Of a stretch of 28,763 nucleotides of DNA, positions 1 through 28,763 are shown one piece after another. This DNA is from an uncultured Phycisphaeraceae bacterium (GTDB lineage Bacteria; Planctomycetota; Phycisphaerae; Phycisphaerales; Phycisphaeraceae): positions 1-28,763 of the forward strand of contig CAZVNU010000001.1 of assembly GCA_964628335.1 (NCBI GenBank), written 5' to 3'. Below the pieces are notes generated by a model that saw only the letters and a program-made list of their open reading frames with translations, did not search any database and was not told the DNA's origin. The position numbers and the translations under genes were made by a program. Positions within the stretch are counted from its first letter, which is position 1, and the number at the start of each line of letters is the position of its first letter.

Positions 1-96
1 GCCCCGGGCGGCATTTGCGGGTGGGGACCCCCGCGCTCCATCACCCGCCAGCCCTGCGGGACACCCGTCCCGCTTGAATCCAGCCTTCCCCATCTG

Positions 97-819
97 TCAC
101 CCCCGGCCCCGCAACTGCTTCATCACCGTTTCGCGCTCTTCGATAGCCTGTTTGAGACGGCGGCCGGCGGCCAAGAACGGGTCCGCGCTTGCGGGCAATC
201 CATCCACCGCAGCGCTCAATTCCGCCAGCCGGGTTTGCACCACGCCGTCTTGGGCTTCGCCGCCGGGGAAGGATTCGTCGGTGGCGTATTTCAGGGCTTC
301 TTCGAGTTGGGTGAATTCGGCTTGGATGTCCGGAGCGGCGTCGGCGGGCGCCTCCATCGCGATGCGGCGCCATTCGGCGCGCATGTGCGCCATCGGCCGT
401 TGGCGGGCGTCCATCGCTTCCCACGACGCCTTGGCCGCGCCGCGCCCCAGGATGAAGATGAACGACAGGGTGAGGAAGCCGGCGGCGGCCAGCAGGTGCA
501 GCACGCCCAGGGTGTTGATGGAAATATCCAACAACCCGATCAGAACAATGGCGAAGGTGGCCAGCAGATACAAGCCTGCAATGCCGGCAAAGCCAAAGTC
601 CACGGCGATCATGCGGCTTTGCTTGCGCCAGCCCATGAACAGCCACGACGCGCCGATGAAAACCTCCATCGCCACCACCGCGCCCAAATTGAGCCAGAAT
701 TTTTCACTCTGGCCGGACAGCCCCCACGCCAAATGCGCCACGCCGAAAGTGATGCCGAGCATGGCCAGCAGCCACACGAGAAGCAGAAGGGGGAAGGGGG
801 AGGCGGGTTTGGTGGACAT
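97..819 (-). CDS. Hypothetical membrane protein (about 4 N-terminal TM helices plus C-terminal helical domain)
   Basis: 240-aa ORF with several hydrophobic segments followed by a soluble helical tail; co-oriented downstream of the SPFH gene. Confidence 0.8.
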   Translation of the reverse strand: MSTKPASPFPLLLLVWLLAMLGITFGVAHLAWGLSGQSEKFWLNLGAVVAMEVFIGASWLFMGWRKQSRMIAVDFGFAGIAGLYLLATFAIVLIGLLDISINTLGVLHLLAAAGFLTLSFIFILGRGAAKASWEAMDARQRPMAHMRAEWRRIAMEAPADAAPDIQAEFTQLEEALKYATDESFPGGEAQDGVVQTRLAELSAAVDGLPASADPFLAAGRRLKQAIEERETVMKQLRGRG

Positions 820-868
820 GGAATGGATTGATAAAAGAGGCGACGGGTTGGAAAGCCATGCGTGCGTT

Positions 869-950
869 CACCGCGAAGCGGTGCTTGTCCCTGGCCAGGG
901 GTGAAACCCCTGGAAAACAAGCCCCAGTGCCCGCCACCCCGAAGGGGTGG
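869..950. repeat. Three GAA-triloop hairpins (REP-like intergenic element)
   Basis: CACCGC-GAA-GCGGTG (869-883), CCAGGGGT-GAA-ACCCCTGG (895-913), CCACCCC-GAA-GGGGTGG (934-950). Confidence 0.6.
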
Positions 951-971
951 AGGAAGACCCCATCCGTCCGC

Positions 972-2189
972 CTAAGCCTTGGTGCCGCAGGTCATGCAAA
1001 AAGCCGCGCCGGGCGGCAGCACTTCGCTGCACTTGGCGCATTTCTTCTGGGTGGGGGTCCCGCAGTGGGGGCAGAAAGCGCAAGTGGAAGGCACCTCTTT
1101 CTTGCAGCCGGGGCAAGGCACCGGCATCCCTGCACCGCATTTCACGCACTTGCTGGCGCCATCGGGGTTGTCCGCGGCGCACGCCGGGCAGCGATTGACG
1201 AAATCACCGCACTTGGCGCAAAACTTGGCGTCGGGCAGCAGGGGATTGCCGCATTTGTCGCAAGGATGGGTTGGGGCCGTCGGCGTGGCGGGGACGGGGG
1301 CGGGCGCGGCCTGCGGATTCACATGCACGGCCGAGTGCCCCATGGCTGCGCCCATGGTGGCGCCCATGCCTAGCCCCATGCCGGCGCCCATCATGGGAGC
1401 CATGGCCATGCCGGCACCTTCATTGCCTGCCGCCGTCTGCATGACTTTGAAGGATTCCTGCTGCTGGTAATTGGTGCCCAGGATGTCCAACTCCGCCTTG
1501 CGGGCAAGCGCGTCCTTCAACTTCTTGACCGAGGAATCATCCTCCGGCGTGTTGATGGACATCACCGTGAACTTGACGAAGCCCAGGCCGAATTCCTCGA
1601 ATTCCGCGACCAATTGCGCCTGCAAATCCGCGCCGATGGCGGTCAAGTGGGCGGAGATTTCCAGCAGGGAAATCTTGTCGTTGACGATGCGCTTGGCGAC
1701 CACATCCTTGATCCGCGAGAGCAGGATGCCCTTGAAATACTCCGACACCGTGGCGGAATCGAAGGACGGCAAAGTGCCGACGAGTTTCGTCAGGAACTTG
1801 CGCGTGTGGGTGACGGTGATGCCGAACTGGCCGAAAGCGCGCACGGGCAGGATGATGTTGTAGACCGGGTCCTTGACCATCATCGCGGTGGCGGTGCCCC
1901 ACTTCACATTGAGTTTGACGGCTTTGTTGACGAACCAGACTTGCGCCGTGAACGGCGATTTCCCGCCGAAAGGGAGGTTGAAGAAAGTGGCGAGGAAGGG
2001 GTAATTCTGGGTGTCCAGCGTGTGGCGGCCGGGGCCGAAGGGGCCAATCATCTTGCCTTGGTTGAGCAAGACCGCCTCCTGCGACTCGGAGACCAGGAGT
2101 TGGGTCCAGGTGGAGAGTTCGTTGGAGGGGTATTTTGCGGCGAAGAGATCCGCCGGGGCGTTCCATTTGCAGAGGTCAACGATGGGCAT
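972..2189 (-). CDS. SPFH (band 7, YdjI-like) domain protein with C-terminal double zinc ribbons
   Basis: N-terminal STWTQLLVSESQEAVLL...GPGRHTLDTQN SPFH-like region, Ala/Gly/Met-rich linker, and six CxxC...CxxC knuckle pairs (e.g. CDKC/CAKC, CPAC/CVKC, CPGC/CPHC). Confidence 0.88.
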   Translation of the reverse strand: MPIVDLCKWNAPADLFAAKYPSNELSTWTQLLVSESQEAVLLNQGKMIGPFGPGRHTLDTQNYPFLATFFNLPFGGKSPFTAQVWFVNKAVKLNVKWGTATAMMVKDPVYNIILPVRAFGQFGITVTHTRKFLTKLVGTLPSFDSATVSEYFKGILLSRIKDVVAKRIVNDKISLLEISAHLTAIGADLQAQLVAEFEEFGLGFVKFTVMSINTPEDDSSVKKLKDALARKAELDILGTNYQQQESFKVMQTAAGNEGAGMAMAPMMGAGMGLGMGATMGAAMGHSAVHVNPQAAPAPVPATPTAPTHPCDKCGNPLLPDAKFCAKCGDFVNRCPACAADNPDGASKCVKCGAGMPVPCPGCKKEVPSTCAFCPHCGTPTQKKCAKCSEVLPPGAAFCMTCGTKA

Positions 2190-2207
2190 GGTTTTTCCAG
2201 TAAAAAG

Positions 2208-2564
2208 TTAGAACCCACCGTCCTGCTGTTTGCGGGCTTCGGCAAGGTTTTTCTCAGCAACAGCAAGCAATTCACGGGGGATGCGGAGTTGCCTAGGGCG
2301 ATACCAAAAAAACCAAATCAACGCTATGGGCCAACAGGCAAAAAAAGACGCCCAAAGCGAACACCCTGGGGAGGCGTCTTTCTCCGCCTTTATGAGGGCC
2401 TCATTGCATCTCCTTACCTCTTCTTCAAGGCGTGCGATCTTTTGGTCCAATCTGCTCCCGGATGAGGGTGCAACGGCAGATGAACCTGATGAAATGGCGC
2501 TACCACATCCAGGACAAGATGTAGCTGAGGAGGGGATGGAGGTGGAACAAAATTCGCAAATCAT
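2208..2564 (-). CDS. Small zinc-ribbon / coiled-coil / TM protein
   Basis: N-terminal CEFC...CPGC, coiled coil, hydrophobic WASFFACWPIALIWFFWY; stop lies 19 bp upstream of the SPFH start on the same strand. Confidence 0.65.
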   Translation of the reverse strand: MICEFCSTSIPSSATSCPGCGSAISSGSSAVAPSSGSRLDQKIARLEEEVRRCNEALIKAEKDASPGCSLWASFFACWPIALIWFFWYRPRQLRIPRELLAVAEKNLAEARKQQDGGF

Positions 2565-2588
2565 GGCGATGAGGATGACAGGGCAGAA

Positions 2589-2873
2589 TCAAATTTCCTG
2601 AACATGTGTTGGAACTCTTTTTAATCCTGACGCAACAACACGAAATTGCTTGCTGCAACCAGGGCAAATCACTACTGAATAGGGCTGTCCTTGAATCCCA
2701 TCGGAGTACCCGACAAGCGGAATTTGGCGACCGCACGAGCACAGCCATGCTGCATTGTTTCCTGTTCGAGAGCAAGACACTGATGTGCCGTTGAGGAACC
2801 GAACCAAGATGGGATGTTGTTGTTGTGGCATGAAATCTTTCTTTGGATAACTGACTGCGCAACTGTTGGGCAA
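2589..2873 (-). CDS. Small putative zinc-binding protein
   Basis: WLCSCG and CPGC Cys pairs; co-oriented with the downstream cluster; true start may be the later MPQQQ. Confidence 0.5.
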   Translation of the reverse strand: MPNSCAVSYPKKDFMPQQQHPILVRFLNGTSVSCSRTGNNAAWLCSCGRQIPLVGYSDGIQGQPYSVVICPGCSKQFRVVASGLKRVPTHVQEI

Positions 2874-2934
2874 GAGGCCTTCCTACACCTATTCAGAATA
2901 CTCCTATTTGGCATAATCCGCAACCTGCGCCATC

Positions 2935-3360
2935 GTGCCGCGCATGCCGATTCCCGCCCTGCGCAGAAAACCCACCTCGCGCGACAGCGGCCTGCACCGC
3001 CAAGTCAACGCGAAGTTGCCGGGGTTCCTGCGGGAGATGCGCAAGCGGGCGAATCTGTCCCAGGTGGAGTTGGCGGCCAAGATTCACCGCACCCAAAAGC
3101 ATGTGACCGACAACGAGCGCGGCCTGCGCCGCTGCTCGATCAGCGAGTTCCTCGAAATGGCCGACGCCTGCGCCTTGGACGTCGTCGCCACCTTCGCCGA
3201 ATTCGTCACCCTGACACGCGGCGGCAAACCCCTCGCGCAGCGCAAGAGCGCCATTCATCCAACTAACGATTTGCCGGTGTGGGCACTCAATGAAACGGTG
3301 GATTCGGCGAAGGCTGCAAAAGCCGTGGCCAAGTCTGCGCGCAAGCAGGTGAAAAAGTGA
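2935..3360 (+). CDS. XRE-family helix-turn-helix regulator
   Basis: LREMRKRANLSQVELAAKI...VTDNERGLRR is a typical HTH_3/XRE signature; start uncertain. Confidence 0.75.
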   Translation: MPRMPIPALRRKPTSRDSGLHRQVNAKLPGFLREMRKRANLSQVELAAKIHRTQKHVTDNERGLRRCSISEFLEMADACALDVVATFAEFVTLTRGGKPLAQRKSAIHPTNDLPVWALNETVDSAKAAKAVAKSARKQVKK

Positions 3361-3390
3361 ATCGGGATGACTTGCGCTCCCGTCCAACCC

Positions 3391-3482
3391 GCTTGCGCCC
3401 GGGAACGCGGGACACCCGTCCCGCAAATTTGAGGAAGACTTGCTTTGAGCGGGACGGGTGTCCCGCGTTCCCGGGCGCAGGC
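3391..3482. repeat. 34-bp inverted repeat (REP-like family 2)
   Basis: 3391-3424 and 3449-3482 are reverse complements with one mismatch; GCGGGACACCCGTCCCGC is also found identically at 56-73. Confidence 0.8.
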
Positions 3483-3601
3483 GTCAACCCAGCCAAAACC
3501 TCCATGGCTGTACCATACCCCCCTTCTTGCGCCGGTTCTCTCCGGCGTCCCGACCCTTGGTCGGTATTTTGCCGGTGTTTACCTTTACGATTGGATTTCC
3601 C

Positions 3602-4972
3602 ATGGCGTTTTCTGCTTTCAATTTTCATCCCAGCCTTGTCAAGGGCATCAAAGACTTGGGCTATGTCAAGCCGTCACCGATCCAGGCGGAATCGATTCCG
3701 CATGCGATGGCGGGCAAAGACTTGCTGGCCTGCGCTTCAACCGGCAGCGGCAAGACGGCGGCATTCTTGCTGCCGATCATGCACCAGTTGCTGGGCAAGC
3801 CGCGCGGAATCACCCGCTGCTTGATTTTGACCCCCACCCGCGAACTGGCGGCGCAGATCGTGGCCGATTTCGACAACCTGGGTGCACACACAGGCCTTTC
3901 TGCGGCCGCTGTTTATGGCGGCGTTGGCCCCAACCCGCAGGAGCATGCCTTCCGCAAGGGGGTGGACATGATCGTGGCCTGCCCCGGCCGCTTGATGGAT
4001 CACATGCGCCAACCCTACGCCAAGATGGCCGGGCTGGAGTTCCTGGTGTTCGACGAAGCCGACCGCATGTTCGACATGGGCTTTTTGCCGGATGTGAAGC
4101 GGATTCTGGGCATGCTGCCCAAAACCAAGCGCCAAACGCTGTTCTTCAGCGCCACCATGCCGCCGGCCATCGCCGCGCTGACCCGCGAGGTGCTCAAGAG
4201 TCCGGTGCAGATCAATGTGGAGCGCACCGCAGCGCCGGCCAGCGGCATCACCCAGGCGGTGTACCCGGTGTCACAGGATCTCAAGCCCAACCTGCTGCTG
4301 CACCTGATCCAAAAAGGTCTGATGCAGGAGGCGATCGTCTTCACCCGCACCAAGCACCGCGCCGACCGGGTGGCCAAATTCCTGGTGCAAAACAAGGTGG
4401 AAGCCGAACGCATCCATGGCAATCGATCACAAGCACAGCGCACACAAGCACTTGCAGGATTCAAATCAGGCAAATACCAGATTTTGGTGGCCACCGACAT
4501 CGCCGCGCGCGGCATTGATGTCAAGGAGTTGGGCCATGTGATCAACTTTGATGTGCCCAATGTGCCGGAGGATTACATCCACCGCGTCGGCCGCACCGCG
4601 CGCGCCGAAAAGACCGGCGAGGCTTTCACCTTTGTGTCCCCCGACGAAGGTGGCGACCTGCGCGCCATCGAGCGGGCGATCAAGAAGCAATTGCCGGTCA
4701 TCACGCTGCCGGATTTCGATTACAAGGCCAAAAGCGACCAGATTGAGATTCCGTTGGCTGACCGCATCGCCCAAATCCGCGCCCGCAAGGCCGATGACCG
4801 GGCCCGCGCCAAAATCAATGCGGCAAAGAAGGCCAAAAATCAGGCAGGCCCGCAAGGTGCCACCCGCGCTTCGGGCAGTGGCGGCGGGGTCAAACGCCCG
4901 GCCAGCGGTGGCGAAGCGCGCTTCCCACAGTCAAACACCGGCAATCGGGGGCAAGGCGGCCCGCGCCAATAA
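3602..4972 (+). CDS. DEAD-box ATP-dependent RNA helicase (RhlE-like)
   Basis: Q motif, STGSGKT, PTRELA, DEAD, SAT, ARGID and HRVGRT motifs; homology-consistent start MAFSAFNF at 3602 rather than 3458. Confidence 0.95.
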   Translation: MAFSAFNFHPSLVKGIKDLGYVKPSPIQAESIPHAMAGKDLLACASTGSGKTAAFLLPIMHQLLGKPRGITRCLILTPTRELAAQIVADFDNLGAHTGLSAAAVYGGVGPNPQEHAFRKGVDMIVACPGRLMDHMRQPYAKMAGLEFLVFDEADRMFDMGFLPDVKRILGMLPKTKRQTLFFSATMPPAIAALTREVLKSPVQINVERTAAPASGITQAVYPVSQDLKPNLLLHLIQKGLMQEAIVFTRTKHRADRVAKFLVQNKVEAERIHGNRSQAQRTQALAGFKSGKYQILVATDIAARGIDVKELGHVINFDVPNVPEDYIHRVGRTARAEKTGEAFTFVSPDEGGDLRAIERAIKKQLPVITLPDFDYKAKSDQIEIPLADRIAQIRARKADDRARAKINAAKKAKNQAGPQGATRASGSGGGVKRPASGGEARFPQSNTGNRGQGGPRQ

Positions 4973-4988
4973 GGTTCCACGGGGAACA
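4973..4988. other. parS-like centromere site 1
   Basis: GGTTCCACGGGGAACA, close to the bacterial parS palindrome TGTTCCACGTGGAACA; starts immediately after the helicase stop codon. Confidence 0.7.
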
Positions 4989-4990
4989 CT

Positions 4991-5183
4991 GGGAGGGCGG
5001 ACTTTAGTCTGCCATAAGAAAACACAGGCTCAATGCCTGTGTTTTCTTTGTGATTAACACAAACAGCAGGGCTGGCGGGTGTTGGAGCGCGGGTGTCCCG
5101 CCAGCCCTGCACAAACAGGCCGTCAATTAAAAATCGCGGCATTGAGCCGCGATTTTGTTTGGCAGACTGAAGTCCGCCTTCCC
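4991..5183. repeat. Inverted pair of family-1 REP units (REPIN-like) between convergent helicase and parB
   Basis: GGGAGGGCGGACTTTAGTCTGCC at 4991-5013 and an inverted copy at 5161-5183, each with a second hairpin; a family-2 hairpin (14-bp perfect stem, 5066-5079/5097-5110) lies between them. Confidence 0.85.
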
Positions 5184-5185
5184 AG

Positions 5186-5201
5186 TGTTCCCCGTGGAAC
5201 A
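5186..5201. other. parS-like centromere site 2
   Basis: TGTTCCCCGTGGAACA, one mismatch from the perfect parS palindrome; 7 bp beyond the parB stop. Confidence 0.8.
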
Positions 5202-5208
5202 TGGTTGC

Positions 5209-6285
5209 TCAGTCCACCACCACGCCCAAGCGTTCCAAGATGGCGTCAAATTCATCCAAACTATGGAACACGATGGACAGGGTGCCGGCGCCTTTCTTGC
5301 GGCCGGTCTTGATTTCAACCCGGGTCTTGAGCTGGGCGGCGATTTGTTTCTCCAAATCAGCCAGGTGCGAGCCACCGGCCAGGCCTTTGGCCACCGGGCC
5401 GGCCACCGCCGGGTTGGGCTTGGCCGGCTCTTGCAGGCGCTTGACCTCGGCTTCCATGCGGCGCACCGACCAACCTTCTTGAATGGCACGGGCGCCCACC
5501 GTCTTTTGAATGGCCACATCACTCAGGCCTGCCACCGCCTTGGCATGGCCCATGGACAGCAATCCGTCTTCGACCAATTTGCGGCAATCTGCGCCTAGCA
5601 ACAGCAACCGCAACAGGTTGGACACCGTGGCGCGGTCCAGGCCCACGCGCTCCCCGACTGCCTGATGAGTCAATTTGAAGTCTTTGGCCAGGCGTTCAAA
5701 GGCCTCGGCCTTTTCAATCGGGTTCAAATCTTCGCGTTGCAGGTTCTCGACCAAAGCCCATTCGGCGGACTGTTCGTCGGTCAGCACCTTGACCACCACT
5801 GGCACCACCGTGACGCCGGCCAATTGGGCGGCGCGCCAACGGCGCTCGCCGGCCACGATCTCATAAGGCTTGGCCTGGTCGGTGGTGGGGCGCACCACCA
5901 GCGGCTGCATCACGCCATCGCGCTTGATGGAGTCAGCCAAGGTTTGCAGGGCGGCATTGGCAAAGCGCTGGCGCGGCTGATGGCCATTGGGGCGCAATTG
6001 GTTCACCGGCAACTCGGTGATCGGCAATTCTACCGCCGGCTTGACCTCTGCCACCGGGTGGGTGGTGTTGTGGGCCACATCCACCACCACGCTGGCGGGT
6101 TTGGGCACCGGCACGGCGGGCGCTTTGACGGCCGCTTTGGCCGGTGGTGTTCCCCGTGGAACATCGACCTTGGGTGCAGGCGCCACCGGCGCGGCGGCGG
6201 GAATTTTGACGGGTTGCGGCTTGGGCAAGCCAATCAAGGCCGACAAGCCCTTGCCCAAACGCGGTTGATTTTTGACAGAAGCCAT
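5209..6285 (-). CDS. parB: Chromosome partitioning protein ParB (Spo0J)
   Basis: N-terminal RLGKGLSALI ParA-interaction motif, GERRWRAA CTP-binding box, ENLQREDLNPIE and HTH; start at 6285 with AAAGGA SD upstream. Confidence 0.95.
   Translation of the reverse strand: MASVKNQPRLGKGLSALIGLPKPQPVKIPAAAPVAPAPKVDVPRGTPPAKAAVKAPAVPVPKPASVVVDVAHNTTHPVAEVKPAVELPITELPVNQLRPNGHQPRQRFANAALQTLADSIKRDGVMQPLVVRPTTDQAKPYEIVAGERRWRAAQLAGVTVVPVVVKVLTDEQSAEWALVENLQREDLNPIEKAEAFERLAKDFKLTHQAVGERVGLDRATVSNLLRLLLLGADCRKLVEDGLLSMGHAKAVAGLSDVAIQKTVGARAIQEGWSVRRMEAEVKRLQEPAKPNPAVAGPVAKGLAGGSHLADLEKQIAAQLKTRVEIKTGRKKGAGTLSIVFHSLDEFDAILERLGVVVD
6148..6163. other. parS-like centromere site 3, inside the parB coding sequence
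   Basis: TGTTCCCCGTGGAACA identical to 5186-5201; translated as DVPRGT in the ParB linker. Confidence 0.8.
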
Positions 6286-6415
6286 GCGCAGTCCTTTCGT
6301 AAAAGTGAAGGCGGAAGGATACCACAGCATGAATCACATTCAATCGTCCGGGGAGAAATTTTACGCCCTTCAAATGTTCGTCTTTTATTCGTATTTTTCT
6401 TTTTCTACTTTTTCT

Positions 6416-6500
6416 CCACTGAACACCCACTTATTTCTCCACTTCCCACAAAATCCCTAGATTTTATTGCGAAGTGGGGCGAAGTGGGGTAATATCCCAC
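6416..6500. promoter_or_regulatory. MraZ-type GTGG boxes in the parB/mraZ divergent region
   Basis: GAAGTGGGG twice at 10-bp period (6471, 6481); CCACT on the + strand at 6416, 6427 and 6439; CCAC at 6446 and 6497. Confidence 0.65.
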
Positions 6501-6526
6501 GCGTCCCCATGAACGGCGTTCCCACC

Positions 6527-7003
6527 ATGATCTTCACCGGAACCTACGAGCACACGATTGACACCAAGGGTCGCCTGGCCATCCCGGCCGGCGTCCGCGG
6601 TCAAATCCAACGCGGCGCAGGACAGGTGGAGGGGCAGTCGGTTCCCCTGTTCGTGGTGCCCGGCGACGACGGTGCCCACCTGTGTTTCTACACGCAGGAG
6701 GTGTTCGAGAAGCGGGCCGCCGAGTTGGAGAACTCCGACATGGCGCCCGAAGAGTTGCTGGCTTACGAAGAAATCTTTCACGCCTCCACCCGCCAGGTGG
6801 AACTCGACACGCAAGGACGCGTGCAGGTGCCGAAAGATTTGTTGGAGCAGGTCGGCTTGGGCAACGAGGTAGTCATCCTGGGGGTGAAGGATCACCTCAA
6901 AGTGCGCGACCGCGAAGCGTGGGCACTCAAAAGGCAGGGCTTGTTCCAAAAGAACCCCGGCATCTTGATGAACCCGCGCATGGCCAAGCTGAAGAAGGAT
7001 TGA
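6527..7003 (+). CDS. mraZ: Transcriptional regulator MraZ
   Basis: FTGTYEHTIDTKGRLAIPA and VELDTQGRVQVP: two SpoVT/AbrB-like repeats with D-x-x-G-R motifs, then VILGVKDHLKV. Confidence 0.93.
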   Translation: MIFTGTYEHTIDTKGRLAIPAGVRGQIQRGAGQVEGQSVPLFVVPGDDGAHLCFYTQEVFEKRAAELENSDMAPEELLAYEEIFHASTRQVELDTQGRVQVPKDLLEQVGLGNEVVILGVKDHLKVRDREAWALKRQGLFQKNPGILMNPRMAKLKKD

Positions 7004-7019
7004 GTTTGAAAAATCAAAT

Positions 7020-7450
7020 CGATGCGCCGCAGGATGTGGCGCCTCAAGACATGGGGACGGAGTCCCCGACGGATTCGGCAAGGATGCCGGCGGGAAAGCA
7101 GGATGCTTCACCCGGGGTCAGGATGACCAAAAAACATTCCGCACGGATGCGGAAACCACAACGCGGCCCCGTTGCGAAACGGATGCCGCGCTGATGACGG
7201 TTGGCAGAGCGGCAGGATGCCGTTCGTTGGGGCAGGGGGTTCATCGCCATCGGATCAATCTTCAGGATGAAGACCGGTGGGTGTCGGGTGCAGCCGACGA
7301 ACCCTTTGACAGCGACTCTGCCGACTTGGATTTTCCCCTTTCGGGGGGGTGGGTGCATGGAAGCACCAGCCTTTGCGGTTATCCGCAGACAGCCCACACC
7401 CTTTCCGGAATCGGTCGTGGAAAAAACCCCGCAGGACGCGGGGTTTTTCG
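7020..7450 (+). ncRNA. Putative CsrB/RsmB-like CsrA-sequestering small RNA
   Basis: At least 13 GGA motifs including five exact CAGGATG (7030, 7099, 7119, 7213, 7263); 11 can sit in short hairpin loops; ends in an intrinsic terminator; no credible ORF. The 5' end is not defined by the sequence. Confidence 0.75.
7421..7450. terminator. Bidirectional intrinsic terminator
   Basis: AAAAAA-CCCCGC-AGGAC-GCGGGG-TTTTT between the putative sRNA and the convergent GH101-like gene. Confidence 0.85.
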
Positions 7451-7472
7451 CGCAATGAAACAGGGAAGAAGA

Positions 7473-9005
7473 TCACCACTCCGGCAGCACGATGTACATC
7501 TCACGCGGGCGAATCTCGATGAACAGCGTGCCTTTGGCCACCTGCAGACGCTGCAATGCCAGTTGTTTGCCGCTGGCAGTGATGCGCACGATGTTGACGA
7601 ACTTGGTCAACTCCCAGCCCTTGGGCAATTCCCACGGCTTGGCCTCGTAACCCTTTATGCTGTAAATCAACATGGGGTGCTGGTCGTCGTTGTAGCCCTT
7701 CCACCATGGCAGAGGGATGAAGCAATCGCCTTTTTGGCCATCGTACATCTTGCCCCATTCCTGCGCCGTCGGCCGTTTGCCATGGCGCTCGCGGTACCAA
7801 TTCTCAAACAGTGCCGGCGCGGCCTTGAGCGCGAACTGGTCGCGCAAACCGTCCCAATCGCGCTCTTCCTGTTTCATCTCTTCGATCAGACGCATCTTGG
7901 TGCCGTAATACAGCGAGGGCACCACCTCGGGCTTGGTCTTGTCGTTCTTGAACGGCTTTTTGTAATGCCAGGCGAACGGCTGCAGACCGATGAAGGGGTC
8001 GATGCGTCCGATGGTGCTTTCATCGCACACCACATCGACCTGCCAATCGCGGAAATAACGGAAGGTTTTGCGCTGGGCCGCGGCCTCTTGCTCATAGGTG
8101 TAGCCCAGGAACGGGCTGATGCCCTCGAAACCCTTGGATACCGGCCCGGTGTCAAACACCGATTTGTAGGCGTCTTGCCCCGCGTTGGGATCCACCACCG
8201 GCGGCGGCACCGTGCGGAAGCCGTCGAGCATGATGGTGTGCCCGTAAAACCGGCCGTTGATCGCGCTTTGCTTGCACTCGTACAACTCGGGAATCGCCTG
8301 CATCAATGCATCAATGCGTTTCTTGGCCAGGCCGGTTTCCCATTCCTTGGCGTAACTCAGGCGGTAAAACTGCGCCCCGTCGGCCACATGGTCCTTGATC
8401 GGCTGGCCGGCCTTGTCCTTGGCCACCACATCCTTGGCCAGATACTCCGCCCACAGCGGGCTGTCTTCACTGGCATCCGACATGTTCAGTTGCAGGCTCA
8501 CCGTGGTGTTGTGCTTGCGCGCCTCGACCATCAGGCGACGCAGACCCGTGAGCGCGTCCTTGCTGGAGCCTTTGAGTTGCGGATTGACCAGGGTCCAATC
8601 CGGCGCGCGCGCGGCGGTGCCGTTGCCCTGCCAACCGACCAGATAAATGATTTTGTTGACCTCGCAGGTGATGCCGTCCAAACGCTCGATCACCTTGAGC
8701 GCCTGGTCGAAGTTCATCAACACTTCGCACTCGCCGTCTTCCAACCTTTGCGACAACTGCAACTTCATGATGATGGACTGGTCGTATTTGTGGAACCAAT
8801 CGCGCTCCGCCTGCTTGGTTTTGGTCCAGTCGTAAGGCGCCCCTGAAGGTTGATAATCCGCCGGACGCGCCTTCAATTCACTCAGTTTGATTTCCGGCTT
8901 GCGCGGCGGCAACGGCCGGCGCTTGGGCGCCACGCCGGCGGCCAGCGCCGCGCCAACGGGCGACAGCAGAAGAAAAAGGGCCAATAGGGGGGGAGCCAGG
9001 CGCAT
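7473..9005 (-). CDS. Secreted GH101-like (endo-alpha-N-acetylgalactosaminidase family) protein, possibly with degenerate active-site motifs
   Basis: Signal peptide; IIMKL...FDQALKVIERLDGIT...KIIYLVGWQ...VNPQLK...LMVEARKHNTTVSL.LNM.DA.EDSPLW resembles bacterial GH101-like proteins (recognition from memory, not a search). Confidence 0.6.
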   Translation of the reverse strand: MRLAPPLLALFLLLSPVGAALAAGVAPKRRPLPPRKPEIKLSELKARPADYQPSGAPYDWTKTKQAERDWFHKYDQSIIMKLQLSQRLEDGECEVLMNFDQALKVIERLDGITCEVNKIIYLVGWQGNGTAARAPDWTLVNPQLKGSSKDALTGLRRLMVEARKHNTTVSLQLNMSDASEDSPLWAEYLAKDVVAKDKAGQPIKDHVADGAQFYRLSYAKEWETGLAKKRIDALMQAIPELYECKQSAINGRFYGHTIMLDGFRTVPPPVVDPNAGQDAYKSVFDTGPVSKGFEGISPFLGYTYEQEAAAQRKTFRYFRDWQVDVVCDESTIGRIDPFIGLQPFAWHYKKPFKNDKTKPEVVPSLYYGTKMRLIEEMKQEERDWDGLRDQFALKAAPALFENWYRERHGKRPTAQEWGKMYDGQKGDCFIPLPWWKGYNDDQHPMLIYSIKGYEAKPWELPKGWELTKFVNIVRITASGKQLALQRLQVAKGTLFIEIRPREMYIVLPEW

Positions 9006-9060
9006 GGGGAGGATTTTAGAGGCAGATTTTGACCAAGCCAGCCCTCCGGGGAAAAAAGAA

Positions 9061-9103
9061 TTGCCAACCTATGCTTCCATCCAATACTATGCTTCACATA
9101 GTA
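9061..9103 (+). promoter_or_regulatory. Sigma70-like promoter with overlapping inverted-repeat operator upstream of padR
   Basis: TTGCCA (9061) -N18- TACTAT (9085); perfect IR TACTATG-N5-CATAGTA at 9085-9103; CTATGCTTC repeated at 9069 and 9087. Confidence 0.6.
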
Positions 9104-9126
9104 CTCTCCTTTTTTGCAGGCCACCC

Positions 9127-9480
9127 ATGAAAATCGAAAAAGAACTGATGCGCGGCGCCGGCCCCCTGGCCGTGATGAAACAACTCTCGCGCGGGGAGAT
9201 GTACGGCTATGAACTGGTCAAAGCCCTGTCGCGCCAAAGCGGCGGCGTGCTGGACATGGGCCAATCCACGCTCTACCCCATGCTCTACAACATGGAGGCC
9301 AAAGGCCTGGTCAATTCGCGCGCGGAGGACGGCCCCAACGGCAAGCCGCGCAAGTATTACTTCCTCACCAGCGCCGGCAAAAAACACTTGGTGGCGGAAG
9401 AAGGGCGCTGGAAGACCTTGGTCAAGGCGATGGGGGCGCTGGGCCTTGGCGGCGCGCCAGTGAAGGGGGTGGCGCCATGA
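9127..9480 (+). CDS. PadR-family transcriptional regulator
   Basis: MYGYELVKAL...GQSTLYPMLYNMEAKGLV...RKYYFLTSAG winged-helix signature; start at 9127. Confidence 0.92.
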   Translation: MKIEKELMRGAGPLAVMKQLSRGEMYGYELVKALSRQSGGVLDMGQSTLYPMLYNMEAKGLVNSRAEDGPNGKPRKYYFLTSAGKKHLVAEEGRWKTLVKAMGALGLGGAPVKGVAP

Positions 9481-11339
9481 ATGGCGCTTTGCCCCCGCCC
9501 AATGACTGGAAACAATTTTTAAAGCGCCTGCAACACACGCCGCTGCGCGATCTGTTGCGTGGCAAAGGTGCGACAGGTCGTTTGGATTGGAAAAACACGC
9601 TGACGGCTTGCGCTTTGCCTGGGACCATGCAAGCCGTGGTGACGCAAATCTGCAAGCAACGAAAGTTGTGGCCATTGGAAAAAGTCGCCGTATGCCATGA
9701 ATTGATCGCGCATTTTCAGGATGGATTGGATGCCGGCGAAAGCGCCGACGACTTGGTGAAACATTTCGGCGATGCCCAAATCGCAGCGAAACTTATTTTT
9801 CGCGGCAAGGAGCGGCAGCGGCCGCTGTGGTGGCATGGGTTCAAATGGGTTTCACGTGGCTTCTTGGCGCTGGTGGTGGTGTATGCGGGATTGACGGTTT
9901 ATTATGCGATGGATCGAGTGGTGATCAAGACCGATTACTTGGCAGAGATCAACGCGGTGGCAATGGCCACGCCGGAGTCTGAGCGGGCTTGGCCGATTTA
10001 TCGGGAGGCGCTTGCAAAATGGCCGGCGTTGCGGGAGGAAGAGAAGTGGGAGGAGGTGGGAGAGGATGAGGAAAAGCGGCCGGCGAATTTTGCCGGTGCC
10101 ATTTGGTCATATGACACTTTCAAGCATGCAGCACCCGCCTGGAATTTGATTGCCCGCGAATTGGCCGCCCATCAAGAAGAACTTGACGCTTTTCGCAGCG
10201 CAGCCAAAATGCGGCATTTGGGAGTCAAATTCGGGCGCAATGGCGTTCATCAAGAAGACCTTGCGTTCTTCTCTGGGCAATCCCCACCCATCACTCTTTG
10301 CTCCGAATACAAGGGCGGCGTGGCATTGACTGCCCCAGAAATTCTGGACTCCTGCTTGCTGCACATTGCAACGCCACAGTTGTCTTCTTTACAACAGGCG
10401 ACCCATCTTCTGGCCGCGGACATGCGACATGCCTTTGCGGAGAAAAACAACGCCAAAGGGATTGCCGACCTGCGGGCCATTTTGGGATTGGCGCGGCAAT
10501 TAAGCCAAGAGCAGTTGCTCATGCCACAGTTGACGGCCAAGTCCGTCGGCAACCATGGCGTGGAGGCATTGGCGCGTGCGCTAAAGCAAAACCCCAACGC
10601 GTTTGATGTTCACACACTGCAATCCTTGGCGCAGTTGATGCGGGAAAACCCCGTTTCTGCTTTCCATCTTGATGGCGAGCGGGCTTGGTTTTTTTCCATC
10701 ATCCAAATGCATTACACCGATGACGGCCATGGCGACGGGCACTTCACTTTTGGCGGCACGCGCTCAGGCGGCATTGCCTTGATCACAGCGTCTCGCAAAG
10801 AGGCCGCAGCAATGGTGACGGATTATTTTGACCAACTGAGGGAAGAAGCCGCTATTCCCCTCTGGAAAATGCCTGGAACACCGTCTCAAAAAATTTATGA
10901 ATCCAATTGTTCTGCGGACTTTTTTCACCCCATTGGCCGCTTTCCATTTTGGGCTATTTTTCTGCCTGATCTTTCTCTTCTTCGCCGCAATACCGCCCGC
11001 GCCCAAGCCACCCACTCCGCCCTCGAACTCGGCATCGCCCTCCACCGCCACCGCCTCGCCCACCACGCCTTCCCGCAACAACTCGCCGAACTGGTCCCCG
11101 CTTGCTTGCCGCAACTTCCGGTCGACCCCATCACCGGCGGCCCACTGCATTACCGCTTGGACGAAAAGGGGCAACCCATCGTCTACTCCGTCGGCGGCGA
11201 CCGCCAGGATGACGGCGGCTATGCACCGGTCAACCGCGCCGGTGAAGACGACACCCACGCCACCCAACGCTGGGAAAACTGCGAAGTGAAAGGGGATTGG
11301 ATTTTGTGGCCGATGAGCGACCGGCCGCTGATGAAATGA
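9477..11339 (+). CDS. PadR-coupled membrane-anchored protein
   Basis: ATGA overlap with padR; N-terminal ELIAHFQDG...FGD (HAAS-like) domain, one TM helix, C-terminal LPVDPITGGPLHY...YSVGGDRQDDGG pseudopilin-G-like motif. Confidence 0.85.
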   Translation: MNGALPPPNDWKQFLKRLQHTPLRDLLRGKGATGRLDWKNTLTACALPGTMQAVVTQICKQRKLWPLEKVAVCHELIAHFQDGLDAGESADDLVKHFGDAQIAAKLIFRGKERQRPLWWHGFKWVSRGFLALVVVYAGLTVYYAMDRVVIKTDYLAEINAVAMATPESERAWPIYREALAKWPALREEEKWEEVGEDEEKRPANFAGAIWSYDTFKHAAPAWNLIARELAAHQEELDAFRSAAKMRHLGVKFGRNGVHQEDLAFFSGQSPPITLCSEYKGGVALTAPEILDSCLLHIATPQLSSLQQATHLLAADMRHAFAEKNNAKGIADLRAILGLARQLSQEQLLMPQLTAKSVGNHGVEALARALKQNPNAFDVHTLQSLAQLMRENPVSAFHLDGERAWFFSIIQMHYTDDGHGDGHFTFGGTRSGGIALITASRKEAAAMVTDYFDQLREEAAIPLWKMPGTPSQKIYESNCSADFFHPIGRFPFWAIFLPDLSLLRRNTARAQATHSALELGIALHRHRLAHHAFPQQLAELVPACLPQLPVDPITGGPLHYRLDEKGQPIVYSVGGDRQDDGGYAPVNRAGEDDTHATQRWENCEVKGDWILWPMSDRPLMK

Positions 11340-11341
11340 CT

Positions 11342-11494
11342 GGGAGGGCGGACTTCAGTCTGCCAAACAAAATCGCGGCTCAACGCCGCGATTTTTAGTG
11401 GAGATGGGATGAGACAACCTCTTGGCGTCGACCTTTTAATTTTCACGGGCATTGAGCCCGTGAAAATGCTTGGTAGACTGAAGTCCGCCCTCCC
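11342..11494. repeat. Inverted pair of family-1 REP units downstream of RAYT
   Basis: GGGAGGGCGGACTTCAGTCTGCC at 11342-11364 and an inverted copy at 11472-11494; second hairpins at 11369-11395 and 11439-11467. Confidence 0.88.
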
Positions 11495-11497
11495 GGT

Positions 11498-12178
11498 TTA
11501 TGCATTGGAGACTTTCCATAACTCCTCCACGCCGTTGGCCACGCCGAACCAGCGCCAATGCCTCAAACCTGCCTGCTTTGGATTGTCCATCACATCGATC
11601 ACGGCGTTTTTCAAATGCTCCCTGTTGCGGATCAACCGATCGAAAGATTCACGCATCCAGAGTGTTCCCGTTCGACCAAGCATCGGATTGATCCGATGGG
11701 TGGAGCCCCCTTTCCACGATTGCAGGATTCTGCCGAGCGTTTCCCCCTCAAAGGGGCGCAGGATCACATGCACATGGTTCGGCATCACGCACCAAGCCAA
11801 CAAATCGTAGCGCTCACCGTCGCAACGAATCATCGTTTGTTGCATCAAGTCGGCAATTTCAGGTTGGCGTAAAACGCATTCGCCATAACCTTGGTCCAGC
11901 CAATGTTGGATGCGCTGTCCACGCAAGATGGCCAGACGCTCGCATTCTGAATCCAGCAGAATGCCGCCGATTTTTTGCGCCTTGGATTCCAGCATGGTGC
12001 GCTCTTTGTCCCATGCCTCCAGTTTTTCCTGCGGCAAGCTATCCGCCAGACGAAAGGTAATGGCATGCGTGGCACCCGACAATTCCCAATGCGGCAAGCG
12101 TCCCGCGGCACGGCGATGAATGGTGCCGAGTTCCCATTGATGGGCGGCCAGCAAGGCTTCGCAAGAAGTGAAAAACAC
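11498..12178 (-). CDS. REP-associated tyrosine transposase (RAYT, Y1/HUH family), probably catalytically impaired
   Basis: ITFRLADSLP, WCVMPNHVHVIL (HUH), W.RESFDRLIR, NP motif; Asp occupies the expected catalytic Tyr position (VIDVMDNP). Confidence 0.85.
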   Translation of the reverse strand: MFFTSCEALLAAHQWELGTIHRRAAGRLPHWELSGATHAITFRLADSLPQEKLEAWDKERTMLESKAQKIGGILLDSECERLAILRGQRIQHWLDQGYGECVLRQPEIADLMQQTMIRCDGERYDLLAWCVMPNHVHVILRPFEGETLGRILQSWKGGSTHRINPMLGRTGTLWMRESFDRLIRNREHLKNAVIDVMDNPKQAGLRHWRWFGVANGVEELWKVSNA

Positions 12179-12192
12179 GGAGCCAGTTTACC

Positions 12193-12318
12193 GGGAGGGC
12201 GGACTTCAGTCTGCCAAACGAAATCACGGCTCAACGCCGCGATTTTTAGTGGGCATGGGATGAGACAATGTCTTGACGCCAACCCTTCATTGCTGCGGGC
12301 ATCGAGCCCGCAGCAATG
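12193..12318. repeat. Family-1 REP unit upstream of RAYT plus degraded partner
   Basis: REP at 12193-12215, second hairpin 12221-12245, spacer similar to 11400-11435, and an orphan hairpin CATTGCTGCGGGC-ATCGA-GCCCGCAGCAATG at 12288-12318. Confidence 0.8.
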
Positions 12319-12380
12319 CGCAGGAAGCGAAGGCGTGGTCGAGGGCGATGTGGCGGTAGGCTTCGGCGTATGGATGCCTG

Positions 12381-12487
12381 CTGCCAGCGCGCCAGATAGA
12401 GCTCGGCGATCTTTTCCTTCGGGAACCGTTCCGTGTCCAGCAGCGTGGTGACCGGGGTGATCTCCTGCGGGCGGAAACCCGATCCGC
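12381..12487 (-). pseudogene. IS4-family (DDE) transposase remnant
   Basis: Reads SGFRPQEITPVTTLLDTERFPKEKIAELYLARWQ, matching the IS4 TTL...LY..RW motif; no start or remainder of the gene. Confidence 0.6.
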
Positions 12488-12524
12488 GATGACCGGCGTT
12501 CTGCCCATCGGCGATACTTCCCCC

Positions 12525-13043
12525 ATGCCCTGGCTCCTCTACTGCCTCCTGATTGCCCTCCTTTTCGCCGGCCTGTGGATCAACCTCCTGGGCTTGCCCG
12601 GCCTGTGGCTGATGATCGTCGCCCACGCCACCTACGGCTGGGCCACGGACTGGGGCGTGCACGCCTCTTGGGAATCGGTCGCCCTGTTGGCGGGCATCGC
12701 GTGCCTGGCGGAACTCGCGGAGTTCTTCTCCGGCGCGGCCGGCGCCAAGTCCGCCGGCGGCTCCAAGCGCGGCATGCTCGGGGCGATGGCCGGCGGATTG
12801 CTCGGCGGATTGCTCCTCACCTTTCTGGTGCCGGTGCCGATCGTCGGAACGATCATCGGCGTGCTCTCCGGCACCTTCCTGGGGGCTCTGGCCAGCGAAG
12901 TGTTGTGGGTCGGCCGCCCCGGCGCCCATGCGGCCAAGATCGGCCTGCGCGCCGCATTGGGCCGTTTGCTTGGCATCCTGATCAAGACCGCCGCCGGTTT
13001 GGCCATCCTGATCTACGCGGCCGTGCGCGGCTTCCCGGGTTGA
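12525..13043 (+). CDS. DUF456-family membrane protein
   Basis: GLPG motif, AGAKSAGGSKRGMLGAMAGG, PVPIVGTIIG...GTFLGA; likely start MPWLLY at 12525. Confidence 0.8.
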   Translation: MPWLLYCLLIALLFAGLWINLLGLPGLWLMIVAHATYGWATDWGVHASWESVALLAGIACLAELAEFFSGAAGAKSAGGSKRGMLGAMAGGLLGGLLLTFLVPVPIVGTIIGVLSGTFLGALASEVLWVGRPGAHAAKIGLRAALGRLLGILIKTAAGLAILIYAAVRGFPG

Positions 13044-13050
13044 TGCATGA

Positions 13051-13080
13051 AAAAACGCGCGCCCGGCGGCGCGCGTTTTT
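13051..13080. terminator. Bidirectional intrinsic terminator
   Basis: AAAAACGCGCGCC-CGGC-GGCGCGCGTTTTT, a perfect 13-bp inverted repeat between convergent genes. Confidence 0.85.
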
Positions 13081-13119
13081 GGGACTTTTAGGGAGCCATG
13101 CGGAAGGATCCGCCTTGTC

Positions 13120-15213
13120 TCACTTCACCAGCGCGCTGACGAGCGCCCGCCCGTCGCGCTCGGCGGTCGCGCCGTCGAGGAAGGCATCCAGCGCGATGGC
13201 GCCGAGTTCGCCGCCGCTGCGGTGGCGCACGGAAACCGTGCGCGCTTCGGCATCCTTGCCGCCCACCACCAGCATGTAGGGCACCTTCTCGTCCTGCGCC
13301 ACTTTGATCTTGCCGCCGATGCGGTCGTTGCTTTCATCGAGCGTGACGCGGAAGTGGCGCGCCTTGAGATGCGCTTCGACTTCTTGCGCGTAGCCGAGGA
13401 ATTTCTCCGAGATCGGCAGGATGCGGATCTGCTCGGGCGAGAGCCACAGCGGGAAGGCGGCGGCGAAGTGCTCGATGAGCACGCCGACGAAACGCTCCAT
13501 CGAGCCGAAGGGCGCGCGGTGCACCATGATGGGGGCGTGGGGGGTGTTGTCGGCGCCGATGTATTCCAACTTGAAGCGCTGCGGCAATTGGTAGTCCACC
13601 TGCACGGTGCCCAACTGCCATTCGCGGCCGACGCAGTCCTTGACCACGAAGTCGATCTTGGGGCCGTAGAAGGCCGCTTCGCCCGGCTCGGCGCTGTAGG
13701 CCACGCCCAGCGATTGGGCCGCATCCAAGCAGGCTTTTTCGGCGGCGTCCCATTGCTCTTGGCTGCCGACGAATTTGCTGGAGTCCGGGTCGCGCAGGCC
13801 CACGCGCACGCGGTAGTCGCTCATGCCCAGCGTGTTGAACACGATCTTCACGAGATCCAGGCAGCCCTGCACTTCCTGCGCCAAGGTTTCCGGCGTGACG
13901 AACAGGTGGGCGTCGTCCTGGGTGAAGCCGCGCACGCGGGTCATGCCGCCGAGTTCGCCGGATTGCTCGAAGCGGTACACCGTGCCGAACTCGGCCAGGC
14001 GCAACGGCAGGTCGCGGTACGAGCGCTTTTCGCTGGCGTAGATGCTGATGTGGTGCGGGCAGTTCATCGGTTTGAGCAGGTAGCCGTCGAGTTGGCCGTT
14101 GTCCAATTTGTTGGCGATGTCGGAACACGAGCAGCCCTCGTGCGCCAATTTTTCCATGTCGGCGGGGTCGATGATGGGGGGGAACTGGCTGGCTTTGTAA
14201 TAGGGGAAGTGGCCGCTGGTGCGGTACAGCTCCAGCTTGCCGATGTGCGGGGTGAACACATGGTGGTAGCCCTGGCGCTCCAAATGCTCGCTGATGAACT
14301 TCTGCAATTCCAAACGCAGGGCGGCACCCTTGGGCTTCCACAAAATCAGGCCTTGCCCGACCTTTTCATCGATGCAGAACAAACCATGCTGGCGGCCCAG
14401 CACGCGGTGGTCGCGGGCGCGGGCTTCTTCCTGCATCTTCAAATGGGCATCCAGTTCAGCCTGCGTGAAAAAGGCCGTGCCATACACGCGCTGGAAGCGG
14501 TCGCTGGTCACATCCCCGTGCCAGTGCGCGGAGGCGACCGACATCACCTTGCAGCCGCCGATCAAGCCGGTGGCGGGGATGTGCGGGCCTTGGCAGAGGT
14601 CCTCGAAGTTTTGCTCGGGGGTGCCGGTGGCATACCACGACAACACCGTCGCGCCGCCGGTGACGGCGCGCTGCGCATTGTCGATCTTGTACTTGTTGCC
14701 TTCGGCGGTGAGGCGCGCCATGCCGTCGGAGAGATCCTTTTCAAAGCGGGTGAGCGGGCGGTTCTCCGCCACGATCTTTTTCATCTCTTCGTCAATCTTG
14801 CCGAAGTCATCCGACGAGATCGGCGTCTCCAACGCCATGTCGTAATAAAAATTGTGCTCCAGCGCCGGGCCGTAAGCCAATTGCGCCGTGGGGTACAGAC
14901 GCAGAATCGCCTCGGCCATCACATGGGCGCAAGTGTGGCGCAGCAGGAACAGCGCGTCGGCCTTGTGCTTGTCGTCGCGGTAGGTGGTGGTGCCGTCCTT
15001 GCCGATCTTGGGGCAGGTGACGATGCCGATGGCGCAATCACCCGGCAGCGGGCGGTGCAAATCCCACAATTGGCTGTCTTTGGCGCCGGGCAACGAAACC
15101 CGCGCGCCGATGGACGCCTTGGCCAAACCCGCGCCGATGGACGAGGCCACCGTGAAGGCCGAAGAACCGGCGGGGAGGTCAAGCGTTTTGCCGTCGGGAA
15201 GCGTGATGAGCAT
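13120..15213 (-). CDS. thrS: Threonine--tRNA ligase
   Basis: TGS domain, RHTCAHVMAEA editing motif, DLCQGPH, LKPMNCPHH, RVRGFTQDDAH, GEAAFYGPKID, HRAPFGSMERF, anticodon-binding domain. Confidence 0.98.
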   Translation of the reverse strand: MLITLPDGKTLDLPAGSSAFTVASSIGAGLAKASIGARVSLPGAKDSQLWDLHRPLPGDCAIGIVTCPKIGKDGTTTYRDDKHKADALFLLRHTCAHVMAEAILRLYPTAQLAYGPALEHNFYYDMALETPISSDDFGKIDEEMKKIVAENRPLTRFEKDLSDGMARLTAEGNKYKIDNAQRAVTGGATVLSWYATGTPEQNFEDLCQGPHIPATGLIGGCKVMSVASAHWHGDVTSDRFQRVYGTAFFTQAELDAHLKMQEEARARDHRVLGRQHGLFCIDEKVGQGLILWKPKGAALRLELQKFISEHLERQGYHHVFTPHIGKLELYRTSGHFPYYKASQFPPIIDPADMEKLAHEGCSCSDIANKLDNGQLDGYLLKPMNCPHHISIYASEKRSYRDLPLRLAEFGTVYRFEQSGELGGMTRVRGFTQDDAHLFVTPETLAQEVQGCLDLVKIVFNTLGMSDYRVRVGLRDPDSSKFVGSQEQWDAAEKACLDAAQSLGVAYSAEPGEAAFYGPKIDFVVKDCVGREWQLGTVQVDYQLPQRFKLEYIGADNTPHAPIMVHRAPFGSMERFVGVLIEHFAAAFPLWLSPEQIRILPISEKFLGYAQEVEAHLKARHFRVTLDESNDRIGGKIKVAQDEKVPYMLVVGGKDAEARTVSVRHRSGGELGAIALDAFLDGATAERDGRALVSALVK

Positions 15214-15284
15214 GGGGAGGGGGCTGTGAAATAAAAGAAAGGAAAAGCGGGAAAGGGACGCAATTCTAAAGGATGCCGCCCCAT

Positions 15285-15313
15285 TTGCCCCAAAAGCCGG
15301 CCTTGCCTACAAT
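15285..15313 (+). promoter_or_regulatory. Sigma70-like promoter of tRNA-Val
   Basis: TTGCCC (15285) -N17- TACAAT (15308), 26 bp upstream of the tRNA. Confidence 0.7.
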
Positions 15314-15339
15314 CCCCACCCCTCCTTCGGGAGCACCCC

Positions 15340-15413
15340 GGGCAGTTAGCTCAGTTGGCTAGAGCGCATCGTTGACATCGATGAGGTCACTGGTTCGAGT
15401 CCAGTACCGCCCA
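15340..15413 (+). tRNA. tRNA-Val (anticodon GAC), CCA not encoded
   Basis: Cloverleaf: GGGCAGT/ACCGCCC acceptor (A5-C68 mismatch), GCTC/GAGC D-stem, CATCG-TTGACAT-CGATG anticodon arm, ACTGG-TTCGAGT-CCAGT T arm, discriminator A. Confidence 0.95.
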
Positions 15414-16757
15414 CTTGGCCCACATCTTTCCGATGTGGGCTTTTTTTTGGACTGGCTTGTTTTCTCGCTTTTCTCCGTGTTTTTTGAAGTTTTCTGCTGC
15501 GGCCTCACTTGCTGCCACGGCCTCGCTCTGGCGCGTTCTGTCTTGGGTTTTGTCTTGGTTTTGCGTTTTTTGAGAAAAAGTGTCAGACAGAACTTTGTCC
15601 GCCAGCCCTTCCTTCACGGCTTCAACAACATCTTCCTCCCCAGTTCGCAGGTAGGAGCGTGCAGCCTCGCCCATGGAGTGCCCTACCCATGCGGCCTCCT
15701 TTTTCCCACCATATTTGTCTTCAATCTCATTGGATGCCGTGCATCGCAGGGATTGACACAAGCGGGGATACTTTTCCAGTCCTGCCGCTTTGATTGCCCT
15801 TGTGATCGCGTTTGTGATCGCCCCTTCGCTTTTTCCATGGATTTCGGGGAACACCAGTCCTTCCGTGGGACGCCCCATTTCTTTCCAGTACGCCGCCAAT
15901 TCTTGACGGATTGGCGTCCCGTCAAACATGGGGCAGGTTCGCCCAGGTCTTCCTGGCTTGGTTTCTTTGATGCGGATTGAAAGGCTATCCCAATTGAGGT
16001 CTTGCCAGCGCAAAAGCCTTGGCTCTTCCTTGCGCAGGCCAGCCCAGCGCAAGAGGGCGTAATAGGGGCGGTACTCACCCTTCAGTTCCTGCATGGTTCT
16101 ACGGGCTTCCGCGTCCCCCACTTTGTAGCGTCTATCCGCCTTGGCAGGGGTAACGGACACCTTGATTTCCTTGCCCTTGGCGACATTCTCCCGCAAAACT
16201 CCATGGGATACACCCCACTCCAATGCGGCCCTCAAGATGCAGGCATCTTTGCGGATGGTGTTTTCCGCGTACTTCACGGTCTTTTCGCCCTTCTTGTAGG
16301 TTGCGTTCCGCATCTTATTTTGCCAATCAATGACGGCCCCTTTGGTCAGGTTGCGGACAAGGAAATTCGCGGGGAAAAACTTCAAAAGCCTACTTAGCAT
16401 GGTGGTTTCCTTTTGAACCGTTGCAGCATGTGATTTCGTGGCGGTGTACGCCTCCATGTAAGCCTTCAGTCCCGTGGGAAGCAATGTTGCGGCCTTGACA
16501 AGACCAAGGGCGGCTAAGCGTTGGCGGACTTCGTATGGACGGCTTTCCGCCCATTTACGGGCATCCTCCGCTGGCTCCGTGGCATGATCAATGGCATCCT
16601 TGAGAGCGTAGACATAGCCATTCCATTTCTGAAATTCGCGCTCATTCTTCAATCCTGTACGGAATTCAACTCTTTTTCCCGTAATCGGTTGGCGGAAGTA
16701 AATGATGTTTGAAAATGCGGGTTTCTTGGCGGCTTTTGGGGTTGTGTGGGCGTTCAT
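15387..16757 (-). CDS. Tyrosine recombinase/integrase, attL form (456 aa)
   Basis: WAGLRKEE (R), KETKPG (K), QSLR, WVGHS and SYL (Y) catalytic motifs; the ORF crosses attL and ends ...WAVLDSNQ antisense to the tRNA T arm. Confidence 0.9.
   Translation of the reverse strand: MNAHTTPKAAKKPAFSNIIYFRQPITGKRVEFRTGLKNEREFQKWNGYVYALKDAIDHATEPAEDARKWAESRPYEVRQRLAALGLVKAATLLPTGLKAYMEAYTATKSHAATVQKETTMLSRLLKFFPANFLVRNLTKGAVIDWQNKMRNATYKKGEKTVKYAENTIRKDACILRAALEWGVSHGVLRENVAKGKEIKVSVTPAKADRRYKVGDAEARRTMQELKGEYRPYYALLRWAGLRKEEPRLLRWQDLNWDSLSIRIKETKPGRPGRTCPMFDGTPIRQELAAYWKEMGRPTEGLVFPEIHGKSEGAITNAITRAIKAAGLEKYPRLCQSLRCTASNEIEDKYGGKKEAAWVGHSMGEAARSYLRTGEEDVVEAVKEGLADKVLSDTFSQKTQNQDKTQDRTRQSEAVAASEAAAENFKKHGEKRENKPVQKKAHIGKMWAKWAVLDSNQ
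15418..15448 (+). terminator. Element-supplied intrinsic terminator for tRNA-Val
   Basis: GCCCACATC-TTTCC-GATGTGGGC followed by T8, beginning 4 bp after the att core; second copy at 21768-21798. Confidence 0.85.
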
Positions 16758-16779
16758 TATGCAGTCTTTCGGAAGTTGT

Positions 16780-16812
16780 GACCTGGATACCAGGTCTTTG
16801 TTCGGGTGTCAA
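16780..16812 (-). promoter_or_regulatory. Candidate int promoter with overlapping palindrome
   Basis: Minus-strand TTGACA (16812-16807) -N17- TATCCA (16789-16784); GACCTGG-ATA-CCAGGTC palindrome at 16780-16796 covers the -10. Confidence 0.45.
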
Positions 16813-16821
16813 GATGTCAGT

Positions 16822-17061
16822 CTATCGCTGGATATATCTATCAATTGAAGAGCGTGTTATGCGCTTTCCTTTCTCTCCTACGGGGATGCGCTCCAACTCT
16901 CCCCGCTCTGCCATGGCGCGGATGGCATCGGCCCCCACACTAAGCAATGCTCCAGCCTCCGCATCCGTCAAAAGCAAGGGGGTGAGCAACTTTCCTCTAA
17001 GTTCTCGCGTCACGATCTCCGCTACTGCTTGGGCTTGTTTCAATCCGTCTAGGTCTAACAT
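16822..17061 (-). CDS. Excisionase-like HTH protein (recombination directionality factor candidate)
   Basis: LLLTDAEAGALLSV...IRAMAERGELERI...RITRSSIDRYI HTH_17/MerR-like pattern; AAAGGAG SD; directly upstream of int. Confidence 0.8.
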   Translation of the reverse strand: MLDLDGLKQAQAVAEIVTRELRGKLLTPLLLTDAEAGALLSVGADAIRAMAERGELERIPVGEKGKRITRSSIDRYIQR

Positions 17062-18384
17062 GGTTTTCTCCTTTCGAGAGATTGGGTTGGAATAAAAATG
17101 GACAAGGGGATAGACTCAAAGGACTGGAAGGCCCTTTTATTCCTCTTTTAGTTATTAGTGGCGCAGGCTTTAGAATGGCCTATGGGCCATTCTAGGCGGC
17201 GATGATTGATTATACGCCGTGCCTCTATTTTGTCTAAACCACCACCCAAGATTCCTATTCAGTTCTGCTAATTTGCGCCGAAAAAAACACATTTGCCCAT
17301 GAAGATGTGCGGGGGTGCAAATATCTCTATTAGATATGGCGAAAAGAAAAATAAATATCAAATAAAGGAAAAACATCTTTTTGACGATAATTAGTTTAGA
17401 GTGGCGTGTTTGCGCCAACAAAAATGCAGAACATCCGTTGTAATCATAGGTAAGTCTGGCATAGTCCCTCTTGTAAGTCGAGTCTCGCTGTGAAGCGTTG
17501 ATGATCTGGCAAGATGTGGAGATGCCCAAGTGCGTGACGGCGCGAGTCTCTGGAGGGCAATGACTATAAAAAATGCGTCGGCCGAGGCGGGATTATTAAC
17601 CCCGCTAAAGTGGAAAACTTCACATGTTTTTGCTAAATCCAGAAGGCACTGGTATACGCGATGTGATTGAAAACACTTGCAACCGCTATGGATAATTTCC
17701 TGCGGTTGGGAAACGGCGTTAAAAAACGAAACGAAAAGGTCAGAATTTGAGGGTGAACTCCTTGAACTGGCTTCCATGAGCGCGATAAATCTATAACTTC
17801 TCATGGGTTTGGCTTCAGGTCTTGAAGTCAGATACGGGAGTGCTGTGAAAGCGAATAACTCTTTTCCCACATAATTTCGCCTACTAACAAAATCATCCTA
17901 ACTTTTGGGCAATTGCTTAAATGAAGGCTTGTTTTTGAAGGAACAGGCGAATCCGCCTGTTGCCTTCGTGGTTTAGTTACGACACTCGCTTTGCTCCGTG
18001 TCGTAGCACACACGATTCGCTGGCGCGAACCGCGTGTGTTTTTGATGAATTGTGGTTTGGACTTTTCAGGCGGAGTGACAGGATTCGGCGTGGCTTTAGG
18101 TTGTAAATTGGATGATTGCAAGTTATTGAAACAAAACTGGATAGCCGACAGGCTATACGGTTTTTTGAGGCGAAGCGAAGTGAGCCGAAAATCCTTGACC
18201 ATGATAGGGGAAGGTCTAGACGCACTTGGTTGTAGGGGCGGATCGTGTTCATGCCATAGTTATATGCCGCCGACCCTTTCTGTCAAAAATTCGCGCAAGA
18301 ATCCGATTCCGTTGGATAAAACTGCCGCCATGGTCAATCCTGAACCGTCTGCGGGGAGATTTGATCTGCACCGACAGGTGCCCA

Positions 18385-19080
18385 TCATGCGGCTTTACCC
18401 CGCTGGAGGATGCCAAGGATTGTCCGCGCCTGCCACCGTCCGCCTTGGCGTGTCTGGCGTCCTTCTTGGGTGAGCGTGTCGGCAATCTTGGCGAGAGAGA
18501 GGCGGCGTGCCCCTTTTGGTTTGCGCCGAAGTTCAAAGATGCGCTCAATGACGGCCTCTTCACCTGGGAGCACGCCGTAAGGTTTAACCCCCTCCACGCG
18601 CCGACCACCTGCGGCCATGCTCTTCTGATCACGGGCATGGCGGAGTTTTTGCACGATGCAATTTTTGTCAAATTGGGCAATGCTGCCAAGGATTTGGCGG
18701 ATCATTACTTTTTCAGGTGATCCCGTGTCATCGGTCAAGGCTTGACCTGATTCCGCATTGATGACAGAAACGCCCATCTTTTTCAGTACCAATAAGATTT
18801 TTTCAGATTCGATGAGGCTTCTTGCTAGACGATCCGCTCTTTCCACAAGAACTACCTTCACGCCTTGCTCTTTGACGGCAAGGAGCAAGCGGGAGAGGGC
18901 GGGGCGGGTGGCCCCTTCGGTCGTCCCGCTCACGCCTTCTTCGCGGAACACTTCCACTACTTCCAGCCCGTTTCGCTTTGCATAGCGTTGACACACCTCA
19001 TGCTGGCGATCCAGCCCCGTGCCATTATTGACTTGGCCAAGAGAGGAGACGCGAAGATACGAGAAGCATGGGGTTTTCAT
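18385..19080 (-). CDS. Serine recombinase (resolvase catalytic domain plus short recombinase DNA-binding domain)
   Basis: YLRVSS catalytic Ser, EEGVSG, RPAL, DRLARS, then KPYG...IADTLTQEG..TRQGGRW recombinase-domain motifs; no zinc-ribbon extension. Confidence 0.9.
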   Translation of the reverse strand: MKTPCFSYLRVSSLGQVNNGTGLDRQHEVCQRYAKRNGLEVVEVFREEGVSGTTEGATRPALSRLLLAVKEQGVKVVLVERADRLARSLIESEKILLVLKKMGVSVINAESGQALTDDTGSPEKVMIRQILGSIAQFDKNCIVQKLRHARDQKSMAAGGRRVEGVKPYGVLPGEEAVIERIFELRRKPKGARRLSLAKIADTLTQEGRQTRQGGRWQARTILGILQRGKAA

Positions 19081-19086
19081 ATCGAA

Positions 19087-19115
19087 ATAATAGCAACTTG
19101 CTATTTAATGGTCAA
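19087..19115 (-). promoter_or_regulatory. Leaderless sigma70 promoter of the serine recombinase with overlapping operator
   Basis: Minus strand TTGACC-N17-TATTAT, 6 nt before the ATG; palindrome ATAGCAACTTGCTAT (19090-19104) overlaps spacer and -10. Confidence 0.75.
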
Positions 19116-19204
19116 GGGTCGGCAGAAAAATCCGTGAATAATTCTTCAGAATCATTCACGGAAACTATCGCAAGTAGCGATATAGCATCTTGTTGTTATC
19201 AAAA

Positions 19205-19489
19205 TCATCGCTTCCGCTTGTCCTGTTTTTTCAACGGAAAGCCCAAAATATCGTTGGGCGTACAGGAGAGAGCAATGGCAAGCCTACAAAGTGCCTCTAC
19301 CGAAGGGCGGCGGGTTCCGCGCTCCCATCCCGCAATGTTCACTTGGCCCACGGTTCGATCCATGCCCATTGCTTCGGCGACTTCCGACTGGGTGAGGTCA
19401 AGGGCCGTGCGTTGCTCTTTGATGCGCTCGCCCAAGTCCGTGCCGCCAAAGTTGAAGGGTTCAAAGGTAGTAGTAAGGAGTTTTGGCAT
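19205..19489 (-). CDS. XRE-family repressor
   Basis: LGERIKEQRTALDLTQSEVAEAMG...IAGWERGTRRPSVEALCRLAIALSCTPNDILG; likely start MPKLL at 19489. Confidence 0.88.
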   Translation of the reverse strand: MPKLLTTTFEPFNFGGTDLGERIKEQRTALDLTQSEVAEAMGMDRTVGQVNIAGWERGTRRPSVEALCRLAIALSCTPNDILGFPLKKQDKRKR

Positions 19490-19527
19490 GGTGGCGAGAG
19501 AATAGCAAGATGCGATACCTTGGCATT

Positions 19528-19767
19528 TCAAAAGAACCGCTGCAACAATCTCAACGCCTCGCGGCGTCTGTCTGTTGCTGATGCCCATTGCGCAAACTCA
19601 ATCGCATCCACCCGCCGTTCCGATGTCTCGCATTTGTGGACTTGGCTTCGGGCCACCTTGAGTTTCGCGGCCAAGTCCCGTTGGGTCATACCAGCATCTT
19701 CCCGCCAGTCCCGTAGGGTGGCGGACAGTTTTTGGTAGTTGGGGTCATGGAGGCGTCCTGCTTTCAT
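19528..19767 (-). CDS. Small XRE HTH protein (controller/C-protein-like)
   Basis: YQKLSATLRDWREDAGMTQRDLAAKL...VHKCETSERRVDAIEF. Confidence 0.82.
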   Translation of the reverse strand: MKAGRLHDPNYQKLSATLRDWREDAGMTQRDLAAKLKVARSQVHKCETSERRVDAIEFAQWASATDRRREALRLLQRFF

Positions 19768-19912
19768 TTTGGAAGCAAGGTAAGCGCGTCCTTCCGTGCT
19801 TCCAGAATCGGGCCAAGATGCCTTGACGATGGAAAGGAGGTTAGATACAGTTCCCTTGCTTCATTTTTAGAAGCAAGACCTTTTCCCCCACCACTCTTTG
19901 GAGAGTCAGCCG

Positions 19913-20329
19913 ATGAAAAATCCCGTCCTTCCCGTCCTCCTGCTTGCCTCCTGCTTCCTTGTAATTGGGTGCGGCAAGAAAGACGCCGCTTCCGCCACCT
20001 CTGCGGCTGTGAATGACTCCTATCCCTCGGTTTCCAAGGAGCGTTTGCAGATACTTAAAAGCGAGTTCTCAAAAAGCTTTCCTTCCAGCATCTACGACGG
20101 AGGAACAATTACCAGCATTGAAAAGTGCGACGACATTGAATATCAATACAAAGTGAATGTGCGGTTCAGCAAGGTTGGGGGTGGCGGTGCGGTCATACTG
20201 AAAATGGACGATCACTTCCATGTTTCTCCCAGTTATACCGTTCTGGAGGGAACGGATCTTGACGGATCTCAAATGCAACTTCAACTTTGTGGGCCCGCAG
20301 CCATCGCAGGTCAATCCAAGAGCAAGTGA
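19913..20329 (+). CDS. Hypothetical lipoprotein
   Basis: MKNPVLPVLLLASCFLVIG-C lipobox; GGAGAG SD upstream of ATG 19913. Confidence 0.72.
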   Translation: MKNPVLPVLLLASCFLVIGCGKKDAASATSAAVNDSYPSVSKERLQILKSEFSKSFPSSIYDGGTITSIEKCDDIEYQYKVNVRFSKVGGGGAVILKMDDHFHVSPSYTVLEGTDLDGSQMQLQLCGPAAIAGQSKSK

Positions 20330-20413
20330 ACGAATCGACAAAAATGTTTTTTTGCAACGCCTCGCTACCACTGTGGAGGCAAACTCGAAACGCCCGAAAT
20401 GGGCAAAGGATGA

Positions 20414-20611
20414 ATGATGTTTGAAACTCCAACAGACCCCAAGAAGGCGATACGAGACGATTTCAAGAAAGACCTGAACGATCTCAAGGCGAAACTTAAC
20501 GGGTATCTTTCACGGCTTGAAGAAGAAAAAGACGCGCCGACAAAGTCCCCTCAAACAGCCATGTCGGACGCAAAAAAAGCAATTGATGGGATAGCAAAAT
20601 GTTTTCAGTAG
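20414..20611 (+). CDS. Small hypothetical coiled-coil protein (65 aa)
   Basis: AAAGGA SD at 20405-20410; amphipathic helix pattern FKKDLNDLKAKLNGYLSRLEEE. Confidence 0.55.
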   Translation: MMFETPTDPKKAIRDDFKKDLNDLKAKLNGYLSRLEEEKDAPTKSPQTAMSDAKKAIDGIAKCFQ

Positions 20612-21119
20612 TCGCCATTTTTCAAACGCCCTTCGCCATCAAACGGCGAGGGTGTTTTTCTTTCCGCCAAAAAATCATCCGCGCCACAAGACTGGAAAAT
20701 GATTCTGGATTTCCCCTTTTCCTGTGGAAAGGCATCGGCGGGGTGGCACCCATGGTGGAATGGCGGAATAGATTTGAAATCTAATTCCCAGCGCAGAAAA
20801 ATTGCGCCCCGCAGAAAGCAGGCATTCCAACCTCCGATGGCCGATGCCCTCAATCCGACCCTGTTTTCAAAACCTGTAAATGGCGAAAACAAAACCAGCA
20901 CGCTTGAGGGCATTTTCAAGTGTCAATTTGTTAGAAAACATCTTGTTTTGAAGTGCGGCGTGATGGTTTGACCTCATGGATCAAAAAATCGACCTTGGCT
21001 AAAGCTTGTATGGTTTTGATGGATTTCAGTTTCGCCTCCTTTTTGGCCATGCGAAGAGGAATCCACTCCCTGATATGTGAAGTTCCTTAGAGCAAGCAAA
21101 CCCTTCAAGGAGATTCGAC

Positions 21120-21389
21120 ATGAAATATGGGCTACTCAAAAAGCATGGGATGGATGGAACAGGCGCGATTATTTACCACTGGGATTTGATCCCGCCCAAA
21201 ATGGTCAAGACTGCCGCTACGAAAGAAGTTGAAGACTGGATCGAGTTGGAACGAGTGCCAAAGGCTTTGGAGGACGATGAAGACACCGTGATCCTTTTGT
21301 GCCGCTGGAATCCGTCGAAAGGGCTGGAAACCGCCAAGCCCATTATTCTCCCCTTTGATGGCCCGCCTGCGGTGGGCTTGGCGATATAG
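21120..21389 (+). CDS. Small hypothetical protein (89 aa)
   Basis: AAGGAG SD at 21107-21112; globular-looking composition. Confidence 0.6.
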   Translation: MKYGLLKKHGMDGTGAIIYHWDLIPPKMVKTAATKEVEDWIELERVPKALEDDEDTVILLCRWNPSKGLETAKPIILPFDGPPAVGLAI

Positions 21390-21592
21390 GCCCAGGTAAT
21401 CACTTCCGACTCTTTCAACAAAATTAAGAATGAAGGGGTTTCGTTACTTGTCAAGGTGGTGGAGGTGGCATTGCCTATTGCGCCGTCCAAGCCCCACAAA
21501 GCGGCCTGAATGCCCCCAGGACGCTTCGCCAATTTAGCCACCCTATTCCCCATCTGACGCCATGGGCGGCTTCCAGCGGCATTCCAGCCGTT

Positions 21593-23107
21593 CTATTTGA
21601 GCAAAGCAAGGATAGCCCGCAGTGCCGCGACCTTTTCAGGCGGCAGACTGGCCAATTCTGCCAGTAACCCCAGCACGCCGTCTTGGGCTTTGTCTTGGTT
21701 TTGGGGGGCCTCCTCTTGTTTTTCACGAGAATCTTGGGCGATAGTCTGGCCCAGTACCGCCCACTTGGCCCACATCTTTCCGATGTGGGCTTTTTTTTGG
21801 ACTGGCTTGTTTTCTCGCTTTTCTCCGTGTTTTTTGAAGTTTTCTGCTGCGGCCTCACTTGCTGCCACGGCCTCGCTCTGGCGCGTTCTGTCTTGGGTTT
21901 TGTCTTGGTTTTGCGTTTTTTGAGAAAAAGTGTCAGACAGAACTTTGTCCGCCAGCCCTTCCTTCACGGCTTCAACAACATCTTCCTCCCCAGTTCGCAG
22001 GTAGGAGCGTGCAGCCTCGCCCATGGAGTGCCCTACCCATGCGGCCTCCTTTTTCCCACCATATTTGTCTTCAATCTCATTGGATGCCGTGCATCGCAGG
22101 GATTGACACAAGCGGGGATACTTTTCCAGTCCTGCCGCTTTGATTGCCCTTGTGATCGCGTTTGTGATCGCCCCTTCGCTTTTTCCATGGATTTCGGGGA
22201 ACACCAGTCCTTCCGTGGGACGCCCCATTTCTTTCCAGTACGCCGCCAATTCTTGACGGATTGGCGTCCCGTCAAACATGGGGCAGGTTCGCCCAGGTCT
22301 TCCTGGCTTGGTTTCTTTGATGCGGATTGAAAGGCTATCCCAATTGAGGTCTTGCCAGCGCAAAAGCCTTGGCTCTTCCTTGCGCAGGCCAGCCCAGCGC
22401 AAGAGGGCGTAATAGGGGCGGTACTCACCCTTCAGTTCCTGCATGGTTCTACGGGCTTCCGCGTCCCCCACTTTGTAGCGTCTATCCGCCTTGGCAGGGG
22501 TAACGGACACCTTGATTTCCTTGCCCTTGGCGACATTCTCCCGCAAAACTCCATGGGATACACCCCACTCCAATGCGGCCCTCAAGATGCAGGCATCTTT
22601 GCGGATGGTGTTTTCCGCGTACTTCACGGTCTTTTCGCCCTTCTTGTAGGTTGCGTTCCGCATCTTATTTTGCCAATCAATGACGGCCCCTTTGGTCAGG
22701 TTGCGGACAAGGAAATTCGCGGGGAAAAACTTCAAAAGCCTACTTAGCATGGTGGTTTCCTTTTGAACCGTTGCAGCATGTGATTTCGTGGCGGTGTACG
22801 CCTCCATGTAAGCCTTCAGTCCCGTGGGAAGCAATGTTGCGGCCTTGACAAGACCAAGGGCGGCTAAGCGTTGGCGGACTTCGTATGGACGGCTTTCCGC
22901 CCATTTACGGGCATCCTCCGCTGGCTCCGTGGCATGATCAATGGCATCCTTGAGAGCGTAGACATAGCCATTCCATTTCTGAAATTCGCGCTCATTCTTC
23001 AATCCTGTACGGAATTCAACTCTTTTTCCCGTAATCGGTTGGCGGAAGTAAATGATGTTTGAAAATGCGGGTTTCTTGGCGGCTTTTGGGGTTGTGTGGG
23101 CGTTCAT
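21593..23107 (-). CDS. Tyrosine integrase, attP-junction form (504 aa)
   Basis: Identical to the 456-aa form up to ...KWAVL, then continues GQTIAQ...LPPEKVAALRAILALLK across the unit1/unit2 junction. Confidence 0.9.
   Translation of the reverse strand: MNAHTTPKAAKKPAFSNIIYFRQPITGKRVEFRTGLKNEREFQKWNGYVYALKDAIDHATEPAEDARKWAESRPYEVRQRLAALGLVKAATLLPTGLKAYMEAYTATKSHAATVQKETTMLSRLLKFFPANFLVRNLTKGAVIDWQNKMRNATYKKGEKTVKYAENTIRKDACILRAALEWGVSHGVLRENVAKGKEIKVSVTPAKADRRYKVGDAEARRTMQELKGEYRPYYALLRWAGLRKEEPRLLRWQDLNWDSLSIRIKETKPGRPGRTCPMFDGTPIRQELAAYWKEMGRPTEGLVFPEIHGKSEGAITNAITRAIKAAGLEKYPRLCQSLRCTASNEIEDKYGGKKEAAWVGHSMGEAARSYLRTGEEDVVEAVKEGLADKVLSDTFSQKTQNQDKTQDRTRQSEAVAASEAAAENFKKHGEKRENKPVQKKAHIGKMWAKWAVLGQTIAQDSREKQEEAPQNQDKAQDGVLGLLAELASLPPEKVAALRAILALLK
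21751..21763 (+). other. attP-type junction core
   Basis: CCAGTACCGCCCA with the attR left flank (ATAGTCTGGC) and the attL right flank (CTTGGCC). Confidence 0.9.
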
Positions 23108-23171
23108 TATGCAGTCTTTCGGAAGTTGTGACCTGGATACCAGGTCTTTGTTCGGGTGTCAAGATGTCAGT

Positions 23172-23411
23172 CTATCGCTGGATATATCTATCAATTGAAG
23201 AGCGTGTTATGCGCTTTCCTTTCTCTCCTACGGGGATGCGCTCCAACTCTCCCCGCTCTGCCATGGCGCGGATGGCATCGGCCCCCACACTAAGCAATGC
23301 TCCAGCCTCCGCATCCGTCAAAAGCAAGGGGGTGAGCAACTTTCCTCTAAGTTCTCGCGTCACGATCTCCGCTACTGCTTGGGCTTGTTTCAATCCGTCT
23401 AGGTCTAACAT
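23172..23411 (-). CDS. Excisionase-like HTH protein (copy 2)
   Basis: Identical translation to 16822-17061. Confidence 0.8.
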   Translation of the reverse strand: MLDLDGLKQAQAVAEIVTRELRGKLLTPLLLTDAEAGALLSVGADAIRAMAERGELERIPVGEKGKRITRSSIDRYIQR

Positions 23412-24734
23412 GGTTTTCTCCTTTCGAGAGATTGGGTTGGAATAAAAATGGACAAGGGGATAGACTCAAAGGACTGGAAGGCCCTTTTATTCCTCTTTTA
23501 GTTATTAGTGGCGCAGGCTTTAGAATGGCCTATGGGCCATTCTAGGCGGCGATGATTGATTATACGCCGTGCCTCTATTTTGTCTAAACCACCACCCAAG
23601 ATTCCTATTCAGTTCTGCTAATTTGCGCCGAAAAAAACACATTTGCCCATGAAGATGTGCGGGGGTGCAAATATCTCTATTAGATATGGCGAAAAGAAAA
23701 ATAAATATCAAATAAAGGAAAAACATCTTTTTGACGATAATTAGTTTAGAGTGGCGTGTTTGCGCCAACAAAAATGCAGAACATCCGTTGTAATCATAGG
23801 TAAGTCTGGCATAGTCCCTCTTGTAAGTCGAGTCTCGCTGTGAAGCGTTGATGATCTGGCAAGATGTGGAGATGCCCAAGTGCGTGACGGCGCGAGTCTC
23901 TGGAGGGCAATGACTATAAAAAATGCGTCGGCCGAGGCGGGATTATTAACCCCGCTAAAGTGGAAAACTTCACATGTTTTTGCTAAATCCAGAAGGCACT
24001 GGTATACGCGATGTGATTGAAAACACTTGCAACCGCTATGGATAATTTCCTGCGGTTGGGAAACGGCGTTAAAAAACGAAACGAAAAGGTCAGAATTTGA
24101 GGGTGAACTCCTTGAACTGGCTTCCATGAGCGCGATAAATCTATAACTTCTCATGGGTTTGGCTTCAGGTCTTGAAGTCAGATACGGGAGTGCTGTGAAA
24201 GCGAATAACTCTTTTCCCACATAATTTCGCCTACTAACAAAATCATCCTAACTTTTGGGCAATTGCTTAAATGAAGGCTTGTTTTTGAAGGAACAGGCGA
24301 ATCCGCCTGTTGCCTTCGTGGTTTAGTTACGACACTCGCTTTGCTCCGTGTCGTAGCACACACGATTCGCTGGCGCGAACCGCGTGTGTTTTTGATGAAT
24401 TGTGGTTTGGACTTTTCAGGCGGAGTGACAGGATTCGGCGTGGCTTTAGGTTGTAAATTGGATGATTGCAAGTTATTGAAACAAAACTGGATAGCCGACA
24501 GGCTATACGGTTTTTTGAGGCGAAGCGAAGTGAGCCGAAAATCCTTGACCATGATAGGGGAAGGTCTAGACGCACTTGGTTGTAGGGGCGGATCGTGTTC
24601 ATGCCATAGTTATATGCCGCCGACCCTTTCTGTCAAAAATTCGCGCAAGAATCCGATTCCGTTGGATAAAACTGCCGCCATGGTCAATCCTGAACCGTCT
24701 GCGGGGAGATTTGATCTGCACCGACAGGTGCCCA

Positions 24735-25430
24735 TCATGCGGCTTTACCCCGCTGGAGGATGCCAAGGATTGTCCGCGCCTGCCACCGTCCGCCTTGGCG
24801 TGTCTGGCGTCCTTCTTGGGTGAGCGTGTCGGCAATCTTGGCGAGAGAGAGGCGGCGTGCCCCTTTTGGTTTGCGCCGAAGTTCAAAGATGCGCTCAATG
24901 ACGGCCTCTTCACCTGGGAGCACGCCGTAAGGTTTAACCCCCTCCACGCGCCGACCACCTGCGGCCATGCTCTTCTGATCACGGGCATGGCGGAGTTTTT
25001 GCACGATGCAATTTTTGTCAAATTGGGCAATGCTGCCAAGGATTTGGCGGATCATTACTTTTTCAGGTGATCCCGTGTCATCGGTCAAGGCTTGACCTGA
25101 TTCCGCATTGATGACAGAAACGCCCATCTTTTTCAGTACCAATAAGATTTTTTCAGATTCGATGAGGCTTCTTGCTAGACGATCCGCTCTTTCCACAAGA
25201 ACTACCTTCACGCCTTGCTCTTTGACGGCAAGGAGCAAGCGGGAGAGGGCGGGGCGGGTGGCCCCTTCGGTCGTCCCGCTCACGCCTTCTTCGCGGAACA
25301 CTTCCACTACTTCCAGCCCGTTTCGCTTTGCATAGCGTTGACACACCTCATGCTGGCGATCCAGCCCCGTGCCATTATTGACTTGGCCAAGAGAGGAGAC
25401 GCGAAGATACGAGAAGCATGGGGTTTTCAT
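24735..25430 (-). CDS. Serine recombinase (copy 2)
   Basis: Identical translation to 18385-19080. Confidence 0.9.
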   Translation of the reverse strand: MKTPCFSYLRVSSLGQVNNGTGLDRQHEVCQRYAKRNGLEVVEVFREEGVSGTTEGATRPALSRLLLAVKEQGVKVVLVERADRLARSLIESEKILLVLKKMGVSVINAESGQALTDDTGSPEKVMIRQILGSIAQFDKNCIVQKLRHARDQKSMAAGGRRVEGVKPYGVLPGEEAVIERIFELRRKPKGARRLSLAKIADTLTQEGRQTRQGGRWQARTILGILQRGKAA

Positions 25431-25554
25431 ATCGAAATAATAGCAACTTGCTATTTAATGGTCAAGGGTCGGCAGAAAAATCCGTGAATAATTCTTCAGA
25501 ATCATTCACGGAAACTATCGCAAGTAGCGATATAGCATCTTGTTGTTATCAAAA

Positions 25555-25839
25555 TCATCGCTTCCGCTTGTCCTGTTTTTTCAACGGAAAGCCCAAAATA
25601 TCGTTGGGCGTACAGGAGAGAGCAATGGCAAGCCTACAAAGTGCCTCTACCGAAGGGCGGCGGGTTCCGCGCTCCCATCCCGCAATGTTCACTTGGCCCA
25701 CGGTTCGATCCATGCCCATTGCTTCGGCGACTTCCGACTGGGTGAGGTCAAGGGCCGTGCGTTGCTCTTTGATGCGCTCGCCCAAGTCCGTGCCGCCAAA
25801 GTTGAAGGGTTCAAAGGTAGTAGTAAGGAGTTTTGGCAT
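25555..25839 (-). CDS. XRE-family repressor (copy 2)
   Basis: Identical translation to 19205-19489. Confidence 0.88.
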   Translation of the reverse strand: MPKLLTTTFEPFNFGGTDLGERIKEQRTALDLTQSEVAEAMGMDRTVGQVNIAGWERGTRRPSVEALCRLAIALSCTPNDILGFPLKKQDKRKR

Positions 25840-25877
25840 GGTGGCGAGAGAATAGCAAGATGCGATACCTTGGCATT

Positions 25878-26117
25878 TCAAAAGAACCGCTGCAACAATC
25901 TCAACGCCTCGCGGCGTCTGTCTGTTGCTGATGCCCATTGCGCAAACTCAATCGCATCCACCCGCCGTTCCGATGTCTCGCATTTGTGGACTTGGCTTCG
26001 GGCCACCTTGAGTTTCGCGGCCAAGTCCCGTTGGGTCATACCAGCATCTTCCCGCCAGTCCCGTAGGGTGGCGGACAGTTTTTGGTAGTTGGGGTCATGG
26101 AGGCGTCCTGCTTTCAT
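25878..26117 (-). CDS. Small XRE HTH protein (copy 2)
   Basis: Identical translation to 19528-19767. Confidence 0.82.
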   Translation of the reverse strand: MKAGRLHDPNYQKLSATLRDWREDAGMTQRDLAAKLKVARSQVHKCETSERRVDAIEFAQWASATDRRREALRLLQRFF

Positions 26118-26262
26118 TTTGGAAGCAAGGTAAGCGCGTCCTTCCGTGCTTCCAGAATCGGGCCAAGATGCCTTGACGATGGAAAGGAGGTTAGATACAG
26201 TTCCCTTGCTTCATTTTTAGAAGCAAGACCTTTTCCCCCACCACTCTTTGGAGAGTCAGCCG

Positions 26263-26679
26263 ATGAAAAATCCCGTCCTTCCCGTCCTCCTGCTTGCCTC
26301 CTGCTTCCTTGTAATTGGGTGCGGCAAGAAAGACGCCGCTTCCGCCACCTCTGCGGCTGTGAATGACTCCTATCCCTCGGTTTCCAAGGAGCGTTTGCAG
26401 ATACTTAAAAGCGAGTTCTCAAAAAGCTTTCCTTCCAGCATCTACGACGGAGGAACAATTACCAGCATTGAAAAGTGCGACGACATTGAATATCAATACA
26501 AAGTGAATGTGCGGTTCAGCAAGGTTGGGGGTGGCGGTGCGGTCATACTGAAAATGGACGATCACTTCCATGTTTCTCCCAGTTATACCGTTCTGGAGGG
26601 AACGGATCTTGACGGATCTCAAATGCAACTTCAACTTTGTGGGCCCGCAGCCATCGCAGGTCAATCCAAGAGCAAGTGA
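26263..26679 (+). CDS. Hypothetical lipoprotein (copy 2)
   Basis: Identical translation to 19913-20329. Confidence 0.72.
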   Translation: MKNPVLPVLLLASCFLVIGCGKKDAASATSAAVNDSYPSVSKERLQILKSEFSKSFPSSIYDGGTITSIEKCDDIEYQYKVNVRFSKVGGGGAVILKMDDHFHVSPSYTVLEGTDLDGSQMQLQLCGPAAIAGQSKSK

Positions 26680-26763
26680 ACGAATCGACAAAAATGTTTT
26701 TTTGCAACGCCTCGCTACCACTGTGGAGGCAAACTCGAAACGCCCGAAATGGGCAAAGGATGA

Positions 26764-26961
26764 ATGATGTTTGAAACTCCAACAGACCCCAAGAAGGCGA
26801 TACGAGACGATTTCAAGAAAGACCTGAACGATCTCAAGGCGAAACTTAACGGGTATCTTTCACGGCTTGAAGAAGAAAAAGACGCGCCGACAAAGTCCCC
26901 TCAAACAGCCATGTCGGACGCAAAAAAAGCAATTGATGGGATAGCAAAATGTTTTCAGTAG
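26764..26961 (+). CDS. Small hypothetical protein (copy 2)
   Basis: Identical translation to 20414-20611. Confidence 0.55.
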   Translation: MMFETPTDPKKAIRDDFKKDLNDLKAKLNGYLSRLEEEKDAPTKSPQTAMSDAKKAIDGIAKCFQ

Positions 26962-27469
26962 TCGCCATTTTTCAAACGCCCTTCGCCATCAAACGGCGAG
27001 GGTGTTTTTCTTTCCGCCAAAAAATCATCCGCGCCACAAGACTGGAAAATGATTCTGGATTTCCCCTTTTCCTGTGGAAAGGCATCGGCGGGGTGGCACC
27101 CATGGTGGAATGGCGGAATAGATTTGAAATCTAATTCCCAGCGCAGAAAAATTGCGCCCCGCAGAAAGCAGGCATTCCAACCTCCGATGGCCGATGCCCT
27201 CAATCCGACCCTGTTTTCAAAACCTGTAAATGGCGAAAACAAAACCAGCACGCTTGAGGGCATTTTCAAGTGTCAATTTGTTAGAAAACATCTTGTTTTG
27301 AAGTGCGGCGTGATGGTTTGACCTCATGGATCAAAAAATCGACCTTGGCTAAAGCTTGTATGGTTTTGATGGATTTCAGTTTCGCCTCCTTTTTGGCCAT
27401 GCGAAGAGGAATCCACTCCCTGATATGTGAAGTTCCTTAGAGCAAGCAAACCCTTCAAGGAGATTCGAC

Positions 27470-27739
27470 ATGAAATATGGGCTACTCAAAAAGCATGGGA
27501 TGGATGGAACAGGCGCGATTATTTACCACTGGGATTTGATCCCGCCCAAAATGGTCAAGACTGCCGCTACGAAAGAAGTTGAAGACTGGATCGAGTTGGA
27601 ACGAGTGCCAAAGGCTTTGGAGGACGATGAAGACACCGTGATCCTTTTGTGCCGCTGGAATCCGTCGAAAGGGCTGGAAACCGCCAAGCCCATTATTCTC
27701 CCCTTTGATGGCCCGCCTGCGGTGGGCTTGGCGATATAG
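27470..27739 (+). CDS. Small hypothetical protein (copy 2)
   Basis: Identical translation to 21120-21389. Confidence 0.6.
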   Translation: MKYGLLKKHGMDGTGAIIYHWDLIPPKMVKTAATKEVEDWIELERVPKALEDDEDTVILLCRWNPSKGLETAKPIILPFDGPPAVGLAI

Positions 27740-27942
27740 GCCCAGGTAATCACTTCCGACTCTTTCAACAAAATTAAGAATGAAGGGGTTTCGTTACTTG
27801 TCAAGGTGGTGGAGGTGGCATTGCCTATTGCGCCGTCCAAGCCCCACAAAGCGGCCTGAATGCCCCCAGGACGCTTCGCCAATTTAGCCACCCTATTCCC
27901 CATCTGACGCCATGGGCGGCTTCCAGCGGCATTCCAGCCGTT

Positions 27943-28113
27943 CTATTTGAGCAAAGCAAGGATAGCCCGCAGTGCCGCGACCTTTTCAGGCGGCAGACTG
28001 GCCAATTCTGCCAGTAACCCCAGCACGCCGTCTTGGGCTTTGTCTTGGTTTTGGGGGGCCTCCTCTTGTTTTTCACGAGAATCTTGGGCGATAGTCTGGC
28101 CCAGTACCGCCCA
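27943..28113 (-). pseudogene. Orphaned 3' tail of the integrase gene at attR
   Basis: Same WAVLGQTIAQ...ILALLK tail as the 504-aa form, but preceded by an in-frame TGA at 28141-28143 with no ATG, GTG or TTG between. Confidence 0.8.
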
Positions 28114-28117
28114 TAAT

Positions 28118-28141
28118 GGCCCGCCAAACGGCGGGTCTTTT
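28118..28141 (+). terminator. Terminator following the displaced tRNA 3' end (attR)
   Basis: GGCCCGCC-AAAC-GGCGGGTC-TTTT just after the core at 28101-28113. Confidence 0.75.
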
Positions 28142-28230
28142 CATTTCCCCAGTCGCCACGCCAAAGAACCAGCGACCCTGTCGCGCCTGTGGCGCGCCAG
28201 ATCACGGGGAAAGATCGCGCTGCGCGGATG

Positions 28231-28283
28231 CGAGTCCAGTACCGCCCATGAAGGTAAAAATCCGCCGATGAGGCGGGTTTTTT
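28231..28283 (+). other. Second displaced tRNA-Val 3' fragment (18 bp) with its own terminator; relic att site
   Basis: CGAGTCCAGTACCGCCCA (28231-28248) equals 15396-15413; followed by AAAAATCCGCC-GATGA-GGCGGGTTTTTT (28256-28283). Confidence 0.8.
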
Positions 28284-28309
28284 CGGGCCTTTTTGGTCCG
28301 TTCCTGTTT

Positions 28310-28561
28310 TTACTGCACCGTGAGCAGTTCCTTGACCTTGCTGAATGCCGTCTTGTGTGGCGTTCCCGTGGCTTCAATCCAAGCGATCCATTCGATGGGA
28401 TCAATCCGCCTCTCGCCTGCCTCGCATTTCCAGATGTAGCACTGGGTCTGGTTGAGTTGCGATGCCAATTGGCGTTGTGACATCTTCGCCTCTGTCCGCC
28501 ACTCCTTGAGCAGGGTGCAAAAGATTTTGTAGTCACTGGCATGAACGCGGCTTGACCCCAT
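28310..28561 (-). CDS. Small XRE HTH protein (controller/C-protein-like), paralog of 19528-19767
   Basis: DYKIFCTLLKEWRTEAKMSQRQLASQL...IWKCEAGERRIDPIEW aligns by eye with the element's 79-aa HTH. Confidence 0.82.
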   Translation of the reverse strand: MGSSRVHASDYKIFCTLLKEWRTEAKMSQRQLASQLNQTQCYIWKCEAGERRIDPIEWIAWIEATGTPHKTAFSKVKELLTVQ

Positions 28562-28630
28562 AGAGGAGTCAGGTTAGACTCGCCCGCGATTGACTCCGCT
28601 ATAGAGTCGGATGCCGTTCCTGGTCTTTTC

Positions 28631-28688
28631 TCAGGAATTCGTGTGGCTGGCGCGCTACGCCCCCCTCGCCAGCCACACGAATTCCTGA
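28631..28688. repeat. Perfect 22-bp inverted repeat
   Basis: TCAGGAATTCGTGTGGCTGGCG / CGCCAGCCACACGAATTCCTGA with a 14-nt loop containing CGCTACGC. Confidence 0.85.
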
Positions 28689-28763
28689 TGCGCCAGATTT
28701 TATTCCCCCCCAGTAGTGTCCGGTCAAATTTCCCATAAATTCGGCTGTTTTTGAACTTCTGGA

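Follow-up and report, generated by a model that had tools for sequence, protein, structure and literature searches.

The window, i.e., the whole 28,763-nt stretch of DNA that was analyzed, contains an orphan mraZ gene, with no rsmH downstream. The plus-strand interval between mraZ and a convergent gene (7004-7452) holds a hairpin-rich RNA of about 430 nt that is closed by a terminator (Table 1). A first-pass annotation had ascribed the stretch to a probable planctomycete, and this is correct, since the nearest records are Phycisphaeraceae MAGs. The MraZ protein, for which an alternative start exists at 6509, is 97, 85-86, and 59% identical to its relatives. The tandem units upstream of mraZ, which we take to be MraZ boxes by analogy with E. 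coli MraZ, probably represent the MraZ operator and the promoter region of the mraZ-RNA transcription unit; this role is predicted only.

Table 1. Features of the mraZ locus and of the RNA behind it (positions in the window)
Feature	Position	Strand	Basis or remark
Two exact tandem 10-nt units CGAAGTGGGG (GTGGG boxes, 10-nt period)	6470..6489	+	read in the sequence, just upstream of mraZ
mraZ, 158 aa from ATG 6527	6527..7003	+	Pfam MraZ 68.9 bits, two domains
A-rich linker, 17-20 nt, from mraZ stop to first hairpin	7004..7023	+	poorly conserved; terminator absent
5' array of six hairpins H1-H6, loops A(N)GGAY	7024..7154	+	fold, alignment
H1 (GGA centre 7032)	7024..7042	+	
H2 (GGA centre 7059)	7052..7068	+	
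H3 (GGA centre 7082)	7075..7090	+	
H4 (GGA centre 7101)	7096..7108	+	
H5 (GGA centre 7121)	7116..7128	+	
H6 (GGA centre 7145)	7137..7154	+	
Conserved two-step hairpin, apical loop without GGA, CGGAUG on 3' side	7163..7191	+	RNAalifold
Central domain	7199..7326	+	fold, four-sequence alignment, covariance model R1
Long-range stem closing the central domain	7199-7209 / 7316-7326	+	
H7, inside the central domain	7207..7225	+	
H8, inside the central domain	7259..7273	+	
Hairpin inside the central domain	7283..7298	+	
Variable 3' region	7330..7421	+	fold, alignment
Hairpin in the 3' region	7336..7349	+	
H9, in the 3' region	7352..7367	+	
Hairpin in the 3' region	7375..7386	+	
Intrinsic terminator, 11-bp stem (A-tract/GC core), loop AGGAC, U-run	7422..7452	+	read in the sequence; hairpin 7422-7448
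Convergent 510-aa gene, weak GH101-like Pfam matches	7473..9005	-	not part of the RNA

Conservation begins at about 7024, after the variable linker, through which transcription of mraZ should run and which is a possible, inferred processing site. The GGA centres of the 5' array are spaced by 19-27 nt, and additional unpaired GGA triplets occur in it at 7071 and within CGGGAAAG. In the two-step hairpin that follows, the RNAalifold pairs (alignment columns 164-192) are kept in all four aligned sequences, and two of them show compensatory changes. The stem of the central domain encloses, besides its hairpins, the motif CAUCGGAUCAAUC. The 3' region contains the conserved CCUUUCCGGAA, while its hairpin H9 is replaced or lost in relatives. 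The terminator stem is fully (100%) paired in the four sequences, with two compensatory pairs, and the DNA similarity to a congener (G001) detected by BLAST ends at 7449. This terminator is bidirectional; it also ends the convergent gene, and would halt minus-strand transcripts arriving from there.

The convergent gene is syntenic within the genus, its product being 88% identical in G001 and 53% in a second congener (G002). Its codon-position G+C content (0.59/0.40/0.80) identifies it as the real frame and the overlapping plus-strand frame 7194-8846 as a shadow ORF. The RNA region had been described as having no credible ORF. This holds insofar as the region is non-coding, but long stop-free frames do cross it, due to its G+C content, and one of them continues into the shadow ORF. 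The codon-position G+C content is flat in the RNA region (0.56-0.65), compared with 0.65/0.35/0.81 in mraZ, and the copies in relatives differ by frameshifting indels of 1 and 2 nt; thus, a coding reading of the region was rejected. The RNA is assigned to the plus strand because of the bias of GGA against UCC, its co-orientation with mraZ, and the logic of the terminator. A minus-strand RNA ending at a terminator-like site at H6 was also considered and rejected, since the T-run at that site is not conserved.

The most prominent feature of the RNA is the GGA triplet exposed in hairpin loops. Sequence inspection found all GGA hairpins listed in the first-pass annotation, with positions right to within 1 nt, and the reported AGGAC loop of the terminator. 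In all, 10-11 hairpins carry GGA in the loop, among them ten with loops of 3-6 nt, namely H1-H9 and the terminator. The triplet occurs 19 times in 7004-7452, vs. five occurrences of TCC, and a count in the same interval gave the five exact copies of CAGGATG that had been noted. The loop-plus-closing sequences CAGGAUG, CAAGGAUG, and CACGGAUG match both the repeat of CsrB, CAGGA(U/A/C)G, and the core of the consensus obtained for CsrA by SELEX.

A Csr/Rsm-type sponge should have more GGA in its loops than expected by chance, and this criterion is met. In the RNAfold minimum free energy structure of 7020-7450, GGA is present in 9 of 13 loops, compared with 1.15±1.0 in 300 dinucleotide shuffles, where the maximum was five and none reached nine. 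The plus-strand fold has an energy of -215 kcal/mol, with an MFE z-score of -5.5. We also scanned both strands of the 2.6-Mb assembly for hairpins with a stem of at least 5 bp and a loop of 3-5 nt containing GGA. The locus is the sole outlier in the assembly, with 9-10 such hairpins per 450 nt vs. six at the next-best site, and five CAGGATG words per 450 nt vs. three. When loops of up to 8 nt were allowed (stem of at least 5 bp), three coding regions scored nine vs. ten at the locus. These near-ties are G-U-rich chance stems within genes, and therefore the stricter definition of a hairpin was adopted.

Sequence comparison within the genus indicates that both the hairpins and their loops are under selection. 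BLAST finds the RNA in only two other species of the genus, G001 (96%) and G002 (77%), and a pattern scan of metagenomes yielded one further copy on a contig (L059). In the alignment of these three copies with that of the source genome, RNAalifold predicts 128 pairs, and 16 of these show compensatory double changes. The ten GGA hairpins comprise 68 pairs, of which nine covary, vs. 0-3 in slid-partner controls over the whole 79-pair set. The triplet itself is kept in 37 of 40 loops (ten hairpins in four sequences); in the 5' array, where H2, H3, H5, and H6 show compensatory pair changes, it is retained in 23 of 24. In L059, nearly all loops have C instead of U after an intact GGA, so that the conserved unit can be written as C[A(N)GGAY]G. 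The copies in G001, G002, and L059, the kind of relatives in which the first-pass annotation had advised looking for such arrays, all keep the GGA loops while the stems covary, in agreement with its initial proposal that variable stems with a constant loop motif reflect selection on structure.

The level of conservation points in the same direction. The nucleotide identity between the source genome and G001 is 96.5% in the RNA, 95.4% in mraZ, and 87% in the next gene; the respective values for G002 are 78, 84, and 71%. Judged by these comparisons, the conservation of the RNA equals that of the mraZ coding sequence and exceeds that of the neighboring gene. All four genomic copies share an identical block of 35 nt (7269-7303), which contains no GGA; for the RNA-library contigs that reach it (see below), no differences are listed there. 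We have little doubt that the locus encodes a real, selected structured RNA.

Structured RNAs are found behind mraZ in many genera of Phycisphaerales. Fifteen other genera have in common a structured core of approximately 170 nt, GCGARGG...CAUCAGUGAUCGG...CCUUCGC, with two conserved GGA sites. This core is unknown to Rfam, and the mraZ loci of ten relatives had no match in Rfam at E-value ≤ 0.01. In another genus (g2, genome G003), about ten hairpins with CGGA loops directly follow mraZ. This RNA shares UCGGAUCAAUC and the flanking stem halves with the RNA of the window, whereas the MAFFT alignment is otherwise unconvincing. Family f3 (genomes G026 and G040) has approximately 400 nt with GGA-loop hairpins behind mraZ, then a strong terminator and, after it, a csrA gene of the second type (see below). 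This gene order is a genomic linkage of the RNA trailing mraZ with the same CsrA paralogue. Across genera, the number of GGA hairpins behind mraZ showed no clear relation to the presence of the second CsrA paralogue.

The RNAs of the other Phycisphaerales resemble that of the window in their position behind an orphan mraZ, in GGA loops, and in the terminator; the latter RNA is about twice as long and has approximately twice as many GGA loops. With the core of the 15 genera it has position and general design in common, without detectable sequence similarity. In an nhmmer search with the profile of this core, the RNA region gave no match and the rest of the window only chance-level ones (E-value > 1); in the whole source genome, no match at E-value ≤ 1 was obtained. 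When run under strict filters against 144 genomes of the family, the covariance model R1, built on 7196-7329, recovered only the three that belong to the genus. Hence, the RNA in its present form is specific to the genus.

A search of 6250-7650 revealed no sigma-70 consensus, and no terminator was found between mraZ and the RNA ahead of that at 7422-7452. The RNA is therefore most likely made together with mraZ, and it more likely forms the 3' portion of a shared transcript than a gene of its own. A co-transcript, possibly processed in the linker, is the most economical reading, although it is inferred. The arrangement is that of the Pseudomonas aeruginosa RNA RsmW, i.e., a position directly 3' of an ORF on the same strand, without an intervening terminator and with a terminator of its own at the end. 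Contigs assembled from RNA libraries map to 7090-7323 in three metatranscriptome runs from soil and rhizosphere (150-230 nt each, 92-99% identity), and none from these runs maps to mraZ or to the downstream gene. In runs X17, X19, and X20, every sampled word found in a 1-kb look-up falls within the RNA. These contigs are short, unstranded, and of low depth, the exact-word look-up is biased to the invariant block, and DNA carry-over is not excluded. They provide weak evidence that supports transcription without proving it, and do not establish the strand or the ends of the transcript.

A sponge of the Csr/Rsm class also implies a cognate CsrA, and the first-pass annotation had called for a search for csrA and fliW. 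Pfam profiles of CsrA and of FliW had no match in the source assembly (85% complete, 466 contigs). However, one contig starts with the 3' end of csrA: positions 2-46 of C446 hold its final 14 codons (LPPAPPALPASPKA) followed by the stop codon, in conserved synteny with ilvB. The organism thus has the gene, which a contig break interrupts in the assembly, where the syntenic DNA of this region is split across contigs, with the neighboring block on C408. In both G001, where it lies on contig C115, and G002, csrA is intact, encodes 71 aa, and adjoins ilvB. The cognate regulator can therefore be considered present, on the evidence of the remnant and the congeners, with no intact gene in the source genome itself.

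CsrA is present in all 40 relatives searched, most of which have two kinds. One kind scores about 90 bits and adjoins fliW, as is the case for one CsrA paralogue in most Phycisphaerales; the other scores about 50 bits and has no neighboring fliW. Profile searches of the three genomes of the genus revealed no FliW, and neither the FliW-linked CsrA nor FlhA was found there. The genus looks non-flagellated and keeps only CsrA of the second kind, and the usual antagonist of CsrA outside Gammaproteobacteria was thus not found in these genomes. The CsrA of the genus (Pfam CsrA, 53.5 bits) aligns to solved CsrA/RsmE structures and keeps the MLxLTRRVGE strand and the position of Arg44. The csrA leader has GGA in the Shine-Dalgarno region, which fits the expectation for a self-regulating CsrA but is weak evidence.

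CsrA decoy RNAs have been characterized mainly in Gammaproteobacteria. GGA in hairpin loops is the binding site of CsrA dimers, and CsrB and RsmY/Z work by sequestering them multivalently (PMC4894983, PMC13443453). By analogy with RsmW, the RNA of the window is probably a CsrA sponge derived from the mraZ 3'UTR, in the absence of binding data. The initial suggestion of a Csr-type sponge came with computational tests that could have refuted it; each of these was run and none did, and for CsrA binding there are no data. That the RNA takes up the CsrA of the genus seems fairly likely to us, the binding being inferred.

The mechanism would be as follows. The RNA would be transcribed with mraZ and perhaps released by cleavage in the A-rich linker, compare RsmW and the PA4570 3'UTR. 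The only intact CsrA found in the genus (71 aa, not linked to FliW) would then bind it, each dimer clamping two GGA sites, so that one RNA could hold roughly four to five dimers. The bound dimers would be withdrawn from their mRNA targets, as happens with CsrB and RsmY/Z. Since the level of the RNA would follow transcription of mraZ, titration of CsrA would be placed under the mraZ promoter. Several points weigh against this reading. The RNA specificity of this CsrA paralogue has not been established, and binding data are absent; the invariant GGA-free block needs a separate account; and homology to the RNAs trailing mraZ in other genera has not been demonstrated by sequence. In addition, GGA is also the core of the Shine-Dalgarno sequence, and thus another partner that reads GGA is conceivable.

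The same observations permit other explanations. The RNA could be a cis-acting 3'UTR of mraZ, in which CsrA or another factor on the GGA hairpins controls how the mraZ mRNA is stabilized, processed, or translated, while the CsrA pool is not titrated to any meaningful extent. The contiguity with mraZ, with neither a terminator nor a consensus promoter between them, agrees with such a role, as do the structured RNAs behind mraZ in many Phycisphaerales genera and, for RsmW, the effect of RsmA on PA4570 transcript levels (PMC4950607). We consider a purely cis role unlikely, since ten high-consensus sites far exceed the number in known cis targets; the RNA-library contigs, which cover the RNA and not mraZ, are weak evidence in the same sense, and the sponge and cis roles are compatible anyway. 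At the other extreme, the hairpins could have no dedicated function, being REP-like palindromes or back-up terminators in a gap between convergent genes, a common place for palindromic repeats to build up, or the region could be a mis-called coding region, as its long stop-free frames might suggest. This possibility is largely refuted, and we regard it as very improbable. All stems differ, and a dispersed-repeat reading was rejected because BLAST and the genome-wide hairpin scan reveal no other copies except one match of 31 nt. The conservation equal to that of mraZ, the compensatory changes, the non-coding signature in both codon-phase G+C and frameshifting indels, and the non-conserved T-run of the minus-strand terminator-like site at H6 all argue against it.

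A further alternative is that the main partner is not CsrA, and the RNA is a platform for another RNA-binding protein or regulates by base pairing through the block 7269-7303. The identity of this GGA-free block in all four genomic copies favors such a role. A candidate target exists: positions 7276-7293 are perfectly complementary to positions 237-254 of contig C198 (BLAST E-value 8e-5), an intergenic site between the stop codon of a gene and a terminator, and in G001 the element is retained, its single change leaving a G-U pair possible. However, the duplex energy is only about 3 standard deviations better than that of random windows, with 1 of 400 as good, which is not decisive, and no counterpart of the element was found at the corresponding position in G002. 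A candidate protein is encoded by a 93-aa divergent CsrA-like ORF (contig C130) that occurs only in the genus, but it lacks the Arg44 region and is below the Pfam cut-off. A partner other than CsrA leaves unexplained why GGA specifically survives in 37 of 40 loops, and we see only a slim chance that it is the main one. The two activities could also be combined, with the mraZ-derived RNA titrating the one intact CsrA found in this apparently non-flagellated genus, where no FliW was found, and the block 7269-7303 pairing with RNA from C198:237-254; this combination is distinctly speculative, and we give it little credence. Sequestration of CsrA by the mraZ-derived RNA remains the preferred explanation.

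We know of no work on the control of CsrA in Planctomycetota, and no Csr sponge RNA for this phylum was found in the literature searched, as the first-pass annotation had supposed. CsrA itself is very common in Planctomycetota (PMC13443453). Outside Gammaproteobacteria, antagonism of CsrA is assumed to be the task of FliW, with Planctomycetes named explicitly (Zere et al., 2015, PMC4682653). The occurrence of a conserved GGA-hairpin RNA alongside CsrA, in a genus where FliW was not found, provides a concrete and cheaply testable hypothesis. If the hypothesis is true, either sequestration of CsrA by small RNAs arose independently or it is much older and more widespread than thought. The 3'UTRs of regulators such as mraZ could then hold CsrA decoys, and searches for motif density behind mraZ could annotate such RNAs throughout the order. 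The orphan mraZ locus of these bacteria, a puzzle in itself, would also gain a possible function. Should the combined reading, titration plus pairing, hold, global control by CsrA would stand under the promoter of the cell-division regulator MraZ.

Comparison with the known systems separates similarity of design from common descent. At the gathering thresholds, Rfam recognizes only a tRNA in the whole window. The best sub-threshold match is CsrB/RsmB (RF00018), which covers 6985-7179 and aligns to H1-H6 with 22.5 bits (local E-value 3e-4) and does not reach the gathering score of 71. RsmX (RF02144, clan CL00106) matches 7330-7448 with 18.5 bits (E-value 0.44), its gathering score being 56, also not reached. 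As the CsrB score is far below the cut-off, the RNA is an analogue and not a homologue, and the original label "CsrB-like" is apt for the design and fails for descent. Like the RNA of the window, CsrB/RsmB and CsrC of Enterobacterales are long molecules (about 350-430 nt) in which short hairpins are arrayed, with the loop-plus-closing CAGGAUG and an intrinsic terminator, and they act by the mechanism proposed here, multivalent sequestration of CsrA dimers. They are stand-alone genes with a promoter activated by UvrY/GacA, which the RNA of the window, as far as can be seen, is not, and they lack its additional conserved GGA-free domain. RsmX, RsmY, and RsmZ from Pseudomonas and Legionella likewise expose GGA in hairpin loops and linkers and have the sponge design, but they are much shorter (about 110-130 nt) and Gac-dependent.

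The closest analogue in gene organization is RsmW of P. aeruginosa (RF02809). It binds RsmA/CsrA, carries GGA on stem-loops, and lies directly 3' of PA4570 with no terminator between them, apparently being processed from the PA4570 3'UTR; it appears to be GacA-independent, yields Northern bands of 400 and 120 bases, and has seven GGA, three of which lie in outer loops (Miller et al., 2016, PMC4950607). The RNA of the window similarly has no intervening consensus promoter or terminator. It has no sequence relationship to RsmW and is longer (approximately 430 nt, with 19 GGA, 9-11 of them in loops), and it differs in the host gene (mraZ), in the phylum (Planctomycetota), and in the absence of binding data. 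FliW, the protein antagonist of CsrA in Bacillus and Campylobacter and, by assumption, in Planctomycetes (Zere et al., 2015, PMC4682653), has the same role as that proposed for the RNA, but it is a protein and was not found in the genus. It adjoins one CsrA paralogue, whereas the RNA is proposed to serve the other, FliW-unlinked one. As far as computation goes, these comparisons support the RNA of the window as a new version of the Csr/Rsm sponge, not homologous to the known ones, in a phylum where the idea is new.

Searches of genus g1, to which the source genome G000 belongs, turned up no FliW, FliW-linked CsrA or FlhA (FHIPEP) in its three genomes (G000, G001, and G002; 0/3). By comparison, FliW adjoins a CsrA in most of the other relatives searched (36/38), and CsrA itself is present in all relatives (40/40). 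The flagellum and the CsrA-FliW module appear to have been lost in this genus. In G000, the assembly breaks inside csrA (start of contig C446, and contig C408), and only the last 14 codons survive (C446:2-46). Judged by marker genes, this MAG would be wrongly taken to lack csrA.

The same genome encodes a 93-aa CsrA-like ORF (see the table) that combines a CsrA-like N-terminus (MLSLTRRIGEE) with the C-terminus seen in CsrA of the genus (RLAFDFP), carries an insertion of approximately 45 aa, and lacks the Arg44 region. Its score against the Pfam CsrA model, 18.3 bits, is under the cut-off. Of the 41 genomes searched, G000 and G001 (74% identity) were the only two in which it was observed, so this is a CsrA-derived protein specific to the genus, of unknown role.

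Coordinates of features in the window and elsewhere in genome G000
Feature	Location	Strand	Remark
Tandem repeat CGAAGTGGGG	window 6470-6489		2 exact copies, a short way 5' of mraZ
Inverted GTGGGAAGTG	window 6440-6449	opposite	~25 nt upstream of the CGAAGTGGGG pair
Complement of the invariant core of the RNA	contig C198:237-254 (locus L012), against window 7276-7293		18 nt, perfect
550-aa ATG ORF	window 7194-8846	+	antisense to the true gene, 510 aa (7473-9005, -)
93-aa CsrA-like ORF	contig C130:6082-6360 (locus L054:1333-1611)	-	

At a distance of 120-460 nt behind mraZ, 15 other Phycisphaerales genera share a structured RNA core of ~170 nt that is conserved among them (loci L021-L041). Its closing stem is formed by AGCGAAGG and CCUUCGCU, which enclose GAACGGAYUCGC, a hairpin whose loop reads CA(N)GGA, and GCAUCAGUGAUCGG. 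This core has no match in Rfam. Genomes G007 and G038, in which the second CsrA paralogue (the kind without adjoining fliW) was not found, carry the core too.

The complement of the invariant core of the GGA-hairpin RNA on contig C198 could be a pairing partner of the RNA, or else a chance or duplicated fragment. The BLAST match extends to 90% over 31 nt (E-value 8e-5), and the element follows the stop codon of a hypothetical gene and precedes a terminator, upstream of an aminotransferase gene. It is kept in G001 with a single, G-U-compatible change; at the matching place in G002 it was not found. The predicted duplex is only ~3 sd better in energy than random windows.

The 550-aa ORF on the plus strand was rejected as a gene, being a shadow frame: its G+C content by codon position is 0.78/0.42/0.57, versus 0.59/0.40/0.80 for the minus-strand gene. 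Gene callers could be led by it to cover half of the RNA. Separately, hairpin H6, followed on the minus strand by T6 (window 7137-7154), resembles an intrinsic terminator; this T-run is conserved neither in G002 nor in L059, the metagenome contig with a further copy of the RNA.

If the repeats upstream of mraZ are MraZ boxes, the level of the downstream RNA would also be set by MraZ autoregulation. The period of GTGGG in the CGAAGTGGGG repeats is 10 nt, and by this sequence pattern the CGAAGTGGGG and GTGGGAAGTG repeats look like putative MraZ operator boxes.

Follow-up and report, generated by a model that had tools for sequence, protein, structure and literature searches.

The window that we analysed, a stretch of 28,763 nucleotides, is an entire contig of a metagenome-assembled genome (MAG) from a Phycisphaerae (Planctomycetota) bacterium. 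It carries a 6.35-kb integrative element in the 3' end of tRNA-Val(GAC), present as a head-to-tail dimer of a 6350-bp unit (Table 1). The copies are perfect repeats, with 0 mismatches over 6363 bases at a period of 6350 when copy 1 (15401-21763) is compared with copy 2 (21751-28113). The element supplies the last 13 bases of the tRNA together with its terminator, which sits within the frame of the integrase gene int, the antisense strand there encoding ..KKAHIGKMWAK. A fourth copy of the 13-bp core, at 28236-28248, was missing from the list in the preliminary description of this DNA; the 18-bp segment containing it is probably a displaced tRNA fragment of an older, since decayed element. The tRNA is the sole Rfam match in the whole window, and a repeat search for iterons in the low-GC stretch at 17.0-18.4 kb gave nothing convincing.

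Table 1. Features of the element, its insertion site, and its integrase gene
Feature	Position	Strand	Basis or remark
tRNA-Val(GAC)	15340..15414	+	ARAGORN; Rfam tRNA, 64.9 bits; intact at attL
Terminator hairpin and T8 of rebuilt tRNA	15418..15447	+	Direct reading of sequence
Element copy 1, 6350 bp	15401..21750		Self-comparison
Element copy 2, same as copy 1	21751..28100		Self-comparison
13-bp core CCAGTACCGCCCA, attL	15401..15413
13-bp core CCAGTACCGCCCA, copy 1-copy 2 junction (attP configuration)	21751..21763
13-bp core CCAGTACCGCCCA, attR	28101..28113
18-bp copy of tRNA 3' end (contains fourth core)	28231..28248		117 bp beyond attR
int, integrated (attL) form, 456 aa	15387..16757	-	Last four codons and stop are antisense tRNA
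int, attP-type form, 504 aa	21593..23107	-	ORF at copy junction
52-codon tail (aa 453-504)	21596..21751	-	Translation
Predicted helix-LPP-helix (aa 474-503) in tail	21599-21688	-	AlphaFold2, pLDDT 83-85
Orphan tail at attR	27946..28101	-	Stop just beyond core severs tail from int
Candidate arm-type site, P' arm, GTCTTGG-type double repeat	15540..15563		127 nt from core; in int linker; encodes QNQDKTQD
Candidate arm-type site, P arm	21680..21703		Starts 71 nt before core; in tail coding region; encodes QNQDKAQD
Xis-like HTH_17 gene	16822..17061	-	PF12728, E 9e-7; phrog_66 excisionase; directly upstream of int
Xis-like HTH_17 gene, second copy	23172-23411	-
Cargo: small serine recombinase, resolvase type	18385..19080	-	PF00239, E 2.8e-29
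Two overlapping XRE-type HTH regulator genes	19205..19767 (19205-19588, 19528-19767)	-	PF01381, PF13560

Two forms of the integrase gene

The preliminary description had placed the attP core within int and had proposed that the C-terminus of the integrase is set by the integration state, and our analysis bears out both points. In the 504-codon frame, the core corresponds to codons W449-A450-V451-L452 and the first base of codon 453, and the two forms of int have 452 residues in common. At attL, the protein ends in WAVLDSNQ, its stop lying within antisense tRNA-Val, while at the copy junction WAVL is followed by 52 residues finishing ...LPPEKVAALRAILALLK. At attR, the tail is orphaned as had been described, its 52 codons standing behind a stop and reading K*KDPPFGGPLWAVLGQ... 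(the asterisk is the stop). Since the attachment site is within int, integration into the tRNA gene removes the last 52 residues of the integrase. In agreement with the earlier claim, the 504-aa form can exist nowhere but on a circle or at the junction of a tandem. The catalytic motifs were said to be intact in both forms, and this is the case, the core coming after all four catalytic residues (R237, K267, R338, and Y369). The 456-aa form keeps all domains as well, and there is no loss of an intact catalytic enzyme of the SSV1 type.

As for the enzyme class, the catalytic residues and the fold identify a lambda-type tyrosine integrase. The four catalytic residues are invariant across 114 homologues, and the best Foldseek match of the integrase model is full-length lambda Int (1z1b, E 3e-9); the score for Pfam PF00589, at 24.8 bits, is slightly below the cut-off of 27.1. 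In an AlphaFold2 model of the 504-aa form, residues 20-395 are predicted with confidence, residues 400-475 form a disordered stretch, and the tail has helices at 474-486 and 490-503 (pLDDT 83-85). Modeling a canonical family member led to the same result, the tail having a pLDDT of 80-92. When the tail and the integrase core (aa 1-400) were modeled as a complex, without controls, the score was 0.00, which counts neither for nor against an interaction.

The dimer is most simply explained as an assembler's walk through integrated copies and some attP junctions, either circles or true tandems, that were present in the population sampled. Since the 13-bp repeat is shorter than any assembly k-mer, an attP-type junction must have been read. 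In run X1, the depth of the element (5.3-6.8) is about 1:1 with that of the flank (5.6), which gives no support to two copies on each chromosome, and none of the pieces listed crosses the copy junction; a true tandem array therefore keeps the rank of a candidate. The chances are about even, in our judgment, that there is no chromosomal tandem, and that the assembler walked once around a loop formed by single integrated copies and a minority of circles. The matched depths in run X1, the identity of the two element copies, and the origin of the contig in a MAG of 466 contigs all speak for this, as do the unitigs of the same run, the int-side one beginning in attL-specific sequence without a branch and the tail-side one running into attR. 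On the other hand, the element in run X2 has about twice the depth of the flank (about 5.5-6.8 vs. 1.8-2.9), and three of four sampled words of the junction stretch are present there, compared with two of four in X1, both at low coverage. Tandem prophages, moreover, were reportedly described for Mx8 by Magrini et al. in 1999. A loose end after the core in run X1 had hinted at an empty attB, which we rejected, the fourth core copy at 28231-28248 explaining that end.

The integrase family, its tails, and its arm-type repeats

The homologue set comprised 722 representatives at E <= 1e-10. The int frame stops inside antisense tRNA at 20 of 28 homologue loci, and peptide ends of tRNA-antisense type are found in 54 of 151 database representatives. 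The preliminary description had made its reading depend on conservation of the tail in frame, and at the family level the refuting outcome that it named did not occur. In all nine distant relatives with an attR found, there is an identity block of 13-26 bp with the integrated stop past it, and once attP is rebuilt the open frame extends for another 42-77 aa beyond the core. Long forms also occur naturally, their tail still joined to an embedded core peptide (P0027, P0058, P0108, P0143, and others). Islander allows integrases extending across attP (PMC4383910); we found no published description of the tail motif or of the fixed arm-site layout.

A conserved tail motif, DPxLAxVVxAWPxLPxAVRAGIxAMV, occurs in 123 of the 201 genomes searched in the order and in 54 of 301 in the phylum, mostly as orphan tails shortly downstream of tRNA 3' fragments. 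Of the 30 loci fetched from the order-wide search, 26 have the motif 95-280 nt downstream of a reverse-complemented tRNA 3' end. In every case an int-frame stop lies near the end of the motif, and the stretch behind the conserved helices has 1 to 20 residues (62 and 64 in two loci), variable both in length and in sequence. Within the 25 codons of the motif, each conserved residue is written with 3-5 different codons, and the share of the majority base is 0.76 at position 1, 0.87 at position 2, and 0.66 at position 3, the least conserved. Since the set was chosen by protein similarity, the apparent purifying selection in this codon analysis is inflated. The same motif is joined to a different integrase subfamily (L183), and searches for it in Pfam and among PDB sequences returned nothing meaningful. 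Judged by sequence, an in-frame tail past the core is the rule in this large Planctomycetota integrase family, and most members carry the conserved motif.

The tail of the window itself shows a borderline sequence likeness to this motif. The family tail profile scores it at 1-2 bits, which 7-10% of shuffles equal, while a gapped pairwise test is suggestive, with a z of 3.5 (6 of 1000 shuffles). An L replaces the invariant W and four residues are inserted after LPP, in a tail that resembles those of the family in position, approximate length, and predicted helix-LPP-helix. Orphan tails, for which a search had been suggested earlier, were found near tRNA 3' fragments for the family motif; for relatives of the window's own tail, 200 genomes of the order gave noise only. 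A profile of three W-less tails matched its own seeds only, and the ESM Atlas held no look-alikes of the tail. As for the whole integrase, no relative above 36% identity was found among 1.8 billion representatives, the window's own protein was the sole match in a word-index search of 5.8 billion proteins, and tblastn against 50,697 phage records gave no match. The exact tail-plus-core sequence was absent from the metagenome and viral contigs searched.

Direct repeats of 24 nt lie on either side of the core, within int, and are candidate arm sites by sequence. Repeats at about -47 to -79 and +96 to +137 of the core recur in seven of nine rebuilt elements, the window's included.

Possible roles of the removable tail

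The explanation that we favor, and consider rather probable as a whole, is that the integrase frame spans its own attP, that integration splits the gene, and that the free form needs the tail. The predicted folded enzyme (aa 1-395) is followed by a predicted disordered linker whose DNA doubles as the candidate P' arm, with its arm-type repeat, as the replacement terminator of the tRNA, and as the 13-bp core. Past the core, the frame crosses the second arm-type repeat and ends in the predicted helix-LPP-helix tail. Recombination at the core splits int, the integrated copy stopping four codons into antisense tRNA and its tail being stranded at attR, and no route other than the rejoining of these ends, in an excised circle or at a tandem junction, restores the 504-aa form. 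By analogy with IntP/IntX of Mx8, we infer that attP x attB recombination by the free (attP) form may need the tail module, either for its efficiency or for its correct direction. Loss of the tail on integration would leave a weaker enzyme, which would help the element to stay integrated until the action of the Xis-like protein. Our best guess for what the tail may be is a module of activity or directionality like that of Mx8.

The tail of this element could instead be neutral read-through across the P arm, the conservation seen in the family being irrelevant to such a divergent member. The failure of the family profile to score it points in this direction, as does its lack of relatives of its own in the searches made. 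The open frame after the core (56 codons) is also within reach of other frames, one of which is open there for 95, and the QNQDKAQD part of the tail merely translates a DNA repeat. We nevertheless find this reading unlikely, for the tail matches the conserved family tail in position, approximate length, and predicted helix-LP-helix, the gapped comparison suggests a likeness, the AlphaFold2 helices that follow the disordered linker are well predicted, and an in-frame tail is kept in every rebuilt relative. It might also be the DNA that is conserved past the core, as sites for Int arm binding, Xis, or a bending protein in the P arm, with the tail a by-product. Coding sequence on each flank of the core does contain arm-type direct repeats, at conserved distances, and these repeats account for the recurring linker peptides, of GAESGA type in the family and QNQDKxQD here. 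However, the varied codons and the loosely conserved third positions of the motif, its constant ending near the int-frame stop, and its presence on the L183 subfamily make this account very unlikely.

A C-terminal degron, which the preliminary description had offered as an option, would shorten the life of the free integrase and leave the integrated form stable, or vice versa, like the ssrA-like tags of mycobacteriophage BPs proteins. The hydrophobic end of the tail, ..AILALLK, would suit such a role. Terminal degrons depend on the last few residues, and at the loci from the order-wide search the extreme C-terminal residues are not conserved as in an ssrA-like tag. Since conservation is confined to an internal unit of two helices, with variable residues behind it, the degron fits poorly, and the prediction for the tail is a folded unit rather than a free peptide. 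We regard a degron as very unlikely.

A broader reading, which we put forward tentatively as possible though short of probable, is that the helix-LP-helix tail may be a portable integration-state sensor across Planctomycetota integrases, including at least one other subfamily (L183). Such a sensor would dock on the integrase, on its partner protomers, or on the excisionase, and integrative synapsis would depend on it. If this were true, the removal and restoration of the tail by the enzyme's own reaction would amount to a built-in control of directionality via gene rewriting, a general principle and not an Mx8 curiosity.

Comparison with known systems

Arm sites and excisionases are the usual explanation for directionality in tyrosine integrases. 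The example of Mx8 added that an integrase can be regulated through its own gene, rewritten by its own reaction, but to our knowledge Mx8 has stood almost alone as such a case. The window provides a clean natural example, with both forms of int on one contig, of a design that is standard for a large Planctomycetota integrase family, in which the tail motif is short and strongly conserved and the layout of arm sites is fixed. At ~25 residues, this motif is a well-defined, mutable target for testing the role of a removable tail. There is also a value for annotation, int genes of the family being routinely called with junk tRNA-antisense ends and orphan tails being precise markers of attR.

Like lambda Int and other heterobivalent integrases, the enzyme has three domains, the catalytic R-K-R-Y residues, and candidate arm-type repeats flanking the core. 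Unlike the gene described here, however, lambda int ends soon after the catalytic tyrosine, beside attP and not across it, and has no 130-residue extension. Mycobacteriophages BPs and Brujita, which show integration-dependent immunity and have attP in the repressor gene, resemble our element in that integration alters a C-terminus and couples the properties of a protein to the integration state. In these phages the protein is a repressor and the part removed is a degradation tag, whereas here the integrase itself is changed and the part removed looks like a folded module. Integration of SSV-type elements leaves the gene in two parts, so that no intact integrase is encoded. The SSV1-type "suicidal" integrases of archaeal viruses and plasmids, whose genes contain attP and are cut by integration into a tRNA gene (PMC8371274), share the intragenic attP and the cutting of the gene with our element, in which, by contrast, the whole catalytic enzyme survives and only the distal tail is lost.

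In IntP/IntX of the Myxococcus xanthus phage Mx8 (Tojo et al. 1996; Magrini et al. 1999; reviewed in PMC6070905), as in our element, a tyrosine integrase has the attP core in its own frame near the 3' end, and for Mx8 integration creates a new 3' end without inactivating the enzyme. Since both use a tRNA gene's 3' end as attB, each int frame contains an antisense-tRNA peptide, STGLEPV in Mx8 and WAVL here. The Mx8 design is further characterized by arm sequences, required by attP, on either side of the core inside int, for which the repeats described above are candidates here, and by a prophage-encoded form with less activity than that of the phage. In both, a long C-terminal tail is swapped for a few residues (here, 52 residues for DSNQ) with the catalytic domain untouched, a gene for an HTH excisionase-like protein lies directly upstream of int (uoi in Mx8, HTH_17 here), and tandem copies regenerate the long form. 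The analogy is only architectural, since the Mx8 integrase has no significant similarity to ours (best BLASTP E against Mx8 Int 0.069, over 15 residues) and its tail of about 112 aa does not have the helix-LP-helix motif. Unlike Mx8, moreover, the element described here is a 6.35-kb non-phage island, and its design is common to a very large Planctomycetota family with a conserved tail.

The 3′ end of int changes upon integration and excision

Integration and excision of the element were shown to rewrite the 3′ end of int, its tyrosine integrase gene. The element is a 6350-bp unit that starts at base 15401 and is present in two head-to-tail copies, with 0 mismatches over 6363 bases. Its 13-bp core, CCAGTACCGCCCA, corresponds to the last bases of tRNA-Val(GAC) and is found at positions 15401, 21751, and 28101. 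The minus-strand int frame crosses this core, which codes for W449-A450-V451-L452, in agreement with the preliminary description, which had placed W-A-V-L in the last codons of the gene. As also claimed there, the C-terminus depends on the integration state, with 456 residues ending in DSNQ at attL (Int456) versus 504 at the junction between the copies (Int504), while the codons for the last 52 residues, the tail, are orphaned behind a stop codon at attR. Both forms retain intact catalytic motifs, as had been proposed: R237, K267, R338, and Y369, which are invariant in 114 homologues, are each encoded upstream of the core and lie within the 452 residues common to Int456 and Int504.

Features of the element and its target in the window
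Feature	Position	Strand	Remarks
tRNA-Val(GAC)	15340-15414		downstream of thrS
int, attL form, 456 aa	15387-16757	-	enters antisense tRNA, stops after DSNQ
int, copy-junction form, 504 aa	21593-23107	-	52 residues past core, end ...LPPEKVAALRAILALLK
Orphan 52 tail codons at attR	27946-28101		preceded by stop codon
Tyrosine integrase gene			one per 6350-bp unit
HTH_17 excisionase-like gene			each unit, directly upstream of integrase
Small serine recombinase, resolvase-type, 231 aa	18385-19080		each unit
Two XRE regulator genes			each unit
Lipoprotein gene			each unit
Low-GC (about 44%) 1.2-kb stretch	17100-18380 and 23450-24730		inside element

The window, 28,763 bases long, corresponds to one entire contig of a metagenome-assembled genome with 466 contigs and a completeness of 85%. 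We place this genome in the Planctomycetota, class Phycisphaerae, since its threonyl-tRNA synthetase shares 62% identity with those of Phycisphaerae MAGs. In the serine recombinase, the "Recombinase" domain is represented by its start only, and the protein represents cargo or, alternatively, a large serine recombinase that was truncated. ORFs in the low-GC stretch have no Pfam or PHROG match, and the stretch shows no Rfam match and no clear iterons. Just past attR (window positions 28114-28248), 117 bp of sequence with a separate terminator-like hairpin lead up to a repeat of the tRNA-Val 3′ end. This repeat spans 18 bp and includes a fourth core (28236-28248, 117 bp past attR). The region has no tail-like frame and is probably what remains of an earlier element, now decayed, whose identity block was longer and which left its displaced tRNA fragment behind. 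Elsewhere in the window, intergenic repeats of up to 98 nt (ACTGGGAGGGCGGACTTCAGTCTGCC...; 4988-5025, 5147-5186, 11339-11436, 11458-11497, and 12190-12287), in direct and inverted copies that are 80-89% alike, look like REP- or MITE-like elements.

Whether the two copies are a genuine tandem array or an assembly path was considered using the depth of element and flank in assembled contigs of two public sequencing runs, both at low coverage. In run X1, flank depth is 5.6 and element depth 5.3-6.8 (at low coverage), the int-side piece starts in attL-specific sequence, and the tail-side piece continues into attR, a pattern consistent with a single integrated copy. For run X2, the depth of the element is about twice that of the flank, again at low coverage. 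Sampled words of the junction stretch are present in both runs (3/4 in X2, 2/4 in X1). No assembly k-mer is as short as the core, which means that the junction was necessarily covered by reads; attP-type molecules (circles or tandem copies) therefore existed in the sample. The 504-aa gene is thus real and the element recently active, whether as a circle or in tandem.

Fold of the integrase and anatomy of attP

We modeled the integrase with AlphaFold2 from 114 homologues. The 504-aa model has a confident three-domain body (residues 20-395, mostly with pLDDT above 90), for which the nearest structure is full-length lambda integrase (1z1b, E 3e-9), a disordered stretch (residues 400-475), and a tail of two helices (474-486 and 490-503, pLDDT 83-85) with L-P-P between them. 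The DNA coding for the disordered stretch contains the core, a terminator (15418-15447; hairpin plus T8) with which the element equips the rebuilt tRNA, and a double repeat of the GTCTTGG type, 24 nt in length. One copy of this repeat stands 127 nt past the core on the side of int, and the other begins 71 nt ahead of the core on the side of the tail; translated, they read QNQDKTQD and QNQDKAQD, respectively. We read these repeats as candidate arm-type sites. In 7/9 elements whose attP we rebuilt, that of the window among them, direct repeats likewise occur on both sides of the core, at positions of about -47 to -79 and +96 to +137. In loci L060-L089 and in the rebuilt attP sites, a linker peptide, GAESGA / GAECGA / GAKSGA, recurs ~20 residues past the core; it is the translated arm-type DNA repeat of the family, whose distance from the core is constant (about -70, +120).

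In-frame and orphan tails in Planctomycetota integrases

Among 1.84 billion representatives, the integrase finds no close relative: identity is 36% for the best match and ≤34% for the others. Nevertheless, the design recurs among its homologues. By a simple pattern, antisense-tRNA-like C-terminal peptides (e.g., GLEPVT, RDSNP, RTRTC) occur in 54/151 database sequences, and the int frame ends 36-75 nt inside an opposite-strand tRNA gene in 20/28 homologue loci of related genomes. In the closest homologue (P0003, 36% identity), the frame overlaps the tRNA by 69 nt, almost the whole tRNA. Its loci, on ENA metagenome contigs (L003/L004, 2670-4028), also show insertion in a tRNA-Val(GAC) adjoining thrS. 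For nine elements, including that of the window, a second copy of the tRNA end was found 5-19 kb away. With identity blocks of no more than 13-26 bp, the integrated gene has its stop past the block in every case. When the attR flank was joined to the core, the integrase frame ran on for 42-77 residues in 9/9 elements, which speaks against one of the grounds named beforehand for rejecting the idea, a tail not conserved in frame across homologous integrases.

Most of these nine tails end in a motif, roughly DPxLAxVVxAWPxLPxAVRAGIxAMV, the canonical tail motif of what we term split-tail integrases. Natural long forms in databases close with the same motif, 50-70 residues after an in-frame core peptide (e.g., ..VGGTGLEQ..). 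The predicted fold of P0027, a canonical long form, resembles that of the window's int: the body is confident, ~75 residues are disordered, and the tail is helical (pLDDT 80-92). At locus L183 (G193:C11, 8328-10304), a full-length integrase belonging to another subfamily (HALRHT box) ends in the canonical motif, with a tRNA-antisense core peptide ahead of it, so more than one integrase clade appears to have the tail module; the 20 kb fetched contained no tRNA. At L010 (G012:C14, 1297-2873), the integrase frame runs beyond GDTGLEQ, the core peptide, and the canonical motif sits in another frame, which may represent a frameshifted attP-type copy.

A profile of the motif has matches in 123/201 genomes of the order and 54/301 of the phylum (E ≤ 1e-5), nearly always in short open frames. 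In 26/30 loci fetched from the order-wide search, the motif lies 95-280 nt downstream of a reverse-complemented tRNA 3′ end; these short frames represent orphan tails left at attR. Two more are present in the genome from which the window comes, on contig 34 (2729-2806, tRNA-His) and on contig 14 (1472-1537), the latter adjoining a tRNA-Val(TAC) fragment with an integrase paralogue ~7 kb off (8568-9737). For the window's own tail sequence, 200 genomes of the order yielded no relative. In a set picked by protein similarity, the conserved residues of the motif use several synonymous codons and variation is greatest at third codon positions, which, for a set chosen in this way, points to a constraint on the protein.

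The window's tail resembles those of the family in position, length, and predicted helix-LP-helix shape, with an L at the invariant W and four additional residues following LPP. Family profiles score it no higher than composition-matched shuffles; a gapped pairwise comparison does place it above them (z 3.5, 6/1000 shuffles). Given this likeness, these mixed sequence tests, and the lack of relatives of its own, we treat it as a probable, not proven, divergent member. Its arm-type repeat differs from the usual GCGCCGCATTC-type repeat of the family, consistent with drift of the entire lineage.

Possible role of the tail and comparison with known systems

By analogy with the Myxococcus phage Mx8, the tail may be a protein module that the integrase of the free element requires if attP x attB recombination is to be efficient or to take the proper direction. 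Its loss upon insertion would then damp further recombination and stabilize the integrated state. The prophage form of the Mx8 integrase, IntX, was reportedly found by Magrini et al. in 1999 to be the less active form. A further layer, which we purely infer, might come from the end of int facing a convergently transcribed tRNA gene in the integrated state. The preliminary description had also suggested a degron. Across the loci taken from the order-wide search, the conserved unit does not reach the C-terminus but is followed by variable residues, which makes a terminal degron unlikely, and we do not favor it.

We found no published description of the Planctomycetota split-tail integrase family or of its tail in the literature. 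The closest known system is Mx8, in which int contains attP and acquires a new 3′ end upon integration, so that the enzyme is altered without being inactivated (PMC6070905; PMC4383910). The likeness of the window's element to Mx8 holds point for point: the core lies in frame, the target is a tRNA gene, the tail is swapped, an HTH gene sits upstream, and the long integrase form returns at tandem junctions. The two enzymes have no detectable sequence relation, and the Mx8 tail lacks the family motif. SSV1-type integrases differ in being cut into inactive parts. The window's int is a genuine, well-preserved example of an already known design, and its family-wide context makes the function of the tail directly testable.

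Follow-up and report, generated by a model that had tools for sequence, protein, structure and literature searches.

A repeated unit at the 3′ end of tRNA-Val

The window (the whole stretch of DNA analysed, 28,763 nt) is one complete contig of a fragmented MAG. Its chromosomal left flank carries thrS (threonine-tRNA ligase; 13120–15213, minus strand; NCBIfam TIGR00418, E 3.5e-183), whose nearest relatives lie in Phycisphaerae/Planctomycetota MAGs, followed by tRNA-Val(GAC) at 15340–15414 on the plus strand (ARAGORN; Rfam RF00005, 64.9 bits, 15340–15413), which is the integration target, has been kept intact and is identical to its copy in a same-genus genome (G001). Self-comparison at an offset of 6350 returned a single unbroken run of 6363 identical bases (15401–21763 = 21751–28113), and the repeated block 15401–28113 thus comprises 2 × 6350 + 13 bases with 0 mismatches. 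Unit copy 1 (15401–21750, plus strand; 6350 bp including one core) is exactly identical to unit copy 2 (21751–28100, plus strand), the unit matches only these two places genome-wide, both within this contig, and its GC content is 50.7% vs. 60% in the left flank. We thereby recovered the exact 6350-bp period, in the order attL, unit, attP, unit, attR, that a first-pass annotation of this DNA had reported, and the SNP comparison of both units that it had proposed gave 0 differences in 6350 bp.

Three copies of a 13-bp core, CCAGTACCGCCCA, delimit the units at 15401, 21751 and 28101. This core is the last 13 bases of tRNA-Val(GAC), extending from the 3′ strand of the T stem through the discriminator. 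The attL core (15401–15413, plus strand) equals tRNA positions 61–73, the attR core occupies 28101–28113 (plus strand; located by the same self-comparison), and the core of the internal attP-type junction lies at 21751–21763 (plus strand). As the first-pass annotation had read it, this junction joins the left flank of attR to the right flank of attL, and the resulting order, attL-unit-attP-unit-attR, is that expected of a tandem integrant. At 15401 and 28101, both ends of the block carry the terminal bases of the tRNA as a direct repeat, as is usual for tyrosine-integrase elements that target tRNA genes.

Directly behind the tRNA stands an element-borne terminator (hairpin + T8; 15417–15449, plus strand; repeated at 21767–21799), in which a terminator scan found a 10-pair stem followed by TTTTTTTT. 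It takes the place of the native tRNA-Val terminator, now located 12.7 kb away from the tRNA at 28114–28145 (plus strand), which matches contig C138 of G001. That contig carries an empty attB, namely the same tRNA and core with the native terminator immediately after, and because this same-genus genome has the empty site, the 6.35-kb unit is an insertion at tRNA-Val, in agreement with the site-specific integration proposed at first pass. A 24-bp direct repeat (family D4, 23/24 identical) is found at 15540–15563 (plus strand) with its partner at 21680–21703, and a second set is found at 21890–21913 and 28030–28053; these repeats are candidate arm-type integrase sites, and in the circular form they would flank the core at distances of 47 bp on its left and 126 bp on its right. 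Rfam returned nothing on the unit but the tRNA.

Eight small genes

The 6.35-kb unit carries eight small genes. The gene next to attL encodes a tyrosine integrase of 456 aa (15387–16757, minus strand), whose frame crosses the core and reaches its stop codon within the tRNA. Across the internal junction, the same gene reads as a 504-aa form (21593–23107, minus strand) with its last 48 codons taken from the opposite end of the unit, and the claim that all ORF translations are identical between copies consequently fails for the integrase. The protein scored slightly below the cut-off of Pfam Phage_integrase (E 2.1e-05; 24.8 bits vs. 27.1), matched the PHROG 1 integrase family (E 5e-21) and has 722 relatives at E ≤ 1e-10, with a top identity of 36%; the nearest of these lies in an unrelated gene context. 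R237, K267, R338 and Y369, the catalytic R-K-R-Y set, are invariant across 37 aligned relatives, and residues 20–385 were modelled with pLDDT 85–97; by sequence, it is a divergent tyrosine integrase. The last ~28 residues of the 504-aa tail were modelled as two helices (pLDDT 83–88) without homologue coverage. The tail frame stays open for 119 codons (P = 0.007, mononucleotide shuffle); however, a second frame on this T-poor strand is equally open, and the open frame is therefore a weak sign that the 504-aa form is coding. We found no other record of this junction form.

Immediately upstream of int lies an excisionase-like HTH protein of 79 aa (16822–17061, minus strand; copy 2 at 23172–23411), which exceeded the cut-off of Pfam HTH_17 (29.5 bits), matched PHROG 66 (excisionase/regulator) and fell under the cut-off of TIGR01764 ‘excise’ (E 3.7e-05). 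A small serine recombinase of 231 aa follows at 18385–19080 (minus strand; copy 2 at 24735–25430; Pfam Resolvase, E 2.8e-29). It is intact and has at least 200 full-length homologues of 217–254 aa at 44–55% identity, of which the three examined lie in unrelated contexts; with the relatives of both the integrase and the recombinase in unrelated contexts, no element family could be built. Between the excisionase-like gene and the recombinase lies a 1.28-kb low-GC stretch without a recognisable gene (17100–18384; GC 43–46%; none of its frames matched Pfam at E ≤ 0.1, and no Rfam family was found), within which a strong hairpin cluster was found at ~17937–18040 (fold z-scores of the region −3.6 to −5.3; −4.4 for 17790–18170, minus strand). 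We considered whether the recombinase and this gene-free stretch are the remains of a decayed large serine integrase and rejected this reading, given that the protein fits the large family of full-length 217–254-aa members; no recombinase or zinc-ribbon match was found in the six frames of 17100–18400, and a search among longer proteins returned nothing.

Two XRE-family HTH regulators lie beyond the recombinase on the minus strand, the first at 19205–19588 (Pfam HTH_3, E 6.8e-12; PHROG repressor families; copy 2 at 25555–25938) and the second, of 79 aa, at 19528–19767 (Pfam HTH_31, E 2.7e-09; copy 2 at 25878–26117). The remaining genes are on the plus strand. The first of them encodes a putative lipoprotein of 143 aa, a cargo candidate (19898–20329; copy 2 at 26248–26679), with a signal peptide and a lipobox-like LVIGC; it had no family match in Pfam, PHROGs, NCBIfam or PADLOC, and the Atlas clusters closest to it bear the name ‘Lipoprotein’ (score 0.87), which serves only as a lead. 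It is followed by small ORFs of 65 aa (20414–20611; from the ORF list, no family match) and 89 aa (21120–21389; from the ORF list, no family or Atlas match). The AF2 model in the analysis of the lipoprotein and small ORFs reached pLDDT 51, too low for a fold search.

As the first-pass annotation had noted, the unit contains no recognisable Rep, relaxase, capsid or conjugation gene by Pfam, PHROGs, NCBIfam or PADLOC, the last giving generic HTH matches only. Neither a primase nor any mobilisation or relaxase family was matched by Pfam, PHROGs or NCBIfam, and searches of every ORF and of 17100–18400 in six frames found no Rep family. The unit does not fit an integrative conjugative element, since no type IV secretion, coupling protein or relaxase family was matched among its eight small genes by Pfam or PHROGs, nor an integrated plasmid or other replicative element, since no replication initiator was found in the ORFs or in those six frames.

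Meaning of the two copies

The MAG comprises 466 contigs with an N50 of 7.2 kb, and its N runs, of length 10 (×173) and 100 (×3), mark it as scaffolded. Different contigs have 96 contig-end 55-mers in common and none at 56; this exact 55-base overlap between contig ends is the mark of a k=55 de Bruijn short-read assembly. The dimer is the only long exact within-contig repeat of the MAG, and its contig has no N gap. Short-read pairs cannot span 6350 bp, and the two copies seen in the contig therefore reflect a choice of path rather than a measurement; likewise, the 0 differences over 6350 bp follow from the fact that two traversals of one graph edge are identical by construction. An assembler that extends paths in the manner of SPAdes would be expected to walk a simple loop once. 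In metagenome assemblies, contigs with several repeats of a single genome have been described as probable assembly artefacts (PMC8116208).

A pure assembly error, such as a mis-join or a duplicated scaffold with the attP joint in no read at all, would be in line with such artefacts. The joint was not found in independent sequence: an attP 41-mer and a unit 32-mer were absent from JGI metagenome contigs and IMG/VR, blastn against phage and plasmid collections gave no match, no unit copy was present among 60 related genomes, and a free 6.35-kb circle was not found in any independent assembly. However, the 13-bp core is far below k=55, and a k=55 graph cannot make the joint over 13 bp of identity without k-mers from reads; moreover, the joint coincides exactly with the att core, the place predicted for site-specific recombination, in a contig free of N gaps. 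We thus consider a pure assembly error highly improbable, and reads across the attP-type joint very probably existed. Such reads could stem from circles, from tandems present in a minority, or from concatemers.

Depth was taken from Logan contigs of short-read public runs, which are coarse and do not give copy numbers. The records considered were those outside 21634–21800, and stretches without coverage were given no weight. In the best-matching public run (X1, 95% of query words; probably SRR16798008, in which the same 2912-bp contig is present), records without differences had a depth of 5.35 and 5.6 in the flank and of 5.95, 6.6, 6.8, 5.3 and 3.7 in the unit, a length-weighted unit/flank ratio of ~1.1, not 2, on these coarse contig depths. 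The attL contig of this run, from 15392, continues into the unit without a break at 15401. In a tandem array of n copies, the unit would be n times as deep as the flank, and X1 argues against this, contig depths alone being a weak test. In another run (X2), unit contigs of 3.3–6.8 stood above a patchy flank (bins of 0.8–2.8), which would fit extra unit copies there. Comparison of unit and flank depth, which had been proposed at first pass, hence speaks against a doubled unit in X1 and places the unit above a patchy flank in X2.

A true chromosomal tandem dimer, formed by a second circle entering the resident attL or attR or by integration of a dimeric circle, with the assembler walk right by chance, would account for the attL-unit-attP-unit-attR order exactly and for the roughly twofold depth of the unit over the patchy flank in X2, and a coverage-aware loop resolver would likewise have yielded two copies had the unit been at 2×. 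Arrays of integrase-borne elements are also well documented, SGI1 reaching up to six copies that are retained through passages (PMC2297512). Against it stand the roughly equal unit and flank depths in X1, with an attL contig that does not branch at the core, and the fact that this assembly could not span the repeat; in addition, the intact serine recombinase, if it is a resolvase acting on a site in the unit, would be expected to collapse direct repeats. We regard the tandem dimer as rather unlikely.

The probable explanation, in our judgement, is a single integrated 6.35-kb copy accompanied by some attP-joint molecules and drawn as a dimer by the short-read assembler. One copy of the integrative element would reside in the 3′ end of tRNA-Val, while some of the sampled molecules would have carried the attP joint from unit end to unit start; these would be excised circles or, less likely, minority tandems or concatemers. 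The k=55 assembler would have kept the unit as a single edge with a back-edge via attP, and the shortest walk over all edges, leading from flank through unit, junction and unit to flank, would then appear as a perfect dimer. The first-pass annotation had entertained an assembler unrolling an excised circle as its alternative; we find it the better reading, two copies being the minimal loop walk across an unspannable 6.35 kb. Its preferred claim, an active element that circularises and accumulates in tandem, holds in part: the integrase, the excisionase-like gene and an attP joint that needs reads favour activity and circularisation, whereas X1 depths (unit 5.3–6.8 vs. flank 5.35–5.6) disfavour tandem accumulation.

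Judging from its parts, the tyrosine integrase of this single copy would exchange strands inside the 13-bp core common to attP and tRNA positions 61–73, and integration would regenerate the tRNA with the element-borne terminator supplied. The HTH_17 protein just upstream of int is probably the excision directionality factor, whether the element is integrated or excised is probably determined by the two XRE regulators, and the small serine recombinase may resolve multimers. The element itself appears to hold no provider of replication, transfer or packaging.

The joints might alternatively come from head-to-tail concatemers of a satellite that depends on a helper phage for replication or packaging, like the 6.1-kb PICMI, with the integrated copy as its resting state. 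The size of 6.35 kb and an integrase accompanied by an AlpA/Xis-like HTH protein do recall PICMI115, the unit exceeds the flank in X2, and the 1.28-kb stretch with its hairpin cluster could house an origin or packaging site. However, Pfam, PHROGs and NCBIfam revealed no primase or Rep, which would be the third core function of a PICMI, the element targets a tRNA rather than fis, the host is a planctomycete rather than a vibrio, X1 depth is ~1×, and no helper phage, virome match or relative was found in IMG/VR or in phage or plasmid collections. Helper dependence as a satellite or IME, which the first-pass annotation had suggested, thus found no positive evidence in a unit without primase, Rep, relaxase or relatives, and we hold the satellite reading to be very improbable. 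We also deem it quite improbable that this is a Rep-less minimalist planctomycete element that is truly multimeric, whether as recombinase-governed chromosomal arrays or as helper-packaged PICMI-like concatemers, with an integrase C-terminus (456 vs. 504 aa) that switches as att is split or joined.

Relation to known integrative elements

Phycisphaerae-type planctomycetes have, to our knowledge, few described mobile elements or genetic tools. Should reads bear out the attP joint, the unit would be an active, very small integrative element in this group, and its integrase, with a 13-bp tRNA-Val target, could be used as an integration vector. The element seems to be active, yet of an ordinary kind. 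Two E. coli K-12 elements, which belong to the defective prophages or small tRNA-borne genomic islets still competent for excision, resemble it, KplE1 (CPS-53; ~10 kb at tRNA argW, with IntS and TorI) and e14 (~15 kb, with Int, Xis, a repressor and the serine invertase Pin). Like both, the unit has an att-adjacent tyrosine integrase, a probable small HTH excision factor and repressor-type regulators, would be excision-capable, and lacks replication, capsid and transfer genes; with e14, it also shares an additional small serine recombinase. In contrast to both, it is smaller (6.35 kb), its best integrase match is 36%, it has no sequence relatives and its host is an uncultured Phycisphaerae-like bacterium; it also has no recognisable phage-derived genes, leaving a prophage origin unsupported.

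Among elements of similar size, the unit shares with PICMIs a length of ~6 kb, an integrase paired with a small AlpA/Xis-type regulator, a handful of small genes of unknown function and the expectation of head-to-tail joints. PICMI115 (6110 bp, six genes) is packaged as an 8-mer concatemer, and the core functions of these elements, which integrate next to fis in Vibrionaceae, are int, alpA and primase (Barcia-Cruz et al., 2024; PMC10803314). The unit differs in having no primase, in lying at tRNA-Val beside thrS instead of fis, in belonging to another phylum and in having no known helper.

As an exact genome repeat in one short-read metagenome contig, the dimer resembles the concatenated contigs of CheckV (Nayfach et al., 2020; PMC8116208); it differs from them in having chromosome on both sides, which points to an integrated copy plus a circular joint rather than to a free circle rewalked. 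The lesson is that a letter-perfect dimer of an integrated element in a short-read MAG is best interpreted as one integrated copy together with a circular joint, unless depth or long reads contradict this.

Lambda polylysogens and SXT/R391 form tandem arrays, as does SGI1, and the contig shares with all of these the order attL-unit-attP-unit-attR and an internal attP that is intact and attributable to the integrase of the element itself. For SGI1, such arrays persist through passages (Doublet et al., 2008; PMC2297512). Those arrays were established by Southern blot, PCR or copy-number assays, whereas here the evidence is a short-read contig path, with one run at ~1×. Real or not, the dimer is an arrangement already known among integrase-borne elements.

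Exact doubling and insertion at tRNA-Val

Comparison of the window with itself at an offset of 6350 revealed a single uninterrupted identity of 6363 bases (15401-21763 = 21751-28113), which bears out the exact head-to-tail dimer with a period of 6350 bp described in the first-pass annotation; aligning the two units for SNPs, as that annotation had proposed, returned 0 differences. The block at 15401-28113 comprises two 6350-bp units, each with a 13-bp core, CCAGTACCGCCCA, and one further core at the end; the three copies of the core lie at 15401, 21751 and 28101. Such exactness is far beyond chance. The middle junction takes its left side from attR and its right side from attL, and thus has the attP structure that had been attributed to it. 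The unit has a GC content of 50.7% (vs. 60% in the left flank) and no match elsewhere in the 2.6-Mb genome.

The core CCAGTACCGCCCA constitutes the final 13 bases of tRNA-Val(GAC) (15340-15414 by ARAGORN; 15340-15413 by Rfam), from the 3′ strand of the T-stem through the acceptor strand to the discriminator. A same-genus genome (G001, contig C138) carries an identical tRNA-Val and core, directly followed by a terminator, taaagaacccgccaaacggcgggtttttt, that corresponds to taatggcccgccaaacggcgggtctttt, the window sequence next to the attR core. Because its tRNA-Val and core adjoin a terminator matching the sequence after attR, the G001 site represents an empty attB, and by this comparison the unit in the window is an insertion. 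In the window, by contrast, the tRNA is succeeded by a hairpin and T8 that belong to the element (15417-15449, terminator scan). Parsed by eye, the tRNA (15340-15413) contains an A5-C68 acceptor-stem mismatch, which is native rather than caused by the insertion since the empty site of G001 has the same tRNA sequence.

In X4, a public short-read run from another study (2025) seen as Logan contigs, zero-difference pieces of the unit occur alongside a thrS flank (window 13000-15415) that is only ~95% identical, and two contigs leave the tRNA into other sequence containing CCAAACGGCGGG. The latter resembles the unoccupied site of a related strain, and the run hints at polymorphism or mobility of the element among close relatives. 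A REP-like repeat family, ACTGGGAGGGCGGACTTCAGTCTGCC, is also present in the chromosomal part of the contig, with direct and inverted copies at 4988-5186, 11339-11497 and 12190-12287.

Gene content of the unit

The tyrosine integrase gene lies on the minus strand, and its frame begins at 16757 and passes through the core, such that the integrated form stops inside the tRNA (15387-16757, attL form, 456 aa) and the attP-joint form is longer (21593-23107, 504 aa). The protein is divergent (Pfam match slightly below cut-off; PHROG 1, E 5e-21), and the best of its 722 relatives at E<=1e-10 shares 36% identity and sits in an unrelated context; R237, K267, R338 and Y369 are invariant in the alignment of relatives, and residues 20-385 are modelled with a pLDDT of 85-97. 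In the tail of the putative 504-aa form, residues 398-476 are poorly modelled and the last ~28 residues, whose codons lie at the opposite end of the unit, are predicted to form two helices (pLDDT 83-88); a second reading frame is equally open in the tail region, and no tail homologues occur among the relatives found. Just upstream of int, also on the minus strand, is a 79-aa HTH_17/excisionase-like protein (Pfam, PHROG, NCBIfam). Repeats of 24 bp, at 15540 and 21680 (23/24 identical), flank the core and are candidate integrase arm sites.

The minus strand further encodes two XRE regulators (Pfam) and an intact 231-aa serine recombinase of a large 217-254 aa family found in varied mobile contexts. 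The plus strand carries an ORF resembling a lipoprotein gene, along with two small ORFs without assigned function. Four libraries (Pfam, PHROGs, NCBIfam, PADLOC) returned no match in the unit to Rep, primase, relaxase, secretion, capsid or terminase families, and no relatives of the unit were found in 60 related genomes, JGI metagenome contigs, IMG/VR, or phage or plasmid collections.

The stretch 17100-18384 is low in GC, has no protein matches in any frame and contains a cluster of strong hairpins. Within this 1.28-kb gene-free stretch, three neighbouring strong hairpins were observed at ~17937-18040 (interval 17600-18200; fold z-scores -3.6 to -5.3, both strands), with no Rfam family assigned to 17937-18040; the cluster may serve as an origin or in transfer or packaging, or may mark a non-coding RNA. 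A near-perfect 32-bp palindrome at 19131-19162, between the XRE and serine recombinase genes, scores as a terminator on the minus strand (14-pair stem, then a T run), and to read it so is simpler than to invoke a site of recombination.

Assembly, read depth and copy number

The source genome (466 contigs, N50 7.2 kb, completeness 84.8%), of which the window is a complete contig, has 96 55-mers at contig ends that are shared between contigs and none at 56 bases, and its N runs are of length 10 (173 times) or 100 (3 times), with no N in the window. Such a pattern marks a de Bruijn short-read assembly of SPAdes/metaSPAdes type, with a final k of 55, output as scaffolds. The dimer is its sole long exact within-contig repeat. 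As read pairs never span 6350 bp, how many units the contig contains is a path choice, and an edge traversed twice necessarily yields the same sequence both times, which accounts for the zero differences between copies. With a core of 13 bp, much shorter than k, the graph alone cannot make the junction, and the k-mers crossing it must come from reads; an assembly error with no attP reads behind it is therefore very improbable. The graph would consist of flank-in, unit, flank-out and an attP back-edge, its shortest all-edge walk being flank-unit-junction-unit-flank. For such a simple loop, SPAdes-type path extension would output exactly this walk. Metagenome contigs carrying one genome 2.0-6.8 times were called probable assembly artefacts in the CheckV paper (PMC8116208). 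The final 55 bases of the contig (28709-28763) are also those of C45, another contig of the genome, in the same orientation; the contig thus stops at a graph branch, 650 bp past attR.

Depth was taken from Logan contigs of five short-read runs in two studies (values from the records listed; by the tool's own warning, contig depth is not copy number). The run X1, probably SRR16798008 as a 2912-bp contig is common to both, holds 95% of the sampled words and differs nowhere from the window in its records. Its flank records have depths of 5.35 and 5.6 and its unit records 5.95, 6.6, 6.8, 5.3 and 3.7, a length-weighted unit:flank ratio of ~1.1. A true chromosomal dimer, if fixed, predicts a ratio of 2. 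Moreover, an X1 contig beginning at 15392 within the tRNA enters the unit unbroken at 15401, where a strong second in-edge from the attP joint would break it. We take these contig depths as no more than indicative evidence against a dimer being fixed in X1, and we regard a true dimer as unlikely, at roughly one chance in four. In a second run, X2, the unit is continuous (3.3-6.8) and may be in excess over a patchy flank (bins 0.8-2.8). The depth comparison that the first-pass annotation had called for thus gives no doubling in X1 and a possible excess in X2.

We consider it probable that the assembler turned a single integrated copy, together with attP-bearing molecules, into an apparent dimer. 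The gene set and the target are established, as are the core, the tRNA regenerated intact and the related genome's empty site. Beyond these, the integrase would carry out recombination between tRNA-Val and the 13-bp core on a circular form of the element, the HTH_17 protein would direct excision, and the XRE pair would set the state of the element. Multimers may be resolved by the serine recombinase, and the internal junction of the dimer would be the attP of the excised form. Of the earlier proposal of an active small element, what stands is a real and probably active element; neither tandem accumulation nor helper dependence is supported.

Comparison with known systems

In gene content, the unit is most like small islets or defective prophages that are able to excise, KplE1 and e14 among them, with which it has no sequence kinship. 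In size and head-to-tail multimers, its closest match is the PICMI satellites (6110 bp; int, alpA, primase; 8-mer concatemers; PMC10803314). Unlike these, however, the unit is not at fis, no primase was found in it and its host group is different, and concatemers of a satellite-like form seem an improbable source of the doubling. Tandem arrays of integrated elements have been reviewed (PMC5704250), and those of SGI1 reach up to six copies (PMC2297512); real arrays are therefore well known, and even a true dimer would be an already known arrangement.
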